A stretch of 64,000 nucleotides of DNA from Treponema brennaborense. GTDB lineage: Bacteria > Spirochaetota > Spirochaetia > Treponematales > Treponemataceae. Below, one piece after another: positions 1 through 64,000 of this stretch; positions within the stretch are counted from its first letter, which is position 1, and each line of letters begins with the position of its first letter. The stretch is taken from assembly GCA_023666275.1 (NCBI GenBank), contig JAMPCJ010000006.1:17976-81975 (forward strand). The letters are read 5' to 3'. Below the pieces are notes generated by a model, which was not told where the DNA came from, searched no databases, and saw only the letters and a list, made by a program, of their open reading frames with translations. The translations under genes and the position numbers were made by a program.

Positions 1-86
1 TTAAAACAATACTTTCTTCTTTTTCCGACGAAGAATATCAAAAATGGAGCGATGCTGCTTTATATAATTTTGACGTTCAATTAGGT

Positions 87-410
87 GTGGCACAATATGC
101 TGCAAATAAATTAAAAGCAAAAAAGTGGTACGATGCGCATCCGCTTGCTGACAAAGAAATTGCACTTCAATTTATGTTCACATCGATAAAAGAAAGCAAA
201 AAAGAAGGTTTCGCTTATGAACTTTCCGGTTTATGCGGAGGAGTTGACGATATAGTTTTTGTAACAGTTTACAGCAACAAAGATGAATATATTGATACAA
301 AGGATAACCAAGAATTAAAAGTGAAAGGAATTATACAAAAGGCAGAATTCAGTAATTCGGATTTTGATAAAGATTATAGAATAAAACATATCTATGTAGA
401 AGAAAATTAA
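87..410 (+). CDS. hypothetical small protein (107 aa)
   Basis: ORF is followed directly by a rho-independent terminator. No recognisable family. Confidence 0.35.
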   Translation: MAQYAANKLKAKKWYDAHPLADKEIALQFMFTSIKESKKEGFAYELSGLCGGVDDIVFVTVYSNKDEYIDTKDNQELKVKGIIQKAEFSNSDFDKDYRIKHIYVEEN

Positions 411-415
411 CCTGT

Positions 416-447
416 AAAAAAACCGCTCGAAAGGGCGGTTTTTTTAA
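416..447 (+). terminator. rho-independent terminator
   Basis: GC stem ccgctc-gaaa-gggcgg followed by T7, immediately after the 87..410 ORF. Confidence 0.7.
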
Positions 448-685
448 CTATAAATACAAAAATAGTTAAAAATTATTTGAATAATTGCAAGGAATGGGCG
501 GCACAATGAAAATGCTCGGAATGCCGATTTTGCAGGGCGCGAAAGATTTTTCCCGATTTGCGGCGGCAATGAAAGAATGCGAAGCGGATTTGCAAGTGCG
601 TGTGAGCCGGCGAATCTGCGCTGCGCGCTAACTCTTGAAACAGTCATAACGAAATTATTCTGCAACAGAGAAATCCGAAAATTTC

Positions 686-715
686 TTGACAGCATATTTG
701 TCCTCATGCTATACT
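686..715 (+). promoter_or_regulatory. sigma70-like promoter (TTGACA-N17/18-TATACT) for the 873..2668 operon
   Basis: Near-consensus -35 and -10 hexamers about 150 nt upstream of the ATG at 873. An AGGAG RBS precedes that ATG. Confidence 0.5.
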
Positions 716-872
716 TTAAAAGAGTTCCATGGCAGAGCTTGCGGTCAGTGTGAAGATTTTTATCATGCCATATCATTATTTTACTGTTTTACCGATGAGC
801 ATCAGCTTATTGTTGCTACGGTACTGACATTTTAGCAGACACAATAAAACGTATGCTCAAGGAGAAAATAGT

Positions 873-1793
873 ATGTCTCATCTTGATTTCTTCAGGAAGC
901 AAGCAAAAAATTTCCTTAAAGACTGGCAGACTCAGACAAAAACCGTGGGAAGCGATGGGAGCATTTCGTACAGTTACGATTGGAAATTTTACGATGTGGG
1001 CGATCTGTTCTTTTATTATGAATTTGATGATGCGGACGAGCAGGACATTATGCTTGCGCGGGCGCAGCATGTAATTGCGAAAATGGCAGGATTCAAAAAA
1101 TGGGACGACTTAATTCACGCCACAGATACAGAACAGACTCTTGCGGAATTGCTTCTCCGCAGGTTCAAGGATGCCGGTGACATTCATGACTGGGAAGAAA
1201 AACTGATGTTTTCGGGCGCGGCGCAGTACGGAGCGGAAGCGGTGCTCGACTATGCCCGGCAGTATTACGAACTTGGCGATGCAAAAAAAATCGTCAATTT
1301 TTCAGCGGATAAAATCGTCATATTACAAGGGAAGCCGAGGAGCGCTGCGCTTCGTCAGTTTGACAGTGAACACAATCTTTCAGGAAGCCTGCGGACGGAT
1401 TCCGTGGTATTCTGCACGCATTGCAAAAAATCATTTGATTTCAAAAAATCAAAAGTCATACAGGACAACAACAGGCACCTCACTATGGTTGTCTGCAAAA
1501 ATTATCCGTCCTGCCGAGGCACGTATCTCGATTACAAAGTCCTGACACCGACAATATTATACGGTGCGGCACGAATAGCGGAATTGGAACGAGGCATAGA
1601 AGTATTCCCGGACCTGGCGATGAACAAAAAAGTGCATTGCATCCACTGCGGCAGAGAATATTTGTATCAAGAGGCGAATACCGTGATTTTTCCCGACGAC
1701 GCCGAGCCGTACATACTGTGCAAGCATTACCCCGAATGCGACGGCAGCTTGATTGACATGATGCCGGCTGAAAAAGCAGGAGAGGAGAAATGA
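873..1793 (+). CDS. protein with an unknown N-terminal domain and two topoisomerase-type C4 zinc ribbons
   Basis: Two C-x2-C...C-(K/K)(N/H)YP-(S/E)-C motifs typical of zf-C4_Topoisom. Its stop overlaps the start of the next gene (ATGA). Confidence 0.6.
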   Translation: MSHLDFFRKQAKNFLKDWQTQTKTVGSDGSISYSYDWKFYDVGDLFFYYEFDDADEQDIMLARAQHVIAKMAGFKKWDDLIHATDTEQTLAELLLRRFKDAGDIHDWEEKLMFSGAAQYGAEAVLDYARQYYELGDAKKIVNFSADKIVILQGKPRSAALRQFDSEHNLSGSLRTDSVVFCTHCKKSFDFKKSKVIQDNNRHLTMVVCKNYPSCRGTYLDYKVLTPTILYGAARIAELERGIEVFPDLAMNKKVHCIHCGREYLYQEANTVIFPDDAEPYILCKHYPECDGSLIDMMPAEKAGEEK

Positions 1794-2668
1794 CGGCAAA
1801 ACATTATATTCTTCAGGCAGTCAATCACGTGGGCGCGTCTGTCTATATTGACGACGTACCAAACGGCAAAAAATGCGGATGCTTTTGTGCTGAATGCCGC
1901 GGTGCGCTCATTGCAAAGCAGGGTAGTGTAAGAGCGCATCACTTTGCGCATATAAGCGGGAATGACAGCATAAAATGTAGCCAGACGGCTCTGCATCTTT
2001 TGGCAAAAAAAATCATCGCGGAAGAAAAACGAATTCCCGCATTTGTGGATGACAGCATATCATTTGTCGCCGTTGATTCTGTTGAGCAGGAAAAAAATCT
2101 GGGCGACATAAAGCCCGATTTGTACGCTGAATACAACGGACAACCGACTGCCGTTGAAATTTTTGTATCCCATGCAGTTGACGATGAAAAGTTTGCCAAG
2201 ATTCAAAATCATCAGCTGACGACATTTGAAATCAATTTGTCGGAACTGATTTTCGAAACAAAAGAAGAGGTGAAACAGGCAATATATGACATCAAAAATA
2301 TCCGTCCGATATATGATGAAAGAATAGTTAATGCATATTTAGTTCAGAAAAAACGGATTCTTGTAGAGCAAGGAATTCTGAAACCAATAAACAATGATAT
2401 TGTTCAGCAATGTCATATGTGCGGAACGATAATAAACGGTCGGTTTGCAAAATGGCATAATGTGCGGGAATCCTTCTGTAAAAATTGCTTTTTCGGCTGT
2501 TATTCGGAAGACAGGAAAGGCGTTTATTGTATAGGTCATACGAATGGACAAATCCCGATATGGTTTCTACAAGCGAATATAAATGAAAATCGTTTCATGT
2601 CGCTTGCAGAAACGCAAGAAAAGTTAAATTCTTTTAAGAGAGAAATCAATAGATTTGTGGTACGATAA
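1790..2668 (+). CDS. CoiA-like (competence protein CoiA family) predicted nuclease
   Basis: N-terminal C-x2-C...HFAH motif of the CoiA family. A KPD...EIF...K segment is compatible with a PD-(D/E)xK core. There is an extra C-terminal CxxC...CxxC. It is translationally coupled to the upstream gene. Confidence 0.55.
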   Translation: MTAKHYILQAVNHVGASVYIDDVPNGKKCGCFCAECRGALIAKQGSVRAHHFAHISGNDSIKCSQTALHLLAKKIIAEEKRIPAFVDDSISFVAVDSVEQEKNLGDIKPDLYAEYNGQPTAVEIFVSHAVDDEKFAKIQNHQLTTFEINLSELIFETKEEVKQAIYDIKNIRPIYDERIVNAYLVQKKRILVEQGILKPINNDIVQQCHMCGTIINGRFAKWHNVRESFCKNCFFGCYSEDRKGVYCIGHTNGQIPIWFLQANINENRFMSLAETQEKLNSFKREINRFVVR

Positions 2669-2687
2669 TCATAAAGGACTTCCGTAT

Positions 2688-4319
2688 ATGAAGAAAATAT
2701 TTTTTGCAGGCTTCGTGCTGTTTTTAACACACTTGTGTTTTGCGATTCCCAATATGAAATTGTATGAGAATGCAGAATTTTTGTATCAAATCTCAGACAA
2801 CTTTATATATGACGAAAACGGTGATCTTGTTTTTGAAATACGGGGCAATGAATTGTATTGCGAGAATGAGTATGCCGGAACTATCATTGAAGATGATGAT
2901 ATCCTGTCGATGGATTTTTATTTTGAGAGTGAGGAGAACAGAGCGTATCTCGAATCCAGCAAGAAAACGGGCTTTCTTCTCATACTGCGTTTGACTGAAG
3001 AAGAAAAATGTTTTGTTTCGGAATATGACGAAAAGACAGGACTTAAAAAGAAAAGATCATGTTATGCCGACGGGCAGCTTGATTCTTATGGTTTGTATGA
3101 ATATGAAAACGGCAAAATAGCAAAAATCTCGTATTATCATGCCGATGATTCTTCCGACGGATACTACCGTTTTGTATACGACAAAAGGACGGGCTGCAAA
3201 ATCAGTGAATCGGAATTCGACGCGGATAATCACCTTGTTCAGACAATTGAATATGATTTCGCAACCGAAAAACGGACGCGGAAACTGAATTATAATGACG
3301 ACGGTTCTGTAAAAGCAAAAACAGTATATGACAAGACTTCGGGAAATGCCGCAGAGCGATTTGTCTATGGAGCAAATGCAAAAAAGCCGACGAAGTGGAC
3401 GTTCATTCCGTTTGATGATGACAGAAACTATGCATTAAACAAAGACTTTTACTTAAATGCGGATTTCTGCCGTTACGGCGAACTTAAGCGGTATTCTGAA
3501 GATTCAAAAACAGAACCGATAGAATGGAACGACCTTTATTCTGCGGTTGTGCGGAAATATGATTTCAACGAACGAGTTGCCGGATACAGCTATATTGAAA
3601 ACTTGATACGAGCACGGTATCTTACCGAATATCCGTTTACGCTGTGCAGCAGCAATTCGAATCTTTATTACTGCTTTGCCGCGACTGATGACGATAAAAT
3701 CGATCTGTCTTCTTGCTATGAAATCAAGCTGATAGAAAAGCCGAGAAATTATACTGCGATGAACAAATCCGGAAGAGGAAGCGGTCCGTTCGGATTTGAC
3801 ATTGGCATGTCGTATGGCGAAATTAAAGAGGTGTGCGGCGGCAGTGAGCCGGAACACATTGCTGACGACCGCTATTATGTAAAGCCGAAAAAAGCGCATC
3901 CGCTGTTTGAAAAATACATCGTCTGGATAAGCGATTCCGTCGGGCTTTATTATGTAAAGGGTATTTCACGCGATATATCGGCATCCGACTACGGAACGGA
4001 AGCAAAACGGCAGTTCAGCAATCTGCTTGCCGTTCTTGAAAAAAAATACGGCAGATTCAGCCTGACTGATACTATAGCGCCTGATTATTATTGGAAAGAC
4101 GAAAAACATTGGATGCAGGCGTTGAAAGACGGAGCTCGAACATATAGGGCGAAGTGGAGCGTAACAAAAGAAAACTACGAAAACTTTAACGGGCTTTGCG
4201 AAATCATGTTCGGTATTAACAGCGCAAACAAGTATTCGGCTTCTGAGGCATATATCTGGATTGAGTATGAATTTTTGAATTACGGCGACGCAAAGGAAGC
4301 GTTAAATGATGTGCTGTAA
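2688..4319 (+). CDS. secreted or lipoprotein-like hypothetical protein (543 aa)
   Basis: N-terminal signal peptide MKKIFFAGFVLFLTHLCFA. Tyr/Asp-rich with no recognisable domain. Confidence 0.5.
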   Translation: MKKIFFAGFVLFLTHLCFAIPNMKLYENAEFLYQISDNFIYDENGDLVFEIRGNELYCENEYAGTIIEDDDILSMDFYFESEENRAYLESSKKTGFLLILRLTEEEKCFVSEYDEKTGLKKKRSCYADGQLDSYGLYEYENGKIAKISYYHADDSSDGYYRFVYDKRTGCKISESEFDADNHLVQTIEYDFATEKRTRKLNYNDDGSVKAKTVYDKTSGNAAERFVYGANAKKPTKWTFIPFDDDRNYALNKDFYLNADFCRYGELKRYSEDSKTEPIEWNDLYSAVVRKYDFNERVAGYSYIENLIRARYLTEYPFTLCSSNSNLYYCFAATDDDKIDLSSCYEIKLIEKPRNYTAMNKSGRGSGPFGFDIGMSYGEIKEVCGGSEPEHIADDRYYVKPKKAHPLFEKYIVWISDSVGLYYVKGISRDISASDYGTEAKRQFSNLLAVLEKKYGRFSLTDTIAPDYYWKDEKHWMQALKDGARTYRAKWSVTKENYENFNGLCEIMFGINSANKYSASEAYIWIEYEFLNYGDAKEALNDVL

Positions 4320-4349
4320 TGCAGGCACTGCATGACGAAAGCGATGCGA

Positions 4350-4388
4350 AAAAAAAAGTGCCGAAAATTCAATTCCTAATTTCGGCAT
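4350..4388 (-). terminator. rho-independent terminator at the distal end of the minus-strand cassette array
   Basis: Hairpin tgccgaaaatt..aatttcggca followed on the minus strand by a T9 run. It lies 3' of the GNAT gene that ends at 4469. Confidence 0.6.
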
Positions 4389-4455
4389 AAATATATGTAA
4401 TGTATTAAAATCGTTTGCGGAGAACCAGCAAGTTAAAGCTGCGCGGTGTGCCGGC

Positions 4456-4474
4456 AATGAATTATAATTTATCG
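4456..4474. repeat. cassette-boundary motif copy (gaattataatttatcg) overlapping the GNAT stop
   Basis: Matches the consensus RAATTRYAATTTA. The stop codon TAA is embedded in it. Confidence 0.5.
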
Positions 4475-4972
4475 CAGCAGCGCATACAGTTTCATGTCTG
4501 CAATTTTGCCGTTCTTTATCGCATTGTTTTTGAGCAAACCTTCAAGTTGAAAACCGGCTTTTTCCAGTACACGGCAGGACGCGATATTCGCTGCAAACGG
4601 TTCCGCATAGATTCGAATAATATCGCTGTCTGCAAAAATATACTCGCAGGTTTGTCTGACAATTTCGGTCATAATTCCTTTCCCCCAATATTCCTCTGCA
4701 ATGTAATAGCCGATTTCTGCGGTCAGCCGGTGAATATTTTCCTGACGGGAAACGCTGATGCTGCCGATTGCTTTGTTGTCTGCCGTAACGGCAAATGCAA
4801 ATATTTGGTTTTGATCGGCTGAAAGCATGGCAGTAATGTAATTCGCAGCGTCCTCTTCGGTATAGGGGAAAGGCAAACCGTCCCGAAGATTATTCTGCAC
4901 GTTTATATTCGAAAGTGCAGCCGCCAAATCTTTGGCGTCGGATAATTCCCATTTTCTTATTTTGCAAGTCAT
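4469..4972 (-). CDS. GNAT family N-acetyltransferase (RimJ/RimL-like)
   Basis: Acetyl-CoA binding motif region (Q/R-x-x-G-x-G/A: EYWGKGIMTE), 167 aa. The boundary motif overlaps its stop codon. Confidence 0.75.
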   Translation of the reverse strand: MTCKIRKWELSDAKDLAAALSNINVQNNLRDGLPFPYTEEDAANYITAMLSADQNQIFAFAVTADNKAIGSISVSRQENIHRLTAEIGYYIAEEYWGKGIMTEIVRQTCEYIFADSDIIRIYAEPFAANIASCRVLEKAGFQLEGLLKNNAIKNGKIADMKLYALLR

Positions 4973-4978
4973 AATATT

Positions 4979-4998
4979 CCGCTGAATTATAATTTATA
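4979..4998. repeat. cassette-boundary motif copy
   Basis: ccgctgaattataatttata between the genes 4469..4972 and 5004..5417. Confidence 0.55.
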
Positions 4999-5003
4999 GT
5001 TCT

Positions 5004-5417
5004 TTATAATTCAATCCAAGCCGTTTTTAAGTCCTTGTAAACTCTGCATTTTTGTGCCGTAAATTTTAACACGCAATAATCGGGGTCGGTTTTTCCTTTT
5101 TTATAAAACATAGTATCGCCCATGCGCCAAATCTCGTCTTTAATGCTTTGGTCTATCAATACCTGCATTGTTCCCACAAGCATAACGCCCGTATAACTGA
5201 ACCACCCGCGCTTATAAAAATAAATACACGCTTTTTCATTCGCGTTATATTGCGAAACCCTCATAGAAGAAGTGTTTGTGGAAAAATAAAAATCGTTGCC
5301 GTCGATTTTTCGCGGCGCAAGCATTGCCTTTGTGTTAGGAAAATCGTTTTCGTCAACCGACGAAATCATAGCCGTTTTCTGTTTTTTTATAAATTCAAAA
5401 ACCCGTTCTTTTGTCAT
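5004..5417 (-). CDS. pyridoxamine 5'-phosphate oxidase-like (general stress protein 26 family) FMN-binding protein
   Basis: PNPOx-like split-barrel pattern. The start is chosen at MTKERV, placing GAGG 7 nt upstream. The listed upstream extension is a translation of the boundary motif. Confidence 0.6.
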   Translation of the reverse strand: MTKERVFEFIKKQKTAMISSVDENDFPNTKAMLAPRKIDGNDFYFSTNTSSMRVSQYNANEKACIYFYKRGWFSYTGVMLVGTMQVLIDQSIKDEIWRMGDTMFYKKGKTDPDYCVLKFTAQKCRVYKDLKTAWIEL

Positions 5418-5425
5418 TAAATCAT

Positions 5426-5445
5426 CCTCGTTAAATTGTAATTTA
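5426..5445. repeat. cassette-boundary motif copy (core 20-mer cctcgttaaattgtaattta)
   Basis: Its last three bases are the complement of the TAA stop of 5443..5805. The GAGG RBS of the next gene lies inside it. Confidence 0.65.
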
Positions 5446-5805
5446 ATTACACAATTTTGTAATTGCTTCTTCCTTTGTCGAAACGAAGAAAATATCCCTG
5501 CCTTTATTGCTTTCATAAATGAAATCTTTTAGAGGTTTACTTGTATATTTTGTAAAGCCGCCATAAATTGCAATTCTTCCGCCGTAGTTAATAAATTTTT
5601 GCAAAATTGCTCCGGCAAGCCCCGTACTTAAAATGAAAAAATCTCCTATAATCAAGTTTTTGTCAATTATAATATTTTTTGTTCCGGCACTGTATTTTGC
5701 GTCCATTAGCAAATCCAAAGCGGATTGTTCGTCATAAATAACCTGTTTATCGCTATCTACAACCGCACAAACAACGCCGTTTTTATTTAAAATTTCAAAA
5801 TTCAT
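5443..5805 (-). CDS. DUF4180-family small protein
   Basis: 121-aa ORF with start at MNFEILN after a GAGG RBS. A frameshifted paralog lies at 9095..9459. Confidence 0.5.
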   Translation of the reverse strand: MNFEILNKNGVVCAVVDSDKQVIYDEQSALDLLMDAKYSAGTKNIIIDKNLIIGDFFILSTGLAGAILQKFINYGGRIAIYGGFTKYTSKPLKDFIYESNKGRDIFFVSTKEEAITKLCN

Positions 5806-5810
5806 AATTA

Positions 5811-5830
5811 CCTCGTTAAATTGTAATTTA
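5811..5830. repeat. cassette-boundary motif copy (identical 20-mer)
   Basis: cctcgttaaattgtaattta, identical to the copy at 5426..5445. Confidence 0.65.
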
Positions 5831-6469
5831 CTTTCCAAATTTCGATATAAAACGCTCTATATTTTTGTCTTGCAATAGTTCAAAATTTTCTTCTATCGTT
5901 TCGATAGGCATATCCCACCATTTCAGATTAAGCAACCGTTCAACTGTTTTATCGTTAAAACGCTTTTTTATAACTCTTGCGGGATTGCCTACGGCAATAG
6001 AATACGGCGGAATATCTTTTGCAACAACGGCGTTTGCACCGATGATGCAGCCGTCGCCCACTTTAACACCCGGCAAAAAAGTTACGTTTTGTCCTATCCA
6101 AACGTCGCTGCCTATAATCGTATCACCCTTGTACGGAATAATATCGTTGGGAATAGTCGGTCTGTCTTTTATAAAAATGCCGAACGGAAACGCCGAAATT
6201 CCGTCCATAGGATGATTTGCACCGTTCATAATAAATTCGACGCCCTTTGCGATGCTGCAAAACTTTCCGATAATAAGCCTGTCGCCCAAATGCGGATAGA
6301 AATGGGTAACGCGGCTTTCAAAATCTTCGCCGCCCGAATAAGCGTCGTCATAATAGGTATAATCGCCGACGATAATATTCGGATTTGTTATCACGTTTTT
6401 AATGTAGCATAGAGAAGGAATTTTTGGCTGCGGATGGATTGCGTCTTTATTCTTGAATAATAATTCCAT
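5828..6469 (-). CDS. xenobiotic acetyltransferase (Vat/CatB-like hexapeptide-repeat; streptogramin A acetyltransferase-like)
   Basis: Left-handed beta-helix hexapeptide repeats and the XAT-family pattern (HPMDGISAFPF...IGSDVWIGQNVTFLPGVKVGDGCIIGANAVV). Confidence 0.75.
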   Translation of the reverse strand: MELLFKNKDAIHPQPKIPSLCYIKNVITNPNIIVGDYTYYDDAYSGGEDFESRVTHFYPHLGDRLIIGKFCSIAKGVEFIMNGANHPMDGISAFPFGIFIKDRPTIPNDIIPYKGDTIIGSDVWIGQNVTFLPGVKVGDGCIIGANAVVAKDIPPYSIAVGNPARVIKKRFNDKTVERLLNLKWWDMPIETIEENFELLQDKNIERFISKFGK

Positions 6470-6477
6470 TTGTAATT

Positions 6478-6497
6478 CCTCGTTGAATTGCAATTTA
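6478..6497. repeat. cassette-boundary motif copy (cctcgttgaattgcaattta)
   Basis: 2 mismatches to the core. Contains the perfect palindrome AATTGCAATT. Confidence 0.6.
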
Positions 6498-7256
6498 TTT
6501 GTAGTTTTCGTATTTCGATTGTTCGAAAACTTTTTTTCCGATTACCGTAATTGCTTTTTGCGGACAGTGCGAAAAGCAGCGATAGCACATTGTGCATTTC
6601 CCGTTAAAATCAATACCGCTGTCTGTAAGGTTGATATTATTCATCGGACAAAGACTTGCGCATAAGCCGCAGTGTACGCATTCAGTGTTGTCAACTTTTG
6701 TTTTTGTATAATACGTTTTCGTTTTATTATAAAAATAAAGCCGCTGACCGAATAACCCCGCCAAATGATAAAAAAAGTTTAAGCCTTCTTTCGGATAACG
6801 ATTGTTTTTGATTTCGGCTATCGCTTTATCGATTTTCGCATCGGCATTTACTGCGATTTGTTTGTTGACTTGCAGCGGTCGTTTCAGTGCTTTTACGTCG
6901 CCGATACAATCGGGCATTTTAATATGCAAGCCGCCTAAAACTTTCGCGCCGTATTTTTTGAAAAGCCGTGCGGAAAGTCCCGCGCCGTCGCCGCTGAATA
7001 GTCCCATTGTGGCAGCGATAAAAATTTTTTTGCCGCAAAATACGTTTGCGTTATCGACAATAAAATCCCGCACGATTTTAGGCAAATTCGAGTATTGAAC
7101 GGGATAGCCGAAAATTATCGTTTCGCTGTTTTTGATAGCGTTTATCGTATCTTTATTTTCCAAAGCGTACACGGGCGCGTTTTCATGCAAGCCTTTTACA
7201 AGTCTTTCGACGCAATGTTTTGTATTGCCCGTGCCGCTGAAATATACGCCTGTCAT
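6495..7256 (-). CDS. flavodoxin-like protein with a C-terminal 4Fe-4S ferredoxin domain (EFR1-type)
   Basis: N-terminal YFSGTGNT flavodoxin signature. C-terminal CxxCxxCxxxCP ...CxxCxxCxxxCP. Confidence 0.7.
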   Translation of the reverse strand: MTGVYFSGTGNTKHCVERLVKGLHENAPVYALENKDTINAIKNSETIIFGYPVQYSNLPKIVRDFIVDNANVFCGKKIFIAATMGLFSGDGAGLSARLFKKYGAKVLGGLHIKMPDCIGDVKALKRPLQVNKQIAVNADAKIDKAIAEIKNNRYPKEGLNFFYHLAGLFGQRLYFYNKTKTYYTKTKVDNTECVHCGLCASLCPMNNINLTDSGIDFNGKCTMCYRCFSHCPQKAITVIGKKVFEQSKYENYK

Positions 7257-7267
7257 TTTTAAGTTCA

Positions 7268-7287
7268 CCCCGATAAATTGTAATTTA
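7268..7287. repeat. cassette-boundary motif copy (ccccgataaattgtaattta)
   Basis: Variant with GGGG in place of GAGG as the RBS. Confidence 0.55.
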
Positions 7288-7304
7288 TTGCAAATCAAAC
7301 ATAA

Positions 7305-7895
7305 TCAGACTTTCGGCATAGGTGCATTGTAGAAGCCGAGTTTATGAAAATCATACCAACCTTTTATTTGTTCTTCGCTTGCTGCCGATAATGCACGCAA
7401 TACTTCCTGCGCAAATTCAAGTGCCGCCGTTCCGTTTGCCGTGATAACATTATTGTCCGACACTGCTTGTCTGTGTATAAAGCCTTGTTCATTTGTATAA
7501 GACGGATATTGTTTTAATTCGTTCAAATCGTTAGCCGTATGTTTTGCGCCGTTCAAAACTCCGATAGAGCCTAAAAATCTGCAAGCATCGCAAATCGCAC
7601 CCAGCACTTTGCCGCTCTTAATACATGCGTCGATAAGCGGCTTAACTTGCATAGCATTCTCGTTATGCCACGACATACCGCCGATAAGTATTGCGGCATC
7701 GTAATCGGACGGCAGGGTAAGCAAGTCGTAATCGGGCAGGCATTTAACGCCGCCGATGGAAGTGACGGCGTTTTTTGTGAGCGATACGGTCTTATTTTCA
7801 AATTTGCTGCTGCCGAGCATATTAACAGCCGACGCTATATAAGCAAGTTCCCAATCTGCCCATTGTTCCAAGATAACATATAATATTTTTTTCAT
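7305..7895 (-). CDS. DJ-1/PfpI family protein
   Basis: Class I glutamine amidotransferase-like fold with the conserved Cys (AICDACRFLG). The start is chosen at MKKILYV because of AAGGAA spacing. Confidence 0.65.
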   Translation of the reverse strand: MKKILYVILEQWADWELAYIASAVNMLGSSKFENKTVSLTKNAVTSIGGVKCLPDYDLLTLPSDYDAAILIGGMSWHNENAMQVKPLIDACIKSGKVLGAICDACRFLGSIGVLNGAKHTANDLNELKQYPSYTNEQGFIHRQAVSDNNVITANGTAALEFAQEVLRALSAASEEQIKGWYDFHKLGFYNAPMPKV

Positions 7896-7914
7896 TGTTC
7901 TCATTTCCTTTGTT

Positions 7915-7934
7915 TCCGCTGAATTGTAATTAAG
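7915..7934. repeat. cassette-boundary motif copy (tccgctgaattgtaattaag)
   Basis: Variant shared with the 4979 copy (ccgctgaatt...). Confidence 0.5.
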
Positions 7935-7941
7935 GTTTGCC

Positions 7942-8574
7942 TTATACTTTCTTTATCGGATGGCGTATGACTGTCTTCAGTTTTTCTGCGGCGCATTTGC
8001 GCGGGTCGCTCAAATATATCTCGTGATGATAGCGGCTTTCGCTTATATCCAAATCATAGCCGTTCGCTTCCATATATTCGTGCATGAGTGCGACGGTTTT
8101 CGGTTCGTCATCGTAAGAGCCGACGTGCATGCATTGAACGCAGACGCCCTCGTCATACGTCAGATATTCCGCCTTCGAAAAGTCCGTCTTTTTCTTTTTC
8201 GTCGCTTCCTGCACTGCCCAGTCAAAATCGGCTTTCGTTACGAAATCCGGCAAACGGATAAGCGATATGAAGTTGAAGCCGTCCTTGTTCGCGTAGTCGA
8301 CACTAGCCGATCCGTCCTGCCGCCAAAATCCTTCGAGCGGCGGCACGACATATTCGAAATATCCGTCGATTTTGTGCGCGCCTTTATAGCTCATCTTTAT
8401 CGTAAAGGCAATGCCGTACAAAAGAGCGATTGAGTTTTTATATTCTCCGTTTTCGTCGTTCGGATTGCCCTTGCCGCGTACTGCTATGTAATTCATTTTC
8501 GGCACGGTTACAATCGACGGCATACTTTTCGGCATATAAAATTCTTTGTATTCTTTCTTGTAATCAAATGCCAT
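7942..8574 (-). CDS. GyrI-like small-molecule-binding domain protein
   Basis: About 210 aa with a GyrI-like/AraC effector-binding pattern. The start is chosen at MAFDYKK, which has an AAGGAA RBS. The listed start is a TTG. Confidence 0.5.
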   Translation of the reverse strand: MAFDYKKEYKEFYMPKSMPSIVTVPKMNYIAVRGKGNPNDENGEYKNSIALLYGIAFTIKMSYKGAHKIDGYFEYVVPPLEGFWRQDGSASVDYANKDGFNFISLIRLPDFVTKADFDWAVQEATKKKKTDFSKAEYLTYDEGVCVQCMHVGSYDDEPKTVALMHEYMEANGYDLDISESRYHHEIYLSDPRKCAAEKLKTVIRHPIKKV

Positions 8575-8617
8575 ACATATTCCTTTTTTATTTTTCAACA
8601 GCGTGGATTTTTAAGCA

Positions 8618-9070
8618 TTACTTCACGGCTATGTACAAATAACAATGCGCCTTGCCGTCTTTTGTGTATGCTGCGGGCACGGTGCTTTCGTAGTCAGTCG
8701 TAAACGCACGTTTGAGTTTGCCGCTTGCGGTAAGTTCCCAAACTTTCGACCAGGCTTTATTTGCGCAGTCCGCGATTGTTTCTCCGCTTTCGTCTATTTT
8801 GATGTATTCGCCGCGCGCGGCCGCGCTTTCCATTTTCGCAAAGAAGTCGGCAGTTACAGTCATTACCGACAAATTGTACTTGCCCTTTTCGTCGCTCTCG
8901 TAGTCACTGTAAGCCGAAATCGGCGACAGTCCTTTGACGGGTACGCCGTTTTCGATGAAGTCAAGCGGAACATTGCCTCGCATGATGTCCGCCCAAAGTT
9001 CATTGATTTTTGCCATTCCGCTTTCGGAATTGTCCGTGCGTATCGTAACGCTCTTGAATGAATATGACAT
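8618..9070 (-). CDS. hypothetical protein, possibly GyrI-like/effector-binding fold
   Basis: 150-aa ORF with start at MSYSFK after a GGAGAA RBS. The boundary motif is upstream. Confidence 0.4.
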   Translation of the reverse strand: MSYSFKSVTIRTDNSESGMAKINELWADIMRGNVPLDFIENGVPVKGLSPISAYSDYESDEKGKYNLSVMTVTADFFAKMESAAARGEYIKIDESGETIADCANKAWSKVWELTASGKLKRAFTTDYESTVPAAYTKDGKAHCYLYIAVK

Positions 9071-9079
9071 ATTATTTCT

Positions 9080-9099
9080 CCGATACATTATAATTTATT
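9080..9099. repeat. cassette-boundary motif copy (ccgatacattataatttatt)
   Basis: More diverged variant between 8618..9070 and the DUF4180 pseudogene. Confidence 0.45.
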
Positions 9100-9459
9100 T
9101 ACGCATCTTTGCAATTGCTTCTTTTTTTGCCGGCACAAAGAATATATCTTTGCCTTTATTGCTTACATATATGAAATCTTTTAGCGGTTTGCTTGTATAT
9201 TTTGTAAAATCACCGCAAATGGCTATTCTTCCGCCATAGTTAATAAATTTTTGCAAAATTGCATCTGCAAGTCCCGTACTCAAAATGAAAAAAATTTTCT
9301 ATAAACCAAACTTTTATCTATTATAATGTTTTTTGTTCCTGCATTGTATTTTGCATTCATTAACAAATCCAAAGCGGATTGTTCGTTATAACAAACTCGT
9401 TTGTTGCTGCCTGCAACCGCATAAGTAATTCCGTCATTGCTTGAAATTTCAAAATCCAT
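9095..9459 (-). pseudogene. frameshifted paralog of the DUF4180 gene at 5443..5805
   Basis: Clear nucleotide similarity to 5443..5805 along its whole length, but only the C-terminal 62 codons remain in frame. Indels are visible around 9290-9330. Confidence 0.6.
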
Positions 9460-9463
9460 CTTA

Positions 9464-9483
9464 CCCCGATAAAATGTAAATTA
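9464..9483. repeat. cassette-boundary motif copy (ccccgataaaatgtaaatta)
   Basis: Lies between the pseudogene and the GNAT gene at 9487..9927. Confidence 0.5.
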
Positions 9484-9486
9484 TCT

Positions 9487-9927
9487 TTAAGTATCAATTC
9501 TTTCAAACTCGACAATGGTTTTATTCCGGTAGATAATATCTTCTCTTTTAGTAAAGCCCATTTTTTCCCAAAATTCGTTTCCGCTTATATTTTTGCCGAA
9601 CACGACCAGCGCAACTTTATTTATTCCTAAACGCTCAACGGCAGAAAGCGCAGTTTCAACCAAAGCTTTTGCAATACCTTGTTTTCTGTAATCGGGGTGT
9701 ACGGCGGTATGATATATATAACCTCTGCGTCCGTCGGTGCCGACCATTATTGCACCGACAATTCTTCCGGCAATCAAGGAAACAAAACACGTTTCGGGAT
9801 TGCGTTCAAGAAATTTCGCTATTCCGTTTTCTGTATCGTCCAAACTGTTTAAGCCCATACCCGCACATGACAACCAAAGTGAATATACATCGTTGTAATC
9901 TAAAATTGTCATTTTTCTGATTTGCAT
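9487..9927 (-). CDS. GNAT family N-acetyltransferase
   Basis: 146 aa with a GNAT acetyl-CoA binding region (RKQGIAKALVE). A GAGG RBS is upstream. Confidence 0.7.
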   Translation of the reverse strand: MQIRKMTILDYNDVYSLWLSCAGMGLNSLDDTENGIAKFLERNPETCFVSLIAGRIVGAIMVGTDGRRGYIYHTAVHPDYRKQGIAKALVETALSAVERLGINKVALVVFGKNISGNEFWEKMGFTKREDIIYRNKTIVEFERIDT

Positions 9928-10008
9928 ATATTTATACCTCTTACAACATTGTTTATCGCTCTGTTTGAGTGAATATTCGCCGTCATCTTTTCCGAGTTCC
10001 GCAGAAAG

Positions 10009-10254
10009 TTATATTTTGTGTGCAGTAATTATCGTATACGTATATGAATTGATTGTAATTTTTATATCGTCAATTTCGCAATACCAATTTTTGCCTTGCT
10101 TATAAATGCAGCACGCATTATGCAGAATTTTTTGTTTGCAGTATTCAACAGGGTCGTTTGTTTCGATCTTCAAATTTTTCCTGATTCTGTCTGCACCCAT
10201 TTCCGTTGTATGTACCGATGATATGTTGCTGAGCAAAATGCATTTATCTTCCAT
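10009..10254 (-). CDS. DUF3781-family small protein
   Basis: 81-aa ORF with a conserved ...GKNWY...IITAHKI pattern. It is preceded by the boundary motif and an AAGGA RBS. Confidence 0.5.
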   Translation of the reverse strand: MEDKCILLSNISSVHTTEMGADRIRKNLKIETNDPVEYCKQKILHNACCIYKQGKNWYCEIDDIKITINSYTYTIITAHKI

Positions 10255-10261
10255 AAGGTAA

Positions 10262-10281
10262 TCCTTTATAAATTGCTGTTT
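10262..10281. repeat. cassette-boundary motif copy (cctttataaattgctgttta)
   Basis: Diverged variant upstream of the DUF3781 gene. The embedded TAA is the stop of 10280..10768. Confidence 0.4.
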
Positions 10282-10768
10282 ATTGTTCTGCGGCAGTGTC
10301 CGATGCGTTTTTATAGCTTATTGAAATATGAGCGGCTGCAAACATAACCGCAAAAACAATCAGCGGTATATTTGCGGTTATTATGCCGCTGAACAGAAAG
10401 ATGCATGACGGCAGAATAGATAGCAGCAGGGCTTTTGCTTTGCTGTTTTTATTCCAAAAAACTGCCCAAAGCAAAAGATACGCAAAACACAAACAGCCGT
10501 TTACGGATAAATAAACGGCAATCGCATAATCAAAGCGAAAATCAAAATATGTATGCGGAATATTGAATATCATCAAAACAAAACAGGCGTATCTGCCTAT
10601 TTGTTCCATTATGACTGCTGTTTTGTTGTCGTAACTGACGGCAGTATCGCTTTTATGTTTTACGGCATAAACAATATTCGGCATCATGAGGATTGCCATT
10701 ATGATAAGTCCGTAATAATTGAACCGATTCATAAAATTATTGTAGCACGAGCACTTTTCTTTTTCCAT
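10280..10768 (-). CDS. integral membrane protein, function unknown
   Basis: Four or five hydrophobic helices. The start is uncertain: 10768, 10732 or 10834. Confidence 0.4.
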   Translation of the reverse strand: MEKEKCSCYNNFMNRFNYYGLIIMAILMMPNIVYAVKHKSDTAVSYDNKTAVIMEQIGRYACFVLMIFNIPHTYFDFRFDYAIAVYLSVNGCLCFAYLLLWAVFWNKNSKAKALLLSILPSCIFLFSGIITANIPLIVFAVMFAAAHISISYKNASDTAAEQ

Positions 10769-10834
10769 ATCATAACAACGCCGCAGCAGCCGCTTTGCGC
10801 TGCATAAAAGAATATGTTCTGTATTTTTCCGCAT

Positions 10835-10936
10835 TGCGGATTTTCCTGCATTTGCATTATATTGTAAGCGATAAAAAATAAAACCGGCAAATGCAGCGCT
10901 GCGGATTGCCGAAAAAAATATTCGGGAAAAATTATT
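10835..10936. promoter_or_regulatory. divergent intergenic region with the inverted repeat ctgcatttgc / gcaaatgcag
   Basis: 10-bp perfect inverted repeat separated by about 37 nt, plus a direct repeat ttgcggatt x2, between the divergent genes 10280..10768 (-) and 10937..11410 (+). Confidence 0.35.
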
Positions 10937-11410
10937 ATGAACAGAAAAGACAGAGAAATAACAGATCCTGCGGAAATCATTGATTTGCTTAACAGATGCG
11001 ATACGCTGCGGCTCGGTTTAATAAACGGCGATTTCCCGTACATTGTGCCTGTTTCATTCGGGCTGGACGTACAAAACGAAAAGATTGCGGTTTATTTTCA
11101 TTGTGCAAAAAAGGGACTGAAAGTCGACTGCATCAATAAAAATCAAAACGTGTGCATTGAGGGCGACATTTTTTATAAAGTCGAACACGTGAAAATGGGA
11201 ATTACTGCCCGCTACGAAAGCGTTGTCGGTTTCGGAACAGTATGCGAATCCTCGGACGAAGAAAAAATGTACGGTTTGACTAAAATTCTGGAACACTACA
11301 ATCAGCTTGATTATCCGCTGGATAACTGCAAGGGACTTCCGTTTGCTGCCGTATATAAAATAGAACTGCATAGTTTAACCGGAAAAAGAAACCTGCCGAA
11401 TCAATATTGA
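10937..11410 (+). CDS. pyridoxamine 5'-phosphate oxidase family protein, NimA-like (5-nitroimidazole reductase-like)
   Basis: N-terminal ...ITD..EI..LL..C...RLG...G.PYIVPVSF......YFHCAKKG.K...I..N pattern typical of Nim/PNPOx split-barrel proteins. Confidence 0.55.
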   Translation: MNRKDREITDPAEIIDLLNRCDTLRLGLINGDFPYIVPVSFGLDVQNEKIAVYFHCAKKGLKVDCINKNQNVCIEGDIFYKVEHVKMGITARYESVVGFGTVCESSDEEKMYGLTKILEHYNQLDYPLDNCKGLPFAAVYKIELHSLTGKRNLPNQY

Positions 11411-11583
11411 GCCGGTCAAAAGTGCTTTTGCGCGGATTGTCTTTATCCGTCTGCGCTTGACGCGTCTGTATTGCGGAATTTTTTTTATCGGTTTTTCGCA
11501 AAAACAGTTGACAATACGAAATATTTTGCGTAATATAATTGTGTACAATTTAATTTTGTACTACCAAATAAACGGAGGCTGTT

Positions 11584-12057
11584 ATGGCTGTTTATGATTT
11601 TACCGTGAAAGATGCACAAGGATCCGACGTTAATTTGTCGGAGTATAAAGGCAAAGTGCTTTTAATTGTCAATACCGCTACGGGCTGCGGATTTACGCCG
11701 CAGTATGACGAATTGCAGGATTTGTACGAGGAATTGCAGGCGAGCGGTTTTGAGATACTTGATTTTCCCTGCAACCAATTCGGTCATCAGGCACCGGGAA
11801 CGGAAGAAGAAATCGTGGATTTCTGCCAGTCGCGGTACGGCGTTACTTTCAGGCAGTTCGCAAAAATCGATGTAAACGGCAAAAACGAATGTCCGCTGTA
11901 TACGTATTTGAAGTCGCAGAAAGGCGGCGTCATGGGCAGCGGAATAAAATGGAATTTCACAAAGTTTCTTATCGATCGCGAGGGCAGCGTCGTAAAACGA
12001 TATGCACCTGTCGTCAAGCCGGAAGATATCAAAAACGACATCAAGGAGCTGCTGTAA
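11584..12057 (+). CDS. glutathione peroxidase (Cys-type)
   Basis: GPx signatures (LIVNTATGCGFT with the catalytic Cys, FPCNQFG, WNFTKFL). Confidence 0.85.
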   Translation: MAVYDFTVKDAQGSDVNLSEYKGKVLLIVNTATGCGFTPQYDELQDLYEELQASGFEILDFPCNQFGHQAPGTEEEIVDFCQSRYGVTFRQFAKIDVNGKNECPLYTYLKSQKGGVMGSGIKWNFTKFLIDREGSVVKRYAPVVKPEDIKNDIKELL

Positions 12058-12314
12058 TGGAATATACGTATAAAACGAAAAATGTCTGCTCTGCGGAAAT
12101 TAAATTCAATATAGACGGAAACGTGATAACGAACATTCGATTTACCGGCGGCTGCAACGGCAATTTGAAAGCAATAGCGAAGCTGGTTGACGGCTGGACT
12201 GCCGAGCAAATTGCCGAAAAATTGTCGGGCAATACGTGCGGCAGACGTCCTACCTCCTGCGCCGACCAGCTGGCACTTGCCGTAACGGAAGCCTGCAATG
12301 TCTGCGCCGGTTGA
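12057..12314 (+). CDS. TSCPD-domain small protein
   Basis: 85 aa with a GGC...TSCADQLA motif. The ATG overlaps the gpx stop (TAATG). Confidence 0.55.
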   Translation: MEYTYKTKNVCSAEIKFNIDGNVITNIRFTGGCNGNLKAIAKLVDGWTAEQIAEKLSGNTCGRRPTSCADQLALAVTEACNVCAG

Positions 12315-12364
12315 TTCGTGCATTCGAATTTGATAAAATCGAAAAACAATATAAAAGAGGTTCT

Positions 12365-12796
12365 GTTATCAAACATAATAAATTTGCCGGCTTGCTGTTA
12401 AAGAATCAGCTTTGCTTTCCGCTGTATGCCGCCTCGAAAGAAATTGTAAGAAAATACCGTCCTTACCTCGATAAACTTGATCTGACTTATACGCAGTATA
12501 TAACCTTGATGGTTATGTGGGAAAAGAAAACAATAAGCGCAAAAGAATTGGGCGGCATTCTGTATTTGGATTCGGGGACGCTCACGCCTGTTCTGAAAAG
12601 CCTTGAAAGCAAAAGCCTGATCAAACGCACTCGCGGAACGGACGACGAACGCCTGCTGATAATAAGCATTACGGAGCAGGGCGAGGCGCTGAAAAATCAA
12701 GCTGCCGAAATTCCGCCGAACATCGCGAAGTGCGTAAATCTTGATGCAGCCGAAGCGGCGGAACTGTATCGGCTGCTGTACAAAATACTGCAGTAA
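12365..12796 (+). CDS. MarR-family transcriptional regulator, OhrR-like
   Basis: LKNQLCFPLYAASKEIVRKYRPYLDKLDLTYTQYITLMVMWE matches the OhrR N-terminal region including the sensing Cys. The exact start is uncertain, with no in-frame ATG near the RBS. Confidence 0.6.
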   Translation, partial: VIKHNKFAGLLLKNQLCFPLYAASKEIVRKYRPYLDKLDLTYTQYITLMVMWEKKTISAKELGGILYLDSGTLTPVLKSLESKSLIKRTRGTDDERLLIISITEQGEALKNQAAEIPPNIAKCVNLDAAEAAELYRLLYKILQ

Positions 12797-12845
12797 TTTT
12801 TCGAGGATATTCGCAAATCCGAAATCGGAAACGGAGAATAAAAAT

Positions 12846-13379
12846 ATGCATTATATAAGTCGCTGCGAATCTCCTGTCGGCGGTATAACGCTTGCGGCAA
12901 ACGGAAGCGAGCTTACGGGTCTTTGGTTCGACGGGCAGAAGTATTTCGCGGACAATCTTCCCGCTCAATATGAGGAAAAAGACCTGCCGATATTCGATCA
13001 GACGAGAAAGTGGCTCGGCATTTACTTTTCGGGCAAAGCTCCCGATTTTACGCCGCCGCTGTGTTTCGGCGGAATATCGCCGTTCAGAAAACGCGTGTGG
13101 GAAATAATGCTCGCCATTCCGTTCGGGCAGACTTCCACTTACGGAAAGATAGCAAAACAAATCGAAACGGAAACGGGCAGAAAAGCGTCTGCGCAGGCTG
13201 TCGGCGGCGCGGTGGGACACAATTCGATTTTGCTTGTTATTCCGTGCCACAGAGTTGTGGGGACAAACGGAAGTTTTACGGGATACGCCGGCGGAATCAA
13301 GCGGAAAATACAGCTGCTGAAAATGGAGGGCGCGGACATATCAAAGTTTACCGTTCCCGAAAAAGGCACGGCATTGTGA
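12846..13379 (+). CDS. ogt: methylated-DNA--protein-cysteine methyltransferase
   Basis: Active-site PCHRV motif (VIPCHRVV) and a C-terminal DNA-binding domain. Confidence 0.85.
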   Translation: MHYISRCESPVGGITLAANGSELTGLWFDGQKYFADNLPAQYEEKDLPIFDQTRKWLGIYFSGKAPDFTPPLCFGGISPFRKRVWEIMLAIPFGQTSTYGKIAKQIETETGRKASAQAVGGAVGHNSILLVIPCHRVVGTNGSFTGYAGGIKRKIQLLKMEGADISKFTVPEKGTAL

Positions 13380-13573
13380 ACCTTGGTTATGTGCAGGAAA
13401 GCGAAAAAAGCGGATCCCGTTTTTCTGCATTTGCGGTATAAAGCCGTTCAAAAGCGCATGTCTGCGCCGAAACCGTGCGCCCGCCGCCGTCTCATTGCAG
13501 CGGATTGCGTGTGGTACGGAAGTTTTCCGCGCGGCGGCGGTCGGCTGATTTCCGATTTTTGCGGGAGTTTTAC

Positions 13574-14011
13574 ATGGATTTAATCGTGCGGAAGTTCGGC
13601 GAGCTTTCGGCGGCGGAACTTTACGAAATACTCAGGGCGCGCTCCCAAGTCTTTCTCCTTGAACAGCGCATCGTATGCCAGGATCTGGACGGCGTTGACT
13701 ACCGCAGTCTCCATTGTTTTTTTATGGAAGAGAAAAAAGTTTCCGCATATTTGCGCGCGTTCTGCGATGACGAAGACTGTACCCGCGTGAGAATCGGGCG
13801 CGTTCTGACAGTTGTTCACGGAAAAGGAACGGGGCGCGCGCTTATGGAGCAAAGCCTCAAGGCGATACAGGAAAGACTTCCGTGCAAAACAATATGCCTT
13901 AACGCGCAAAAGTACGCTGTGCCGTTCTACGAACGCTTCGGATTTAAGATTGTATCCGGCGAATTTTTGGAAGAGGGAATCGTTCATGTCGCCATGGAAC
14001 TGCACTTGTAG
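13574..14011 (+). CDS. GNAT family N-acetyltransferase (ElaA-like)
   Basis: 145 aa with a GNAT motif (GKGTGRALMEQ). The start is at MDLIV. Confidence 0.65.
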   Translation: MDLIVRKFGELSAAELYEILRARSQVFLLEQRIVCQDLDGVDYRSLHCFFMEEKKVSAYLRAFCDDEDCTRVRIGRVLTVVHGKGTGRALMEQSLKAIQERLPCKTICLNAQKYAVPFYERFGFKIVSGEFLEEGIVHVAMELHL

Positions 14012-14034
14012 ATCTTGCCGGCAAGGCGTGCAGC

Positions 14035-15141
14035 TTATGTCAGCACCGCTTTTATGTCATTTTCCGGCACGTACATAATAACCGTTTCTGTTATGTTTTT
14101 TTGCAGTATGCAGCGAATGGCATCCGCTTCGTTTTTTTTGTCCTGATGCATCGCGGTTATAAGTTCCTCGGCGCCTTTTTCTTTCGGCAGGGCAGGGTGC
14201 CGCGGCTGCGTGCAAAAGCCGTATGCGGAAAGCGTTTTGAATACATCATCGCGGTATGATGCACCGCACAGCTGCAAAGCGCTGCTTAATTCCAGCGCAC
14301 GCGATATGCCCCAGGCGACAGCTTCGCCGTGGCTGACTGTTCCCAGTCCGCAGCAGGTTTCCAGCGCATGTGCGAATGTGTGCCCGAAATTGAGCTGCAT
14401 GCGCGGACCTTTTTCCGTCAAATCCTGTTCTACGATATTACCTTTTGCGAGTATGCAGCGCTGCACTGTCTGCATAAGAAGCGGCTGTTCCCGCGAAAAA
14501 AAAGAAACCGGCTGCATTTTCATGCTGTTGTACATTTCCGGTGCGTACAGCAGCGCGGTTTTCAAAATTTCGGCGAGTCCGGAGTTGTATTCGCGGTCGG
14601 GAAGCGATGCCGCAAATGCCGGCGCGATATGCAGTTTTGCCGCCGGATAAAATGTTCCTATCATGTTTTTGTATTCGTCAAAGTCGCAGCCGGTTTTCCC
14701 GCCGATTGCGGCGTCCGTCATGGCGAGAATCGTTGTCGGAACAAGTTCCAGCCGCGCGCCTCGTTTGTAAACGGATGCCGCGAACGCTGTCATGTCGCAG
14801 ACAACGCCGCCGCCGATGCCGATAAAGGTGTCGCCGCGCTGCATATTGCTTTTCAGTGCGGCTTTTATGATGCGCAGCACGTTTTCGATTGTTTTATGCG
14901 TTTCGCCCGATTCCAAAACGGCAAGCCTGCCCGAATTTTTCAGGCTGTCGAAAAACGATCGCATATACGGAAGCGACGCTACCGTGGTGTCCGTAACAAA
15001 AAATGCGCGCGTATTTTCCGCAACCGGACTAAGCGTTATTTCGATAAGCTCCTTCACGGTTCCGTAAAAATAAATTTCCGTTTTGTCTGTGCCCGGATGA
15101 ACAGACTTGTATGTGATCGTTGTATTTAATTTCCGTTTCAT
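14035..15141 (-). CDS. aroB: 3-dehydroquinate synthase
   Basis: DHQ synthase motifs (GGGVVCDMTAFAAS, NFGHTFAHALE, PTTILAMTDAAIGGKTG). Confidence 0.85.
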   Translation of the reverse strand: MKRKLNTTITYKSVHPGTDKTEIYFYGTVKELIEITLSPVAENTRAFFVTDTTVASLPYMRSFFDSLKNSGRLAVLESGETHKTIENVLRIIKAALKSNMQRGDTFIGIGGGVVCDMTAFAASVYKRGARLELVPTTILAMTDAAIGGKTGCDFDEYKNMIGTFYPAAKLHIAPAFAASLPDREYNSGLAEILKTALLYAPEMYNSMKMQPVSFFSREQPLLMQTVQRCILAKGNIVEQDLTEKGPRMQLNFGHTFAHALETCCGLGTVSHGEAVAWGISRALELSSALQLCGASYRDDVFKTLSAYGFCTQPRHPALPKEKGAEELITAMHQDKKNEADAIRCILQKNITETVIMYVPENDIKAVLT

Positions 15142-15150
15142 GGCGCTATT

Positions 15151-15756
15151 CTAATATGTATTTTCATCCATTGCAATAAAATCTTCCTGGACTTTGTTCA
15201 AACGTTCCAGTTCCCGCGTGATTATTTTTTCGTAATCCAACGTGCCGGCGGCAATCCGTTCCCGTTCGTCTTCCCAGTACTGAACGTCTGTCAAAAATAA
15301 AAAGCGGAATTTGCCGTCCTGCGCTTGCTCGGCGTATTTTTTCGCTTCGCTCCAGTAATACAAACCTGTTTTGTAGCACGTTTCGGCGGTGGCAAGATCG
15401 CGCAGATATTCTTCTTTCCAAGGAGCGTCGTAAAAATATGCGACCTGTTTGTCCCAAGTGCGTCCGAGCCGCAGATGCTGTTCCGCGAGTTTCAAGTTTA
15501 TATGCATCATGAACAAATAGCGGTATTTTTCCCAGTCCGTTTTATCCTTGATTTTTGCCAGCGCGTACTGCGGATTGCAGAATGCGGCTTTCGACGCTTT
15601 TTCGAGCCAGAAAATGTTTTCCATTACGTCGTCGGGATACTGCTGATAATGGACATGAAACAGACGATAATATTGTTCTTTATACGAAATAAGATACGGA
15701 TGCGCGGGAAGCGCAAATGACGCGCACAAAAGCGCCGCCGCGGCGAATTTCAGCAT
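15151..15756 (-). CDS. secreted hypothetical protein (201 aa)
   Basis: Signal peptide MLKFAAAALLCASFALPA. The start is at the ATG at 15756. The listed 453-aa ORF is an artefactual upstream extension through tmk in another frame. Confidence 0.5.
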   Translation of the reverse strand: MLKFAAAALLCASFALPAHPYLISYKEQYYRLFHVHYQQYPDDVMENIFWLEKASKAAFCNPQYALAKIKDKTDWEKYRYLFMMHINLKLAEQHLRLGRTWDKQVAYFYDAPWKEEYLRDLATAETCYKTGLYYWSEAKKYAEQAQDGKFRFLFLTDVQYWEDERERIAAGTLDYEKIITRELERLNKVQEDFIAMDENTY

Positions 15757-15776
15757 GAAAAAAAATCCCGATTGTT

Positions 15777-16427
15777 TCACGCCTGTATTATCGGCAGTTT
15801 TTTGATGATTTCCCATATTTTTTCGTTTACGGTTTTTGCCGGAAGCGACGCGTCTATGACGATGATGTTCGGCGCCGTTTCCCCGCGTTTTTCGGCTTCG
15901 GCACAGTCGGAAACGTATTTGCCGATTACGCGACGGTATTCTGCCGCCGTTTTTTGCTGATACTCGATGTTTTCGTAAATTTCGCGCGTGCTTCCGCGGG
16001 ATTGAACCCGTTCGAGCGCTGTTTCCGGCGGAAGTTCGAAGAAAAACACGTATTGCGGCAGCGGAAAGCGTGCGTTCAGCAGTTCCGGCAGTTTTTGTCC
16101 GCAGGAAACGGATTGATAGGCGAGGCTTGAAAAAAGGTATCTGTCGGAAATAACGAGGCGTCCGGAATGCGTTTGCTCCGCTATGCCGCACCTGCCGAAA
16201 ACGTGCTCGCAGCGGTCTGCGGCAAACAAATACGCGGCAGTATCGGGATGAAGCTGTACGCTGTTTTTCAGCATAAGACGGAGCGTCTGTCCGACGGCGC
16301 TGTCTGTCGGTTCGGCGGTAAACACGGCATTCCGCAGTTCCGGTTTTTCTTTCAGCAGCGTTATCTGCGTCGAAGTGCCGGAACCGTCGAGTCCTTCGAA
16401 TACAATGAAATTTTGCAGTACTGTCAT
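15777..16427 (-). CDS. tmk: thymidylate kinase
   Basis: P-loop FIVFEGLDGSGTST and dTMP kinase DRY-like motifs. Confidence 0.85.
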   Translation of the reverse strand: MTVLQNFIVFEGLDGSGTSTQITLLKEKPELRNAVFTAEPTDSAVGQTLRLMLKNSVQLHPDTAAYLFAADRCEHVFGRCGIAEQTHSGRLVISDRYLFSSLAYQSVSCGQKLPELLNARFPLPQYVFFFELPPETALERVQSRGSTREIYENIEYQQKTAAEYRRVIGKYVSDCAEAEKRGETAPNIIVIDASLPAKTVNEKIWEIIKKLPIIQA

Positions 16428-16457
16428 TTGCCCTACCATAAATCAGTAAAAAATGAT

Positions 16458-19400
16458 ATGATAATAAAAAATACCCTGTCCGCGGATAAAATGAAACCGG
16501 TAAAAAAAACAATAGCCATAGTCGCAGTTATTCTCTTGCTTGTTGTCGGTTTTGTCTGTCTTCAGCCGGTTTACGACGCTGCTGCCGTTGTGTTCCATGA
16601 AAAAAAAGCAGACGTTTTGCGGCAGATTGAACAGACTTTCGGGCTGTCTGTTTCCGTCGGAACAATGTCGCCGTCTATATTATCATCTTTGCGGCTTTCC
16701 CGTATAGATGTTGCCGACGCGCGGACAGGCGAAAAACTTGTTTCCGTAAAAAAAATTCGCTTCCGCTATCGAATTAGCCGGCTGCTGCTGCGCGATTTCG
16801 AACATGCTTTCGACGGACTTTTGCTGAGCGGCGTCGGTATTCGCTATGATATGAAAAAGGACAGCGAAAGCGCGCGGAAAATCGCCGCATTTGCGGCATC
16901 GCTGCGGAAAAACAATTCGGCGGAAAACACCGTTTCTTTCGCCGCGCCGGAACGGCATATCAGCCTTCCGTTCCCGATACGGATAAAAAATTTGTCCGCG
17001 GAACTGCGCGCCGATTCTTGCGCGCTGCTGCTTCGCTGCGGCTCCGTTTACGCGGGACCGGTCAGGCAGTCCCCCGATTTTCCGCGTTTTTCCGATGAAA
17101 ACTGCATATATGCGGAAACTTCCGGCAGATTTTCTTTCATTCCCGATACCGGCGCTTTTGACGGCATCGGCAATGCGCAGTGCGATTTTTCGGTAAAAAC
17201 GCTTATAACGCCGAATCTGAACGAAAGCACGGCGCGGTTTTCCGTGAATTATCTTGAAAATAAGGATTTTACGATTGTTCCGTTCGATGTTATCGGAAAA
17301 TACAACGCAGACGCGCTTGTGTTCCGCGTTTTTTTCGAAGACGCGCCGTTCGGTGCGGAATGCGTACTGAACACGGAAAAAAAACGCGCGGAAATATCGA
17401 TGCGCGCGGAGCAGTTTTATCCGTTTTCCGTTGCCGCGGTGAAAAAGCGGAACCATCCCGCGAATCTTTTCCGGGACAGCGTTATTTCCGGAAATTACGG
17501 GCTTTCGATTGCCAAAAACGCGGACGGTTCTGCCGCTGTCCGTTATCGTGCGGACGGGAACTTCTTGTTCCCGGGAGCGAAAAAAATTCCTTCTGCGCGT
17601 GCCGTTTATAATTTTTCCGGAACCGAAAAAAACATAAGCATAGCGTCGCTTGCCGCGGAATCCGATGCGGCGAAGCTTTCCTTCAGCGGATCGGTTAATA
17701 TTCCGCAAATGCAGCTGCAGGGCATTCTTGCCGTCGAAAAACTCACGCTGCCGAACGGAAATACATTGCAGACTTCCGTGTTTCTCGATCCGCTGGACAA
17801 AGGTTTTATGGGATTTATTCCCGAACTTCATCTGAAAGACAAAACGCTTACGGCGCTTCAGCTGGAAGTGGTTCCCAATGACGGTTCCGTAGACTGTTCG
17901 CTGGAAATGAGCGATTATTCGCATCCGGCTTTCGGGGAACCGGGCAAAGTGCTGCTGCGAGGCAGCTTTGTGCCGGATAAAAAAAACAGATTCGTGCAGG
18001 CGCAGGCGGAAATTCAGAATATGTTTTTGGATTCGCTTATAGATGCGGCTTCGTTTTTTGTCGGCGGAAAAACCGCGGCGAATTTATCCCGAAAAGCCGC
18101 GCGCATGGCGCCGTATATCATGAGCGGCGATTTGTATGCATCGAGCGATTTCCGTTCCGTATTGTATAATGTGCCTGTTGTATTTATCGCCAATACGGAA
18201 AAAGACGCGGAAATGCTTATTTTGTCTTTCGACGGCAATGAAACGGCGCTGCAAGTGTCGCGCTGCGATATATTGTATGCGCGGCAGTCCGTGAATATTG
18301 CGCTGCAAACCGATTTTTCGCCGGATTACCGCGACGCGTTTTTTTCCGGTTCCGTTTCCGTTAATTCGATTCCGTATTCGTTGTCCGGTTCCGTCGTCGG
18401 CGGAAAGTCGATCAGCGTTGCCGGAAATTACGGTTTTGATTTGACCGCGGAACTTGACGGCGAAGACCGCGTTTCCGGTTCGTTCCGTGTAGAAGCGCTG
18501 CCGTTTTATGCCGGAAAATATGTGCTGGCGTTTTCCGCAGACAGTTCGTTCCGGTTTAACTCCGCCGAGGACTGGTCCGCTGCGTTCAGCCGGCTGGAAC
18601 TGACAGAAGTTTCGGAATATTTTTCTTTGGAACCGGTATTTTCCTGCCGCGGAACGGCGGATCCGTTCGGCTGCATGTTTGAGGATATTGTTTATTCCGA
18701 CGCGGTTTCATTGGTAAACGGCACGGGATCCGTTATGTGGCAGTTTTCTCCCTCCTGTTTTGAATCGGCAAGCGCGGTTTTTTCGCTTTCCGACGGTTCT
18801 GTGCACGAAAAATATAATTTGGATGTCAGTGCCGCGAATCCCGAAAAAAAGACGTTTAAGGAAACCGACTGGCTGCGCGATATATACACGGTTGTTCATT
18901 TTTCTGCGGAAAAATCGCCGTCCGCGCGCTTTTTCAAAAGGCAGAGTGCGGAAAATACGATTTCCGCGGAAATTACGGCGCTCGGCACAATCGGAAATCC
19001 GGCGCTGACTGCCGCAATTTCCGATTCGTCGGTTGCATTCGGAAAAAATGCTTTGGAATTCCGCGCTGCGCTTGCGCTTGAAGACGGTTTTGTCACTGTT
19101 TCCGATGCTTCATGCGCGTACGCGGGACAAAAACTGCTGAATCCGGAATTATCATTTTACCTGCGGGATTTTTCCGGAATGTTTTCCGCGCAGTTCGAGG
19201 GGCATGCGGGAAAAAGCGCTGTTTCCGCGCCGATAACGCTGCAGTGTTCCGCCGCTTTGCCGGAAAAAACAAGCGTCATGCCTTTCAGCGTGCGCGAAAT
19301 AGCCGTGCCGTCCGATATATCATTCACGCTGACGCTTCCGCACGTTATTTACGGCGAATCCGCATTTGCCGGTCCGTATACTTGTTCCGTAAATAAATCC

Positions 19401-20984
19401 GCGGAAAGGCTCGATATTTCTGCCTTGGACGAACAGGTTTCGGGCTTTTGTCTTGCGGACGGGCTTGTTATGCTGCGTGCGGATCCGTCGCTTCCGGTTT
19501 CGTTTCTGCTTGCGGGAAGCATCGCCGAAGGCGTATTCGATATATCGGTGGAAGACGTTGCCGTCGATTTGTCGATTCTGGACACATTGCTCAAAACACC
19601 CTACGCGGCAATATCCGGCGGAACCGCTGCCGGAAAATTCCGTTTGGACGGCGTTTTTTCCGATCCCGAATTTTCCGGCAAACTGACGGCGAAAAATGTT
19701 TTGTTTACCTGTCCCGAATATATTACGGAAATAGTCCGCGCGCCTGTTATCGAAATTATTGCCGAAAAAAACAGGATTTATTTTAAAGAAACCAGACTGA
19801 ATTCCGTCAGCCATTCCGGAGCGGTTTCCGTGGCGCTGGAACTGCTGCTGGACAGCTGGTCGTTTGAATCGCTGCAATTATGGATAGAAACGCTTGATAA
19901 TACTTTTTTGAAAGCGCGGGTCAATATTCCGCATTTGCAGGTTCTTGCGGACGGCGGCTGCAATCTGCATATTGCCGTGGAGCCGGAAACGGTGTTTGTT
20001 ACGGGCGCCGTTTTTGCCGAAAACGCGGAAGGCACTATCTCGCCGGGGCTGAGTCCCGATGACGATAAAGTCAAGGAATCCGTGATGTCTTCGGTGCTTG
20101 ATCTTGCCGTTACGATCGGGCAGCACGGAACGGTGTATTTTCCGACAAGGAACAACCCGATTATCCGCGCCCTTGTTGCGCCGCAGACTCCCGTGTTCGT
20201 TAAGCTTGATACTGCCGCCGATACGATTGACTTGCAGGGCGATCTTGTGCTGCGCGGCGGACAAATATCGTATTTGCGGCGCAATTTTATCATGCGGGAG
20301 GGGCGGCTTGTCCTGAAAGAACGGACGATGGAACTGGATCCGCGCATTACCGTCCGTGCCGAAATGCGTGAGCGCGACACCGACGGCAATCTTGTCCGCA
20401 TTATTTTGTCCGCGCTGAATCAGCCGCTGTCCGAATTTTCGCCGCATTTTTCCGCGGAACCCGCAAAATCGGAAAACGAAATAATGACCATGCTGGGCGA
20501 AAATATTTCCGATAATTTCGCCGGCGGCGCGTTCGGGCAGCAGATTATTGCGGGACTGCTTGATTACGGAATTCAGACAACGGTGCTCCGCCGTGTGGAA
20601 AACGGATTGCGCGAAAAGCTTAATCTTGATATATTTTCCATGCGGACAACGATTCTTCAAAACGCTATGAAGCAGTATTTTGATACAGATTCCCGGTCCG
20701 ATAAAATTTCATTCAGTAACTTTATTGATGATTCGACTGTTTACATAGGTAAATATTTCAGAAACACATTGTACGCCGATGCGCTGCTGCATTTGCTGTA
20801 CGATGAGTCAAGACAGAAAAATGACAGCAATAAATACGGTTTGTATTTGCAGCCTGAAATAGGTTTTGAAATGGAAAGTCCGTTCGCAACTATCAGATGG
20901 AATATAGCTCCGGAAACGAGCATCGGTGAAAGCTGCTGGATTCCGTATACTTCAATCAGTTTGTCATGGAAATTTTCTTTTTGA
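16458..20984 (+). CDS. tamB: TamB/AsmA-like translocation and assembly module protein (about 1500 aa)
   Basis: N-terminal membrane anchor. Very large beta-rich protein immediately upstream of bamA, as in other spirochetes. The start is placed at MIIKNTL; an alternative is the ATG at 16491. Confidence 0.55.
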   Translation: MIIKNTLSADKMKPVKKTIAIVAVILLLVVGFVCLQPVYDAAAVVFHEKKADVLRQIEQTFGLSVSVGTMSPSILSSLRLSRIDVADARTGEKLVSVKKIRFRYRISRLLLRDFEHAFDGLLLSGVGIRYDMKKDSESARKIAAFAASLRKNNSAENTVSFAAPERHISLPFPIRIKNLSAELRADSCALLLRCGSVYAGPVRQSPDFPRFSDENCIYAETSGRFSFIPDTGAFDGIGNAQCDFSVKTLITPNLNESTARFSVNYLENKDFTIVPFDVIGKYNADALVFRVFFEDAPFGAECVLNTEKKRAEISMRAEQFYPFSVAAVKKRNHPANLFRDSVISGNYGLSIAKNADGSAAVRYRADGNFLFPGAKKIPSARAVYNFSGTEKNISIASLAAESDAAKLSFSGSVNIPQMQLQGILAVEKLTLPNGNTLQTSVFLDPLDKGFMGFIPELHLKDKTLTALQLEVVPNDGSVDCSLEMSDYSHPAFGEPGKVLLRGSFVPDKKNRFVQAQAEIQNMFLDSLIDAASFFVGGKTAANLSRKAARMAPYIMSGDLYASSDFRSVLYNVPVVFIANTEKDAEMLILSFDGNETALQVSRCDILYARQSVNIALQTDFSPDYRDAFFSGSVSVNSIPYSLSGSVVGGKSISVAGNYGFDLTAELDGEDRVSGSFRVEALPFYAGKYVLAFSADSSFRFNSAEDWSAAFSRLELTEVSEYFSLEPVFSCRGTADPFGCMFEDIVYSDAVSLVNGTGSVMWQFSPSCFESASAVFSLSDGSVHEKYNLDVSAANPEKKTFKETDWLRDIYTVVHFSAEKSPSARFFKRQSAENTISAEITALGTIGNPALTAAISDSSVAFGKNALEFRAALALEDGFVTVSDASCAYAGQKLLNPELSFYLRDFSGMFSAQFEGHAGKSAVSAPITLQCSAALPEKTSVMPFSVREIAVPSDISFTLTLPHVIYGESAFAGPYTCSVNKSAERLDISALDEQVSGFCLADGLVMLRADPSLPVSFLLAGSIAEGVFDISVEDVAVDLSILDTLLKTPYAAISGGTAAGKFRLDGVFSDPEFSGKLTAKNVLFTCPEYITEIVRAPVIEIIAEKNRIYFKETRLNSVSHSGAVSVALELLLDSWSFESLQLWIETLDNTFLKARVNIPHLQVLADGGCNLHIAVEPETVFVTGAVFAENAEGTISPGLSPDDDKVKESVMSSVLDLAVTIGQHGTVYFPTRNNPIIRALVAPQTPVFVKLDTAADTIDLQGDLVLRGGQISYLRRNFIMREGRLVLKERTMELDPRITVRAEMRERDTDGNLVRIILSALNQPLSEFSPHFSAEPAKSENEIMTMLGENISDNFAGGAFGQQIIAGLLDYGIQTTVLRRVENGLREKLNLDIFSMRTTILQNAMKQYFDTDSRSDKISFSNFIDDSTVYIGKYFRNTLYADALLHLLYDESRQKNDSNKYGLYLQPEIGFEMESPFATIRWNIAPETSIGESCWIPYTSISLSWKFSF

Positions 20985-21045
20985 CGGAGAAAAACTGCAT
21001 TCGGGCATTTTCTGTTTTCGGCGGTTTTGCAAGGGGAGTTTTTAT

Positions 21046-23457
21046 ATGCGCATAAAAAAAATATTCGGCGTCTGTTTTCTGTGTGCGGCGGTGTCTGTTT
21101 TTGCACAAACTTCGGACACCTGGTATTACGGAAAAATTCTGCGGGATATTACGTTCGAAGGACTTGAAAACGTAAAAAAGACAGACGTCAGCGCCGTAAC
21201 GGCAAAATATATCGGCAAACCGTTTTCCGATGAGCTGTATGCCGATTTATTGACGCGGCTGTACGCGCTTGAATATTTTGAAGACGATATTGTGCCGGTT
21301 GCGCTGCCCGCAGACGCGAAGCGCGAAAACGTTATCCTGAAATTCACCGTAAAAGAACTTCCTGTTGTCACCGGCATTAAATTCAGCGGGAATTCGCTGA
21401 TACGCAAAGCGGAACTGGAAGATGCCGTGCACGTGAAAGTCCGCGATATTTTCAATAGGGCAAAAGCAGCCGCCGACGAGCGGAATATCCGCGATTTGTA
21501 TTTGTCAAAAGGTTTTACCAACGTCAAAGTTTCTTTTTCCGAAGAACGCACCGAAGACGGAATCAAACTGAATTTTGTTATCGACGAAGGATATTCGACG
21601 GTCATCAAAACAATTCAGTTTGAAGGAAACCAGTTTGTTACGGACAAAACGCTGAAAGGAGAAATGGAGTTAAAAGAGATTTCTCTGTTTAATAAAGGAG
21701 CGTTTCAAGAAGCGCGGCTTGAAATGGACAAGCAGGCGGTGCTTGCGTATTATCAAAACCGCGGATATGCGGATGCCGCTATCCTCGATGTGCGCAGGGA
21801 TGTATTCAGAAACGAAGCGAAAAAACGCGAGGAACTTACGCTGACCTTTGTCGTAAGGGAAGGCGTGACGTATACGTATCAAGGCATTGCCATATCGGGC
21901 AATACGCTTTTTTCCACGGAAACCTTGACAAACCTTATAAAACTGAAACCCGGCAGCGTTTATAATCATGCCCGCGTTCAGGAAGGACTGATGGCTATTG
22001 CCGATTTGTATTATGAAAACGGATATACATCGAATCAGTTTATTCCGCAGACAGTAAAAGACGGCAAGCTGCATCAAATCGAATATACGCTGACAATTAT
22101 CGAACACAGCCGCAGCCATGTCGAAAGTATTATTTTGCGCGGAAACGTAAAAACAAAAGATTATGTCATACTGCGCGAAATGCCGGTTCAAAGCGGCGAT
22201 ATTTTTTCAAAGGCAAAAGTAACGACCGGCTTGCGCAATTTGTATAATACGCAGTTTTTTTCGACGATAGTGCCGGACATACAGCCGGGCTCGGAAAACA
22301 ATCTTGTCAATTTGATTTTGAATTTGGAAGAACAGTCCACGACATCAATCGAATTCGGCGTTACGTTTTCCGGTGTTCAGGAGCCGGGATCATGGCCTGT
22401 TTCGCTGTTTTTGAAATGGCAGGATTCCAATATATTCGGAAGCGGAAAAACCGTAGCCGCGAGCATTACCGCCTCTAAAGATACGCAGGCATTCGATTTG
22501 AGTTTCAGTGATTCATGGCTGTTTGGTCTGCCCGTTTCGTTTTCCATTGCGGCAGGCGTTGAACATACGCATTCGACGGCGCTGCAGAAAAAATATCTGC
22601 CGGGCGGCATCAATGTTACCGATTATTATTTCGATTATGAAGACTGGACCAATACGCTCAGCGTCAGTTTGGGGCGCCGCTGGATACCCGATTTTGCTAT
22701 ATTAAGCTGGACCGGCGGCATAAAATTTTCATTGCTCCGCGATATTTATGACACGGATTTGTATGTTCCCCTCGATTCCACGCTGAGCGAAAACAGTCAT
22801 GCCTGGGGAATCAGCAACTCGGTATGGACCGCCTTTTCCGTCGATAACCGCGATATAAATTACGATCCGTCTAAAGGGTGGTTCGCAAGCCAGCGTCTGA
22901 CCTGGACGGGACTGCTGCCGGTTGAAAGCCAGTATTTCCTGCGCTCCGATACAAAGCTCGAAGGCTATCTTACGCTGCTTGATTTTCCCGTTACGAAAAC
23001 ATACAACTTGAAATTTGTTCTTTCCGCCTATTCGGGACTGTCGTTCCTTGTTCCGACTCCGAATACAAAACTTTCTTCTACCAACAAGCTGTATATCGAC
23101 GGCATGTTTAACGGGCGCGGCTGGACCACTATTTATAAAACAAAAGGTCAGGCAATGTGGAGCAATATCATTGAGCTGCGCTGTCCTGTCGTAAAAGGCG
23201 TGCTGTCCGCCGATTTCTTTTTCGATGCTGTCGCGCTGAAGTCCAAAGCCGCGGAAGTGTGGAGCAGTCTGACTCTGAATGATTTTTATTTCAGCTTCGG
23301 GCCGGGATTCCGCTTTACTATCCCGCAGTTCCCGCTGCGCTTTTTGTTTGCGAACACATTCCGCATTCAAGACGGCGAGTTTTTATGGCAGGGAAAAGAA
23401 TCCGGAAGCGGTCCCGAATGGCAGTTTGTATTGTCCTTTAATCTTACGAATAAATAA
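21046..23457 (+). CDS. bamA: outer membrane protein assembly factor BamA (Omp85 family)
   Basis: Signal peptide, repeated POTRA-like modules and a C-terminal Omp85 beta-barrel. AAGGGGAG RBS. Confidence 0.8.
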   Translation: MRIKKIFGVCFLCAAVSVFAQTSDTWYYGKILRDITFEGLENVKKTDVSAVTAKYIGKPFSDELYADLLTRLYALEYFEDDIVPVALPADAKRENVILKFTVKELPVVTGIKFSGNSLIRKAELEDAVHVKVRDIFNRAKAAADERNIRDLYLSKGFTNVKVSFSEERTEDGIKLNFVIDEGYSTVIKTIQFEGNQFVTDKTLKGEMELKEISLFNKGAFQEARLEMDKQAVLAYYQNRGYADAAILDVRRDVFRNEAKKREELTLTFVVREGVTYTYQGIAISGNTLFSTETLTNLIKLKPGSVYNHARVQEGLMAIADLYYENGYTSNQFIPQTVKDGKLHQIEYTLTIIEHSRSHVESIILRGNVKTKDYVILREMPVQSGDIFSKAKVTTGLRNLYNTQFFSTIVPDIQPGSENNLVNLILNLEEQSTTSIEFGVTFSGVQEPGSWPVSLFLKWQDSNIFGSGKTVAASITASKDTQAFDLSFSDSWLFGLPVSFSIAAGVEHTHSTALQKKYLPGGINVTDYYFDYEDWTNTLSVSLGRRWIPDFAILSWTGGIKFSLLRDIYDTDLYVPLDSTLSENSHAWGISNSVWTAFSVDNRDINYDPSKGWFASQRLTWTGLLPVESQYFLRSDTKLEGYLTLLDFPVTKTYNLKFVLSAYSGLSFLVPTPNTKLSSTNKLYIDGMFNGRGWTTIYKTKGQAMWSNIIELRCPVVKGVLSADFFFDAVALKSKAAEVWSSLTLNDFYFSFGPGFRFTIPQFPLRFLFANTFRIQDGEFLWQGKESGSGPEWQFVLSFNLTNK

Positions 23458-23491
23458 CATCAAAAATGTTTGATTGCATAGGAGTGTCGGT

Positions 23492-24013
23492 ATGAAGAAG
23501 TATATCGCTGTTGTAATAACGTGTATGATTCCTTTTTGCGTGCTGCATGCGCAGCAGCAGATAACACGGTTCGGCGTTGTCGATACATCGAAAGTGTTCA
23601 CTACGTATTTCCGGGAATCTTCGGCAGTGCGGAACTACGAAAACAAAAAGACCGAATTTCAGGCGGAAATAAACCGCCAGACGGAAGCCTTGAAAAAACT
23701 TCAGCTGAAAAAAGCGGAATATGCGAAAAACGGCGATTCCGCTGCGGAACTGCGGACAGATACGGAAATAACCAAAAAAGCGGAGTTTTTGTCCGAATAT
23801 ACGCGCGCAAAAAATTACGAACTCGAAACCATAAAAAAGAAACTTTCCGCGTCCGATGATTTTTACGGCAATTTATACGACGTGATAGGCAGAATTGCGG
23901 AGGCAGAAGGATACAGCATGATTTTAAGCCTTCAGCAGGCAAATACCATTTTGTGGTACAGCCCGACGGTCGATATAACGGATAAAGTGATAAGCCGCCT
24001 CAATTTGCAGTAA
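23492..24013 (+). CDS. OmpH/Skp-like periplasmic chaperone
   Basis: Signal peptide and a coiled-coil-rich ~170-aa protein directly downstream of bamA. Confidence 0.55.
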   Translation: MKKYIAVVITCMIPFCVLHAQQQITRFGVVDTSKVFTTYFRESSAVRNYENKKTEFQAEINRQTEALKKLQLKKAEYAKNGDSAAELRTDTEITKKAEFLSEYTRAKNYELETIKKKLSASDDFYGNLYDVIGRIAEAEGYSMILSLQQANTILWYSPTVDITDKVISRLNLQ

Positions 24014-24160
24014 GCGCTTCTGCGTTTTGCCGCCGCAGTGTTTTTGCCGGCATAATAAAAGCGTTCCGACGATGCCCGCCGTGCGCATGACGCGAGTTTT
24101 GCGGGGCGGACGGAACGCGCATGCCAAAAAATGCTTCCGCAGACAACTGCATTGCTTTTG

Positions 24161-24670
24161 TTACGAAAAATCCCGCGGTTTTTCTTGTTCCCTGCGCTGA
24201 TTTATCTGCGATTCCAATGTGTCATGAAGCGTTTCAAAGCGCTTTTTGTTGTCATCCGATAATTCCATAAGATTTTCGTGGGCATCGAGAATATCTTCCG
24301 CGCTCGTGTTTGCCGCTGTGCATTCCGTCAAATTGTCCGGAAACGGCACCGCGGGCGAATCCGTATCGAACAGGCTGAAAACTCCCATAAACACGAGCAA
24401 ATCCTTGCACTGCGGCTGAATGTTTTGCAGATGCACTTTGTTTCCGGATATTTTTTTCAGTTTTTTATTTATTCCCACAAGCGCGCCGATAAAAGTCGAA
24501 TCCATGTACGTACATTCGCTCAAATCGACATATACCATTGCGCTGCTTTCCGCATTCTGCGAATCCAGCTTCCCGAAAATCGTCTTTTTCAATTCCGAGC
24601 AGTATTGGGCTGTAATATGCCCCGCGGCGCTGATGTACATGTCATTGTTGTTTTCCGAGAATCGAATCAT
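24161..24670 (-). CDS. STAS-domain protein (anti-sigma-factor antagonist-like)
   Basis: SpoIIAA-like STAS pattern (VYVDLSECTYMDSTFIGALVGI). Confidence 0.55.
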   Translation of the reverse strand: MIRFSENNNDMYISAAGHITAQYCSELKKTIFGKLDSQNAESSAMVYVDLSECTYMDSTFIGALVGINKKLKKISGNKVHLQNIQPQCKDLLVFMGVFSLFDTDSPAVPFPDNLTECTAANTSAEDILDAHENLMELSDDNKKRFETLHDTLESQINQRREQEKPRDFS

Positions 24671-24709
24671 GCTTGTATTTTATACCTGTTTTTTTTATAA
24701 TGCAATAAA

Positions 24710-27358
24710 ATGAATGAAATATCTCCGCTGATGGCTCAGTACAGAGCAATAAAAGAGCAGTACAAAGATGAAGTGCTTTTTTTCCGTCTCGGCGATTTTT
24801 ATGAAATGTTTGACGAAGATGCGCTTGAAATATCACGTCTGCTGAATCTGACATTAACGCACCGCGCGGGAAATCCCATGTGCGGAGTTCCGTATCATTC
24901 CGCGGGAAGCTATATCGGCCGTTTGCTTCGTTTCGGGAAAAAAATCGCAGTTTGCGAACAAGTCGGCATGCCTTCCGGAAAAGGACTTGCGGAACGCAAA
25001 GTTGTGGAAGTAATTACGCCGGGAACTGCGGTTGAAGAAGAATATCTCGATCAGGGCGTACATAATTATCTCGCCGCCGTCTGCCCCGTAAGCCGCGCTC
25101 ATGCGGATGCAGTGATTGCTTTTTCGTATATCGATGTGTCGACCGGCGCTTTTTTTGCCGCAAGCTGGAACGCAAACGACATGCGCGAACAGTTTGCGCG
25201 GGAAATAGGCCGCGTGCAGCCGCGCGAAATTCTGCTTGCCGAATCATTGCGCAATAATCCCGATGCCGCCCAGATTTTGTCGGAACAAAGCGGCTGTACC
25301 GTGTCGTATTATCCGGACTGGCATTTTTCCGCGGATTTGGCATATAAGCGGCTGCTGCACCAGTTCGGCACGGTAAATTTGCGGGCATTTTCTTTGACGG
25401 AACACTCGCCGGAAATAGTGCCCGCCGGATTTCTGCTGGAATATCTTGCAAAAACCGCCATGCAGGGCGGAACGCAGCAGGATGTTCTGCCGCATGTCAT
25501 GACGCTGAAAGTTTACTGCGATTCCGAATTTCTCATAATAGACGAATCTTCGCGGCGCAATCTCGAAATATCGGCGAATTTGCATGACGGTTCGGTGCGC
25601 TACAGTTTGCTTGAGACCGTTAATTACACCGTTACCCCGATGGGGAACAGGTGCATCCGCTCCTGGCTTTTGCATCCGCTGACGGATCCTGCGCGCATAC
25701 GGAAACGGCAGTCGCAGGTGGAGCTGCTTTTTTCGCGCCCGAACCGCCTGCGGCAGCTGCGGGATTCTTTGAAGCCTATTCTGGATATAGAACGTCTTGC
25801 GGGGCGCATAGCCATGGAGCGCGCTCATGCAAAAGATTTGCAGGCGCTGCGTCAAAGTCTGGAAGCGGCTGTTTCCGTGCTGATGACTGCAGAACAGTTG
25901 CAGCTGCTTCATAGCATGGAAATCGATGCAGCGTCGCAGATAGCGGACCTTATAAAGCACTCTGTTTTGGAAGATCCCTCCACCAGTTTGACAGAAGGAC
26001 GGCTCATAAAACCCGGATATTCGGCGGAACTCGATCGGCTTCATCAGATTCATGATAATTTCAACGCCGTATTGAATGCATATCTCGAAGAAGAAAAAGA
26101 AAAAACCGGCATTCAGAACCTGAAAATACGCAGCAACAGGCTGATCGGGTATTATCTTGAAGTTTCGCGGGGAAAACTTGAGAACGTTCCCGCGCATTTT
26201 ATGCTGCGCCGCTCTTTGGTAAACGGCGACCGCTATTCTACGGAACGACTGCAGGAACTGGAGCATGAACTGCTTGACGCCGGAGAAAAAATAATAGCAA
26301 AAGAACACGACCTTTTTATCGAAATACGCTCGAAAATTGCGGAACGCGTTCCGTATTTGCTCGATATTGCTTCGGAAATTGCTCATATCGATGTGTACGC
26401 GTCATTTGCCCAGGCCGCGGCGCTGCATAACTGGGTTTGTCCCGAAATCGAAGAAGAAAGCGTATTTGAAATAGAAAAAGGAAGACATCCGGTTGTCGAA
26501 ATGCATCTTCCGCCGGGGAAATTTATTCCGAATGATGCCGATTTGTGCCGAAAACCGTTCGCGCTCATAACCGGACCGAATATGGCAGGCAAAAGCACGT
26601 ACCTCAGGCAAAATGCGCTTATTGTTGTGCTTGCGCAGACCGGATCGTTTGTTCCGGCGGCAAAAGCCCGCCTCGGCATTGCCGATCGTGTTTTCTGCCG
26701 AGTAGGGGCATCCGACAATTTGGCGCGCGGCGAATCGACATTTCTTGTGGAAATGGCGGAAACAGCGCACATTCTGCATTCCGCAACGGAAAAAAGCCTT
26801 GTCATCATGGATGAAATCGGCCGCGGAACTTCGACCGAAGACGGACTTTCCATAGCCTGGGCTGTTTCGGAATATCTTTTGAACACGGTGAAGTCGAAAA
26901 CGTTTTTCGCGACGCACTATCATGAATTATCGCGTTTGGAACATCCGGCTTTGCAGCAGTTATGTCTTGATGTTCTTGAAGAAGACGGGCAGATTGTGTT
27001 TTTGAAGCAGATAAAACAGGGAGCGTCCGCAAGCTCTTACGGACTGCATGTCGCAAAACTTGCGGGCATTCCGGAAACCGTTATATCCCGCGCGTATGAA
27101 ATCCTGAAAACGCTGTGCAGAATCGTTCCTTATACGGATAACGGTGCCGCTGCGGAAAATCCCCGCTCCGAATTGCCTGATTCTCCGCAAAGCGCCGCGC
27201 CGCGTTCGCTTCGGGAAACGGATGCGCCATCGCTTTTTGACGAAGAAGAATTGGTGATTGATGCAATTCTTTCTACCGAAACAGACAGCATTACGCCGCT
27301 TGAAGCGCTGCAGAAAATCGCCGAATGGAAAAAAACGCTTTCCCAAAAAAGCCGATGA
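24710..27358 (+). CDS. mutS: DNA mismatch repair protein MutS
   Basis: Mismatch-binding N-terminal domain (GDFYEMFDEDA), Walker A GPNMAGKST and TH(Y/F)HEL motifs. Confidence 0.95.
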   Translation: MNEISPLMAQYRAIKEQYKDEVLFFRLGDFYEMFDEDALEISRLLNLTLTHRAGNPMCGVPYHSAGSYIGRLLRFGKKIAVCEQVGMPSGKGLAERKVVEVITPGTAVEEEYLDQGVHNYLAAVCPVSRAHADAVIAFSYIDVSTGAFFAASWNANDMREQFAREIGRVQPREILLAESLRNNPDAAQILSEQSGCTVSYYPDWHFSADLAYKRLLHQFGTVNLRAFSLTEHSPEIVPAGFLLEYLAKTAMQGGTQQDVLPHVMTLKVYCDSEFLIIDESSRRNLEISANLHDGSVRYSLLETVNYTVTPMGNRCIRSWLLHPLTDPARIRKRQSQVELLFSRPNRLRQLRDSLKPILDIERLAGRIAMERAHAKDLQALRQSLEAAVSVLMTAEQLQLLHSMEIDAASQIADLIKHSVLEDPSTSLTEGRLIKPGYSAELDRLHQIHDNFNAVLNAYLEEEKEKTGIQNLKIRSNRLIGYYLEVSRGKLENVPAHFMLRRSLVNGDRYSTERLQELEHELLDAGEKIIAKEHDLFIEIRSKIAERVPYLLDIASEIAHIDVYASFAQAAALHNWVCPEIEEESVFEIEKGRHPVVEMHLPPGKFIPNDADLCRKPFALITGPNMAGKSTYLRQNALIVVLAQTGSFVPAAKARLGIADRVFCRVGASDNLARGESTFLVEMAETAHILHSATEKSLVIMDEIGRGTSTEDGLSIAWAVSEYLLNTVKSKTFFATHYHELSRLEHPALQQLCLDVLEEDGQIVFLKQIKQGASASSYGLHVAKLAGIPETVISRAYEILKTLCRIVPYTDNGAAAENPRSELPDSPQSAAPRSLRETDAPSLFDEEELVIDAILSTETDSITPLEALQKIAEWKKTLSQKSR

Positions 27359-27380
27359 GTGCGTATATGCATAAATGCTT

Positions 27381-27416
27381 TTGCGCGGGACGCGGCAGGG
27401 CAGCCTGCGCAAAACA
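27381..27416. terminator. bidirectional hairpin between mutS and tRNA-Pro
   Basis: ttttgcgcgg...ctgcgcaaaa inverted repeat. Confidence 0.4.
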
Positions 27417-27419
27417 AAT

Positions 27420-27492
27420 TCGGAATGGAGGGATTTGAACCCACGACATCCTGCTCCCAAAGCAGGCGCGCTACCGGCTGCGCTACATTCCG
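27420..27492 (-). tRNA. tRNA-Pro (anticodon TGG)
   Basis: Cloverleaf with anticodon loop CTTTGGGAG and T-arm GGTTCAAATCC. CCA is not encoded. Confidence 0.9.
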
Positions 27493-27603
27493 CAATGGAA
27501 ATCATGGTATCAGATAACGTTTTTTATGTCAAAGCCGCAAAATACGAAAAATAATCCGCATATAAAACGGGATATTTTTGCCGTTTCATGCTATATTTTT
27601 TAT

Positions 27604-28254
27604 ATGCGTAAGTCTTTTCGATGGTTTGCCTTTGTTTTCGCCGCCGCGTTTTTTGCGTCATGTTCCGGCGAAGAAGATACATTCCCGATGCCGCTGTATA
27701 CGGACACTGCCAGATATCAAAGCCTTGCGCGCATGGAATCTGTCGAATGGACCGAAGATCTGGAACAAAATGCCTTGACTGCGCCTTCGGCGGTTTGTCC
27801 GCTTGCCGCGCTGCCGGAAAATTTGTGCGCCGCAGGCGGGAATAATATTTCCGCAGTCTATCCCGCAATCGACGGCTTCGGCAGCCTTGACGTTTCTTTT
27901 TTAACGGAAGAACAATATGCGTTTGTCGCGGCATTCTGCGCTTCCGTGTCTTCCGGCACGCTGGATGAATCTGTTTTTTCCGCTTCCGCCGCCGATACGC
28001 TGCCCGTGCTGCGCTATGAATTATCTTCCCTGCCGCCTGTCGTTTCGTTTGCGGTAGGAAAACCGTATCTTCTTGCGGAAGATGATGCTTGCAGCGGAAA
28101 TCCCGTTCTGGAAATTCCCGTGCGCTTTTATTTCGAAAACGGCATTTCCGATTCGCGGATATTTTTTTCCGCAGACGATGAAAAAAGCGGCGAGGATGCG
28201 GCGCGCCGTTTCTGCGTTGAACAGATGCAGTTCGGAGAAATCACCGATGGCTGA
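27604..28254 (+). CDS. lipoprotein, hypothetical
   Basis: Lipobox-like FFASC signal peptide. Its stop overlaps the next start. Confidence 0.5.
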   Translation: MRKSFRWFAFVFAAAFFASCSGEEDTFPMPLYTDTARYQSLARMESVEWTEDLEQNALTAPSAVCPLAALPENLCAAGGNNISAVYPAIDGFGSLDVSFLTEEQYAFVAAFCASVSSGTLDESVFSASAADTLPVLRYELSSLPPVVSFAVGKPYLLAEDDACSGNPVLEIPVRFYFENGISDSRIFFSADDEKSGEDAARRFCVEQMQFGEITDG

Positions 28255-29257
28255 TGTTCTTTCGAGACTTGAGCGCGAACTTGTTTTGCGGTTTATTGCG
28301 GAAGAACATCCTGTTTTTCATGTTTTTTCCGCCGAAAAAAATAATGCGCATTCTGTTTCCGTCGATTCGTATTCTTTGGAAAAAGAAACTATCGCGGTAA
28401 AAAAAGGCGGAACATCGAACGCGGTATTTTTATCCGCCGCCGGCACGATAAAATTCTTTTTCTATTACAAAGGGCGCGGACTTTTTTTTTACACGGATTT
28501 TCGCAGCGATAACGATGCCTATTTCTGTCCCGTTCCTGTGCGGATAGAAAAACAGCGGGAATCACCTGCGGCTGCAAACGAAATGCAGCCGCTTTGCATT
28601 ATGCGCTGCGGAAACGGCGGCGCGGAAACGGAGCTGCGCTGTTTTGCTTCGGACGGTTTCCCGCCGTTCGGCGCCGAGTATGCTTCCTTTATATGCGGCA
28701 TGAATGAAGCGCAGGTTTCCGCGGCGTGCGGCATTTTCGAATATCTTGCCGATGACGGCGGGATAAAAAAAGAAGCGGCTGCGGCATTTGTGCGGAAGGT
28801 GCAAACGCTGCGGGCGGAAAAAGCGGACTGCGCGGCGGCGGAACAAGAACTCGCCGAAAATACTTGCGGAACCGATTTGCTGCCGCTGTTTTCGGCAGCG
28901 GCGTTTTTTTCCGCCGAAAATGAATTTCGGGAAACAGCGCTTCAGGACCGCGCCGCTCCCGTTGCGGTGCTGCATCTTTCCGATACGGCTGTTGTTTTCG
29001 GCAGAAAATCGCGTTTTGCGGAAATTCGGCGGAACAACGAATATCCGCTGAAAATGCTGCTTCCGTCGCTGATCGGCGTCAGGATAATCACTGCCGCTGC
29101 AAGAGCCGAGCATGTTTTTGAATATGCTTCCGAAAGCGGGGCGGTTATGTCTGCTGCGGTTTGCCGTTTTTCGGCGCTTGCCGAAGAAGACCGCAGATTT
29201 TTGTCCGAAAACGTGCGGCGGCCGTCATCCGTTTTGCGGCACGGTGCGTCCGTTTAA
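28247..29257 (+). CDS. hypothetical protein (336 aa)
   Basis: ORF translationally coupled (ATGGCTGA) to the lipoprotein gene. No recognisable domain. Confidence 0.45.
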   Translation: MADVLSRLERELVLRFIAEEHPVFHVFSAEKNNAHSVSVDSYSLEKETIAVKKGGTSNAVFLSAAGTIKFFFYYKGRGLFFYTDFRSDNDAYFCPVPVRIEKQRESPAAANEMQPLCIMRCGNGGAETELRCFASDGFPPFGAEYASFICGMNEAQVSAACGIFEYLADDGGIKKEAAAAFVRKVQTLRAEKADCAAAEQELAENTCGTDLLPLFSAAAFFSAENEFRETALQDRAAPVAVLHLSDTAVVFGRKSRFAEIRRNNEYPLKMLLPSLIGVRIITAAARAEHVFEYASESGAVMSAAVCRFSALAEEDRRFLSENVRRPSSVLRHGASV

Positions 29258-29468
29258 TGTTCGGACTGCCCCTGTCGGTGCACCGTGTCCTTGCAGGCGT
29301 GTTTCCGCAGGAAAACTTATTACGCAAAGCGCAGGTTCGCGGCTCATTGCAAGCAAGGCAAATCGCCGTCAGCGGACACCAACCTGCATCGAAGCCGTCG
29401 CTGCACACGGCTTCGAGCCAACGGCGCCGCAATCAGTATTCGGACTGCGGGCAATACATGCGCCGTTA

Positions 29469-29556
29469 GCTATCGGCAAACTTCTCTATAGGCTATCGGC
29501 AAACTTCTCTATAGGCTATCGGCAAACTTCTCTATAGGCTATCGGCAAACTTCTCT
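29469..29556. repeat. 23-bp tandem repeat (gctatcggcaaacttctctatag) x ~4
   Basis: Direct head-to-tail copies visible in the sequence. A related array lies at 61311..61387. Confidence 0.85.
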
Positions 29557-29624
29557 TTCCTGCCGTATCACAGCTTTGCAAAAAAGTTATTTAAAAAGTA
29601 TTTTTTTTGTTGTATAATAGAAAA

Positions 29625-32600
29625 ATGTACCACTGTCATATCCGCTTTTACCTCGTCGGTGAAGAAAATACCGTGTTTGATGCCGCAGCGGCATCGGTTC
29701 CGCTGGAAAATTTTGAGCATGAATTGATCCGCAGCCCGTGCATAGAAAAACATGCCGCAGAAACCGCGGACGCGATTTTTGCCTGTCTTGCGGAAACCGA
29801 AATGCGCGAAATTTTTTCGCTTTCATCGCTGCGCAGAAAAAACGTGCCGCTTATCGTGCTGTGCCGCAAGGAATGCGCCGATTTTGTGTTTGCGGAACAA
29901 TCGCTTGCCGCGAAAATCGATGACATTTGGTTTCTGCCGATGACGAAAGCCGAAGCAGAATTCCGTTTTGCCAAATGGCAGCACGCTTTTAAGCAGCAAA
30001 AAGATTTTTGGCAGACATCGCAGTTTCTCGAATCGACTATCAATTTTATTCCGAATCTTGTCTGGTATAAGGACAAAAACGGCATTCACGAAAAAGTGAA
30101 TGACAGTTTCTGCGCTGCCGTAAACAAAACAAAATCTCAGGTTCAGGGAAGAGGCCACGCGTATATCTGGGATGTGGAGAAAGACGATCCTGCCTGCATC
30201 GAATCCGAGCGCAAAGTCATGGACGGCAGGCGCACGATTATTTCCGACGAAACGATTATGACAGGCGAGGGAACGCGGCTGCTTACCACATACAAGTCGC
30301 CGCTTTACGATGTGGACGGTTCCGTCATGGGCACGGTGGGTGTCGCTATCGATGTAACGCAGGAACGCGCGTATAAACAGGAAATAACCGAAAGAAGCCG
30401 CATGCTTGAAGCCGTACTTGAAGCTATGGACTGCGGCGTAATCTGCCATACAATCGACGGTACCGAAGTTGTCAGCATCAATGCCGCCGCCCTCAAAATT
30501 CTCGGTTATAAATCGATTGAAGAGCTTGTCGATGACGGATTTTCTACCGTTGCCATGAGTGTTTTGGATGAAGACAAAGATCGGCTGCGCAAAATTTTGT
30601 CGGCGTTGAAAAAAGAAGGCGACCGCGTGAGCATGGAGTACCGCGTGCGCCATGACAACGGCGAAATTATCAGCGTTATGGGGAGTGCAAAGCTTATCAG
30701 GGAAAACGGCAGACTTTTGTGCCAGCGTTTTCTGCTTGACTGTACGGCGCAGAAAATGCAGGAACAGCGCGAAAAAAAGCACCATCAGGAACTCGTTTAT
30801 GCGCTTTCCGCCGATTATTCGCTTATTTGCTATTTCGATCTCGATACGGGCAGCGGAGTGCCGCTGCGCATGGACGAAGAAACGCAGCAAATGCTCGGCG
30901 ATGTTTTTTCCGACAGCCTTTCGCTGGAAAATACCGTATCGCGCTACATCGAAACATGCGTTTACGGCGACGACCGCTCTTTTATGCGCGAAGCACTGAA
31001 AAGAGAAAATCTCATCCGCGAAATGGCGGAAAATAAAATGCGGTATATGAATTACCGTGTTTCGTTCGGCGGAAAAATGCTGTACTTCCAGATGAAAATC
31101 GTGCGTGTGGGCGAATGGAGCACCTGCCGCGCGATAGTTCTCGGTTTCCGCAGCGTGGATGAAATGACGCGCATGGAAATTATGCGCAGAAGCCAGCTTG
31201 AAGACGCGCTCGTTCAGGCAAATGCCGCGAATAAAGCAAAAACCGCGTTTCTTTCCAATATGAGCCACGATATCAGAACGCCGATGAACGCCGTTATCGG
31301 CTTTACGTCGCTCGCGCTCAAGCATATAGACAATCATGCGCAGGTCGAACAATTCCTGCACAAAATCATGTCGAGCGGCAGCCACCTGCTGCGCCTTATC
31401 AACGATGTGCTGGACATGAGCCACATCGAAAGCGGCAAAATCCATATCGAGGAAAAACCCGCCGATTTGTCGGAAATTCTGCACGGCTTGCGCGATATTG
31501 TGCAGGCGGACGCAAAAGCAAAGCAGCTCGAAATTTCCATGGATACGGTGGGCGTTGTCGACGAAGAAATTTTCTGCGACAAACTGCGGCTGAATCAAGT
31601 GCTGCTGAATATCCTGAGCAATTCCGTCAAATATACGCCTGCCGGCGGAAAGATTTCCATGCGGATTACCGAAAAACGCCTTGCGTCGAACGGCTGTGCG
31701 GATTACGAGTTTGTCATCAGCGATACGGGAATCGGCATGAGCGCCGAATTCCTCGCGCATATTTTCGAACCGTTCGAACGCGAGCAAAATTCGACGGTAT
31801 CGGGAATTCAGGGGACGGGGCTCGGCATGGCGATAACGAAAAATATCGTGGACATGATGCACGGCACTATTTCCGTGAAAAGCGAGCAGGGCAAAGGAAC
31901 GGAATTTTCCGTGCTTTTTACGTTCCGATTGAATTCCGACGAAAAAGCGCTGCCTGTTATCGAAAAACTGCGGAACTGCCGCGCGCTTGTGGCGGACGAC
32001 GACTCGGCTGCCTGCACCGGCGTATCGTCCATGCTGTCCCAAATCGGGCTGCGGGCGGAATGGACGCAGTCCGGAGAAGACGCGCTGCGGCTCCTGCATC
32101 AGGCGAAGGCGGACGAAGAGGGCTTTTTTGTCTGCATAATCGATTGGCAACTCTCCGATATGGACGCGCTGGAAGCGGCGCGCAGAATCCGCGCCGAAAT
32201 CGGAGACGATATGCATATCATTGTTTTGAGCGCGTATGACTGGGGCGACATCGAAGAAGAGGCAAAAAAAGCGGGGATAACAACGTTCTGCGCAAAGCCG
32301 CTTTTCTTTTCGGAACTGCGTGCCTGCTTAAATTCGATTGTGAATGAACAGGAGAAAAATAAAAACGCGGCTGCATCGTCCGAAGCGGAAAAAGTGCGCG
32401 GGGAAAGAATTCTTCTTGTCGAGGACAACGAAATAAATCAGGAGATTGCACAGCTCATTCTGCTTGATGCGGGCTTTTCCTGCGAAATTGCGGCGAACGG
32501 CAAAGAGGCAATAGACCTGCTTTCGGAACACGAACCCGATTATTACCGCTGCATTTTGATGGATATACAAATGCCGGTGATGAACGGCTACGAGGCGGCG

Positions 32601-32780
32601 CAAACAATCCGCGCAATGCAGGATCCGCGGCTTTCGCAAATTCCCATAATCGCGATGACTGCCAATGCTTTCGAGGAAGACCGGCAGACTGCGCTTCGCA
32701 GCGGCATGAACGGGCACATTGCAAAGCCGATCGACACGGACGAGCTGTTTTCGGAATTGGATAAGATTCTCGGAACGTAA
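29625..32780 (+). CDS. hybrid sensor histidine kinase/response regulator (cytoplasmic PAS sensors, HisKA, HATPase_c, two REC domains)
   Basis: H-box FLSNMSHDIRTPMNAVIGF, G-box GTGLGMAITKNIV and two receiver domains with conserved Asp/Lys. A TGTATAAT extended -10 lies immediately upstream of the ATG, so the mRNA may be leaderless. The start is uncertain. Confidence 0.8.
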   Translation: MYHCHIRFYLVGEENTVFDAAAASVPLENFEHELIRSPCIEKHAAETADAIFACLAETEMREIFSLSSLRRKNVPLIVLCRKECADFVFAEQSLAAKIDDIWFLPMTKAEAEFRFAKWQHAFKQQKDFWQTSQFLESTINFIPNLVWYKDKNGIHEKVNDSFCAAVNKTKSQVQGRGHAYIWDVEKDDPACIESERKVMDGRRTIISDETIMTGEGTRLLTTYKSPLYDVDGSVMGTVGVAIDVTQERAYKQEITERSRMLEAVLEAMDCGVICHTIDGTEVVSINAAALKILGYKSIEELVDDGFSTVAMSVLDEDKDRLRKILSALKKEGDRVSMEYRVRHDNGEIISVMGSAKLIRENGRLLCQRFLLDCTAQKMQEQREKKHHQELVYALSADYSLICYFDLDTGSGVPLRMDEETQQMLGDVFSDSLSLENTVSRYIETCVYGDDRSFMREALKRENLIREMAENKMRYMNYRVSFGGKMLYFQMKIVRVGEWSTCRAIVLGFRSVDEMTRMEIMRRSQLEDALVQANAANKAKTAFLSNMSHDIRTPMNAVIGFTSLALKHIDNHAQVEQFLHKIMSSGSHLLRLINDVLDMSHIESGKIHIEEKPADLSEILHGLRDIVQADAKAKQLEISMDTVGVVDEEIFCDKLRLNQVLLNILSNSVKYTPAGGKISMRITEKRLASNGCADYEFVISDTGIGMSAEFLAHIFEPFEREQNSTVSGIQGTGLGMAITKNIVDMMHGTISVKSEQGKGTEFSVLFTFRLNSDEKALPVIEKLRNCRALVADDDSAACTGVSSMLSQIGLRAEWTQSGEDALRLLHQAKADEEGFFVCIIDWQLSDMDALEAARRIRAEIGDDMHIIVLSAYDWGDIEEEAKKAGITTFCAKPLFFSELRACLNSIVNEQEKNKNAAASSEAEKVRGERILLVEDNEINQEIAQLILLDAGFSCEIAANGKEAIDLLSEHEPDYYRCILMDIQMPVMNGYEAAQTIRAMQDPRLSQIPIIAMTANAFEEDRQTALRSGMNGHIAKPIDTDELFSELDKILGT

Positions 32781-32957
32781 AACGGAATTGCTGCGGCGTG
32801 CAAATATTGTATTGTACAAAAATCAAAGTCCTGCTACGCTTGCATGCAGAACTTTGTTATGAAAAATCATACAGTAGCGGCATGTATGGGGTGCGTGCCG
32901 GCTGTTTTGAAAAATTGTTATTCGCAAATATAATTGAATTGGCTGAAGGGGTTTTAT

Positions 32958-35900
32958 ATGAAAACACAAAAAATTGCTAAATTCAGTAAAATAAGAAAAA
33001 ATTTTCTGCAAGTTGCGGCAATTTTTATTCTGATAGGTTTTGTTTCTTTGCTGTTTTTCTGGTATACGAGGCAGAACTTAATCCGCATGACCGAGCGCAA
33101 CAAATTGTATGCCTTTGACGCGGCGCAAATCAAAGCCGACCAAATCGACGACGACTTCAATAACTCGCTCGACATGATACAAACATACGCCCATTTTGTC
33201 GGCGACAATCTGCCGTCTCCCGTCATCGACCTGCCGACGCTTGAAATGCTTCAGAACGGCGTGTTCGACGCGATGATGTTCGCCGATACGAACGGCGTGG
33301 ATGTCGTTTTCGACGGAAGATCCGCCTTGGCGGAAAACCGCGAATTCTTCAGAAAAGGAATCGCCGGCGGCACGGGAATCGACGTTGTGTTTTCATCCGA
33401 CTTTTACGATGACTCGATGCTCAGTTTCTACACGCCGCTGCACTACAAGGGACGCCTGATCGGCGTGCTACGCGGTGCGTACTTTGCCGAAAAGTACCTG
33501 AAGCGAATGCTCGAAACTTCGTATTTCGGCGAACCGTCGGACGTGTTTTTGTGCGAGAGCGACGGCCGCATCGTTGCGAGTTCCGGCAGAAAGGCAAGCG
33601 GCAGGTATCTTTTGGACTCGCTTGTGAAAGACGGCGTAATCAGCGGAGAAACCGCGGACGCCGTGCGGAAAATGTTCGCGGACGGCAAAAGCGGCGTTTT
33701 TACATGCGAAGTCAAAAGCAAAATGGACAATATAAGCATCGCTCCGCTTCCGTCGAATCAGTTTGTTCTCGTGCAGCTTTTTCCGAGCGCCGTTACAAAC
33801 AAAATGATTCATGCGGAGAACGCAATCGGCATGAAGATTGCATTGGCGCTCATTTTGGTCTTCATTATCTATATCGGTGTGCTGATTTACAGTGCCGCCT
33901 GCGCAAGAAAGCGCCTCGAAACCGAAAACCGCGACATGGGCTATATCATCAGCGGCATGAAAGCGCTTTTTACGCGTTTTGCCATTGCGGATTTGAACGA
34001 GGGAACGTACACCTACCTTTCGGGGACAAAACCTGAGGACAGCCGGCTGAAAAACAGCGGCGTTTACAGCGAACTTGTGGATTATTTCTGCGATATTCTT
34101 GTGGTTCCGGAAGAAAAGGAAAGCCTGCGCGAACAGATTTCGATCGAACGAATCAAAAACTCGCTGAAAGAACGTTCCGATTTGCGCATCGAATGCCACA
34201 TGAAAAACGGCGACTGGAATCACATCAACATTATCCGCATTGACGGCGGCGGAAAAGTCCTGTTTGCGCGGCAGAATACGACCTACACGAAGAAAAAAGA
34301 GCTGAAAATTCAGGCGGAACTTGAGAACACCTACCGCAAGGAACGGCAGTACCGCATCGCCATCATGTCGAATTCGTTCAATACGTTCGAATTCAACGTG
34401 TCGCAGGACTTGATTGAAAGCGACATCACGCGGACGCTGGAAGACGGGACAAAGATTTCGTTTTTGGAAAAATGCGCGCTTTCCGCGCCGTGCAAGGCTT
34501 CCGAATGCTTCCTTGCCTGGGAAAAATTCGTTTCAAGCGACTCGCTCGAAGACTTCAGGGCGACGGTAAATCCGGAGAGTCTGCGGCAGAAATACGAAAA
34601 AGGCGAAAAGGAAGTGTCCGTCGACTACTGGGCTTCGGCAGGTCAGGGCAGGAAAATGTGCGTGCGTCAGTCGTTCATCATGACGCGCGACGACAAGGGC
34701 GATATCATCGCGATGGTCATTTCGCGCGACATCACGGAGCAGGTGAAAAAGCAGTACGAACAGACGCAGGCCTTGCAGGACGCGCTTTTGCAGGCGCAGC
34801 ACGCGAACAACGCGAAGACGACGTTCCTTTCGAACATGAGCCACGACATCCGCACGCCGATGAACGCGATCATCGGATTCACGACGATTGCGGCGAGCCA
34901 CATCGACAACAAGGAGCAAGTCAGGGACTGCCTGCAGAAGGTGCTTTCGTCGAGCAACCATCTTCTGAGCCTCATCAACGACATTCTCGACATGAGCCGC
35001 ATCGAGAGCGGCAAGGTGCAAATCAAAGAGCAGGAATGCAACATTTCCGAAATGATGCACAGCCTCGTGAACATCATTCAGCCGCAGGTGAAGGCAAAGC
35101 AGCTCGAACTTTTCATCGACACGTTCGAAGTGGTGAACGAGGACGTCATCGCGGACGCGCTTAAAATGAATCAGGTTTTCATCAATCTTTTGAGCAACGC
35201 GGTGAAATACACGCCGGCGGGCGGAAGCGTTTCGTTCAGGATAATGCAGAAGACAACGTTCCGGCACGGCTGGGGCGACTACACGTTCATCGTAAAAGAC
35301 AACGGCATCGGAATGTCGCCGGATTTCGTCACGCACATTTTCGAGCCGTTCGAGCGCGAGTCCACCGTCACGCAGTCGGGCATTCAGGGGACGGGGCTCG
35401 GCATGGCGATCACGAAAAACATCGTGGAAATGATGGGCGGCACGATTTCCGTGGAAAGCGAGCAGGGCAAAGGCAGCACGTTCACGGTGGAACTTTCGCT
35501 GAAGCTTCAGGATGTGGAAAAGAACGCCGAGCAGCTTAAGGAACTCGACGGGCTGCGCGCGCTCGTGGTGGACGACGATCTGAACGTGTGCGACAGCGTG
35601 AACAAAATGCTCAAGCAGCTGGGAATGCGCGCCGAATGGACGACTTCCGGGTGCGAGGCCGCATACCGTGCGAAAACGGCGCACGAAGAAGGCGACTCGT
35701 ACCATACGTACATCATCGACTGGCAGATGCCCGAAATGAACGGCGTGGAGACCGCGCGCCGGATCCGCGCCGCCGTGGGCAGCGAAGCGCCGATCATCAT
35801 TCTCACCGCCTACGACTGGACGGACATCGAAGAGGAGGCGCGCTCCGTGGGTGTGACGGCGTTCTGCGCGAAGCCGCTTTTCCTTTCCGACCTCAAGGCC

Positions 35901-36383
35901 GCGCTGCTTGCCGCGAACAATTCTTCTTCCGCCAAAGACGAGGAGGAGAAAAGCGCGTCCTGGGCGCTCGAAGATTTCGGCGGAAAGCGGGTGCTCCTGG
36001 TTGACGACGTGGAAATGAACCGCGAGATTGCGCAGGTCATCCTCGAGGAGGCGGGATTCGCCGTGGAGACCGCGCCCGACGGCACCGACGCCGTGGTGAT
36101 GGTGGAAAAATCTAGCGAAAATTATTATGACGCGATTTTGATGGACGTGCAGATGCCGATTATGGACGGCTACGAGGCGACGCGCACCATCCGCGATATG
36201 CCGCGAGGCGACGTGAAGACAATGCCGATTATCGCGATGACCGCGAACGCGATGGAAGAGGACAAAGAAACCGCCCTCAAAAACGGCATGAATGCCCATA
36301 TCGCCAAGCCGCTCGACATCGACATTTTCATTTCCGTGCTGAAAAAATTCTTGGGGGGGGAAGGAGTAAACAGTAACGGCTAA
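32958..36383 (+). CDS. hybrid sensor histidine kinase/response regulator with a periplasmic sensor domain
   Basis: TM - periplasmic ~280 aa - TM - PAS - HisKA (FLSNMSHDIRTPMNAIIGF) - HATPase - REC x2. The 3' half is GC-rich. A G9 tract lies at 36353..36361. Confidence 0.85.
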   Translation: MKTQKIAKFSKIRKNFLQVAAIFILIGFVSLLFFWYTRQNLIRMTERNKLYAFDAAQIKADQIDDDFNNSLDMIQTYAHFVGDNLPSPVIDLPTLEMLQNGVFDAMMFADTNGVDVVFDGRSALAENREFFRKGIAGGTGIDVVFSSDFYDDSMLSFYTPLHYKGRLIGVLRGAYFAEKYLKRMLETSYFGEPSDVFLCESDGRIVASSGRKASGRYLLDSLVKDGVISGETADAVRKMFADGKSGVFTCEVKSKMDNISIAPLPSNQFVLVQLFPSAVTNKMIHAENAIGMKIALALILVFIIYIGVLIYSAACARKRLETENRDMGYIISGMKALFTRFAIADLNEGTYTYLSGTKPEDSRLKNSGVYSELVDYFCDILVVPEEKESLREQISIERIKNSLKERSDLRIECHMKNGDWNHINIIRIDGGGKVLFARQNTTYTKKKELKIQAELENTYRKERQYRIAIMSNSFNTFEFNVSQDLIESDITRTLEDGTKISFLEKCALSAPCKASECFLAWEKFVSSDSLEDFRATVNPESLRQKYEKGEKEVSVDYWASAGQGRKMCVRQSFIMTRDDKGDIIAMVISRDITEQVKKQYEQTQALQDALLQAQHANNAKTTFLSNMSHDIRTPMNAIIGFTTIAASHIDNKEQVRDCLQKVLSSSNHLLSLINDILDMSRIESGKVQIKEQECNISEMMHSLVNIIQPQVKAKQLELFIDTFEVVNEDVIADALKMNQVFINLLSNAVKYTPAGGSVSFRIMQKTTFRHGWGDYTFIVKDNGIGMSPDFVTHIFEPFERESTVTQSGIQGTGLGMAITKNIVEMMGGTISVESEQGKGSTFTVELSLKLQDVEKNAEQLKELDGLRALVVDDDLNVCDSVNKMLKQLGMRAEWTTSGCEAAYRAKTAHEEGDSYHTYIIDWQMPEMNGVETARRIRAAVGSEAPIIILTAYDWTDIEEEARSVGVTAFCAKPLFLSDLKAALLAANNSSSAKDEEEKSASWALEDFGGKRVLLVDDVEMNREIAQVILEEAGFAVETAPDGTDAVVMVEKSSENYYDAILMDVQMPIMDGYEATRTIRDMPRGDVKTMPIIAMTANAMEEDKETALKNGMNAHIAKPLDIDIFISVLKKFLGGEGVNSNG

Positions 36384-36389
36384 CAGAAC

Positions 36390-36425
36390 CCTGCCGCCCG
36401 CGGCAGGGTTCTGTTAGCCGCCGAA
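36390..36425 (+). terminator. perfect stem-loop after HK2
   Basis: aacagaaccctgccg-cccg-cggcagggttctgtt, 15-bp perfect stem. No T tail. Confidence 0.5.
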
Positions 36426-36436
36426 ATCGCCGCGAG

Positions 36437-36620
36437 CGGTGCGGGCTTGCCGGAGCAGGGCAGTTTGAATATACGATTGAGGAACTGAAAAAGCAAGCCG
36501 CAAAAATCGGCGTGAACGGCGTTGGCATCGAAAACACAGGCGAAAAAAGCGAAGACACCGTTTTTTGCGGGAATGTGTTTGTTCCCGCACTCGCGCAGGC
36601 TGTTTCCGGCAAGGCGTCTG
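36437..36620 (+). pseudogene. 3' fragment of a paralog of the lipoprotein gene at 40021..40428
   Basis: Nucleotide and protein similarity to the last ~60 codons of 40021..40428 (..LKKQAAKIGVNGVGIENTG..NVFVPALAQAVSGKA vs ..LKNQAAKIGANGIVIESTG..NMFVPVSAQTVSAKA). The 5' part is absent. Confidence 0.6.
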
Positions 36621-36631
36621 TTGAAAAAGCT

Positions 36632-36832
36632 CTATTCCCTGAATTCCAAAATGTCGCCCGGCTGGCAGTCCAGCGCTTTGCAAATCGCTTTGAGTGTGGA
36701 AAAACGAATTGCGCTTATTTTGCCCGTCTTTATTTTCGAAAGGTTGACATTCGTGATGCCGACTTTTTCCGCAAGTTCTCCGAGGGAAATTTTTCTGTCC
36801 GCCATCATGCGGTCAAGGCGCAAGACTATCAT
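36632..36832 (-). CDS. XRE-family helix-turn-helix transcriptional regulator (YozG-like)
   Basis: 66-aa HTH protein (ISLGELAEKVGITNVNLSKIKTGK). It overlaps the upstream membrane-protein gene by 4 nt. Confidence 0.7.
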   Translation of the reverse strand: MIVLRLDRMMADRKISLGELAEKVGITNVNLSKIKTGKISAIRFSTLKAICKALDCQPGDILEFRE

Positions 36833-37398
36833 ATCAATCCCTCGACTTCCGATTCAAGCTTTTCGCCGTAAGAAAAAATCTGGCTCAGCGCGAGAATGAC
36901 GAATCCCGCGATTGCGCATTCCGCGTGCACGGCAAGCTCGATTTTGCCGAGGACCGCGCGGCAAGTCGCGCATACGAAAATTTGAAACGCCGGAATCAAA
37001 ATGTAAAAAACGCCGATTTCGCGGACCATTCGCACGATGTCTTTTTGGAACGGCGTTTCGCCTTTGGAAAACGAAGTTTTTCCGGCGGCGGTTTTGAGAA
37101 TAAGCGCGACATTGCGGAACATCATTGTTCTGACTGCAAACGAAAGAATTCCCGCCAAGGCAAAAAACGCCACGCTTCCTGCGATGACTGCATCTCCGTT
37201 TAAGATGTTTATGTCGAAACCCTGAACGCTCAGTTCGCCGTGGTTGCGGAGCGCGAGCGTTTTTGCGAAATTCGCGGCGGCATCCGCACGCGCAATGCTC
37301 AGTACAAAGGCTGCGGCATAGCCGAGCGCCGCGAGCGCGCAAACTGCTTCCAGAATTTTCGCCGCGATGCAAGTCGCCTTTGCCAGTTTCGTTTTCAT
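36829..37398 (-). CDS. DUF2975-like membrane protein
   Basis: Multi-TM protein in the conserved pairing with a YozG-like HTH. The start is at MKTKLAKA. Confidence 0.5.
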   Translation of the reverse strand: MKTKLAKATCIAAKILEAVCALAALGYAAAFVLSIARADAAANFAKTLALRNHGELSVQGFDINILNGDAVIAGSVAFFALAGILSFAVRTMMFRNVALILKTAAGKTSFSKGETPFQKDIVRMVREIGVFYILIPAFQIFVCATCRAVLGKIELAVHAECAIAGFVILALSQIFSYGEKLESEVEGLI

Positions 37399-37485
37399 AT
37401 TCCCTCCGTTTTTCCGAACGCCGCTGCCCCGCAAAAAGCGCGGCAAGACTTGAACCGCTTAGCACGCTTCAAGTCTTGCGGCTGC

Positions 37486-38130
37486 TTAAAAGTGTATCGT
37501 AACACAGACCGAAGGCGTTACCGCCAGCGATCCGGCTTTTACAAGTTTGTTTTCCGTATCTTCGTAGTCGTCGTTGCGAACGCCGTCGTCCAAATCCCTG
37601 TCAACCGAATGGCATCCCACAAGCGCAACCGTTCCGAGAACATTGAATCCTATGCCGACGCGCTTCGAAAGCTGCACTGCAAGACCGACGTCTATGCCCG
37701 CCAAAAGATTCAAACCAGAAACCGCAGAATCAACGCTGTTTGCGGAAAGCTGATAGCGGTAATAGTCAAACCCGATTCCGCCTGTCAGCGCGAGCGTAAG
37801 CGTTTCTGTGCGCAGTGGCGCGTATCCGACCCCGCCGAATAAATTCACCAAGCCGCCCGTTTCGTTTTCTTTGGTCAAGTCGTCGCTGAAAATCGCCGCG
37901 CCCGTGAAATTTCCCAGAAACGAAAGGCCGTTGTCTTTGTTCACGGCAAGAAAATCAACATTGCCGCCGACTCCCGCATAGTTCATCGCGTCGCCGTCGG
38001 TCTTTTGGTGCGCAATCGGCGCGCTCACGCCGGCGAAAAGAATTTTGTTCCAGCTGCTTTCGGCAAAGGCAGCGGCGGAAAGCGCGGCGCAGAAAATCGC
38101 AAGCGCGATGATTTTTTTGTTCGTTTTCAT
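37486..38130 (-). CDS. outer-membrane beta-barrel protein (OmpA/porin-like)
   Basis: Signal peptide and alternating beta-strand pattern with a C-terminal aromatic residue. AGAGG RBS. Confidence 0.5.
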   Translation of the reverse strand: MKTNKKIIALAIFCAALSAAAFAESSWNKILFAGVSAPIAHQKTDGDAMNYAGVGGNVDFLAVNKDNGLSFLGNFTGAAIFSDDLTKENETGGLVNLFGGVGYAPLRTETLTLALTGGIGFDYYRYQLSANSVDSAVSGLNLLAGIDVGLAVQLSKRVGIGFNVLGTVALVGCHSVDRDLDDGVRNDDYEDTENKLVKAGSLAVTPSVCVTIHF

Positions 38131-38264
38131 AAAAACCTCTTTTGATGTAGAATGATTCGCAGGACAGCACAATTGCCCCGCGCTTTCATTCAAGCATAAT
38201 AAGCGGCTGTTTGTCAATAAAATTTTAATGAAAAACGATAAATTTTTAATAAAAATCGAAGCAA

Positions 38265-39815
38265 TTATGAATTTTCAACGCTCCCGTACAAACGGATTTT
38301 TTCTTCTTTGCCGCGAATGTCCGACTCGCACAAAAACTGCGGGCACGGAACGTTTTCATTGTCCGAAAAATCCCGTTCGCCCTCAATCTCGGTTACCGTG
38401 CTTTCGGAAATCAAAAGGTCGCGCTTGTATTCCTTGCAAAGCCCTTCGATTCTGCTCGCGATGTTCACGCTGTCGCCGATGACCGTATATTCCATGCGCG
38501 CGGGGGAGCCGATGTTTCCCGCGAGCACTGCGCCCGTGTGAATCCCGATTCCGAAACGGATTTGCGGAAAGCCGATTTTTTCAAAGCCCGCATTCACCCG
38601 AACGAGTGCGCGCCGCATTTCCAGCGCAGAAAGATACGCGTCCCTCGCGTGCGTTGCGGTTTTCACGGGCGCGCCGAAAATCGCCATGATTGCGTCGCCG
38701 ATGTACTTGTTGATGATGCCGTTGTGCCGGATTATGCATTCGCTCATCGCGGAAAAATATTCGTTCAAAAGCCGCACGACTTTTTCGCATTCCATTTTTT
38801 CCGAAAGACTCGTAAAGCCGCGGATGTCGCAGAACAAAATCGTAACGCGCATGTTTTCTCCGCCGAGCGAGATTCCTTCCATTCCGCCGCCGAGCAGATG
38901 GTCGCGCACGTCGGGAGTGACGATTTTTCCGAACACGTCTTTCATGAATTCCTTTTCCGAAAGCGAGCGCGACATCTCGTTGAAGCTGTCGCCGAGCATG
39001 CCGATTTCGTCGCCGGAAGAAACATCGACTCGGCTTTTCAAGTCGCCTTCGGAAATCTTCCGCGCGGCGGCGGCAAGCTGCTTCAAGGGCTTTCGCAGGA
39101 TGTCTGTCAAAAGCAGCGTGATGAAAAATCCCGCAGGCAGAAAAATCGACATCACCGCGATCAAGTTGAAGCTTATTTCGATTCCGAGATTTTTTTCTTT
39201 CGTGACGAGCGCGAACAAAAGCACGACTACAGGGAACACTCCGACGCCGACATAGTACATCAGAAAAGTCAGCCGAAGCGAAGGGCGGATCAAACCTTTT
39301 GTCGCGGAAATGTTTCCGTCCGGAAAATACAGCTTCAGGATTTTCGTGCGGTTCGCCGTCTCCAAAATCAGAAACGTCACGACGAACGCGAGCGACGCCG
39401 CGAGCAGCGTGAACATCGCGGAATTTTTGAGCACGCCGAAGATTTTTTCGCCCGAAGAAAAATAAATGCAGGCGACAAAAAGCGACTGAAAAGCGAGCAT
39501 CAAAATCCAGCCGACTATTCCGAGCGAGGCAAGCGCGATCGGAGAATTGGCCGCGTTTATTTTTGCGCGCCCGCTTCCCCTGAAAATCGGGGCTATGAAA
39601 ACCGCCGCAAGAAAAATCGCGACCAGGAACGAAAGCACGGTCGGAACATTGGTGAGAATTTCATGTCTCTCCAAAAAAGCAAGCCAAATCTCGTATTCGT
39701 TGCTTTTCGGCAGGGGAAAATCTATCATAAGCGTAACGCTCAGCACCAGAAAGTTGGCGGCAATCGGCACGAGCAGATAAAAAGCGCCGATGAAGAGATT
39801 CTGCTTTTTTGTCAT
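38265..39815 (-). CDS. membrane-bound class III adenylate/guanylate cyclase with HAMP domain
   Basis: N-terminal multi-TM region, HAMP, and cyclase catalytic motifs (FCDIRGFTSLSE, KYIGDAIMAIFGAP, GIHTGAVLAGNIGS). Confidence 0.8.
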   Translation of the reverse strand: MTKKQNLFIGAFYLLVPIAANFLVLSVTLMIDFPLPKSNEYEIWLAFLERHEILTNVPTVLSFLVAIFLAAVFIAPIFRGSGRAKINAANSPIALASLGIVGWILMLAFQSLFVACIYFSSGEKIFGVLKNSAMFTLLAASLAFVVTFLILETANRTKILKLYFPDGNISATKGLIRPSLRLTFLMYYVGVGVFPVVVLLFALVTKEKNLGIEISFNLIAVMSIFLPAGFFITLLLTDILRKPLKQLAAAARKISEGDLKSRVDVSSGDEIGMLGDSFNEMSRSLSEKEFMKDVFGKIVTPDVRDHLLGGGMEGISLGGENMRVTILFCDIRGFTSLSEKMECEKVVRLLNEYFSAMSECIIRHNGIINKYIGDAIMAIFGAPVKTATHARDAYLSALEMRRALVRVNAGFEKIGFPQIRFGIGIHTGAVLAGNIGSPARMEYTVIGDSVNIASRIEGLCKEYKRDLLISESTVTEIEGERDFSDNENVPCPQFLCESDIRGKEEKIRLYGSVENS

Positions 39816-40020
39816 AGAAAGATTTTAGCACAAAGGTGAATTTTATGCAAGTTTTGTCTGCCGCGGACCAAAAATCGCAGTGCAAATTCCGCGCCGCCGC
39901 CGAATTGTGAGAATGACAGAAGAGATTTCTTGAAACAAATCCGTGCTTTGCGGTACAATATCGTATCTGTTTTGCTTGAAAAATTCGAAATATTCAAGTA
40001 AACGCACGAGGTTCGGTGAT

Positions 40021-40428
40021 ATGAAAAAATTGACGAAATTCATGTTTGTTTTCTGTGCGATGGCGGCATTTTTTGCAGCAAGCTGCGCGAGCGGTTCGCA
40101 CATTGTTACGGGAACGCAGCGGGAAGCAATCGGCGTTGAAGAAGTCAAAATTTTTACGGAATTTCCCGAAACGTATGAAGTTATCGGAATTGTATCGGCT
40201 TCGAGCGATGCCGGCTGGACGGAACAAGGAAGTTTGAATTATGCAATCAAAGAACTGAAAAATCAGGCCGCAAAAATCGGCGCGAACGGCATCGTTATTG
40301 AAAGCACGGGGCAAACAAGTGCTGGTGCAGTTTTGGTCGGAAACATGTTTGTTCCTGTGTCCGCGCAAACTGTTTCGGCAAAAGCAATTTATATTGAGCA
40401 TAAAAATTCAAGTGAGGAAGAAAAATGA
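40021..40428 (+). CDS. small lipoprotein, hypothetical
   Basis: Lipobox FFAASC. Its stop overlaps the HK3 start. Confidence 0.5.
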   Translation: MKKLTKFMFVFCAMAAFFAASCASGSHIVTGTQREAIGVEEVKIFTEFPETYEVIGIVSASSDAGWTEQGSLNYAIKELKNQAAKIGANGIVIESTGQTSAGAVLVGNMFVPVSAQTVSAKAIYIEHKNSSEEEK

Positions 40429-43415
40429 AAAAGTTGCCGTCGGTTTTTCGTCTTTGCTGTTTTACTGCGGTGATGTGTGTGTGCTGCGTGCCGCAGCAGG
40501 CTTTTGCGCAAGAGCAAATTCAAACCGCCGCCGCTGCGGTGCGCGTGGGCTACTACGATTCGGGCGAGCCGGACTTTCAGAGCGGCTTTTCCGACGATGT
40601 GCGGAAATCGGGGTACGCCTACGACTATTACCAAATGCTCGCGCGCTTTGCCGGCTGGAAATACGAATATGTTTACGGAAGCAGAGAAGAAATCCGCGAA
40701 AAACTCGCCGCGGGCGAAATCGACATAATGGCGGGCGCGTATAAAACGAACGGCCTCTTTGCGGACAAAGTCGATTTTTCGGCAATGGACATGGGCTTGA
40801 ACGACGGCAGATATTTTGCCGTAAGCAAGGCAAATGCCGGACTGCTCGGCGAATTGAATTATGCGATGGCGCAAATCGCCGAAGTTTTTCCGACGTTCAC
40901 GTTCAAGCTGTATCAAAAGCATTTCAATAAGTCGTCTTTTTCGGGTTTGACCGAGCGCGAGGAACAGTGGCTGCTGCAAAAAAACACGCTGACATTCGGA
41001 TATACGCGCCATCATTTGCCGTTTTCGGGACAGGACGACGAGGGAAATCCCGCAGGACTTGCGGGCGAGCTTATACGGCAGCTCGAAGAATTTGCGGACA
41101 TAAAAGTTGTTCCGGTGTGCTTCGATTATGTGTGGGATATGGAAAACGCGCTGAAAGACCATACTATCGATATTGGCTTTCCGATGTATTCTGACAGCTG
41201 GATTGCCGAGCGCAAAGGCTTGATTCAGACGGAAACCGTCGTTACCGACAGAATGATGATGGTTTACCGCGGCGAATACACAAGAGACACCACTTCAAGC
41301 CTTGCTATGCCCAAAATGTCGCTCGGACTGCGCGACTATCTTCCGACCAATTATCCGAATTCGGCTGTAACGGAATATGATAATTTTAAGGATACGTTCG
41401 ATGCTGTGTATTACGGCAAGGTCGGCGCTTTTATCGCTTATTCAAGCATAATCCAGCGTCAGCTGACCGGCTATGACAAAGCCAATGAGCTTAAGGTGAG
41501 CTATCTCGACAAAACCGAAGAGCTTTGCATGCTGGTTTGTCAGCATAATGCCGTTTTGGCAGTGATACTCGACAAGATGATAAATCAAATCAACCGTGAA
41601 GTGATAATGGCCGCGCTTTTGCGCCATGCGAGCATGAAAAAGGACGATCCGACGCTTTTGGATTTTTTCAAGCGCTACGCGCATCTTTTTGTAATTGTGC
41701 TTGTCGTTTTCGTTTCGTGTATTGCAGCGGCGTTCGCAATGTACATCAGAAAGTCGCGCGCGTACGCACGGGAACAGGAAGAAATGCAGTCTTCGCTGAA
41801 AAAGGCGCTCGAAATGGCGGACGCGGCGAACAAGGCGAAGACGCAGTTTCTTTCGAGCATGAGCCACGACATCCGCACGCCGATGAACGCGATTGTCGGG
41901 ATGACGGACATCGCCAAAAAGCACACGGACGACAAAGAAAAGCTCGAAGACTGCCTCGACAAAATTACGCTTTCGAGCCACCACCTTTTGACGCTCATCA
42001 ACGACGTGCTCGACATTTCCAAAATCGAAAGCGGCCGCCTCACGCTCAATCCGATCAATTTTTCGCTGCGCAGCACTACGGACAATCTCGTGAATATCGT
42101 GCGCCCGATGATAAAATCCAAGCGGCAGGAATTCGAAGTGCGCATCCACAATGTGAACTGCGAAACGCTGTACGGCGACGAACTTCGCGTGAGCCAGATT
42201 TTCATAAACATTCTTTCCAATGCCGTAAAGTACACGCCCGACGGCGGAAAAATCATTCTCGACCTGCACGAAGAATTCGTCGACGAGCAGACCGTGCGCC
42301 TTACATATATCGTCAAGGACAACGGCATCGGCATGAGCCGCGAATATATGGAAAAAATGTACGACACTTTCACCCGCGCAAACGACAGCCGCATCAACAA
42401 AGTGCAGGGCACGGGGCTCGGACTTGCGATAGTGCGCCAAATGGTCATGCTGATGGACGGCACAATCGAATGCGAAAGCGAAGTGGACAAAGGCACGACG
42501 TTCACGGTAAAACTCGAACTTCCCGTCGGCGAGGAGAAGCGCAAAGTTTACACGCTTCCGCCGATTGACATTCTCTTCGTGGACGACGACGAAGTTTTCC
42601 TCACGATTACCGAGGACACCGTGGAAGAAATGGGCGCGAACGTGGAAACCGCCGCGACAGGCGAAAAAGCCCTCGAACTTGTGAAAAAACGGCACGAAGA
42701 GGGCAGGGATTACAGCATCGCGATAGTCGACTGGAGGCTTCCCGGAATGAGCGGCGCCGAAACCGTGCGCGCCATACGTGAAATTGCGGGCGAGGACACT
42801 TCGATAATTCTCGTGAGCGCCTACGACTGGTCGGACATCGAAGAAGACGCGAAGACAAGTGGCGCCGACGGATTTATTTCAAAGCCGCTTTTCAAATCGT
42901 ATTTGGCGGAAAAAATCGAACTTGTAATCAGCAAAGGCGAAGCAAAAACCGCAATGCCGGAAGACAAAAACGGCGATCTCAAGGGACTGCATGTGCTTGT
43001 CGCCGAAGACAACGACATCAACTGGGAAATCATCAGCGAGCTGCTTGAAATGCAGGGAATCACCGCCGATCACGCCGAAAACGGAAAAGAAGCGCTTTCC
43101 GCAATGGAAAACGCGGAAGACGGCAAGTACAGTCTTATCTTGATGGACGTGCAGATGCCTCTTATGAACGGCAGGGAAGCGACCGCGGAACTCCGAAAAT
43201 CGCCGCGCGGTTATGTGAAGAACATTCCGATAATCGCGATGACCGCCGACGCCTTCGCCGAAGACATTGCCGCCTGTCTTGCTGCGGGCATGGACGGCCA
43301 CGTGCCGAAGCCCGTGGATATGGACAAATTGTTCCAGGAAATGCGCCGTGTTCTTACCCCCCCCCGTCGGCCTCGGCGGACGAATAAGGGCGCGGCAGAA
43401 ATGGAGCGACCTTAA
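40425..43415 (+). CDS. hybrid sensor histidine kinase/response regulator with two periplasmic solute-binding (SBP_bac_3-like) domains
   Basis: Signal peptide, two PBP-like domains, TM, HisKA (FLSSMSHDIRTPMNAIVGM), HATPase and REC x2. GC-rich. A C9 tract lies at 43357..43365. Confidence 0.85.
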   Translation: MKKLPSVFRLCCFTAVMCVCCVPQQAFAQEQIQTAAAAVRVGYYDSGEPDFQSGFSDDVRKSGYAYDYYQMLARFAGWKYEYVYGSREEIREKLAAGEIDIMAGAYKTNGLFADKVDFSAMDMGLNDGRYFAVSKANAGLLGELNYAMAQIAEVFPTFTFKLYQKHFNKSSFSGLTEREEQWLLQKNTLTFGYTRHHLPFSGQDDEGNPAGLAGELIRQLEEFADIKVVPVCFDYVWDMENALKDHTIDIGFPMYSDSWIAERKGLIQTETVVTDRMMMVYRGEYTRDTTSSLAMPKMSLGLRDYLPTNYPNSAVTEYDNFKDTFDAVYYGKVGAFIAYSSIIQRQLTGYDKANELKVSYLDKTEELCMLVCQHNAVLAVILDKMINQINREVIMAALLRHASMKKDDPTLLDFFKRYAHLFVIVLVVFVSCIAAAFAMYIRKSRAYAREQEEMQSSLKKALEMADAANKAKTQFLSSMSHDIRTPMNAIVGMTDIAKKHTDDKEKLEDCLDKITLSSHHLLTLINDVLDISKIESGRLTLNPINFSLRSTTDNLVNIVRPMIKSKRQEFEVRIHNVNCETLYGDELRVSQIFINILSNAVKYTPDGGKIILDLHEEFVDEQTVRLTYIVKDNGIGMSREYMEKMYDTFTRANDSRINKVQGTGLGLAIVRQMVMLMDGTIECESEVDKGTTFTVKLELPVGEEKRKVYTLPPIDILFVDDDEVFLTITEDTVEEMGANVETAATGEKALELVKKRHEEGRDYSIAIVDWRLPGMSGAETVRAIREIAGEDTSIILVSAYDWSDIEEDAKTSGADGFISKPLFKSYLAEKIELVISKGEAKTAMPEDKNGDLKGLHVLVAEDNDINWEIISELLEMQGITADHAENGKEALSAMENAEDGKYSLILMDVQMPLMNGREATAELRKSPRGYVKNIPIIAMTADAFAEDIAACLAAGMDGHVPKPVDMDKLFQEMRRVLTPPRRPRRTNKGAAEMERP

Positions 43416-43509
43416 AGCACCGGATGCCGCTGCCGCGGAAAAGCGCGAAGATTGACCGCGGCGGACGACGCGAGCCGTCAGAGATGTCCGCCTTTGTAAA
43501 TTGTGCTTT

Positions 43510-43715
43510 TTCGAATTTATTTGCGGAAAAACGTAAATGTATTACCGCAAATACGTATGCGTTTTTCCCGAAATATGTAAACGTTTTACCGCAAATACGT
43601 TTACGTTTTTGCGGAAATACATTCTGAAAATGCGGATTTTTGAAAAAATGTGCGTTCCCCCGCGCGGCGTGGCAGTCCGCAAAAATTCCGCGAACAATGC
43701 GGGCAGTCCGCAAAT
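43510..43715. repeat. repeat-rich intergenic region with multiple CCGCAAA / TTTGCGG half-sites
   Basis: taccgcaaatacgt x2, tttgcggaaa x2 and gcagtccgcaaa x2 direct repeats between the convergent HK3 and XRE genes. Confidence 0.5.
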
Positions 43716-44045
43716 TCACAAGATATTTTTATGCGTGAATCGCTCTTCCACTTCTTGAATTTTTTGCGTGAGTTCGGCAGAAAGCGTCTGTACGAAAAAA
43801 GCAATGTCGCTTTGCGCCGTATCTTCGCTCGGAAGCGCGAAAAAGGCTGATATCGGCACTCCAAAAAATGTTGCAAAGCGCGCAAGCGTTTCAGGCGAAA
43901 CCCATTTCTTGCAGTTTTCAATATCATTGATGAACGTAAACGCCATTTGCAGGCTGTTTGCGAGTTTCATCTGTGAAAGACCTCTTTGTTTTCGAAATTT
44001 CTTCAAATTTTCCGCCAAAGTTTGTCTTACTTCTTTTTCGTCCAT
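43716..44045 (-). CDS. XRE-family HTH regulator with a C-terminal extension
   Basis: HTH LKKFRKQRGLSQMKLANSL. Divergent from the GmrSD-like gene. Confidence 0.65.
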   Translation of the reverse strand: MDEKEVRQTLAENLKKFRKQRGLSQMKLANSLQMAFTFINDIENCKKWVSPETLARFATFFGVPISAFFALPSEDTAQSDIAFFVQTLSAELTQKIQEVEERFTHKNIL

Positions 44046-44199
44046 AGTGTAAGTTATTCCAATAGAGTATTATTTTATTACACTATTGGCTTGATGTTTT
44101 CGCAATAATCTAGTAGACTGTTGTTATTATTCGCTATTAGCGGATAAATCTATGTTTTTTATGCGAATAAATTTTTCCCGTTTTCAAAGGATTTATATA

Positions 44200-45936
44200 A
44201 TGGCAAAACTCAATATCGACCAAAAAAGCATTAAAGATTTATTTGAGGACAAAAAGTCCGATTTCCTTATTCCCGATTATCAAAGGCCGTATCGCTGGAG
44301 TGTGTACGAATGTGAAGAACTGTGGGAAGATATATTTGAATTCGCCTTTCCAAACAATAACGCAGACAATTTTAATACTGAAGAAGAATATTACTTAGGT
44401 TCAATCGTTACATTTCGAAATGATGCCGGCAAAAAGGAAATAATCGACGGTCAGCAGAGACTTTCGACTTTAATGCTTTTGCTGCGTGCTTTCTATGTCA
44501 AATTCGGAGAAGTGCAGGACGATAATTCCAAAAAAATGCGTGAAAATATCGAAAAGTGTATATGGAAAACTGATGAAGTCGGCAACCCTGATAAAAGCGC
44601 ATTGAAAATCAATTCGGAAGTCGCCGCGGATGACGATAAGGAAGAATTGTTAAAAATTCTCAAGACGGGCGACGCAAGCGATATGAAAAGCCGTTATGCC
44701 GAAAATTACAGATTTTTCCAAAGGAAAATAGATGATTTCTCGAACAACTATCCGTCATGTTTTTTATACCTGCCTGCAAGAATATTGAATAACTGCATTC
44801 TGCTTCCGATTGAAGCTGATGACCAAAATACAGCCTTGCGTATTTTTTCAACACTTAATGACAGAGGAATGCCTTTGTCGGATACAGATATTTTCAAGGC
44901 GCAGTTTTATAAATATTATTCAAGCAAAGGGCAAAAGAATGATTTTATTGAAAAATGGAAAAACTTAGAAAAACATTCCAATCTTGACTTCTTGTTTTAT
45001 CAATACATGTACTATGAACGGGCAAAAATGGGAATCACAGACTCCACAACCGAAGGTTTAAGAAAGTTTTATGAAAAGAACAAATATGAATTATTGCGAA
45101 AAGACGAAACATTGGAAAATCTTATTGACTTGGCGAATTTTTGGCATGATGTTGATGTTCAAGATAACGAAAGATTTTCAGAAGATGTATTAAAAAAGTT
45201 ATTTGTCCTTGAGTTCGCGCCTAATGCTATATGGATGTCCTTTGTGTCGGTATATTATTTGCATAACCGCAACGATAAAGGCGAAGTAAACAATGATTTA
45301 TTTAATGGTTTCCTGCAAAAAATGACAGCATTTATATGGGCGTACGCCGTCTATATGCCGGGCGTAATTGCTTTGAGAGCACCTATTTATACGGAAATGG
45401 TAAATATCGTCAATAATCGTCCTGTCGAATTTGCAGATAGAAAATTCGATTTAATTCAATTAAAAAGTATGTTTGAAAACTATGACTTCAATAACAACCG
45501 TCCCATAACAAAAGCAATGCTTGCTTGGTGGGCATATCAAGACGTTGAGCAGCCGCTATTGTCTATCGGAACGGCTTTTGACATAGAACATATATACGCA
45601 AAAAATCGTAATGATAAAGAGGGCGGTTTGAGCAATATCAAATATATGGACAAACTCGGAAACAAATCATTGCTTGAAAAGCGCATAAATATTCGTGCTT
45701 CGGATTACAGATTTGAAGACAAGAAAAAATATTACGAAGGTTTTACCACCCAAAAAGGCAAAGTTAAAGATTCTACCGCAATTGTATCTTTGAAAAAATT
45801 AGCACAGCAAAGCGATTTTGTTGAAGCTGACATTATCAGGCGGAATGATGAAATAATCGAAACATTTATGCAGTTTCTGACGGATAATAATTTAAATAAA
45901 ATTGAAAATAATCCGCGCAAAAGTGCCGCAAAGTGA
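44200..45936 (+). CDS. GmrSD-family type IV (modification-dependent) restriction endonuclease-like protein (DUF262 + DUF1524)
   Basis: N-terminal ParB/Srx-like DUF262 with the DGQQR motif (IIDGQQRLSTLMLL). C-terminal His-Me/HNH-like DUF1524 (AFDIEHIYAKNRN). AT-rich codon usage. Confidence 0.75.
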   Translation: MAKLNIDQKSIKDLFEDKKSDFLIPDYQRPYRWSVYECEELWEDIFEFAFPNNNADNFNTEEEYYLGSIVTFRNDAGKKEIIDGQQRLSTLMLLLRAFYVKFGEVQDDNSKKMRENIEKCIWKTDEVGNPDKSALKINSEVAADDDKEELLKILKTGDASDMKSRYAENYRFFQRKIDDFSNNYPSCFLYLPARILNNCILLPIEADDQNTALRIFSTLNDRGMPLSDTDIFKAQFYKYYSSKGQKNDFIEKWKNLEKHSNLDFLFYQYMYYERAKMGITDSTTEGLRKFYEKNKYELLRKDETLENLIDLANFWHDVDVQDNERFSEDVLKKLFVLEFAPNAIWMSFVSVYYLHNRNDKGEVNNDLFNGFLQKMTAFIWAYAVYMPGVIALRAPIYTEMVNIVNNRPVEFADRKFDLIQLKSMFENYDFNNNRPITKAMLAWWAYQDVEQPLLSIGTAFDIEHIYAKNRNDKEGGLSNIKYMDKLGNKSLLEKRINIRASDYRFEDKKKYYEGFTTQKGKVKDSTAIVSLKKLAQQSDFVEADIIRRNDEIIETFMQFLTDNNLNKIENNPRKSAAK

Positions 45937-46160
45937 TTCCGTTAAGGTAAGTAACGAACGCACACACACCGTTAATGCCGCTGACACTCGCGGGGTGAGA
46001 GCTTTAAACATCGCGGCGGTTATGCGATGCGCGAGCGTTCTCCCTGCGGCGATCTGCAAAGCGCGGCGCCCGCCGGTCGGGGAGGGTGCGGCGGCAGGGG
46101 ATTGGACTTTTTTGTCCTTTCGGACGGAGTGAGGAATTCACAGGCTATGGATTGCTTCGC

Positions 46161-46410
46161 CGCTTTCGCGTTATGTCGGGCTTTCCGGTTTTCGAAAAGC
46201 CTGCTTTTGCGTTATGACGGCGTTTCGGTTTTCGAAAAGTCTGCTTTCGTGTTATGACGGCGTTTTCGGCTTTTCAAAAAGCCTGCTTTTGCGTTATGGT
46301 GGGCTTTCCGGCTTTCGAAAAGCCTGTTTTCGTGTTATGACGGCGTTTTCGCATTTTCGAAAAGCCCGCTTTCGCGTTATGTCGGTGTTTTCGGCTATTC
46401 GAAAAGCTCG
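46161..46410. repeat. 41-42-bp tandem repeat x ~6 (ttcgaaaagcctgcttttgcgttatgacggcgttttcggtt)
   Basis: Near-identical head-to-tail units with no variable spacers. A G8 tract lies at 46421..46428. Confidence 0.85.
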
Positions 46411-46547
46411 CCGTGCGATTGGGGGGGGACGCTTTCCTTTTATGCAGCGGCGGACGACCGGATCGCTTCACATTCGTTCGCGATGACGAAGCTGGGTTGT
46501 GTGGAACGGATGGGCAATGCGGTAAAGCTGCGCCGAAAATATCCCCC

Positions 46548-46952
46548 TTATTTTGCCAAATCGGCAATCGTAACGCTGTCGAGGTAGGCGTTGACCTGTT
46601 TGTCAAGTCCGCGCCACAGCGGCAGCGTTCGGCAGTGCTCGGCATTTGCGCAGTCTTCGCTTCCGCTTGCAAGGCAGGCGACCGGCGCAAGGGCGGTTCC
46701 TTCCGTAACGCGCAGAATGTCGCCGGCTGTATACTCGGCGGGAGCTTTTGTTAAGCGGTATCCGCCGCCTTTTTTCGAAACTCCGTGCACCAAACCGCTT
46801 TTCGAAAGCAGCGCCATTATCAATTCCAAATATTTGTGTGAAATATTTTGGCGTGCGGCAATGTCTTTGAGCGGAATAAAGCTGCCGGATTTTTGTTCCG
46901 CCAAATCAATCATCACTCTGAGCGCATATCTGCCTTTTGTGGAAATTATCAT
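46548..46952 (-). CDS. Rrf2-family transcriptional regulator (CymR/IscR-like)
   Basis: N-terminal wHTH (GRYALRVMIDLA...IAARQNISHKYLELIM). It lies downstream of cysK in the same orientation. GGAGAA RBS. Confidence 0.75.
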   Translation of the reverse strand: MIISTKGRYALRVMIDLAEQKSGSFIPLKDIAARQNISHKYLELIMALLSKSGLVHGVSKKGGGYRLTKAPAEYTAGDILRVTEGTALAPVACLASGSEDCANAEHCRTLPLWRGLDKQVNAYLDSVTIADLAK

Positions 46953-47005
46953 CGTTTGATTCTCCGCAGAAAACGCCGCGCGGCAATTTTGCGCGGCGCA
47001 CTGTT

Positions 47006-47935
47006 TCAATTGAATAAGGGCGTGCTTAAATATCTGTCGCCGGTGTCAGGCAGCAAAACGGCGATGGTTTTGCCGCTGCTTTCCGGCCGTTTTGCGATTT
47101 CGAGTGCTGCCCAAAGCGCGGCGCCGCCGGAAATCCCGATGAGAATGCCTTCTTTTTGCCCGACAAGCCGTCCCGTACTGAATGCGTCCTCATTTTCTAC
47201 GGTGATAATTTCATCATAGACGGATGTGTCGAGCACGCGCGGAACAAAGCCCGCACCGATGCCCTGAATCTTGTGGCTTCCGGCAATTCCCGTCGACAGA
47301 ACCGCGGATGAAGCGGGTTCTACCGCGGCGATTTTTATGCCGGGAATTTTCGATTTCAAATAGTTCCCTGCACCGGTGATCGTGCCGCCCGTGCCGACGC
47401 CGGCAACAAAATAATCGATATTGCCGTCGGTGTCTTCATATAATTCGGGACCGGTTGTTTCTTCATGCGCTTTCGGGTTCGCGGGATTTTCAAACTGTCC
47501 CGGAATAAAACTGCCCGGCGTTTCGCGCGCGAGTTCTTCCGCTTTCGCAATTGCGCCTTTCATTCCTTTCGCGCCTTCCGTGAGCACAATCTGCGCGCCG
47601 TAAGCTTTTATCAGCTGCCGCCGTTCCACACTCATCGTTTCGGGCATTACGAGAATAATTTTGTATCCGCGCGCGGCGGCAACGGATGCAAGCCCGATGC
47701 CGGTGTTTCCGCTTGTCGGTTCGATAATCGTTGCGCCCGCTTTGAGCTTTCCCGTTTTTTCCGCGTCGTCAATCATCGCTTTTGCGATTCTGTCTTTTAC
47801 GGAACCTGCCGGATTGAGATATTCCAGCTTGGCAAGAAGGCGCGCCTTTACATTGAACGCTTGTTCGATATGCGTTAATTCCAATAACGGCGTGTGTCCG
47901 ATTAACTGATCTGCTGAGGTAAAAATCCGCGGCAT
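47006..47935 (-). CDS. cysK: cysteine synthase A (O-acetylserine sulfhydrylase)
   Basis: PLP-lysine motif LNPAGSVKDR and the glycine-rich loops of PLP-dependent CysK. Confidence 0.9.
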   Translation of the reverse strand: MPRIFTSADQLIGHTPLLELTHIEQAFNVKARLLAKLEYLNPAGSVKDRIAKAMIDDAEKTGKLKAGATIIEPTSGNTGIGLASVAAARGYKIILVMPETMSVERRQLIKAYGAQIVLTEGAKGMKGAIAKAEELARETPGSFIPGQFENPANPKAHEETTGPELYEDTDGNIDYFVAGVGTGGTITGAGNYLKSKIPGIKIAAVEPASSAVLSTGIAGSHKIQGIGAGFVPRVLDTSVYDEIITVENEDAFSTGRLVGQKEGILIGISGGAALWAALEIAKRPESSGKTIAVLLPDTGDRYLSTPLFN

Positions 47936-48004
47936 GCTTTATTCTCCCTTATAAAAATTGTTGCAGAAAATGCCGATTTTCAGGCGGCAAGTACGAGCAT
48001 ATAT

Positions 48005-48035
48005 TGTTTAACCTACTATGTCAATAGGTTAAACA
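48005..48035. promoter_or_regulatory. perfect 11-bp inverted repeat (TGTTTAACCTA-N9-TAGGTTAAACA) in the cysK/dinG divergent promoter region
   Basis: Seen directly in the sequence. It is a candidate operator, for example for the Rrf2 regulator encoded in the cysK operon. Confidence 0.5.
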
Positions 48036-48086
48036 ATGCGGAAGCGCATGCTTTTTTATGATGCGCGTTTGTGCTATACTTTCGGT

Positions 48087-50276
48087 ATGCAAAAATATTC
48101 CGCGAATTCTGCCGGTTATGCCGCTGCTTCCGCTTCAGATTCAGACAGTGAGAAAACTGCGGAAAAAAAAATATGCCGATTGGATCCCGATAACGTATGC
48201 CGTTATCTTTCTTCCGGCGGACGTTTTGCCGCAATGTCCGGCAAGTTCGAGGAGCGCCCGTCGCAGCTTGCGCTGATGAAAGACATTTGCGGCGTGTTTA
48301 ACGACAACGGCATCGGCGTGTTCGAAGCCGGCACGGGAGTCGGAAAATCGTTTGCCTATTTGATTCCGGCTATGCTTTGGGCGGCGGAAAACAAAGAACG
48401 TGTCGTCGTTTCCACCGGCACGATAAATTTGCAGCAGCAGCTCATGGACAAAGATATTCCCGCCGCAAAAAATATTACGGGAAAAAATATCAGCGCGGTG
48501 CTGGTAAAAGGGCGGCAGAATTATGTATGTCTGCGCCGTTTTTCGGATATGCGCTCGGAACCGGATTTATTTGACGAAGAAACAGAAGAAATTGCGCACA
48601 TTGCCGAATGGGTAAAAAAAACCTCCGACGGCAGCCGCTCGGATTTGCCGTTTGTGCCGTCGGCGAATATTTGGCAGCGCATCAATTCCGAAGCCGACGC
48701 CTGCAAAGGAATGCGCTGCCCGTTCAAGGAAGACTGTTTTGTTATGCGCGTGCGGAAAGAAGCCGTCGCCGCGAATATTATTGTCGTGAATCATCATATT
48801 TTGTTTGCCGATATCGAATCGAGATTGCAGGGCGCCGGTTATGATGACGCCGCGCTGCTGCCGCCGTACCGCCGCTTGATTTTCGACGAAGCACACGGCA
48901 TGGAAAGCGCCGCCACGAGTTTTTTTTCGGAATCCGTTACGCGCTTCAGTTTTTTAAAACAGCTCAATTTGCTCTACCGTCAGCGGCGCGGCGCGGCGGC
49001 GGGCTATCTTTTTACGCTTGAGGCATTGTCTTCAGGCGGCGATGTGCTTTCCGAAATTCCGCCGATTATCGAACGGATAAAAACCGACATCCAGCGCCTT
49101 GAAGATGCTTCTTCTACGCTGACAGAACACGATTCTTCATGGCGTTTGTGCGGACAGTCGCAAAAAGATGCCGCCGCCGTGCTCGGCGCGATGAATGAGC
49201 TGCACGCATCCGCGCTTGTTTTCTGCGCAAAAATACGAAACATCATCGACGGCATCGCGGAAGAAGACCGTGAAACGCCGTCTGTCTGGGAAACAAAACA
49301 GATTCTGCGGAGAATCGAAGCTGCGGCGCAGGTCTGCGGAAATTTTACCGCCTGGGAAGAACATCCCGATATGGTTTTTTGGATTGAAAAAAGGCGCTTA
49401 ATTGCCGAATCGGAAGACAAAAAATCGACAGCGGCTTGGTATCCGCGCTTTGTGCAGACGCCGCTTGATATATCGTTCCGCATGAACGAAGGGATTTTCG
49501 AACCGATAAGCACCATTGTGTGCACGTCGGCTACGATAAAAACCGGCGGGAATTTTTCGTTTTGGATGAAACGCAGCGGCGTTGTGTTTACGGAACGCTC
49601 CCGCGTGTGCGAAAGAGAATATCCTTCGTCGTTTTTATACGAAAAAAACGCGCTGCTGCTTGTCCCGTCCGACGCGCCCATGCCCGATCAGCCGTCGTTT
49701 CAGGAATTTCTCGAAAAAGCATCATCATCGCTTATTGCGGCAGCCGGCGGAAGGACGCTTGTTTTATTTACTTCCTATGAATCATTGCGGCGTACCTGCC
49801 GTTCGGCGCGGACGGCGCTTTCCGAGCTGGGAATTCCCGTATTGATGCAGGGGGAAGACGACCGCAGCCGGCTCCTTGCGCGCTTTGCCGAAGATACCGC
49901 CAGCGTTTTGTTTGCAACCGATTCGTTTTGGGAAGGCGTCGATGTTCCCGGCGAATCGCTGTCGCAGGTTATTATCGCCAAACTTCCGTTCAGCGTTCCG
50001 AGCGATCCCGTTTTTGCCGCCCGCGCGGAAAGCATCGAAAAAAGAGGCGGCAGCGCGTTTATGGAATTAAGCGTGCCCGAAGCCGTCATAAAATTCCGTC
50101 AGGGATTCGGCAGATTGATCCGCCATTCCGAAGACAGGGGCGTTGTCTGCGTGCTGGATCGGCGCATCATCGAAAAACGATACGGGCGGATATTTTTGTC
50201 AAGTCTGCCCGAAACAAAGCGGAAAATCGCGCCGCTTGACGAATGCGCCGAGGCTGCGGAGAGGTTCCTGCGGTAA
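48087..50276 (+). CDS. DinG/Rad3-family ATP-dependent DNA helicase
   Basis: Walker A AGTGVGKS, Fe-S cluster cysteines (C..C..C...C around YVCLRR ... CKGMRCPFKEDC) and a DEAH box FDEAH. Confidence 0.8.
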   Translation: MQKYSANSAGYAAASASDSDSEKTAEKKICRLDPDNVCRYLSSGGRFAAMSGKFEERPSQLALMKDICGVFNDNGIGVFEAGTGVGKSFAYLIPAMLWAAENKERVVVSTGTINLQQQLMDKDIPAAKNITGKNISAVLVKGRQNYVCLRRFSDMRSEPDLFDEETEEIAHIAEWVKKTSDGSRSDLPFVPSANIWQRINSEADACKGMRCPFKEDCFVMRVRKEAVAANIIVVNHHILFADIESRLQGAGYDDAALLPPYRRLIFDEAHGMESAATSFFSESVTRFSFLKQLNLLYRQRRGAAAGYLFTLEALSSGGDVLSEIPPIIERIKTDIQRLEDASSTLTEHDSSWRLCGQSQKDAAAVLGAMNELHASALVFCAKIRNIIDGIAEEDRETPSVWETKQILRRIEAAAQVCGNFTAWEEHPDMVFWIEKRRLIAESEDKKSTAAWYPRFVQTPLDISFRMNEGIFEPISTIVCTSATIKTGGNFSFWMKRSGVVFTERSRVCEREYPSSFLYEKNALLLVPSDAPMPDQPSFQEFLEKASSSLIAAAGGRTLVLFTSYESLRRTCRSARTALSELGIPVLMQGEDDRSRLLARFAEDTASVLFATDSFWEGVDVPGESLSQVIIAKLPFSVPSDPVFAARAESIEKRGGSAFMELSVPEAVIKFRQGFGRLIRHSEDRGVVCVLDRRIIEKRYGRIFLSSLPETKRKIAPLDECAEAAERFLR

Positions 50277-50353
50277 ATTTCGGCAATAAAAAAGCCCGCT
50301 GTAAAAGCAGGCTTATATCGGTGAATATCCGGCTGTCAAAGCCGGCTGTGCGG

Positions 50354-50524
50354 CTATTTGAAGTCTTTCGGACGGCGTTCTACCCGTTTGCACTTGACGC
50401 ATTCCGCGACATTTTTAAGCTTTCCGCTTTCAAACAGCGTTTTCATTACTACTTCGCCGCCGCAATTGCAAAAAAACTTATGCGTCGCGACAGCGGTACG
50501 AGAGTTTTTACTGGCTCCTGCCAT
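50354..50524 (-). CDS. small zinc-ribbon protein (56 aa; CNCGG...CVKC); not in the supplied ORF track
   Basis: Read manually on the minus strand: MAGASKNSRTAVATHKFFCNCGGEVVMKTLFESGKLKNVAECVKCKRVERRPKDFK. GGAGG RBS 8 nt upstream. A rho-independent terminator is downstream at 50285..50320. Confidence 0.45.
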   Translation of the reverse strand: MAGASKNSRTAVATHKFFCNCGGEVVMKTLFESGKLKNVAECVKCKRVERRPKDFK

Positions 50525-50655
50525 AGATAAGCCTCCGAATAATCTTTTTATTGAAACAGTATAGAGAAAAGCGGATATTGTGTCAATAATCGGACAGCGC
50601 GCGGCGCTGTCTGCGGTGGACGGCGGCAGCGGTTTTCGGTATACTGAAACGCATC

Positions 50656-51897
50656 ATGAGCGCTATACGGGTCTTTCTGAAAGCCGGAGAAGAAAAAGAA
50701 ATACGGCAGGGTTTCCCCTGGGTGTTTGACAATGAAATTGCATTCGTAAAAACGCCGGACACGGAACAGCGTGTGCGTCAAATGCCCTTTGCGGACTGCG
50801 AAGCGGCGGACGGTTCCATAGCCGAAGTCTATTCGAAGCAGGGATTGTATCTGGGAACCGGCGTTTTGAATAAAAAGTCGAAAATCGCCGTCCGCATATT
50901 GTCCCGTGAACGGAATGTCTGTTTCAACAAAGATTTTTTTCTTTGCCGCGTAAAAGCTGCGATGGCGGCGCGGCACTTGTTTTTCCGCAAGCATGATTCG
51001 TACCGTTTGATTTTTGCGGAAGCGGATTTGCTTCCGGGATTGATTGCCGAGCGCTTTTGCGATGTGTCGGGACAGGTTTTTCTTGTTGTGCAGTTTCATG
51101 CGCTTGCTTCGGAAATTTTCCGCACGGAAATTATCGCGGCATTGTGCGAAGTCTGCCGTCCTGCGGGAATATTCGAGCACAGCGAAGCTTCGGTGCGCGA
51201 AAAAGAAGGACTTGCCGGAAAAACGGAATGGATATACGGAAAACGGCAGCCGTGCATCACGATAAAAGAAAACGGCGTGCTGATGCTTGTCGATATCGAA
51301 AACGGACAGAAAACCGGTTATTTTCTCGATCAAAAATTCAATCATGCCGCTGCCGCGAATTTGGCAAAAGGGAAGTGCGTGCTTGACGCTTGCTGTCATA
51401 CCGGCGCCTTCGGGCTGCACGCTGTTTCGGGCGGCGCTGCGGAAGTTACCTCGGTTGACAGTTCTGCGGCTGCCGCCGAAATTGCCGAAAAAAATATTGC
51501 GCTTAACAACGCCGGCAAGGTAATGCATGTCGTCTGTGCCGATATTTTCGATGTGCTTCGCCGATATGAACAGGAACAAAAACGTTTCGGCATGATAATT
51601 CTCGATCCGCCGGCATTTACAAAAAGCGCAAAATCGATAGACAAAGCGTACAGCGGATACAAAGAAATCAATTTGCGTGCGCTGAAGCTGCTTGAGACGG
51701 GCGGCATATTGATTACGTGTTCCTGCTCCTATTATTTCAGCGAAGCGATGTTTTACGGTATGCTCGGTCATGCTGCGTCCGACGCGCGCCGCACGATTCA
51801 AATCCTCGAAAAACGAGGCGCTGCTCCCGATCATCCGTTTCTTGCAGGCTATCCGCGCTCCGATTATCTCAAATGCGCGGTTATCCGAGTTTTATAG
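50656..51897 (+). CDS. class I SAM-dependent rRNA methyltransferase, RlmI-like (PUA + MTase)
   Basis: N-terminal PUA-like region. SAM motif I LDACCHTGAFG. Similar overall to RlmI/RlmK. Confidence 0.65.
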   Translation: MSAIRVFLKAGEEKEIRQGFPWVFDNEIAFVKTPDTEQRVRQMPFADCEAADGSIAEVYSKQGLYLGTGVLNKKSKIAVRILSRERNVCFNKDFFLCRVKAAMAARHLFFRKHDSYRLIFAEADLLPGLIAERFCDVSGQVFLVVQFHALASEIFRTEIIAALCEVCRPAGIFEHSEASVREKEGLAGKTEWIYGKRQPCITIKENGVLMLVDIENGQKTGYFLDQKFNHAAAANLAKGKCVLDACCHTGAFGLHAVSGGAAEVTSVDSSAAAAEIAEKNIALNNAGKVMHVVCADIFDVLRRYEQEQKRFGMIILDPPAFTKSAKSIDKAYSGYKEINLRALKLLETGGILITCSCSYYFSEAMFYGMLGHAASDARRTIQILEKRGAAPDHPFLAGYPRSDYLKCAVIRVL

Positions 51898-51909
51898 CAG
51901 CTGTCCGCA

Positions 51910-52911
51910 ATGAATATGGAATCACCCGAACGCTATACATGCCTTGTTGTTCTCGGTCCCACGGCTGTCGGAAAAACGGCGCTCGCCGTGCGGCTTGCCG
52001 ATGCGTTTAACGGCGAAATAATTTCCGCCGATTCGCGGCAGGTGTACCGCGGACTTGACATCGGTTCGGGCAAAGATTTATGCGAGTATAAACTTCCGTC
52101 CGGCCGCGTGATTCCGTATCATTTGATTGATATTGCGGATGTATCGGCGGAATATTCCGTGTATAATTATCAGCGTGATTTTTATCGGGTTTTTCCGGAA
52201 ATTACTGCGCGGCACAAGCTTCCCGTCGTTTGCGGCGGCACCGGCATGTATCTTGATTCCGTTATCCGCGGATATCGATTCTCGCACGTGCCGGAAAATG
52301 CCGAACTGCGCGCCCGTCTTGCGGAAAAAAGTCTTGAAGAACTTGCCGCAATGCTGCGTGAATTGAAGCATGATGCGGGAACGGAACTGCACAACAGCAC
52401 CGATACGGACGAACGGCACCGTGTAATCCGCGCCATAGAAATAGCGGTGTTTGACAAACAGGACGATAAACTCAAAAAAGATGCTGCGCCGAAACGCCCC
52501 GATATTCGTCCGTTTATTATCGGTACGAAATTTTCACGTGCCGCTGTCCGCCGCAGGGCTCGCGAACGCCTGCGTGCCCGCATGAAAGACGGCTTGCTCG
52601 ATGAAGTCCGCCGCCTGCATGAAAACGGCGCGGACTGGGAACGACTCGACCGCCTGGGACTGGAATACCGCTTTGCGGCTTCGTTTCTGCGCGGGCAGAT
52701 ACAATCCGAAGACGAATTATTCGAAACGCTTGCGGCTGCCATTTGCCGGTTTATAAAACGGCAGGAAACTTGGTTCCGCGGCATGGAGCGCAAAGGCGTT
52801 TGTATTCACTGGCTTCCGTTCGGCGAAAACGAAGAAGACTGTACTGCCGACTGCCGCGCGCAAGCCGCTTTGAAAATGATTGCCGATGAAAGATGCTGTT
52901 TCGATATATAA
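51910..52911 (+). CDS. miaA: tRNA dimethylallyltransferase
   Basis: P-loop GPTAVGKT and ...SADSRQVYRGLDIGSGK. Confidence 0.9.
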   Translation: MNMESPERYTCLVVLGPTAVGKTALAVRLADAFNGEIISADSRQVYRGLDIGSGKDLCEYKLPSGRVIPYHLIDIADVSAEYSVYNYQRDFYRVFPEITARHKLPVVCGGTGMYLDSVIRGYRFSHVPENAELRARLAEKSLEELAAMLRELKHDAGTELHNSTDTDERHRVIRAIEIAVFDKQDDKLKKDAAPKRPDIRPFIIGTKFSRAAVRRRARERLRARMKDGLLDEVRRLHENGADWERLDRLGLEYRFAASFLRGQIQSEDELFETLAAAICRFIKRQETWFRGMERKGVCIHWLPFGENEEDCTADCRAQAALKMIADERCCFDI

Positions 52912-54346
52912 CGGAAAACGTTCGCTGTTTAAAAACGAAAAACCGGAAAATATAACCGCGTTTTTTCGGAAAGCTGCCGGCGGACAGATTTTTCCGCCGA
53001 ACTTTGCCCGCTGCATTCAAATTGCCGTCGTAATTCCTTTATTTGACGAATATCCCGGATTTTTCAAAACGCTTTATTCCGCCGAAAAATCGTATTATTC
53101 GTATATACGCGCTGCGGCAAACGATTTACCGGCGGCGAACAGCGCGCCGCGATTGCATATCGTATGCGTCGTGAACAACAGAAAATCTTCGCCGCAGTCC
53201 GTAAAAGAAAACAACAGGCAGTTAATCGCGGCGCTGAAACTGCGGATGCACTCTTCGGTACGTACTTATGCCGCCGCCCGCGCCGCGCTCTTCTGTTCCG
53301 ATCTTGTCCGCGATAAAAGATTCGATGCGCCGTGCGCCGCTTATCCGCCTTTATCTCCGATTATTTCATTGATAGATTCCGCTTCCGAAAGACACGAAAT
53401 GCCCGAAAATCAGGGCGCGGGATACGCGCGCAAACTCGGCATGGATTACGCGCTTTTGTGCGGCGCTTCGGTCATTGCCTGCCTTGACGGCGATACGCTT
53501 GCGGGAAGAAATTGGTTTTCGCATTTATGCGCGTTTGCGCAGAAAAACCGCGGAAAAACTGCGGCGGCGGTAACCCGCTTTCATCATCAGCGGGCGGAAA
53601 ATACTTCCGTGCAGAATGCCGCGCGGCTGTACGAATCGTATTTGTCGGAACACGCGGAAAAACTGAAGCAGTGCGGAACGCCGTACTGGCATACCGCGCT
53701 CGGTCCGGTGATTGTCTGCACTGCGGAAGCGTATGCGGCGGCGGGCGGCATGAATTTGCGCACGGCGGGCGAAGATTTTTATTTTCTCCAGCAATTGGTA
53801 AAAATCACATTGAATACGGACGGCATGCAAATGCTTGAGTGCACCGTGTATCCGTCCGCGCGGCTGTCGAACCGTGTGCTGTTCGGAACGGGAACGCGGC
53901 TGAAGCAGCTTGTTTTAAATGGCGGCGCCGAAAATAAAGCGGAAGTGCAGCAGCGGCCTGCCGCGGATGATCCGCTCCGCAATCCGCTGTTGTTTCCCGA
54001 AGAAATTTACGCCGCCGTTGCGCGCTTTATTTCGCTGTTTGAGGAAACATACGGTATCGCGCGCACCGCGAAGCAGAAACGCGCCGTATGCTCGGCTTCC
54101 CCGCACAACGGCAGAAAGTCTTCCGCCGCCGATTCCGACGCGCGCACGGAACTGTTTATATCGAAAATTTCCTGTGAATTGCCGGCAGTGTACGAATTTT
54201 TATGCGCGGAACGCTTTCCGCAGACATGGCGGCAGACAGCCTGCGCCAACAGAAAAAATCCGCGCCGTCTTGAAAATGCCTTTCACTGCTGGTTTGACGG
54301 GCTGAAAATTATCAGGCTTGCGCATTTTCTTGAAAAACGATTGTAA
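52886..54346 (+). CDS. glycosyltransferase family 2-like protein
   Basis: IAVVIPLFDE (start of GT2 fold), a DxD-like CLDGDT, and EDFYF. It overlaps the end of miaA. The start is uncertain. Confidence 0.45.
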   Translation: MKDAVSIYNGKRSLFKNEKPENITAFFRKAAGGQIFPPNFARCIQIAVVIPLFDEYPGFFKTLYSAEKSYYSYIRAAANDLPAANSAPRLHIVCVVNNRKSSPQSVKENNRQLIAALKLRMHSSVRTYAAARAALFCSDLVRDKRFDAPCAAYPPLSPIISLIDSASERHEMPENQGAGYARKLGMDYALLCGASVIACLDGDTLAGRNWFSHLCAFAQKNRGKTAAAVTRFHHQRAENTSVQNAARLYESYLSEHAEKLKQCGTPYWHTALGPVIVCTAEAYAAAGGMNLRTAGEDFYFLQQLVKITLNTDGMQMLECTVYPSARLSNRVLFGTGTRLKQLVLNGGAENKAEVQQRPAADDPLRNPLLFPEEIYAAVARFISLFEETYGIARTAKQKRAVCSASPHNGRKSSAADSDARTELFISKISCELPAVYEFLCAERFPQTWRQTACANRKNPRRLENAFHCWFDGLKIIRLAHFLEKRL

Positions 54347-54378
54347 ACCGTTTTTCAAGAAAATCATCTGCGCATAAT

Positions 54379-54597
54379 TTATGCGGTAACTGCCAAGCGC
54401 TTTGCGGCATCTATTTTTTTGAGATATCCGGTACGCACGCACGTTTCGAATAATTCTTTGCTGATGAAATCTGTCGTAACATCTTCATATCCGTCTTTGT
54501 CGCGGATAATGCGTATAACGTATCCGTCGTCGGTTTCCTGCATGATCATCATATAATCGGAAGTATTCGCAATGCTTTTCAAAGAATAACATTCCAT
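54379..54597 (-). CDS. hypothetical small protein (72 aa)
   Basis: ORF only. Confidence 0.3.
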   Translation of the reverse strand: MECYSLKSIANTSDYMMIMQETDDGYVIRIIRDKDGYEDVTTDFISKELFETCVRTGYLKKIDAAKRLAVTA

Positions 54598-54761
54598 TTT
54601 CTGCCTCCTGCGGTTGATAAAAAATATGTGCCGCGCGTTTTTCCCGCGGCATATATTTTGTCTGAAGTAACACTAATATATTTTCGGAAAATAAAAAAAC
54701 ATGTTTAGTGTTTTGTGATTTTCTGCGCGTTTATGCGCGGCAGAAAAACAAAGCCTGCAAA

Positions 54762-55016
54762 ATGATTAAATCGGTGTACTCCAAATCCAATGATTACGCC
54801 GGCTACCATAATTATATGAAATACTGGGCGAAAAACGGTAACCCCGATTGGATTTGTAACACCGAAGAATACGCGGGCGGCTATAGTGATAAAACCTTGG
54901 TCAAATACACTTACTTGGTGACCAATTTTTGGAACAATTACGACGGTACCAAATTGCCCGTGGACGGCACCGGTAATGGTTATCAAGCCAATGGCGATTG
55001 GAAAAAGAACTCATAA
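54762..55016 (+). CDS. hypothetical small protein (84 aa), AT-rich
   Basis: ORF with start at MIKSVYS. A bidirectional terminator follows. Confidence 0.35.
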   Translation: MIKSVYSKSNDYAGYHNYMKYWAKNGNPDWICNTEEYAGGYSDKTLVKYTYLVTNFWNNYDGTKLPVDGTGNGYQANGDWKKNS

Positions 55017-55019
55017 CAA

Positions 55020-55046
55020 AAAAAGCGGTTGCCACCGCTTTTTTGT
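55020..55046. terminator. bidirectional rho-independent terminator
   Basis: aaaaaagcggttgccaccgcttttttg between convergent genes. Confidence 0.75.
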
Positions 55047-55063
55047 TGTTTGTGGGGTAGTGG

Positions 55064-56032
55064 TTAAAGGGACAAAGAACTTTGGTTTTGTCGTTCGGCT
55101 TCCCATATTTCTCGGGTTGCATTTTGCATGGTTTGAACGAAATAACTTAGACTGTTTGGAGCGACACAACCAGTTTTATGAGTCAAAGCACCTTTCGTAT
55201 AATCGTGCATCGCACCTAAGGAATTACAGGTTAACGCTAAATTCATGCATTGTTGTAAATCACTAACTTGCAAGTCCAAATTTTGTTGGCTATTCATTTT
55301 GGATACGGCTTTATTTAGGAAAAAGTCAGTACGGGTAGTAATTGGGGTGAACGCTTGACGGTCATTTTGTGCATAAATGTTGGTAAGATCAAGGTCATTT
55401 AAGTATTTGTTATTTGAAACATAGTAAATTAAATCTTCTTTTTCGGTGTTGTAATCGCTCATTTGTGGATTGGAGTAGTTACGATAATAACCCAAGCCTT
55501 CTTTATAAGATTCGCCCGCCAAAACACGGTAACAAAGTTCAAAAGCTTCGCGTTCATCGGCGTTGTCAAGATTTTTAATAATGTCGGTAAAAATTTTATC
55601 GAAAGGAAGTGGGTTTACGTTAAGCAATTTGTCAAATTCTTGTCCACCGGGTCTAACTTCATATATATGATAGTATCTATTGCTTTTCAACGTGTTGATA
55701 ACATTGCTAAAATAATTTTGTGCGTTTGGGCGACCATTCAAAGATTGTTCCAAATTGTTTGCTAAACCTTTAATATAGGTTTCGGCTTTGTTCAAATAAT
55801 AATTAACGTTATTAACTGCATAAGCCGAGCCTTCGCCTTCATTGACGGTGCTGCCGGTAAATTTCGGATTTTCGCCCATAAAATTGTGCAACGTATAATT
55901 ACCAATCGTCACGTCGTACGGCAAATTGTCTTTGTTCACATTGTTATCGTTGTAACTGTCGTCAACGCTGCTGCCCGTCGGTTGTGCGCAGCCCGCCATC
56001 ATCACGCCCGTGGTTAACGCCGCGCCCAACAT
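55064..56032 (-). CDS. lipoprotein, hypothetical (N/Y-rich)
   Basis: Signal peptide with lipobox MMAGC. The start is placed at the ATG at 56032; the listed start is GTG 56044. AT-rich. Confidence 0.55.
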   Translation of the reverse strand: MLGAALTTGVMMAGCAQPTGSSVDDSYNDNNVNKDNLPYDVTIGNYTLHNFMGENPKFTGSTVNEGEGSAYAVNNVNYYLNKAETYIKGLANNLEQSLNGRPNAQNYFSNVINTLKSNRYYHIYEVRPGGQEFDKLLNVNPLPFDKIFTDIIKNLDNADEREAFELCYRVLAGESYKEGLGYYRNYSNPQMSDYNTEKEDLIYYVSNNKYLNDLDLTNIYAQNDRQAFTPITTRTDFFLNKAVSKMNSQQNLDLQVSDLQQCMNLALTCNSLGAMHDYTKGALTHKTGCVAPNSLSYFVQTMQNATREIWEAERQNQSSLSL

Positions 56033-56105
56033 GCCAATTTGCACGCCTTTTTTGAAAATATTTTTGATTTTGCTGGTGTTAGTATTTTTGTGTGTTAAAT
56101 TTCGC

Positions 56106-56115
56106 GGGGGGGGGG
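56106..56115. repeat. homopolymeric G10 tract upstream of the lipoprotein gene
   Basis: Ten consecutive G (C10 on the gene strand) about 75 nt upstream of the start codon. Confidence 0.9.
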
Positions 56116-56204
56116 TAATTCCGTATATATATTGTATGCTGTCATGTTTTTATGCTATGAGATTTTATCGGTTTTGTCAATATTTTCCGCCGAATAACAA
56201 CGTT

Positions 56205-56414
56205 TTATACAAATGCGATTTTCGGCTGTAATTTTTTTTCGGCGCAGTCGACCAAATACAAATTGATTAAATTCTGGTAGGAAATGCCCGTTTTTTCTGC
56301 GAGCGTTTTAAAATAATCTATCGCGCAGTCGTCGATTCGTATGGTTATTTGCTTTTTTAATTTTTTCGCATAAGGATTTTTTGCCGCCTTTGAAAAATCA
56401 TATTCTTCTCTCAT
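56205..56414 (-). CDS. BrnA-like antitoxin (orphan?)
   Basis: 69 aa; MREEYDFSKAAKNP...KKQITIRIDDCAIDYFK...GISYQNLINLYL matches the BrnA/RHH-type antitoxin pattern. No BrnT-like ORF is adjacent. Confidence 0.5.
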   Translation of the reverse strand: MREEYDFSKAAKNPYAKKLKKQITIRIDDCAIDYFKTLAEKTGISYQNLINLYLVDCAEKKLQPKIAFV

Positions 56415-56477
56415 ACAGTGCCTCCGTTTTTTTGTATTCCCCGCTTTCTTTTGCGGTTGCCTTTCTTGCGGAAATTA

Positions 56478-56520
56478 TTCTGATTACTTCGTAATTATAT
56501 TGTAATTATGGAGCAATTAT
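56478..56520 (-). promoter_or_regulatory. sigma70-like promoter (TTGACA-N17-TACAAT) for the BrnA-like gene
   Basis: Read on the minus strand: attgacaaaataattgctccataattacaat. Contains AATTACAAT words related to the cassette-boundary motif. Confidence 0.4.
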
Positions 56521-56662
56521 TTTGTCAATGTAATTTTATCGCGAAAGAAGAAATACGCGGAAATTATCTTGATTTCGGCTGCTGATAACGACAAAAATGC
56601 GCAGACAGCCTTGAACAAAAAATATATATTTGGTAATATAGTCGTGTAAGTCAAAAACAGCC

Positions 56663-56746
56663 GCCCGGATGGTGGAATTGGTAGACACGCTAGTTTCAGG
56701 TACTAGAGCCCGCAAGGGTGTGCAAGTTCAAGTCTTGTTCCGGGCA
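56663..56746 (+). tRNA. tRNA-Leu (anticodon CAG)
   Basis: Long variable arm, anticodon loop TTCAGGT and T-arm GTTCAAGTC. Followed by a terminator. Confidence 0.9.
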
Positions 56747-56749
56747 TTC

Positions 56750-56785
56750 GAAAACCGCCTTTTTTGAGGCGGTTTTTTTTTGCGT
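56750..56785 (+). terminator. rho-independent terminator after tRNA-Leu
   Basis: aaaaccgcct-ttttt-gaggcggttttttttt. Confidence 0.8.
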
Positions 56786-56864
56786 TTTTGTGTCATGCAG
56801 CGGCGCCGCACAAGATGCAAGGACAGCGCGGCATAAATGCGCTGCCGCGTAAATGCGGCGTTTT

Positions 56865-58472
56865 TCAGTCGGAAAGCGGTTTGCTGGTAAACAATTCGGT
56901 AATATGTTTGTCCAGCAGTGTTTTTGCCGCTTCGACTTCATCCGCGTCCGGCAGCCAGGGATAATCGGCCTGCATTTTTTCCGCTATTTCCGGAATGCCG
57001 AGATTTTCTTTCAGCAGACGGATATACGATTTATTGAATGCCGCCGTGTCTGTTTCAACCGGAACAAATGTTCCTTCCAGCGATGCGATGAGCCAGCATT
57101 TTCCCGTGTAGCAAAGCGTCATTGCATCGGTGTGCTTGGTAACTATGATTTTTTGCAGTCCCTCGTGCCGCACTATGTAATATGAACAATCGAAAGAAAC
57201 TTCTTCGCCTTTTTGTATGCCGTCATTCGGATTCGGTATCGATGCCGCAGCTTTGACGGTGCGCCAGGGCATGTTTGTATTGCACTGTTCGCTGTCCGCA
57301 AAAACGTGCGTAAGGCCGAAAAACCAATAATTTGTCCTGCCCCGCAGATGCAGCCACTGCGCCGGCGGAATGCTGCCGGTATTGCTTTCATACGCTCTGC
57401 GCATGGTGTTTGTAACGTAAAAGCCGGATATCATGTCGAGATAGTATTTTCCGGCGGAACCTTTTAAGCACGCTTTCATCAACGGAGCATTCTGCGTATT
57501 CATTGCCGTGTAAAACGTATCGGCAACTTCTTTTGCCGTCAGTCCGCGCGTTGTCGGACGGCTGCCGATATTCACGCGGACTGCGAACAGTATTCCCGCC
57601 GCAATCAGCACCGCAGCCGCCGCTGTAAATAGTGCCGCCGCGTTATGCCTGAAAAAGCGTTTTATCAGTATGCCGCGGCGTTTTTTTTTCGCAGCCTGCG
57701 CGTATTTTTCAGCCTGAAATATATCTGTTCCGTCGGAAATTTCCGCCGTCAGTGCGACGGGGACTGACGGCGGCGTTTCCCGTTTTGCGCATAACGCAGC
57801 GGTAACCGACGATGCTGCCTGCGCATTCATCGGCAGCGGATGCATTTCCAGCGGCATGACGCTGCTGTCATAAAGGTCTTCGGCGCGTTTTGCTTCGTCG
57901 ATTTCGGGGAACGGTACGGTTCCCGTAATGCAGAAATATGCCATGCATGCGATGCAGAAACGCCATGCTTTTTCGCCGGAAAGGGAAGCATTGAGCCAAA
58001 AGCCCGTGTACTGCGCGTATGTTTCCTGTCCGTGTGCGGCAAAAGCCCGCTTGTGATAGACTTCCGGCAGAAAAAGCAGCGAACCGTCTTCGCGGCAGAT
58101 GATGCCGGCGGGACCGCATAACGGCAAAGCAATATTCTGCCGGAACGCCGACTCTGCGATTTTGTTTACAGTGTCCGCGATTTTCCGCGAATCGGCGTTT
58201 TTTGCCGCTAAAATTTCGTATGCCGTTTTTCCGCCGCCGGTAGCATTTCCCTTGATGAGCAGCGTGTTTTCCTGTTCCGTTATATGCGAAAAATTCCATG
58301 GAACAAACGAATATTCATTACCGCCGGCACAGGATGCGATGTATCCTTTGTCCGAAAGATGCTGCATAAGCCGCATTTTTGCGAATTCCGCGCCGGACAT
58401 GGGCATGTTCAAACTGACAGCATCCTGTTCTATCCGAAGAATGTTTTGCAGCGCGGTCATCATCGATTGCAT
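56865..58472 (-). CDS. hypothetical membrane-anchored protein (535 aa)
   Basis: Single central TM helix. It lies downstream of hflC in the same orientation. Confidence 0.45.
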   Translation of the reverse strand: MQSMMTALQNILRIEQDAVSLNMPMSGAEFAKMRLMQHLSDKGYIASCAGGNEYSFVPWNFSHITEQENTLLIKGNATGGGKTAYEILAAKNADSRKIADTVNKIAESAFRQNIALPLCGPAGIICREDGSLLFLPEVYHKRAFAAHGQETYAQYTGFWLNASLSGEKAWRFCIACMAYFCITGTVPFPEIDEAKRAEDLYDSSVMPLEMHPLPMNAQAASSVTAALCAKRETPPSVPVALTAEISDGTDIFQAEKYAQAAKKKRRGILIKRFFRHNAAALFTAAAAVLIAAGILFAVRVNIGSRPTTRGLTAKEVADTFYTAMNTQNAPLMKACLKGSAGKYYLDMISGFYVTNTMRRAYESNTGSIPPAQWLHLRGRTNYWFFGLTHVFADSEQCNTNMPWRTVKAAASIPNPNDGIQKGEEVSFDCSYYIVRHEGLQKIIVTKHTDAMTLCYTGKCWLIASLEGTFVPVETDTAAFNKSYIRLLKENLGIPEIAEKMQADYPWLPDADEVEAAKTLLDKHITELFTSKPLSD

Positions 58473-58480
58473 CGTCCGAT

Positions 58481-59461
58481 TTATCTGCTTGAATATAAAT
58501 AATTGAAATAATTCATATCCGTGCTGAAAAGCGCGTCGAATTTCGGCACGGTGGTTTTATATGATTCAAGACTTCGCCAAAAATTATAAAAATCCGGATC
58601 TTTCGCGTATGCCGACGCATAAATGGAAGCGGCTTCTGCGTCCGCCGTTCCTTTTATTTCTTCGGATTCTTTGTACGCTTCGGACAAAATGGAGCGTTTT
58701 TCGTTTTCCAGTTTTCCTTTCCATTCCGCTTTTTTCCCTTCGCCGAGCGAACGATACGCCTGCGCAACTTGATTGCGTTCTTTTATCATGCGGCTGTACA
58801 CGCTTTCCGTCATTTCGTCGGAATATTTTATCTGCCGAGGTACGATGTCGATCAATTCTATGCCGTATTCCGGCACCATTTTGCGCGCTTCTTCCGCCAT
58901 TTCGATTGTCAGCTGCCGCCGTCCTTTTGTTACCGGCTCGGAAACAGACGCGACATTTATCAGCGATTCGATTTGCGCGGTTTCTTCATCTTCCGCCGCG
59001 CTGCCGTTTTTTTCGCTTTGATGCTCGTTTATTATATTGGAAGAACGCACGATTTCGCTTAATCTGTTTTGCGTGATGACCGTCCGCGTCGCGGAATCGA
59101 TAATGTCGCTCAGTCTGTTGTACGCGGCATCCAATGTTTTAAATGACTGATAAAAAAGCTTCGGATCGGAAATCCGCCAGCGGCTTGTCGTATCGACAAT
59201 GATGAACTGATTTTCTTTTGTCGGAATGCGCTGCGCGTCCCCGTCCAGCGAAAGAATCAGCTTCGGATATGTGGTTACAATATCTATAACGGGAATGCGG
59301 ATGTACAGTCCCGCATTGGTGCGGACGCTTATGATTTCCCCGAAGCGTGTTACGACGCTTTGCGTTCCTTCATTCACGATATAAAAAGGTCCCATCATCA
59401 AAAACAGAACCGCAAGCACTATAATCGCTCCCGCCAAGGGAATTATATGATTTTTTTTCAT
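58481..59461 (-). CDS. hflC: FtsH protease modulator HflC (SPFH/band 7)
   Basis: N-terminal TM and an SPFH domain. It overlaps hflK by 4 nt. Confidence 0.8.
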   Translation of the reverse strand: MKKNHIIPLAGAIIVLAVLFLMMGPFYIVNEGTQSVVTRFGEIISVRTNAGLYIRIPVIDIVTTYPKLILSLDGDAQRIPTKENQFIIVDTTSRWRISDPKLFYQSFKTLDAAYNRLSDIIDSATRTVITQNRLSEIVRSSNIINEHQSEKNGSAAEDEETAQIESLINVASVSEPVTKGRRQLTIEMAEEARKMVPEYGIELIDIVPRQIKYSDEMTESVYSRMIKERNQVAQAYRSLGEGKKAEWKGKLENEKRSILSEAYKESEEIKGTADAEAASIYASAYAKDPDFYNFWRSLESYKTTVPKFDALFSTDMNYFNYLYSSR

Positions 59462-60447
59462 TGCTTATCTCCTGTGCGCAGTATTTCCGCTTTCTGCGCT
59501 GCGGAAAGATCTTTTATCGGCAGCACATTTTCGAGATTTTTGTCGACAAGAACCGTATTTTGGTTTTGCGAAAAAATTTCTTCGAGCGTTTCTATATACA
59601 ATCGGTCGCGCGTTACCCGCGGCGATTTTCTGTATTCTTCATACACGGAATTGAAGCGGGCAATATCTCCTTTCGCTTTATTGATGCGTTCGGAAGCATA
59701 GCCCTGCGCAATGAGCACCTGCTGGTCGGCTTCTCCCTGCGCCCGCGGAATTTCGGAATTGTATACTTCTTTGCCTTCGTTTATGAAACGGTTCATGTCC
59801 TGAATCGCTTTGTTGACATCCTCGAACGCATCCTGAACGCCTGCGGGCGGAACGATATTCTGCAGTTTTACGCCGATGACATGTATTCCGATTCCCAGCT
59901 GCTTGAAATTGTCGTTCATCAGTTCAAGCGCCGCTGTTTCGATATTGGAACGTTCGGAACCCATGACATCCAGTATGGCGCGGTCGCCTACAAGCGTGTT
60001 GACAACCGACTGCGAAATATCCCTGATTGTTTTTGTTCTGTCTTTGACATTGAAAAGCCACGCCGCCGGATCCACTATGCGGTATTGAATGATCCATTCT
60101 ACGTCCACAATGTTCAAGTCGCCGGTAAGCATGGTGGACTCTTTTGTAATGCCGTTTTTGTATTGATTCGTTGTGCCGGCTTTTATTGTTTTAAATCCGA
60201 ATTGTTCTGTCTGAACCACTTTTGTCGGCACATTGTAGCTTTTGTCTATTCCGAACGGAAGTTTTACATGCAGTCCTGCGCCCTGAGTTTTATAATATTT
60301 CCCGAAACGCGTAATAACCGCTTGTTCGGTTTCGTCGACGGAAAAACATGTTGTCGCAAATATCGCACATGCAACGCAGGCTGCCGCTGCCAATATGACC
60401 GTATACGGCGTTATATGAAATTTTTTTGTACTTTTTATTTCATCCAT
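59458..60447 (-). CDS. hflK: FtsH protease modulator HflK (SPFH/band 7)
   Basis: SPFH domain. The start is at MDEIKSTKK after a GGGAGG RBS. Confidence 0.8.
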   Translation of the reverse strand: MDEIKSTKKFHITPYTVILAAAACVACAIFATTCFSVDETEQAVITRFGKYYKTQGAGLHVKLPFGIDKSYNVPTKVVQTEQFGFKTIKAGTTNQYKNGITKESTMLTGDLNIVDVEWIIQYRIVDPAAWLFNVKDRTKTIRDISQSVVNTLVGDRAILDVMGSERSNIETAALELMNDNFKQLGIGIHVIGVKLQNIVPPAGVQDAFEDVNKAIQDMNRFINEGKEVYNSEIPRAQGEADQQVLIAQGYASERINKAKGDIARFNSVYEEYRKSPRVTRDRLYIETLEEIFSQNQNTVLVDKNLENVLPIKDLSAAQKAEILRTGDKQ

Positions 60448-60596
60448 GATGCAGAACCTCCCAAAGCGGCAAGCTGTTTTCGGCACGATATGCGGAAAAT
60501 GCAGCTTCCGTCAGCTATAGCTATGAAGATAACTATTTATCGAAAAAGAAACAAGTTTTTATTGGTTTTTTCTTTTCTCTGCTGTATTATAATCGT

Positions 60597-61229
60597 ATGA
60601 GGGGAAAAAAAACAGATGCGCAGGAAAAACGCACGCCGCTGCGTTTGAAGCGGCTGATTTTTAACGCGGCATGCAGAATTATTCTGTTTGCGCTGTGCGC
60701 CGGCGCGATCTGGTACGGCTTCAAGCAGTTCGCAAAAATCCGATACGAATCGGTATCGGCGCTTGTTTCGGCGGAACTCGCAAAATGCGCGGAATTGACT
60801 GTTGTCAAAAACAATTACAGCGATATTGTTACGCTGAAAAAGTCCGCGGTATTCGGCATCGCAAAAAGCTATTCGATAATCCGATATTCGGGAGTTGTCC
60901 GCGCGGGAATCGCCGATTTATCCGCTGCGGCATTTTCCGTCAGTCAGGACTGCAAATCCGTGCATGTTGTGCTGCCTCCCGTTGCAGTCCTCGGCAACGA
61001 TATTACGCACTTTGAAGTGTTCGACGAAATGAACAATATTTTTATGCCGATAGCTGCGCGCGAAATCTTTGCCGAAATCGATAAATCGCGTTTAAATGCG
61101 CTCGATTCGATTGCGTCGTCGGGCTTGCTGCTTGAAGCGCAGAATCACTGCCGGCTGCTTGTTTCGCATCTGCTCGCTGCGATGAAATTCGAAGATATTT
61201 CCGTTGATTTTATGAAATCGGCTGAATAA
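60597..61229 (+). CDS. hypothetical membrane-anchored protein (210 aa)
   Basis: N-terminal TM helix. No confident family. Confidence 0.4.
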   Translation: MRGKKTDAQEKRTPLRLKRLIFNAACRIILFALCAGAIWYGFKQFAKIRYESVSALVSAELAKCAELTVVKNNYSDIVTLKKSAVFGIAKSYSIIRYSGVVRAGIADLSAAAFSVSQDCKSVHVVLPPVAVLGNDITHFEVFDEMNNIFMPIAAREIFAEIDKSRLNALDSIASSGLLLEAQNHCRLLVSHLLAAMKFEDISVDFMKSAE

Positions 61230-61310
61230 CCGATAAAAGCATTCGCGCGGCTTTGAGCAGCCGCCGGCGCCGCAGTAAGCTTGTGAACTGCAAGGCGATG
61301 CCGGCGCCGG

Positions 61311-61387
61311 CGGCAAACCTCGCTATAGGCTATCGGCAAACCTCGCTATAGGCTATCGGCAAACCTCGCTATAGGCTATCGGTGAAC
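61311..61387. repeat. 23-bp tandem repeat (gctatcggcaaacctcgctatag) x ~3
   Basis: Related to the array at 29469..29556, with 3 differences per unit. Flanked by gtgaactRca words. Confidence 0.85.
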
Positions 61388-61460
61388 TACAGCCCGGATT
61401 CTTGCGGGATTCGCAATGACGATGAGGGGCATTGCGGGCAAAGCGGAGCCGCTCACGGCG

Positions 61461-62693
61461 TCAGTCGGCGCTCGGCGTTATGACTTGTCCGCCCCGCAGC
61501 GCTTTCGGATACACGATTAAATGAAGATTTTTTTCAAATGCCGCAAGCTTTCGCAGTTCGTATGCGGTTCCGATGACAAGATTCACGCCCCGCGCGCCGG
61601 CTCTTGCCGTTCTTCCGGCCCTGTGAATAAAAAAATCCTCGTTTTGCGGCATATCCATTTGAACCACATGCGATATGCGCGGAATATCGAGCCCGCGGGA
61701 GGCGAGATCGCTTGTAACAAGTATTCTGCATGTTCCCGAACGAAAGCGGTTCAAAGTCTGCTTCCGTTCCTGTGCGCGGCTTTTTGAATGCAGTGCCAGA
61801 CAGTCGATTTTTTTTCTGCGCAGATGGGAAACAATCAGTTCCGCCTGCTCCGGACGGGCGGTAAAGACAAGCATTTTTTCCGGCTTTTCGGCGGCGATAA
61901 ATTTCCGCAATGTTTCGATTTTATCCCTTTGTTCCGAAAAAAGCGCCCAATGCGAAATATTTTCCCGCAGAATATTTTCCGGCGGCAGAATAATTTTCGC
62001 AAACGCTGCGCCGCTGCATTCGTTCCTGCCGTTTTTGCTTTGTTCCGCCGCCGTGTTTTCCGCTGCGGAATCTGCCGGCTGCCGTGTCTGCGGCAGATGT
62101 TTTTCCAGCATTGAAATGCACGAATCTTTCAAGGTTGCGGAACAGGCGATGATTTGGACACGCTCGGAATTCTGTCTGCCTTTTGCGGCTTCCTTCAGAA
62201 GCGCCATTGTTTCATCGCGCAGTTCTTTCGATAAAAGTCTGTCGGCTTCGTCAAGCACGACTGCCGAAACAGCCGCCGTTTTCAGTTTTTTCAAATAAAT
62301 CAATTCCAGAATGCGTGCCGGACTTCCGATGATAACTGCCGGCTTTTCTTTGAGCTGCTCCGTCTGCCGCTTCAGCAAAACGCCGCCGATGCACAAAACA
62401 GCTTTTGCCTCGGTGAAATTCTGCGTTTCCGTTTTTATTTGAGAAGCAAGCTCGTTTGTCGGCGCCGCAATGATGACTGTCGGCAGCGCGGTGCTTTTGT
62501 CCCGCATTTGTTCGAGCGGCAGCAGATAGGCAAGCGTTTTTCCGGTTCCCGTTTCCGACTGAAAAGCCGTATGCGCGCGGCTGAGAATCGCCGGAATTAC
62601 GGCCTGCTGAACCGCGGTCGGCACCGTGATTCCCCGTTCGCCGAGAAGCTTGATTGTTTTGTCTGTAAGACCGATTTGCTGAAATGTTGTCAT
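61461..62693 (-). CDS. DEAD-box ATP-dependent RNA helicase
   Basis: Q motif, Walker A ETGTGKT, DEAD, SAT and HRAGRTARAG motifs. Confidence 0.85.
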   Translation of the reverse strand: MTTFQQIGLTDKTIKLLGERGITVPTAVQQAVIPAILSRAHTAFQSETGTGKTLAYLLPLEQMRDKSTALPTVIIAAPTNELASQIKTETQNFTEAKAVLCIGGVLLKRQTEQLKEKPAVIIGSPARILELIYLKKLKTAAVSAVVLDEADRLLSKELRDETMALLKEAAKGRQNSERVQIIACSATLKDSCISMLEKHLPQTRQPADSAAENTAAEQSKNGRNECSGAAFAKIILPPENILRENISHWALFSEQRDKIETLRKFIAAEKPEKMLVFTARPEQAELIVSHLRRKKIDCLALHSKSRAQERKQTLNRFRSGTCRILVTSDLASRGLDIPRISHVVQMDMPQNEDFFIHRAGRTARAGARGVNLVIGTAYELRKLAAFEKNLHLIVYPKALRGGQVITPSAD

Positions 62694-62743
62694 GCCGGAA
62701 AAACTATAGCATATTTTATTGCGCTGTGCTATAATTACTGCCT

Positions 62744-63865
62744 ATGAAAATCGGAATTGATACATTTTGCTGCGATCACGGCAGATCGGGAATCGGTTTA
62801 TATGTCGTGTCGCTTATAAAAAATCTTCCGGCTGATTCCAGGCATGAATTCGAACTGTTCGGTTCCGAAATCGACAGATATACGTATGACAGCAGTTCCG
62901 CAAAAACATCGTATGCGGGGCTTTCTCTTCCCGATTCCGTAGTTTCCGAACGTTTATGGCATATATTCCGGCTGAAAAAATTCGCGGCGAAGCAGAATTA
63001 TGACGCAATGCTTTTTCCCGCAGGTTCCAGAATCCTGCCGGCTTCATTTAAGATTCCCGGCATAGCCGTTGTAAACGATATTGTTTCGGAATTCGTTTCT
63101 TCCTCGGATTTTTGGTTCCGTTCGCGTATTTGCGCGAGTCTGCGCCGAGCCACGCATATTATCGCGGCGAGCATGTTTGTCCGCAATGATTTAATCCGCC
63201 TCGGCATAAACGAAAACCGCATAACGGTGGTGCCCAACGGCATCGATCACAGTTTGTTTTATCAGCATAACGAAATAGAAAACGACACGGTGATTATTCA
63301 GCCGTTTTCGGTCAAGCGTCCGTATTTTATTTATGCCTCACGGATTGACGGCTTGAAGAAAAAACATCCGGAATTGATACGCGCGTTTTCGCTCTTCAAA
63401 AAAAAGACCGGCGCCCCGCATCGGCTGGTGCTTGCGGGAAGCGACAGCCGCTTTGCGCAAGCCGTATACGAAGAAGCGTCCGCCTCTCCGTATGCATCTG
63501 ATATTTTTTTGACCGGATATTTTCCGCATACGAGTCTGCCCGATTTGTATGCCTGTGCGGATGCGTGTTTGTTCCCGTCTGTGTCGGAAGGGGTAGGGCT
63601 GCCGGTTCTCGAAGCCATGGCGTCGGGGCTTCCGGTGGCGTGTTCCGACGCAGGCGTGCTGCCCGAAATTACCGGAAACAACGCGCTGTATTTTAATTCC
63701 GACGATATAGAAGAAACGGCATCGGTAATGGAACGAATCGTTTCCGATCAGCAGCTGCGGAAAAAACTTACGGAAGGCGCTCTCGAATGGGTCAAGCAGT
63801 TTTCCTGGGAAAAAACCGCCGCACAGACGCTTGCGGTAATCGAACAATACGCGGGTGCGGAATGA
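62744..63865 (+). CDS. glycosyltransferase family 4 (GT1-group)
   Basis: C-terminal E-x7-E motif region (EGVGLPVLEAMASGLPV). Confidence 0.75.
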   Translation: MKIGIDTFCCDHGRSGIGLYVVSLIKNLPADSRHEFELFGSEIDRYTYDSSSAKTSYAGLSLPDSVVSERLWHIFRLKKFAAKQNYDAMLFPAGSRILPASFKIPGIAVVNDIVSEFVSSSDFWFRSRICASLRRATHIIAASMFVRNDLIRLGINENRITVVPNGIDHSLFYQHNEIENDTVIIQPFSVKRPYFIYASRIDGLKKKHPELIRAFSLFKKKTGAPHRLVLAGSDSRFAQAVYEEASASPYASDIFLTGYFPHTSLPDLYACADACLFPSVSEGVGLPVLEAMASGLPVACSDAGVLPEITGNNALYFNSDDIEETASVMERIVSDQQLRKKLTEGALEWVKQFSWEKTAAQTLAVIEQYAGAE

Positions 63866-64000
63866 GACGGAATGCTGCCGCAAATCGGCAGCAAAAGACG
63901 ATCTTTTTATAGACATGGTCTTATAAACATTATATACTGCAGAATCTATAAAATACAAACGATACGGAGCTCGAAAAATGATATTTCCACTGGAAGAGTT

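What the first reader, a model, noticed from the sequence alone, without database searches (positions are those of the whole stretch)
4350..10936. Integron-like array of about 12 tightly packed same-strand cassettes, each joined by a conserved 20-nt palindromic boundary motif
From 4469 to about 10834 all genes are on the minus strand, small and functionally unrelated: 2-3 GNAT acetyltransferases, a Vat/XAT streptogramin-type acetyltransferase, two PNPOx-like proteins, DUF4180 twice, a flavodoxin/4Fe-4S protein, DJ-1/PfpI, two GyrI-like proteins, DUF3781 and a membrane protein. The genes are only 20-45 nt apart. Ten boundaries carry copies of one motif, whose plus-strand core is CCTCGTTAAATTGTAATTTA with consensus RAATTRYAATTTA. 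Its 3' TTA is the complement of the upstream gene's TAA stop, and its CCTC is the GAGG RBS of the next gene. The motif is a near-palindrome (AAATTGYAATTT) and contains a GTTRRRY-like word (GTTAAAT). Gene content, strict co-orientation, homogeneous boundary repeats and a duplicated cassette are what a (super)integron cassette array looks like. Against this, the repeats are far shorter than canonical attC sites (57-141 bp), their GTTRRRY word sits on the strand opposite the genes, and no intI/attI is in the window. The array ends with a terminator at 4350..4388 and a divergent regulatory region at 10835..10936. It may therefore be a non-canonical cassette system with minimal recombination sites, an integron whose attC sites overlap coding ends, or an operon family sharing a translational-coupling or operator element.
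Basis: partly seen in the sequence, partly recalled or inferred. Interest (0 to 1): 0.85.

Follow-up and report, generated by a model that had tools for sequence, protein, structure and literature searches.

The report
Gene-cassette array with 20-bp palindromic junctions
A Treponema-like gut spirochete carries a string of about ten unrelated small detoxification-type genes, each separated by the same ~20-bp palindromic junction; the same junctions mark where identical genes are swapped in and out in gut Clostridia, an Enterococcus plasmid and gut phages. It therefore looks like a gene-cassette exchange system that is not an integron.

Summary
Window 4455-10285 carries 11 co-oriented minus-strand genes and one pseudogene. 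They are separated by 11 copies (two degenerate) of one motif, which occurs nowhere else in the 64 kb except once inside a gene. On the coding strand the motif is cgA-TAAA-YWNYAA-TTTA-wCGg, a 6-2-6 palindrome. Its TAA is often the upstream stop codon, and its right arm abuts the next ribosome-binding site.

It is not an integron. Intergenic gaps are 22-48 nt, nothing folds like an attC site, the AAC/GTT triplets are not conserved, and no tyrosine recombinase was found in the ORFs tested.

The motif does mark cassette boundaries. The Vat, DJ-1, DUF4180 and GyrI cassettes recur at 80-86% DNA identity (at least 90% protein identity for Vat and DJ-1) in gut Clostridia, in short arrays with different neighbours at different chromosomal places. 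In four comparisons DNA identity falls from about 100% to about 47% at the motif. Related sites follow DUF4180 on an Enterococcus plasmid and bracket a variable cargo slot in a gut phage family.

T. brennaborense and a Spirochaetaceae MAG lack the array at the syntenic locus.

Best reading: short arm-spacer-arm recombination sites delimit promoterless modules. The closest analogues are Acinetobacter dif modules and integrons. The enzyme is unknown.

The parts
4339..4377 (-). Intrinsic terminator closing the array: stem GCCGAAA/TTTCGGC at 4350-4376, 13-nt loop, run of T on the minus strand at 4339-4347.
   Evidence: Read from the sequence. The automatic scan missed it because the loop exceeds 8 nt.
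4455..4474 (-). Terminal junction site CGATAAATTATAATTCATTG. The left arm and core are intact, the right arm is not conserved, and no gene follows.
4469..4972 (-). G1, GNAT acetyltransferase (167 aa).
   Evidence: Pfam Acetyltransf_3, E=8e-29
4980..4999 (-). Junction site G2>G1, CTATAAATTATAATTCAGCG.
5004..5417 (-). G2, PNPOx-like protein (137 aa).
   Evidence: Pfam PNPOx_N, E=4.5e-16
5429..5448 (-). Junction site G3>G2, AATTAAATTACAATTTAACG. Its TAA is the G3 stop codon.
5443..5805 (-). G3, DUF4180 (120 aa). It has 82-86% DNA identity to cassettes in Firmicute contigs L011-L017.
5814..5833 (-). Junction site G4>G3, AAGTAAATTACAATTTAACG.
5828..6469 (-). G4, hexapeptide (Vat/CatB-like) acetyltransferase (213 aa). 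It belongs to a 90%-identity protein cluster of 114 members and has about 80% DNA identity to the clostridial cassette.
6481..6500 (-). Junction site G5>G4, AAATAAATTGCAATTCAACG.
6495..7256 (-). G5, flavodoxin + 4Fe-4S protein (253 aa).
7271..7290 (-). Junction site G6>G5, CAATAAATTACAATTTATCG.
7305..7904 (-). G6, DJ-1/PfpI (196-199 aa). It belongs to a 90%-identity protein cluster of 120 members. It has 86% DNA identity to clostridial cassettes, and the homology starts inside the junction site.
7917..7936 (-). Junction site G7>G6, ACCTTAATTACAATTCAGCG (left arm weak).
7942..8574 (-). G7, GyrI-like protein (210 aa). It has 83% DNA identity to the first cassette of L042. No junction site lies upstream of it, so G8+G7 may form one two-gene cassette.
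8618..9070 (-). G8, 150 aa, with a weak match to Cass2 (integron-associated effector-binding, GyrI-like fold) below Pfam's cut-off.
   Evidence: E=6e-5, 23.7 bits against a cut-off of 27
9081..9100 (-). Junction site G9>G8, AAATAAATTATAATGTATCG.
9095..9459 (-). G9, second DUF4180 cassette, now a frameshifted pseudogene (ORFs 9095-9283 and 9280-9459).
9467..9486 (-). Junction site G10>G9, AGATAATTTACATTTTATCG (core degraded).
9487..9927 (-). G10, GNAT acetyltransferase (141-146 aa).
9939..9958 (-). Degenerate junction site G11>G10, CGATAAACAATGTTGTAAGA, of the CAG-type flavour.
10009..10254 (-). G11, DUF3781 (81 aa).
10266..10285 (-). First junction site G12>G11, CAATAAACAGCAATTTATAA. It has the same CAGYAA spacer flavour as the promoter-proximal site of the clostridial arrays.
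10280..10834 (-). G12, membrane protein (184 aa, no Pfam family). It is the first gene of the transcription unit and may not be a cassette.
10835..10936 (.). Divergent intergenic region. It holds a promoter-like site for the array (TTGCCG-18-TACAAT, 10890-10861, minus strand).
   Evidence: This is a consensus match only; the number of promoter-like sites in the region is not above chance.

Best explanation
The region is an array of about 9-10 small, promoterless gene modules inside a horizontally acquired, low-GC island of a Treponema-like spirochete. The modules are read as one operon, from a promoter upstream of G12 to the terminator at about 4350.

Each module is bounded by a ~20-bp quasi-palindromic site with two arms around a variable centre: cgA TAAA | YWNYAA | TTTA wCGg. 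These sites are the points at which modules are joined, lost and exchanged.

I infer that they are short double-stranded recombination sites for a recombinase supplied in trans, most likely a tyrosine recombinase of the Xer type. Exchange would occur between sites that share the same central spacer.

The site is placed so that its TAA can serve as the upstream stop codon and its right arm runs into the next Shine-Dalgarno sequence. Any module dropped in is therefore expressed from the shared promoter.

Shown here: the site, its confinement to the junctions, its dyad symmetry, the sharing of modules with Clostridia, a plasmid and phages, and breakpoints that coincide with the site.

Inferred: that the recombination is site-specific, the type of enzyme, and the spacer-matching rule.
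For: 1. Motif enrichment and confinement to the junctions in the window (16 matches against 2.7 expected).

2. An alignment of 36 junction sites from at least 6 lineages gives an invariant AAA/TTT frame. Positions 0-5 pair with 13-8 in 24-36 of 36 sites. Outer C-G...C-G symmetry reaches into the upstream coding sequence. This is the anatomy of a dimer-bound DNA site, not of a ribosome-binding context.

3. Modules are shared and recombined.
- The Vat and DJ-1 proteins sit in 90%-identity clusters of 114 and 120 members, mostly from clostridial contigs.
- Window cassettes match clostridial ones at 80-86% DNA identity, from site to site.
- The same cassettes occur with different neighbours at different chromosomal places: L031/L038; L041, L042, L044, L061; L051-L060.

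4. Identity cliffs fall exactly at the site in four comparisons:
- L031 vs L038: 99.8% across Vat, 95% in the site, 65.7% in the terminator module, then 46.6%.
- L041 vs L044: 100% across DJ-1, 48.5% beyond.
- L041 vs L042: 47.1% before the site, 97.5-100% after it.
- L054 vs L052: 100% across DUF4180, 49.1% beyond.

5. The site is present where no gene follows it: in front of terminators in the window, in L012, L031, L041 and L054, and on E. faecium plasmid pAD21B-1.

6. A gut phage family has a one- or two-gene cargo slot whose content varies (ThuA-like, NUDIX, AAA_18 kinase, UDG-like). The slot is bracketed by CCGATAAATCGGAATTT[AG] and [TC]AAATTCCAATTTATCGAG plus a terminator.

7. Two spacer flavours alternate along the arrays. 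Replaced modules keep the same left and right spacers. This is the rule described for Acinetobacter dif modules (PMC13141974).

8. Site flavour is uniform within a genome and differs between genomes. Both CAGTAA-type sites of L061 carry the same A>G change. That points to concerted evolution.

9. Cassette GC content ranges from 32 to 49%, and the island is at 40% against 49-50% for the core genome. T. brennaborense and a Spirochaetaceae MAG keep the MutS-BamA-TamB-Tmk-AroB synteny but have no array.
Against: - No recombinase has been linked to the sites. None lies in the window or next to the clostridial arrays.
- No excised circle, empty site or within-sample alternative junction was observed.
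- All comparative loci come from MAG or metagenome assemblies, which can misjoin at repeats. The main contexts do recur in several independent samples.
- Central spacers differ between neighbouring sites. In the window the sites do not alternate, unlike in the clostridial arrays.
- The left arm is weak in most window sites, where it overlaps coding sequence.
- A 14-20-nt identical core could also support recombination by phage annealing proteins without any dedicated enzyme.
- The 36-site alignment was curated by hand.
Confidence: 0.55

Rival explanations
1. Shared expression linker plus general recombination. The motif would be primarily an intercistronic expression element (stop codon, AU-rich spacer, Shine-Dalgarno sequence). 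Because it is repeated, it would act as a short homology patch. Modules would be shuffled by RecA or by phage single-strand-annealing recombinases. This is the mechanism described for the promoter/stem-loop (PeSL) cassettes of T4-type phages.
For: - The motif always lies between a stop codon and a ribosome-binding site.
- Phages carry the same sites.
- PeSL motifs are a documented precedent for regulatory repeats that mediate modular shuffling and form mini-circles (PMC2839356).
- No dedicated recombinase was found.
- The constant core between any two cassettes is 14 nt, so the crossover position cannot be resolved further.
Against: - The site also occurs in front of terminators where no gene follows.
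- The dyad symmetry extends into the upstream coding region.
- The variable centre cuts uninterrupted identity between sites to 4-6 nt on each side. That is poor substrate for homologous recombination.
- The predicted hairpin is marginal, 0 to -3.8 kcal/mol.
- The number of promoter-like sites is not above chance.
- All 15 or so breakpoints examined fall at the site, and none falls inside homologous genes.
Confidence: 0.27
2. Operator array. The palindrome would be the binding site of a dimeric stress regulator, of MarR, PerR/Fur or Xre type, that controls these detoxification genes. On this view the modularity is incidental.
For: - The site is an AT-rich palindrome of operator size.
- The gene content is redox and xenobiotic related.
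- A MarR-family gene lies 1.4 kb away, at 12236-12796.
- In the clostridial arrays the first site lies just downstream of a -10 box.
Against: - Ten operators inside one operon, including one after the last gene, have no precedent that I know of.
- No regulator is consistently adjacent in the clostridial, plasmid or phage loci.
- Operator function does not explain identity cliffs at the site or the variable cargo slot in phages.
Confidence: 0.05
3. Canonical integron remnant (a CALIN, a cluster of attC sites lacking an integrase). The attC sites would be shortened or would overlap coding ends.
For: - Gene content and co-orientation resemble integron cassettes.
- Treponema is a genus known to carry chromosomal integrons (PMC3607928).
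- G8 has a weak match to Cass2.
Against: - Intergenic gaps are 22-48 nt, whereas Treponema attC sites are at least 63 nt.
- There is no sequence similarity to T. denticola attC sites, GTCTAAC...GTTAGGC.
- No conserved imperfect hairpin appears in 90-nt folds of either strand.
- GTT/AAC is present in only a minority of sites.
- No integrase was found in the ORFs tested.
- The same sites occur in Firmicutes. I know of no integrons reported there; this rests on my own knowledge, and literature searches found none.
Confidence: 0.02

Closest known systems
Acinetobacter dif modules (pdif sites recombined by XerC/XerD)
   Same: - Small accessory modules, some without ORFs, are separated by short arm-spacer-arm sites whose spacers vary.
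- Adjacent modules share a site.
- Single modules are replaced where the left and right spacers match.
- Site flavours alternate along the arrays, as seen here in the clostridial, 'lineage 3' and phage loci.
- The inner arm sequence ...CG(T)ATAA / TTAT... is reminiscent of the XerC arm ATTTCGTATAA.
   Different: - Here the sites are about 20-22 bp and nearly symmetric. No XerD-type arm (TTATGTTAAAT) is present.
- The distance between ATAA and TTAT is 8 nt, not 6.
- Modules are promoterless, co-oriented and packed stop-to-RBS under one promoter.
- The hosts are Bacillota, their phages and a spirochete, not Acinetobacter Rep_3 plasmids.
- In the window the sites do not alternate.
- Involvement of Xer is untested.
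Integron cassette arrays (IntI / attI / attC), including CALINs
   Same: - Promoterless, co-oriented single-gene cassettes of unrelated function are expressed from one upstream promoter.
- Boundary sites are homogeneous within a host.
- ORF-less and pseudogene cassettes occur.
- Cassettes are shared across distant taxa.
- The first site is of a distinct flavour and lies next to the promoter, like attI.
   Different: - There is no attC: no 57-141-nt folded site, no R''/L''/L'/R' boxes, no conserved AAC/GTT.
- No intI was found.
- The sites are short palindromes of double-stranded type.
PeSL mobile regulatory cassettes of T4-type phages (PMC2839356, PMC4122927)
   Same: A short conserved motif flanks small non-essential ORFs, marks insertion, deletion and replacement breakpoints between related genomes, and occurs in phages.
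   Different: PeSLs are a promoter plus a terminator stem-loop, each starts its own transcript, and they recombine by homology. Here the site is neither a promoter nor a stable stem-loop. It lies inside an operon, has a variable centre, and spans chromosomes, a plasmid and phages of other phyla.
Phage morons
   Same: In the gut phage family, the slot after the tail chaperone genes holds unrelated non-phage cargo followed by a terminator.
   Different: Morons are defined as autonomous promoter-gene-terminator units and have no defined shared junction site.

Membership tests
Integron / CALIN | attC sites: 57-141-nt imperfect inverted repeats that fold into a bulged hairpin with R''/L''-L'/R' boxes and conserved AAC...GTT. 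| tested here: not met
   - Gaps are 22-48 nt.
- 90-nt folds of both strands at 9 junctions give -1.9 to -11.9 kcal/mol, z-scores from -3.7 to +1.4, and no common structure.
- GTT/AAC is present in a minority of sites.
- There is no similarity to T. denticola attC sites.
- No attC covariance model was available to run.
Integron / CALIN | An intI tyrosine recombinase, with the IntI-specific insertion, next to attI and Pc (required for a complete integron, not for a CALIN). | tested here: not met
   Pfam scans of the array genes, their neighbours to 14 kb, every remaining ORF of at least 300 aa across the 64 kb, and four ORFs in and beyond the flank past the window start found no Phage_integrase domain. 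The rest of the genome was not available.
Integron / CALIN | Co-oriented, promoterless cassettes of unrelated function. | tested here: met
   Promoter-like sites are not above chance.
dif-module system (Xer) | 28-bp sites made of an 11-bp XerC arm, a 6-bp spacer and an 11-bp XerD arm, resembling the host's chromosomal dif. | tested here: not met
   The 36-site alignment gives a symmetric 20-bp site with no XerD-type arm and 8 nt between ATAA and TTAT, compared with the pdif table in PMC13141974. The host dif site is unknown.
dif-module system (Xer) | Sites alternate in orientation, and exchange occurs between sites with matching spacers. | tested here: inconclusive
   Flavours alternate in the clostridial arrays (CAGTAA / TTTCAA) and in the lineage-3 and phage loci (TCGGRA / TTCCAA, which are near reverse complements). 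They do not alternate in the window.
dif-module system (Xer) | Recombination by XerC/XerD. | not testable with these tools
   This needs genetics or biochemistry.
REP/BIME-type extragenic palindromes | High-copy palindromes dispersed genome-wide after genes, forming stable stem-loops. | tested here: not met
   No copies lie outside the array in 64 kb. Hairpin energies are 0 to -3.8 kcal/mol.
PeSL cassettes (T4-type phages) | A composite early promoter plus terminator stem-loop flanks each ORF. | tested here: not met
   No excess of promoters or terminators at the junctions. The site does not form a stable stem-loop.
Known RNA families (Rfam 15) | A match at or near a family's gathering score. 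| tested here: not met
   Only chance-level hits were found in window 4200-11200 and in the clostridial array of L041.

The most novel reading that the evidence does not exclude
A previously undescribed gene-cassette exchange system. It would use ~20-bp palindromic arm-spacer-arm sites and a recombinase not yet identified. It would shuttle promoterless single-gene modules between chromosomes, plasmids and phages of gut Bacillota, a phylum in which I know of no reported integrons (own knowledge), and across phyla into Treponema. It would be a functional analogue of integrons and dif modules.
Probability: 0.45. Interest if true: 0.9.

Novelty: new variant of a known kind. Interest (0 to 1): 0.8.

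Why it matters
Integrons, and more recently dif modules, are the known ways in which bacteria collect single accessory genes at defined short sites. To my knowledge neither has been reported in gut Firmicutes or their phages, and my literature searches found no such report.

If these 20-bp junctions are true recombination sites, they define a third cassette system. It would move acetyltransferases (including a Vat-type streptogramin acetyltransferase homologue), DJ-1, GyrI-like drug-binding proteins and other detoxification genes. The traffic would run between phages, plasmids and chromosomes of gut anaerobes, and across phyla.

That would open a searchable reservoir of mobile resistance and stress genes. 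It would also pose a clear question: which recombinase acts on the sites. The short, portable stop-site-RBS junction could be useful for operon engineering.

Tried and rejected
- **attC-like folding.** Folds of 90 nt around 9 junctions on both strands showed no common bulged hairpin.
- **Comparison with T. denticola attC sites** from PMC3607928: unrelated.
- **Rfam search** of the array and of a clostridial array: nothing.
- **Exact 20-mer scans.** Genome and metagenome scans returned mostly chance hits. Only L002 and L004 were informative, so this exact flavour is rare.
- **RNA hairpin or sense-strand structure.** Energies are near zero and G-U pairs show no excess on the sense strand.
- **Motif as an internal promoter.** Its TATAAT/TACAAT resembles a -10 box, but promoter-like sites are not above chance, and in the clostridial arrays the real promoter lies upstream of the site.
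- **Clostridial promoter and terminator modules.** No hits in plasmids or viral contigs.
- **Search for a recombinase** in the window and flanks: none. The weak Zn_ribbon_recom hit in ORF 873-1793 is a zinc-ribbon similarity only.
- **Serine-recombinase reading (9-2-9 site).** Central dinucleotides differ between neighbouring sites, which would block serine-type exchange. I left this open but disfavoured.
- **HUH or IS200-type reading of the junction sites.** The loops vary and the stems are conserved, the opposite of Rep nick sites. Not pursued.
- **Literature searches** for a described equivalent: none found.

Full report
**1. What is in the window**

Between 4469 and 10834 every real gene is on the minus strand.

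| Gene | Coordinates | Family |
|---|---|---|
| G1 | 4469-4972 | GNAT acetyltransferase |
| G2 | 5004-5417 | PNPOx-like |
| G3 | 5443-5805 | DUF4180 |
| G4 | 5828-6469 | hexapeptide (Vat/CatB-like) acetyltransferase |
| G5 | 6495-7256 | flavodoxin + 4Fe-4S |
| G6 | 7305-7904 | DJ-1/PfpI |
| G7 | 7942-8574 | GyrI-like |
| G8 | 8618-9070 | weak Cass2/GyrI-like match, below the Pfam cut-off |
| G9 | 9095-9459 | frameshifted second DUF4180 |
| G10 | 9487-9927 | GNAT acetyltransferase |
| G11 | 10009-10254 | DUF3781 |
| G12 | 10280-10834 | membrane protein, no Pfam family |

Intergenic gaps are 22-48 nt, apart from one of 81 nt.

RAATTRYAATTTA with up to one mismatch gives 16 matches (both strands of a palindrome) against 2.7 expected, and no shuffle reaches that number. 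Every match lies between 4458 and 9097.

On the coding strand the junctions read, for example, TAAATTACAATTTAACGAGG. The TAA is the upstream stop codon in six cases. The CGAGG/CGGGG/CGGAG runs into the Shine-Dalgarno sequence of the next gene.

Two further junctions carry a second flavour of the site: G12>G11 (CAATAAACAGCAATTTATAA) and a degenerate G11>G10 copy. G8>G7 has none. A complete left arm and core also follow the last gene, G1, where nothing is downstream except a terminator.

**2. Host and setting**

The window belongs to contig JAMPDY010000001.1 of MAG GCA_023665405.1. NCBI labels the identical proteins from three near-identical MAGs as Bacteroides sp., Prevotella sp. and Treponema brennaborense.

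The window encodes BamA, TamB and MutS. The nearest named MutS and AroB homologues, at 56-62% identity, are from Treponema and Spirochaetaceae. The host is therefore a divergent Treponema-like spirochete.

The array lies in a 40% GC stretch (window 1-12 kb), against 49-50% for the rest of the window. Individual cassettes range from 32 to 49% GC.

T. brennaborense (complete genome) and a Spirochaetaceae MAG keep the MutS-OmpH-BamA-TamB-Tmk-x-AroB synteny. Directly after aroB they continue with an aminotransferase and other core genes, with no array. The array is accessory and specific to this lineage.

**3. It is not an integron**

- Treponema attC sites are 63 nt or longer and read GTCTAAC...GTTAGGC (PMC3607928). 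The junctions here are shorter than that and unrelated in sequence.
- Folding 90 nt around nine junctions on both strands gives -1.9 to -11.9 kcal/mol, z-scores scattered from -3.7 to +1.4, and no shared bulged hairpin.
- The GTT/AAC triplet, the only sequence conserved in attC sites, is present in a minority of sites.
- Pfam finds no tyrosine recombinase in the ORFs tested: the array genes, their neighbours to 14 kb, every remaining ORF of at least 300 aa across the 64 kb, and four ORFs in and beyond the flank past the window start.
- Rfam has nothing for the region.

**4. The motif marks cassette boundaries**

This is the main result, and it comes from other genomes.

*Shared cassettes.* The Vat and DJ-1 proteins fall into 90%-identity clusters with 114 and 120 members. 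Most come from clostridial contigs that also carry sporulation and germination genes. At the DNA level the window's DUF4180, Vat, DJ-1 and GyrI cassettes match those contigs at 80-86%. The homology starts and stops in the junction motif.

*Arrays in one clostridial species.* The cassettes sit in arrays of one to four genes at different chromosomal places:
- Vat alone between gyrA and a P-type ATPase
- Vat alone next to a GH2 gene
- 252aa-DJ1-GNAT156
- GyrI+DUF6194-DJ1-GNAT156
- 252aa-DJ1-GNAT146
- an acyltransferase alone

In a sister species the array is GyrI+DUF6194-DJ1-hydrolase.

Each of these arrays starts with a promoter followed by TACGATAAACAGTAATTTA. Each ends with ACGATAAATTTCAATTTATC followed by a terminator. 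The internal junctions are of one or the other flavour.

*Identity cliffs at the site.* All four comparisons are.

| Comparison | On the shared side | At or beyond the site |
|---|---|---|
| L031 vs L038 | 99.8% across Vat | 95% in the site, 65.7% in the terminator module, then 46.6% |
| L041 vs L044 | 100% across DJ-1 | 48.5% beyond |
| L041 vs L042 | 97.5-100% after the site | 47.1% before it |
| L054 vs L052 | 100% across DUF4180 | 49.1% beyond |

*A third Firmicute lineage.* One DUF4180 protein, identical in sequence, occurs in ten distinct contexts. Its junctions read TAAATCGGGATTTATC, TAAATCGAAATTTGAC or ACAAATTCCAATTTATCGGG. A 20-nt mini-cassette lies between two sites.

*Plasmid and phages.* The conjugative E. 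faecium plasmid pAD21B-1 has DUF4180 followed by TAAATTCCAGTTTGTCGAG.

A scan of viral contigs for that flavour gave 53 hits. Part of these are chance matches: I estimate roughly 10-20 from the pattern's information content, and the tool computes no chance expectation for collection scans.

The hits include a family of gut phages. Directly after the tail terminator, major tail and tail chaperone genes, these phages carry a slot of one or two genes. The slot is bracketed by CCGATAAATCGGAATTT[AG] and [TC]AAATTCCAATTTATCGAG plus a terminator. Its content differs from phage to phage: ThuA-like, NUDIX, DUF3784+NUDIX, AAA_18 kinase, UDG-like and unknown proteins.

**5. Anatomy of the site**

I aligned 36 junction sites from the window, a sister MAG contig, three or more Firmicute lineages and the plasmid. 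The consensus is c-g-A-TAAA-YWNYAA-TTTA-w-C-G-g.

The six inner position pairs are Watson-Crick symmetric in 24-36 of 36 sites. The outer C-G...C-G pair is symmetric in about 40%, although the left one lies in the upstream gene's last codons.

The centre varies: AC, AT, GC, GT, TC, CC, GG and others. Cassette-specific sequence begins right after AATTTA and ends right before TAAA. The crossover therefore lies within the 14-nt core. Where it can be narrowed, it lies at or left of the dyad centre.

As RNA the site does not form a meaningful hairpin (0 to -3.8 kcal/mol), and G-U pairs show no excess on the sense strand. This is the anatomy of a double-stranded site bound by a dimer. It is not that of a folded attC, a REP element or an RNA signal.

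Two flavours alternate along the clostridial arrays (CAGTAA, TTTCAA). Two also alternate along the lineage-3 and phage loci (TCGGRA, TTCCAA), and these are near reverse complements of each other.

Replaced cassettes keep the same left and right spacers. Within a genome the sites are homogeneous, and the two CAGTAA-type sites of one species share the same arm substitution.

In the window the first two sites are of the CAG type. The remaining nine are TTACAA, TTATAA, TTGCAA or degraded variants, all in the same sense, so they do not alternate.

**6. How it most likely works**

*Shown:* the site is where modules are joined, lost and replaced, in several lineages and replicon types.

*Inferred:* the site is a short recombination site of arm-spacer-arm type, used by a recombinase encoded elsewhere. 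Exchange would be preferred between sites with the same spacer. That would explain the two alternating flavours and single-module replacement.

This is the logic worked out for Acinetobacter dif modules. [quoted passage not shown] The inner arms here (CGATAA...TTATCG) even recall the XerC arm (TTCGTATAA). However, the site is symmetric, lacks a XerD arm, and has 8 rather than 6 nt between ATAA and TTAT.

The expression logic is that of an integron. The site supplies or abuts the stop codon and runs into the next ribosome-binding site. Any module is therefore read from the one upstream promoter. In the window that is a TTGCCG-18-TACAAT candidate at 10890-10861, with the terminator at about 4350.

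In the window, runs of direct sites with identical spacers would permit deletion or excision of the intervening cassettes. The pseudogene G9, the degraded sites around G9-G11 and the missing site at G8>G7 suggest that the promoter-proximal half of the array is decaying.

**7. Rivals**

- *Expression linker plus general recombination.* The strongest rival is that the motif is an expression linker whose repetition lets general or phage annealing recombinases shuffle modules, as shown for PeSL motifs in T4-type phages (PMC2839356). It cannot be excluded, because no enzyme is identified and the constant core hides the exact crossover. Against it: copies in front of terminators, the symmetry reaching into coding sequence, the variable centre that interrupts homology, and every examined breakpoint falling at the site.
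- *Operator array.* This does not explain the breakpoints or the phage slot.
- *Canonical integron or CALIN.* This fails its defining tests.

**8. Novelty and limits**

Full-text searches found no description of such junctions or of cassette arrays in Firmicutes.

I file the finding as a new variant of a known kind: arrays of accessory modules delimited by short recombination sites. I give about a 45% chance that it is a distinct, undescribed cassette system.

Limits:
- All comparative loci are metagenomic assemblies.
- The site alignment is hand-curated.
- The exact 20-mer of the window is rare in public data.
- No recombinase, circle or empty site was observed.
- Only 64 kb, plus 4.5 kb beyond the window start, of the host genome could be read.

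Noticed in passing
L038 5780-6800; L041 4930-7240; L042, L043, L044, L061 (outside the window): In the clostridial species the whole unit (about 215-nt promoter module, cassettes, about 140-nt terminator module) is itself repeated at different chromosomal places. It is bounded by small hairpins: ATTCCC-ATA-GGGAAT on the left, preceded by TTAC/TTGC, and ATTCCC-TAT-GGGAAG on the right. This looks like a non-autonomous IS200/IS605-type (PATE-like) element that carries the cassette platform.
   Followed up: partly
L009 5107-5400 and L010 6264-6510 (Oscillospiraceae MAG SIG650): A roughly 290-nt ORF-less, strongly self-complementary unit lies between a TAAATTGYAATTTAACGAGG site and a CCGATAAATCAAAATTTGA site, at two different loci of one genome. 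It may be an ORF-less cassette or a MITE that uses the same sites.
   Followed up: partly
L084 1827-4200 and relatives L078, L108, L097, L083, L112, L085, L070 (IMG/VR contigs): A family of gut phages carries a variable cargo slot directly after the tail terminator, major tail and tail chaperone genes. The cargo includes ThuA-like, NUDIX, AAA_18 kinase and UDG-like proteins.
   Followed up: partly
window 873-4319 and L001 15396-20363 (beyond the window start): Convergent on the array are three genes: a DUF3268 zinc-finger protein, a protein with a CoiA-like N-terminal domain, and a 554-aa protein with no clear family. Further out lie an HTH_3 protein and McrBC. This is probably a defence island flanking the array within the same low-GC region.
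   Followed up: partly
window 44152-45936: A GmrSD-type restriction endonuclease gene sits in a separate 35.6% GC patch, a second small island.
   Followed up: no
window 10937-14011: Divergent from the array is a run of stress and repair genes: a Pyridox_ox_2 PNPOx-like protein, glutathione peroxidase, TSCPD, MarR, MGMT and a GNAT. The first two still lie in low-GC DNA. These genes are not separated by the junction motif.
   Followed up: partly
whole window (GCA_023665405.1 and two sister MAGs): Identical proteins from these MAGs are labelled Bacteroides sp., Prevotella sp. and Treponema brennaborense in NCBI. A sister-project contig with the motif (L002) is labelled Corallococcus sp. The taxonomic labels of this MAG project are unreliable.
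   Followed up: yes
window 4972-5016: At the G2>G1 junction, the last codons of G2 (TTGAATTATAA) form a 10-bp inverted repeat with the junction site (TTATAATTCA). This is the only junction with a fold clearly better than shuffles (z = -2.2 and -2.5). It looks like a partial inverted extra half-site.
   Followed up: no
L041 5117-5175: In the 5' leader of the 252-aa cassette, the site is followed by GAGG and a four-codon mini-ORF (ATGATTTGTGATTAA) before the real ribosome-binding site. This may be a leader peptide.
   Followed up: no

What the first reader, a model, noticed from the sequence alone, without database searches (positions are those of the whole stretch)
43716..45936. AT-rich islet encoding an XRE regulator divergent from a GmrSD-type (DUF262/DUF1524) type IV restriction enzyme
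The 579-aa protein has the DGQQR ParB-like NTPase/nuclease N-domain and a His-Me finger DUF1524 C-domain. This is the GmrSD/BrxU-like modification-dependent restriction architecture. Its codon usage is conspicuously AT-rich relative to the flanking GC-rich HK3 and the Rrf2-cysK genes. It is paired divergently with an XRE HTH regulator carrying a C-terminal extension, and it is flanked by repeat-rich DNA (43510..43715 upstream, 41-bp tandem repeats downstream). This is a likely horizontally acquired anti-phage element.
Basis: partly seen in the sequence, partly recalled or inferred. Interest (0 to 1): 0.6.

Follow-up and report, generated by a model that had tools for sequence, protein, structure and literature searches.

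The report
Acquired GmrSD nuclease behind XRE switch
A spirochaete-like genome has picked up a single-gene anti-phage nuclease of the well-known GmrSD family, and the gene sits behind the outward-facing promoter of a small Treponema-type repressor cassette. The nuclease is ordinary, and the reusable regulatory cassette is the mildly new part.

Summary
Window 43716-44045 (-) encodes a 109-aa XRE HTH protein. Window 44200-45936 (+) encodes a 578-aa protein with GmrSD_N (DUF262, E 4e-40) and GmrSD_C (DUF1524, E 2.5e-9) domains and intact DGQQR, EH, N and N motifs. Its GC (0.36) is the lowest of 41 long ORFs in the window.

DNA homology to foreign homologues covers only the RBS and ORF (44181-45903). 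These homologues are 78-82% identical in protein and occur in Clostridia, beside recombinases, behind type I hsdR, and on plasmids. The ancestral stop codon is lost at the GC change-point. I read the gene as a horizontally acquired, stand-alone GmrSD-like defence nuclease, a new member of a known kind. Its substrate, modified DNA, is inferred and not shown.

The XRE is not a GmrSD partner elsewhere. It belongs to a Treponema-restricted family whose gene plus about 100 bp of upstream DNA is conserved in 7 distinct loci. That upstream DNA carries three CYAWTRG boxes, the XRE promoter and a divergent TTGACT-17-TAGAGT promoter. Each locus faces a different, non-homologous cargo. GmrSD is therefore probably repressed by this cassette; this is inferred.

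The flanking tandem repeats are real and unique in the window, but their function is unexplained. No empty site could be found.

The parts
43495..43640 (.). AT-rich 22-nt repeat array in alternating orientation, forming one long imperfect hairpin between the convergent HK and XRE genes. It marks the left end of the low-GC block and may be a bidirectional terminator. Its role is unproven.
   Evidence: TRF gives 43527-43620, period 22 x4.3. The inverted arms are 61 nt and 75% complementary. The fold has dG -46.5 and z -5.8. The GC change-point lies at 43495. There is no homologue in 189 loci or in the rest of the window, and no Rfam family matches.
43716..44045 (-). XRE-family HTH repressor of 109 aa. 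It has an HTH domain at residues 1-70, a variable linker, and a conserved C-terminal helix.
   Evidence: Pfam HTH_3 scores 2.6e-9. The best PADLOC hits are HTH_VI at 1.3e-14 and Control_protein at 6.5e-11. The best PDB hit is the RM controller C.BclI (2b5a) at 4.5e-6. There are 109 homologues, and every organism name a source gives is Treponema or Spirochaetaceae.
44046..44147 (.). Control region conserved with the XRE family, holding back-to-back promoters and three operator-like boxes. Conservation stops at about 44147.
   Evidence: Alignments A1 and A4 cover 7 distinct loci. blastn shows 71-76% nt identity to all other XRE loci over 44054-44146. The motif ATTRGTGTAATWR lies upstream of the XRE homologue in 15 of 15 XRE loci and in 0 of 177 other loci.
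44059..44065 (.). Box O1 (CCAATAG), one copy of the palindromic core CYAWTRG, 20 nt upstream of the XRE start.
   Evidence: The box sits at the same position (-16 to -20) in 6 of 7 loci; L189 has CCAGTGG, one base off the core, at that spot. The background frequency is 0.15 per kb.
44083..44089 (.). Box O2 (CTATTGG). It abuts the XRE -10 (TGTAAT, minus strand, 44077-44082) on one side and lies one base from the cargo -35 on the other.
   Evidence: and the sequence read.
44091..44119 (+). Cargo-facing promoter: -35 TTGATG (44091-44096), a 17-nt spacer, and -10 TAGACT (44114-44119). The family consensus is TTGACT-17-TAGAGT. An alternative extended -10, TGTTATTAT, lies at 44122-44130.
   Evidence: These columns are invariant or nearly invariant in A4. 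The consensus scan did not list it because its thresholds were not met. This is a sequence inference only.
44134..44140 (.). Box O3 (CTATTAG), inside the 11-bp palindrome CGCTATTAGCG (44132-44142). It lies 15 nt downstream of the cargo -10, which is a roadblock position.
   Evidence: The hairpin 44127-44147 is listed.
44148..44180 (.). Junction between the XRE cassette and the imported GmrSD module. It has homology to neither.
   Evidence: Cassette conservation ends at about 44147. Homology to foreign GmrSD loci begins at 44181.
44200..45936 (+). GmrSD-like nuclease gene of 578 aa, with RBS AAAGGA at 44186-44191. The DUF262/ParB-like NTPase domain carries DGQQR (residues 83-87, nt 44446-44460). 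A helical linker follows. The DUF1524 His-Me finger carries E463 and H464 (nt 45586-45591), N488 and N497.
   Evidence: Domains and motifs. PDB profile hits. AF2 model with pLDDT 78 and pTM 0.70. Foldseek to DndI 9jfl.
45901..45936 (+). 11-codon C-terminal extension (IENNPRKSAAK) plus the stop codon. Homologues end at ...DNNL[S/N]K*, so the ancestral stop is lost and the ORF reads into GC-rich flank. This marks the right end of the imported DNA, at about 45910.
   Evidence: C-terminal comparison with L083, L087, L091, L181 and L186. The end of nt homology lies at 45900-45903. The GC change-point lies at 45910.
46162..46407 (.). Tandem array of six 40-42-nt units, each holding the palindrome GGCTTTTCGAAAAGCC followed by a T-rich run. 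It lies in GC-rich intergenic DNA outside the low-GC block. Whether it belongs to the islet is uncertain.
   Evidence: Two units score as terminator-like. The overall fold is not unusual, with z -1.4. There is no copy in the other loci.

Best explanation
The locus is a mosaic two-part islet of about 2.4 kb.

Part 1 is a stand-alone GmrSD-family nuclease. It has an N-terminal DUF262/ParB-like NTPase domain with DGQQR, a helical linker, and a C-terminal DUF1524 His-Me finger. It was imported as little more than its own RBS and ORF. By analogy with GmrSD, BrxU, the enterococcal type IV enzyme and HEC-06, it most likely uses NTP hydrolysis by the DGQQR domain to license the HNH-type domain to cut invading phage DNA. 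The DNA it cuts most likely carries a base modification that the host lacks, so no methylase or immunity gene is needed.

Part 2 is a Treponema-lineage XRE cassette. It comprises the repressor gene plus about 100 bp carrying its own promoter, a divergent outward promoter and three CYAWTRG boxes. The imported gene sits directly behind the outward promoter. XRE dimers bound at O2 and O3 probably keep GmrSD transcription low, and binding at O1 and O2 probably autoregulates the XRE.

What is shown: the domain architecture, intact catalytic residues, foreign composition, the limits of homology, the varied contexts of the five homologue sets examined, conservation of the cassette, and the non-homology of its cargo genes.

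What is inferred: the anti-phage role, dependence on DNA modification, promoter activity, XRE binding to the boxes, and repression of GmrSD.
For: Family assignment.
- Pfam GmrSD_N scores 4.3e-40 and GmrSD_C scores 2.5e-9.
- The best PADLOC profiles are HEC-06 at 2.7e-38, then Orf5 and SspE.
- The motif IIDGQQRLSTLMLLL fits the family signature (I/V)(I/V)DGQQRLTT(I/L/V)xLL from PMC4619093.
- D83, Q85, Q86, R87, E463, H464 and N497 are at least 90% conserved, and G84 and N488 are invariant, in 55 diverse representatives.
- In HEC-06, mutating the equivalent QR and EH residues abolishes defence (bioRxiv 10.1101/2024.01.29.577857).
- Profile hits to solved structures are DndI 6e-35, SspE 6e-32 and BrxU 1.4e-9. 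The AF2 model matches DndI 9jfl at E 5e-10.

Horizontal origin.
- The gene has the lowest GC and GC3 of 41 ORFs, and the GC change-points lie at 43495 and 45910.
- Nucleotide homology to the nearest homologues spans only 44181-45903.
- Those homologues sit beside a serine recombinase and Rep, alone among housekeeping genes of a Clostridia genome, directly downstream of type I hsdR in an ICE-like region, and between two flavin reductase genes in a Treponemataceae MAG.
- 657 plasmid records carry relatives, and one IMG/VR contig carries a 60% identical relative near a GH25 lysozyme.
- The ancestral stop codon is lost at the right junction.

Regulatory cassette.
- All named XRE homologues are from Treponema or Spirochaetaceae.
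- In 7 distinct loci the XRE is divergent from first cargo genes that are non-homologous between loci.
- The upstream 100 bp is 71-76% identical. It holds CYAWTRG boxes at -95, -44 and -20: all three in 6 of the 7 loci, two in L189, whose proximal box is one base off. The background is 0.15 per kb.
- The divergent TTGACT-17-TAGAGT promoter is conserved.
- The XRE's closest solved relative is the restriction-modification controller C.BclI.
Against: - No experiment or transcript data are available.
- The substrate is unknown. By profile E-value, the closest solved relatives are the phosphorothioate-sensing DndI and SspE, not BrxU.
- The HEC-06 profile match is only 130 bits and is mostly N-terminal, so subfamily placement is loose.
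- The window's cargo promoter hexamers (TTGATG and TAGACT) are weaker than the family consensus, and the generic promoter scan did not call them.
- None of the five GmrSD homologue contexts examined has such an XRE, so the adjacency could be incidental.
- No empty site or strain polymorphism was found to prove recent insertion.
- The nearest homologue is only 78% identical in nucleotides, so the donor is unsampled or the transfer is old.
- Parts of the N-domain in the AF2 model have low confidence.
Confidence: 0.6

Rival explanations
1. The protein is a phosphorothioate-sensing effector of the SspE/DndI type. It would read a host backbone modification to stay quiet on self DNA and would nick unmodified invader DNA, rather than acting as a type IV enzyme that cuts modified DNA.
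For: Profile search of PDB ranks DndI (6e-35) and SspE (6e-32) far above BrxU (1.4e-9). The only significant Foldseek match is DndI 9jfl. The protein has P25, Y27 and Q28 and D83GQQR87 at essentially the DndI numbering, where P23, Y25 and Q26 line the PT-sensing patch and Y25A abolishes the PT response (PMC11662687).
Against: SspE and DndI act together with ssp or dnd modification genes: dndI lies next to the dndBCDE operon. None of these genes occurs within 10 kb on either side here or in the other ORFs checked. None occurs next to the nearest homologues in four different contexts. The PxYQR and DGQQR motifs are general DUF262 features. The PDB ranking reflects mainly the shared N-domain, and no GmrSD sensu stricto structure exists for comparison.
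Confidence: 0.08
2. The XRE and GmrSD genes are neighbours by accident. The XRE only autoregulates or controls something else, and GmrSD is expressed constitutively from its own signals, as in its solitary homologues.
For: The nearest GmrSD homologues have no XRE neighbour. Type IV-like enzymes need no timing control. The window's outward promoter hexamers deviate from the family consensus and were not picked up by the generic scan.
Against: The outward promoter and box O3 are conserved across 7 loci although they lie beyond what XRE autoregulation needs. In every locus a gene starts 15-130 nt after O3 on that strand. Imported GmrSD DNA starts only 19 nt before its ATG, which leaves no room for a promoter of its own.
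Confidence: 0.25
3. The gene is a decaying or domesticated remnant with no defence function. It would be an old insertion retained by drift.
For: It is only 78% identical in nucleotides to the nearest sampled homologue. The stop codon is lost, giving an 11-aa tail. There are no mobility genes or clear target-site duplications; the 12-nt direct repeat has p of about 0.04.
Against: The ORF is full length and collinear with homologues over residues 1-567. Every catalytic or near-invariant residue is retained. GC is still far from the host's.
Confidence: 0.07

Closest known systems
GmrSD (E. coli CT596 and UT189/Eco94GmrSD), the type IV restriction enzyme family defined by Machnicka et al. 2015 (PMC4619093)
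   Same: A single polypeptide with a DUF262 domain carrying DGQQR, a helical linker, and a DUF1524 His-Me finger. It is a stand-alone gene, is typically on mobile DNA, and is often near type I RM genes and regulators.
   Different: No close sequence relationship was measured, because only family-level profiles were available. The substrate of GmrSD, glucosyl-hmC DNA, is unknown here. This copy sits behind an XRE cassette.
HEC-06 (Hma-embedded candidate 06; PADLOC; bioRxiv 10.1101/2024.01.29.577857)
   Same: It gives the best PADLOC profile match, at 2.7e-38. It is a GmrSD-like single-gene defence protein whose DGQQR and (E)H motifs are required for defence. Homologues of the window protein (P0054, 66% identity) are attached to type I RM, as reported for this group.
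   Different: The match is only 130 bits and the best stretch covers the N-terminal 260 residues. The window gene is not embedded in an Hma or RM system.
BrxU (pEFER BREX-embedded GmrSD-family enzyme, PDB 7P9K)
   Same: The same two-domain logic and the same NTP-dependent, modification-dependent restriction paradigm.
   Different: The profile match is weak, at 1.4e-9 over residues 10-97 only. There is no BREX context, and its regulator in pEFER is the WYL protein BrxR, not an XRE.
DndI and SspE (phosphorothioate-sensing DUF262-HNH effectors, PDB 9JFL, 6JIV)
   Same: They are the closest solved structures by profile and by fold. They share DGQQR at residues 83-87 and the PxYQ patch.
   Different: They work with, and dndI lies beside, PT-modification genes (dndBCDE, sspABCD), which are absent here and next to the nearest homologues. 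The fold match has TM of only about 0.48.
Restriction-modification controller (C) proteins, e.g. C.BclI, C.PvuII, C.AhdI
   Same: A small XRE-type HTH. C.BclI is the best PDB match for the XRE (4.5e-6), and PADLOC Control_protein scores 6.5e-11. Palindromic boxes at its own promoter appear to control a nuclease gene.
   Different: C genes lie upstream of and co-directional with the REase gene and work with a methylase. Here the nuclease is divergent, there is no methylase, there are three 7-bp CYAWTRG boxes rather than C-boxes, and the same cassette faces unrelated cargo in other genomes.
Defence-island regulators BrxR/CapW (WYL) and RptR (PMC9122601, PMC12255303)
   Same: These are regulator families found next to many different defence systems, with a conserved operator that travels with the regulator gene.
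   Different: They are different protein folds and families and have different operators (RptR binds TAGCTA). They occur mainly in Proteobacteria. This family is XRE-type and, so far, is seen only in Treponema and Spirochaetaceae.

Membership tests
GmrSD family (PF03235 + PF07510; Machnicka 2015) | N-terminal DUF262/GmrS (ParB/Srx-like) domain | tested here: met
   PF03235 scores 4.3e-40 and 138 bits against a cutoff of 33.2, over residues 12-237.
GmrSD family (PF03235 + PF07510; Machnicka 2015) | Signature (I/V)(I/V)DGQQRLTT(I/L/V)xLL | tested here: met
   IIDGQQRLSTLMLLL lies at residues 81-95. D83, Q85, Q86 and R87 are at least 90% conserved and G84 is invariant in 55 representatives.
GmrSD family (PF03235 + PF07510; Machnicka 2015) | C-terminal DUF1524 His-Me finger with catalytic (D/E)H and downstream Asn residues | tested here: met
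   PF07510 scores 2.5e-9 and 37.6 bits against a cutoff of 23. E463, H464, N488 and N497 are conserved. The model has a beta-beta-alpha element at 460-464, 489-493 and 505-513.
GmrSD family (PF03235 + PF07510; Machnicka 2015) | NTP-dependent cleavage of modified (e.g. glucosyl-hmC) DNA | not testable with these tools
   This needs phage challenge or biochemistry.
HEC-06 (PADLOC) | Full-length match to a HEC-06 profile | tested here: inconclusive
   It is the best PADLOC hit (PDLC04154, 2.7e-38), but it scores only 130 bits. The best stretch covers residues 4-260 of the protein against positions 6-267 of a 569-position model.
HEC-06 (PADLOC) | Embedded within Hma or type I RM operons | tested here: not met
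   The neighbours are HK, XRE, Rrf2 and CysK. A 66% identical homologue does sit directly after hsdR.
BrxU | Close similarity to BrxU and a BREX context | tested here: not met
   The profile against 7p9k gives 1.4e-9 over the N-terminus only. No BREX genes lie within 10 kb on either side.
SspE/DndI PT-sensing effectors | Genetic linkage to sspABCD or dndBCDE modification genes | tested here: not met
   No such Pfam families occur in the 21.7-kb neighbourhood or in the other ORFs checked. None occurs next to the nearest homologues. The whole genome was not examined.
SspE/DndI PT-sensing effectors | DGQQR NTPase motif plus hydrophobic PxYQ patch | tested here: inconclusive
   P25, Y27, Q28 and D83GQQR87 are present. 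However, these are conserved across the whole DUF262 set, so they do not discriminate.
R-M controller (C) proteins (for the XRE) | Small XRE-type HTH related to known C proteins | tested here: met
   C.BclI 2b5a scores 4.5e-6. PADLOC Control_protein scores 6.5e-11.
R-M controller (C) proteins (for the XRE) | Gene immediately upstream of and co-transcribed with the REase, plus a cognate methyltransferase | tested here: not met
   The XRE is divergent from the nuclease gene, and no DNA methyltransferase lies in the neighbourhood.

The most novel reading that the evidence does not exclude
The Treponema XRE gene and its 100-bp control region may form a portable 'regulated docking cassette'. The control region holds three CYAWTRG operators and a conserved outward promoter. 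Unrelated accessory or defence genes would be repeatedly swapped in behind it. The cargoes seen are GmrSD here, a BnzA-like protein, an LRR protein, a SHOCT protein and unknown proteins, with ToxN, CBASS and AAA_21/RloB close by. This would be a lineage-specific XRE analogue of BrxR- or RptR-type defence-island regulators, with cargo exchange occurring at a fixed point just past operator O3.
Probability: 0.35. Interest if true: 0.55.

Novelty: new member of a known kind. Interest (0 to 1): 0.3.

Why it matters
The nuclease adds one more GmrSD-like defence gene, in a poorly sampled spirochaete lineage. It also gives a clean example of a defence gene moving as a bare ORF: 19 nt upstream of the ATG and about 10 nt past the ancestral stop. 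Homologues 78-79% identical in protein occur in a Clostridia genome, i.e. across phyla if the window is from a spirochaete, as its gene content suggests.

The more useful lead is the regulator. A conserved XRE, operator and outward-promoter cassette that faces different cargo in each genome would be a simple, testable model for how newly acquired and potentially toxic defence genes are put under control in Treponema. It could also serve as a marker for finding new defence or accessory genes in spirochaete genomes.

Tried and rejected
1. Empty-site and presence/absence test.
- Exact look-ups of GmrSD, CysK and Rrf2 found only the same three assemblies, all with the same arrangement.
- A genome-contig scan with the HK gave about 30 orthologues (63-79% identity) in sister NALB MAGs, but with no shared flanking genes.
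- A metagenome-contig scan with the DinG-like helicase gave at best 61% identity and no CysK-Rrf2 synteny.
- The test is therefore inconclusive.

2. Target-site duplication. The best candidate is the 12-nt direct repeat GCGGCGGACGAC at 43458-43469 and 46447-46458. It is matched or beaten in 11 of 300 shuffles, so it is not convincing.

3. Known RNA in the repeats. Rfam gave only sub-threshold miRNA-like noise.

4. Repeats as genome-wide elements. No other copies occur in the window or in 189 loci.

5. Phage origin of the XRE cassette. Neither a protein scan nor an exact-motif scan of IMG/VR gave a hit.

6. Single-sequence PDB search for the nuclease. It gave no hit; a profile was needed.

7. 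Organism names for the nearest GmrSD homologues. The cluster look-up carried none. The host of L087 was instead inferred from its Der GTPase.

8. PADLOC on cargo proteins of other XRE loci. Only one of ten matched, a BnzA N-terminal region. A 'defence-only cargo' claim is therefore not supported.
Full report
OBSERVATION. The coordinates are right. An ORF at 43716..44045 (-) encodes a 109-aa protein, and an ORF at 44152..45936 (+) encodes 594 aa. The plausible start of the second is the ATG at 44200, preceded by AAAGGA with 8 nt of spacing. That gives 578 aa, as called on the source contig, GCA_023665405.1 JAMPDY010000001.1.

Pfam assigns GmrSD_N (PF03235, 4.3e-40) and GmrSD_C (PF07510, 2.5e-9) to the large protein and HTH_3 (2.6e-9) to the small one. 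The large gene has GC 0.358 and GC3 0.371, the lowest of the 41 long ORFs in the window (mean GC 0.481, sd 0.049). The flanking HK, Rrf2, CysK and DinG-like genes have GC 0.52-0.53. A two-state change-point model places the low-GC block at about 43495-45910, with GC 0.364 against 0.546 outside.

Both repeat arrays exist. One has a 22-nt unit repeated 4.3 times at 43527-43620. The other has a 40-42-nt unit repeated 6 times at 46162-46407. They are two of only four strong tandem arrays in the 64 kb.

THE NUCLEASE. The protein carries the family signature IIDGQQRLSTLMLLL at residues 81-95. It also carries a His-Me finger with E463, H464, N488 and N497. In an alignment of 55 diverse representatives (29-62% identity), G84 and N488 are invariant and the other catalytic residues are at least 90% conserved. 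The signature is the one defined for GmrSD by Machnicka et al. (PMC4619093).

The best PADLOC profile is HEC-06 (2.7e-38), followed by Orf5 and SspE. HEC-06 is an experimentally validated GmrSD-like defence protein in which the equivalent QR and EH residues are essential (bioRxiv 10.1101/2024.01.29.577857). The match is only 130 bits and mostly N-terminal, so I do not file the protein as HEC-06.

A single-sequence PDB search found nothing. A profile search found a DUF262 protein 20yv (1.5e-36), DndI 9jfl (6e-35), SspE (6e-32) and BrxU (1.4e-9). An AlphaFold model (pLDDT 78, pTM 0.70, with parts of the N-domain weak) matches only DndI significantly. The superfamily is large: 12,708 50%-identity clusters at E up to 1e-3.

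HORIZONTAL ORIGIN. The nearest homologues are 78-82% identical in protein and 75-78% in nucleotides. They occur in four different settings.
- Beside a serine recombinase and a Rep protein (L083, L084).
- Alone among housekeeping genes (L087-L090). The Der GTPase of that genome is 92-94% identical to proteins labelled Clostridia.
- At 66% identity, directly after a type I hsdR in an ICE-like region (L091-L094).
- At 62% identity, between two flavin reductase genes of a Treponemataceae MAG (L181).

In each context where it was measured, the gene is an AT-rich island: gene GC 0.31 against flanks of 0.40-0.43. Relatives occur on 657 plasmid records and on one IMG/VR contig near a GH25 lysozyme.

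Nucleotide homology between the window and these loci runs only from 44181 to 45903, i.e. 19 nt before the ATG to the ancestral stop position. Homologues end ...DNNL[S/N]K*. In the window the stop is lost and 11 further codons are read from GC-rich flank. This coincides with the GC change-point at 45910. The imported unit is thus essentially a bare ORF with its RBS.

A direct presence/absence test failed. Exact look-ups found only three assemblies with the same arrangement. HK and DinG orthologues from the two large scans show no conserved synteny.

THE XRE AND ITS CONTROL REGION. The XRE's 109 homologues are 50-66% identical over nearly the whole length, mostly 104-110 aa long, and, where a source gives an organism name, are from Treponema or Spirochaetaceae. 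The HTH is almost invariant. Its best solved relative is the restriction-modification controller C.BclI, and PADLOC Control_protein scores 6.5e-11.

In six other distinct loci, the XRE homologue is always divergent from a first gene that differs from locus to locus:
- an LRR_5 protein;
- a 56-aa ORF followed by a SHOCT protein;
- 141/187-aa and 139-aa unknown proteins;
- 170-aa and 511-aa unknown proteins;
- a 301-aa protein with a BnzA-like N-terminus.
ToxN, PIN, CBASS or AAA_21/RloB genes lie nearby. These cargo proteins share no similarity with each other across loci.

By contrast, the roughly 100 bp upstream of the XRE is conserved at 71-76% nucleotide identity, as high as the coding region. 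The motif ATTRGTGTAATWR occurs upstream of the XRE homologue in 15 of 15 loci and nowhere in 177 other loci.

The region contains copies of a palindromic core CYAWTRG at fixed positions, -95, -44 and -20 from the XRE start: all three in six of the seven loci, and two in L189, where the proximal box differs by one base. The background is 0.15 per kb. In window coordinates they are O1 at 44059-65, O2 at 44083-89 and O3 at 44134-40. Between O1 and O2 lies the XRE -10 (TGTAAT). One base beyond O2 on the other strand is a conserved outward promoter, consensus TTGACT-17-TAGAGT and in the window TTGATG-17-TAGACT at 44091-44119. O3 lies inside the palindrome CGCTATTAGCG just downstream of that -10.

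Conservation ends right after O3, at about 44147. The GmrSD-derived DNA begins at 44181, so the join is within 44148-44180. This anatomy argues that the cassette supplies the promoter for whatever gene lies behind it, and that the XRE represses it from O2 and O3. That is an inference from sequence alone.

THE REPEATS. The 22-nt array is AT-rich, lies inside the low-GC block, and folds into a single long hairpin (dG -46.5, z -5.8) between the convergent HK and XRE genes. It could be a bidirectional terminator. The 42-nt array lies in GC-rich DNA outside the block. Each unit has a GGCTTTTCGAAAAGCC palindrome followed by T-rich sequence, but the array as a whole is not unusually structured, with z -1.4. 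Neither array has relatives in the window, in 189 fetched loci or in Rfam. A 12-nt direct repeat bracketing the whole region is only marginally above chance, at 11 of 300 shuffles. I cannot tie the repeats to mobility or function.

MECHANISM AND RIVALS. The best reading has confidence 0.6 for the whole statement. The family assignment taken alone is far more secure than that, and the defence role somewhat more secure. It is a stand-alone GmrSD-like NTP-dependent nuclease that attacks phage DNA, most likely DNA carrying a modification the host lacks, with expression held down by the adjacent XRE cassette.

The main functional rival is a phosphorothioate-sensing SspE/DndI-like role. The PDB ranking and shared motifs suggest it. 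It is weakened by the absence of dnd and ssp genes here and beside all the nearest homologues examined. The main regulatory rival is that the XRE adjacency is incidental. I give it 0.25, because the imported DNA has no room for its own promoter and the outward promoter and O3 are conserved with the cassette.

NOVELTY. The modestly new element is the Treponema XRE cassette with interchangeable cargo. It resembles C proteins, BrxR/CapW and RptR in role but not in family.

Noticed in passing
window 29469-29556 and 61311-61382: Two perfect tandem arrays of related 23-nt units with 100% identical copies: GCTATCGGCAAACTTCTCTATAG x3.8 and CGGCAAACCTCGCTATAGGCTAT x3.1. The first lies just upstream of a TTGTATAAT promoter-like site and the hybrid histidine kinase ORF 29625-32780.
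   Followed up: no
window 1790-7256 and 55064-56032: Other low-GC patches with GC of about 0.39-0.41. The first holds a CoiA_N-like 292-aa protein, a 543-aa unknown protein, a hexapeptide transferase and a flavodoxin/Fer4 protein. The second is a 322-aa ORF with no Pfam match, about 630 nt from tRNA-Leu(CAG) at 56663-56746. It may be another acquired islet.
   Followed up: partly
window 36632-36832 (-) and the ORFs 36829-37398 and 37486-38130: A second small XRE (66 aa, HTH_26 at 3.5e-23) lies in the same orientation as two unknown ORFs of 189 aa and 214 aa, between two hybrid histidine kinases.
   Followed up: partly
whole window; L004-L034: The NCBI organism labels of this MAG ('Bacteroides sp.') and its sister NALB MAGs (Ruminococcus, Blautia, Muribaculaceae and others) conflict with gene content. 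The TP_0927 family, XRE relatives in Treponema bryantii and Treponema sp., and HK relatives in Spirochaetales MAGs all point to a spirochaete.
   Followed up: partly
L183 348-2429 versus L184 and L185 527-2407: On otherwise identical backbones next to an XRE-family cassette, a CBASS pair (DncV-like NTase plus Cap15) is replaced by an AAA_21 plus RloB pair. This is a defence hot-spot swap in rumen Treponema-like contigs.
   Followed up: no
window 29625-32780, 32958-36383, 40425-43415: Three paralogous hybrid histidine kinase/response-regulator genes lie within 14 kb, at about 42% identity between the 1141-aa and 996-aa copies. The third ends 300 nt from the islet.
   Followed up: no
L186 1400-3136: A 60% identical GmrSD homologue lies on an IMG/VR viral contig, 2.3 kb from a GH25 lysozyme gene. 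This suggests prophage carriage of this subfamily.
   Followed up: partly
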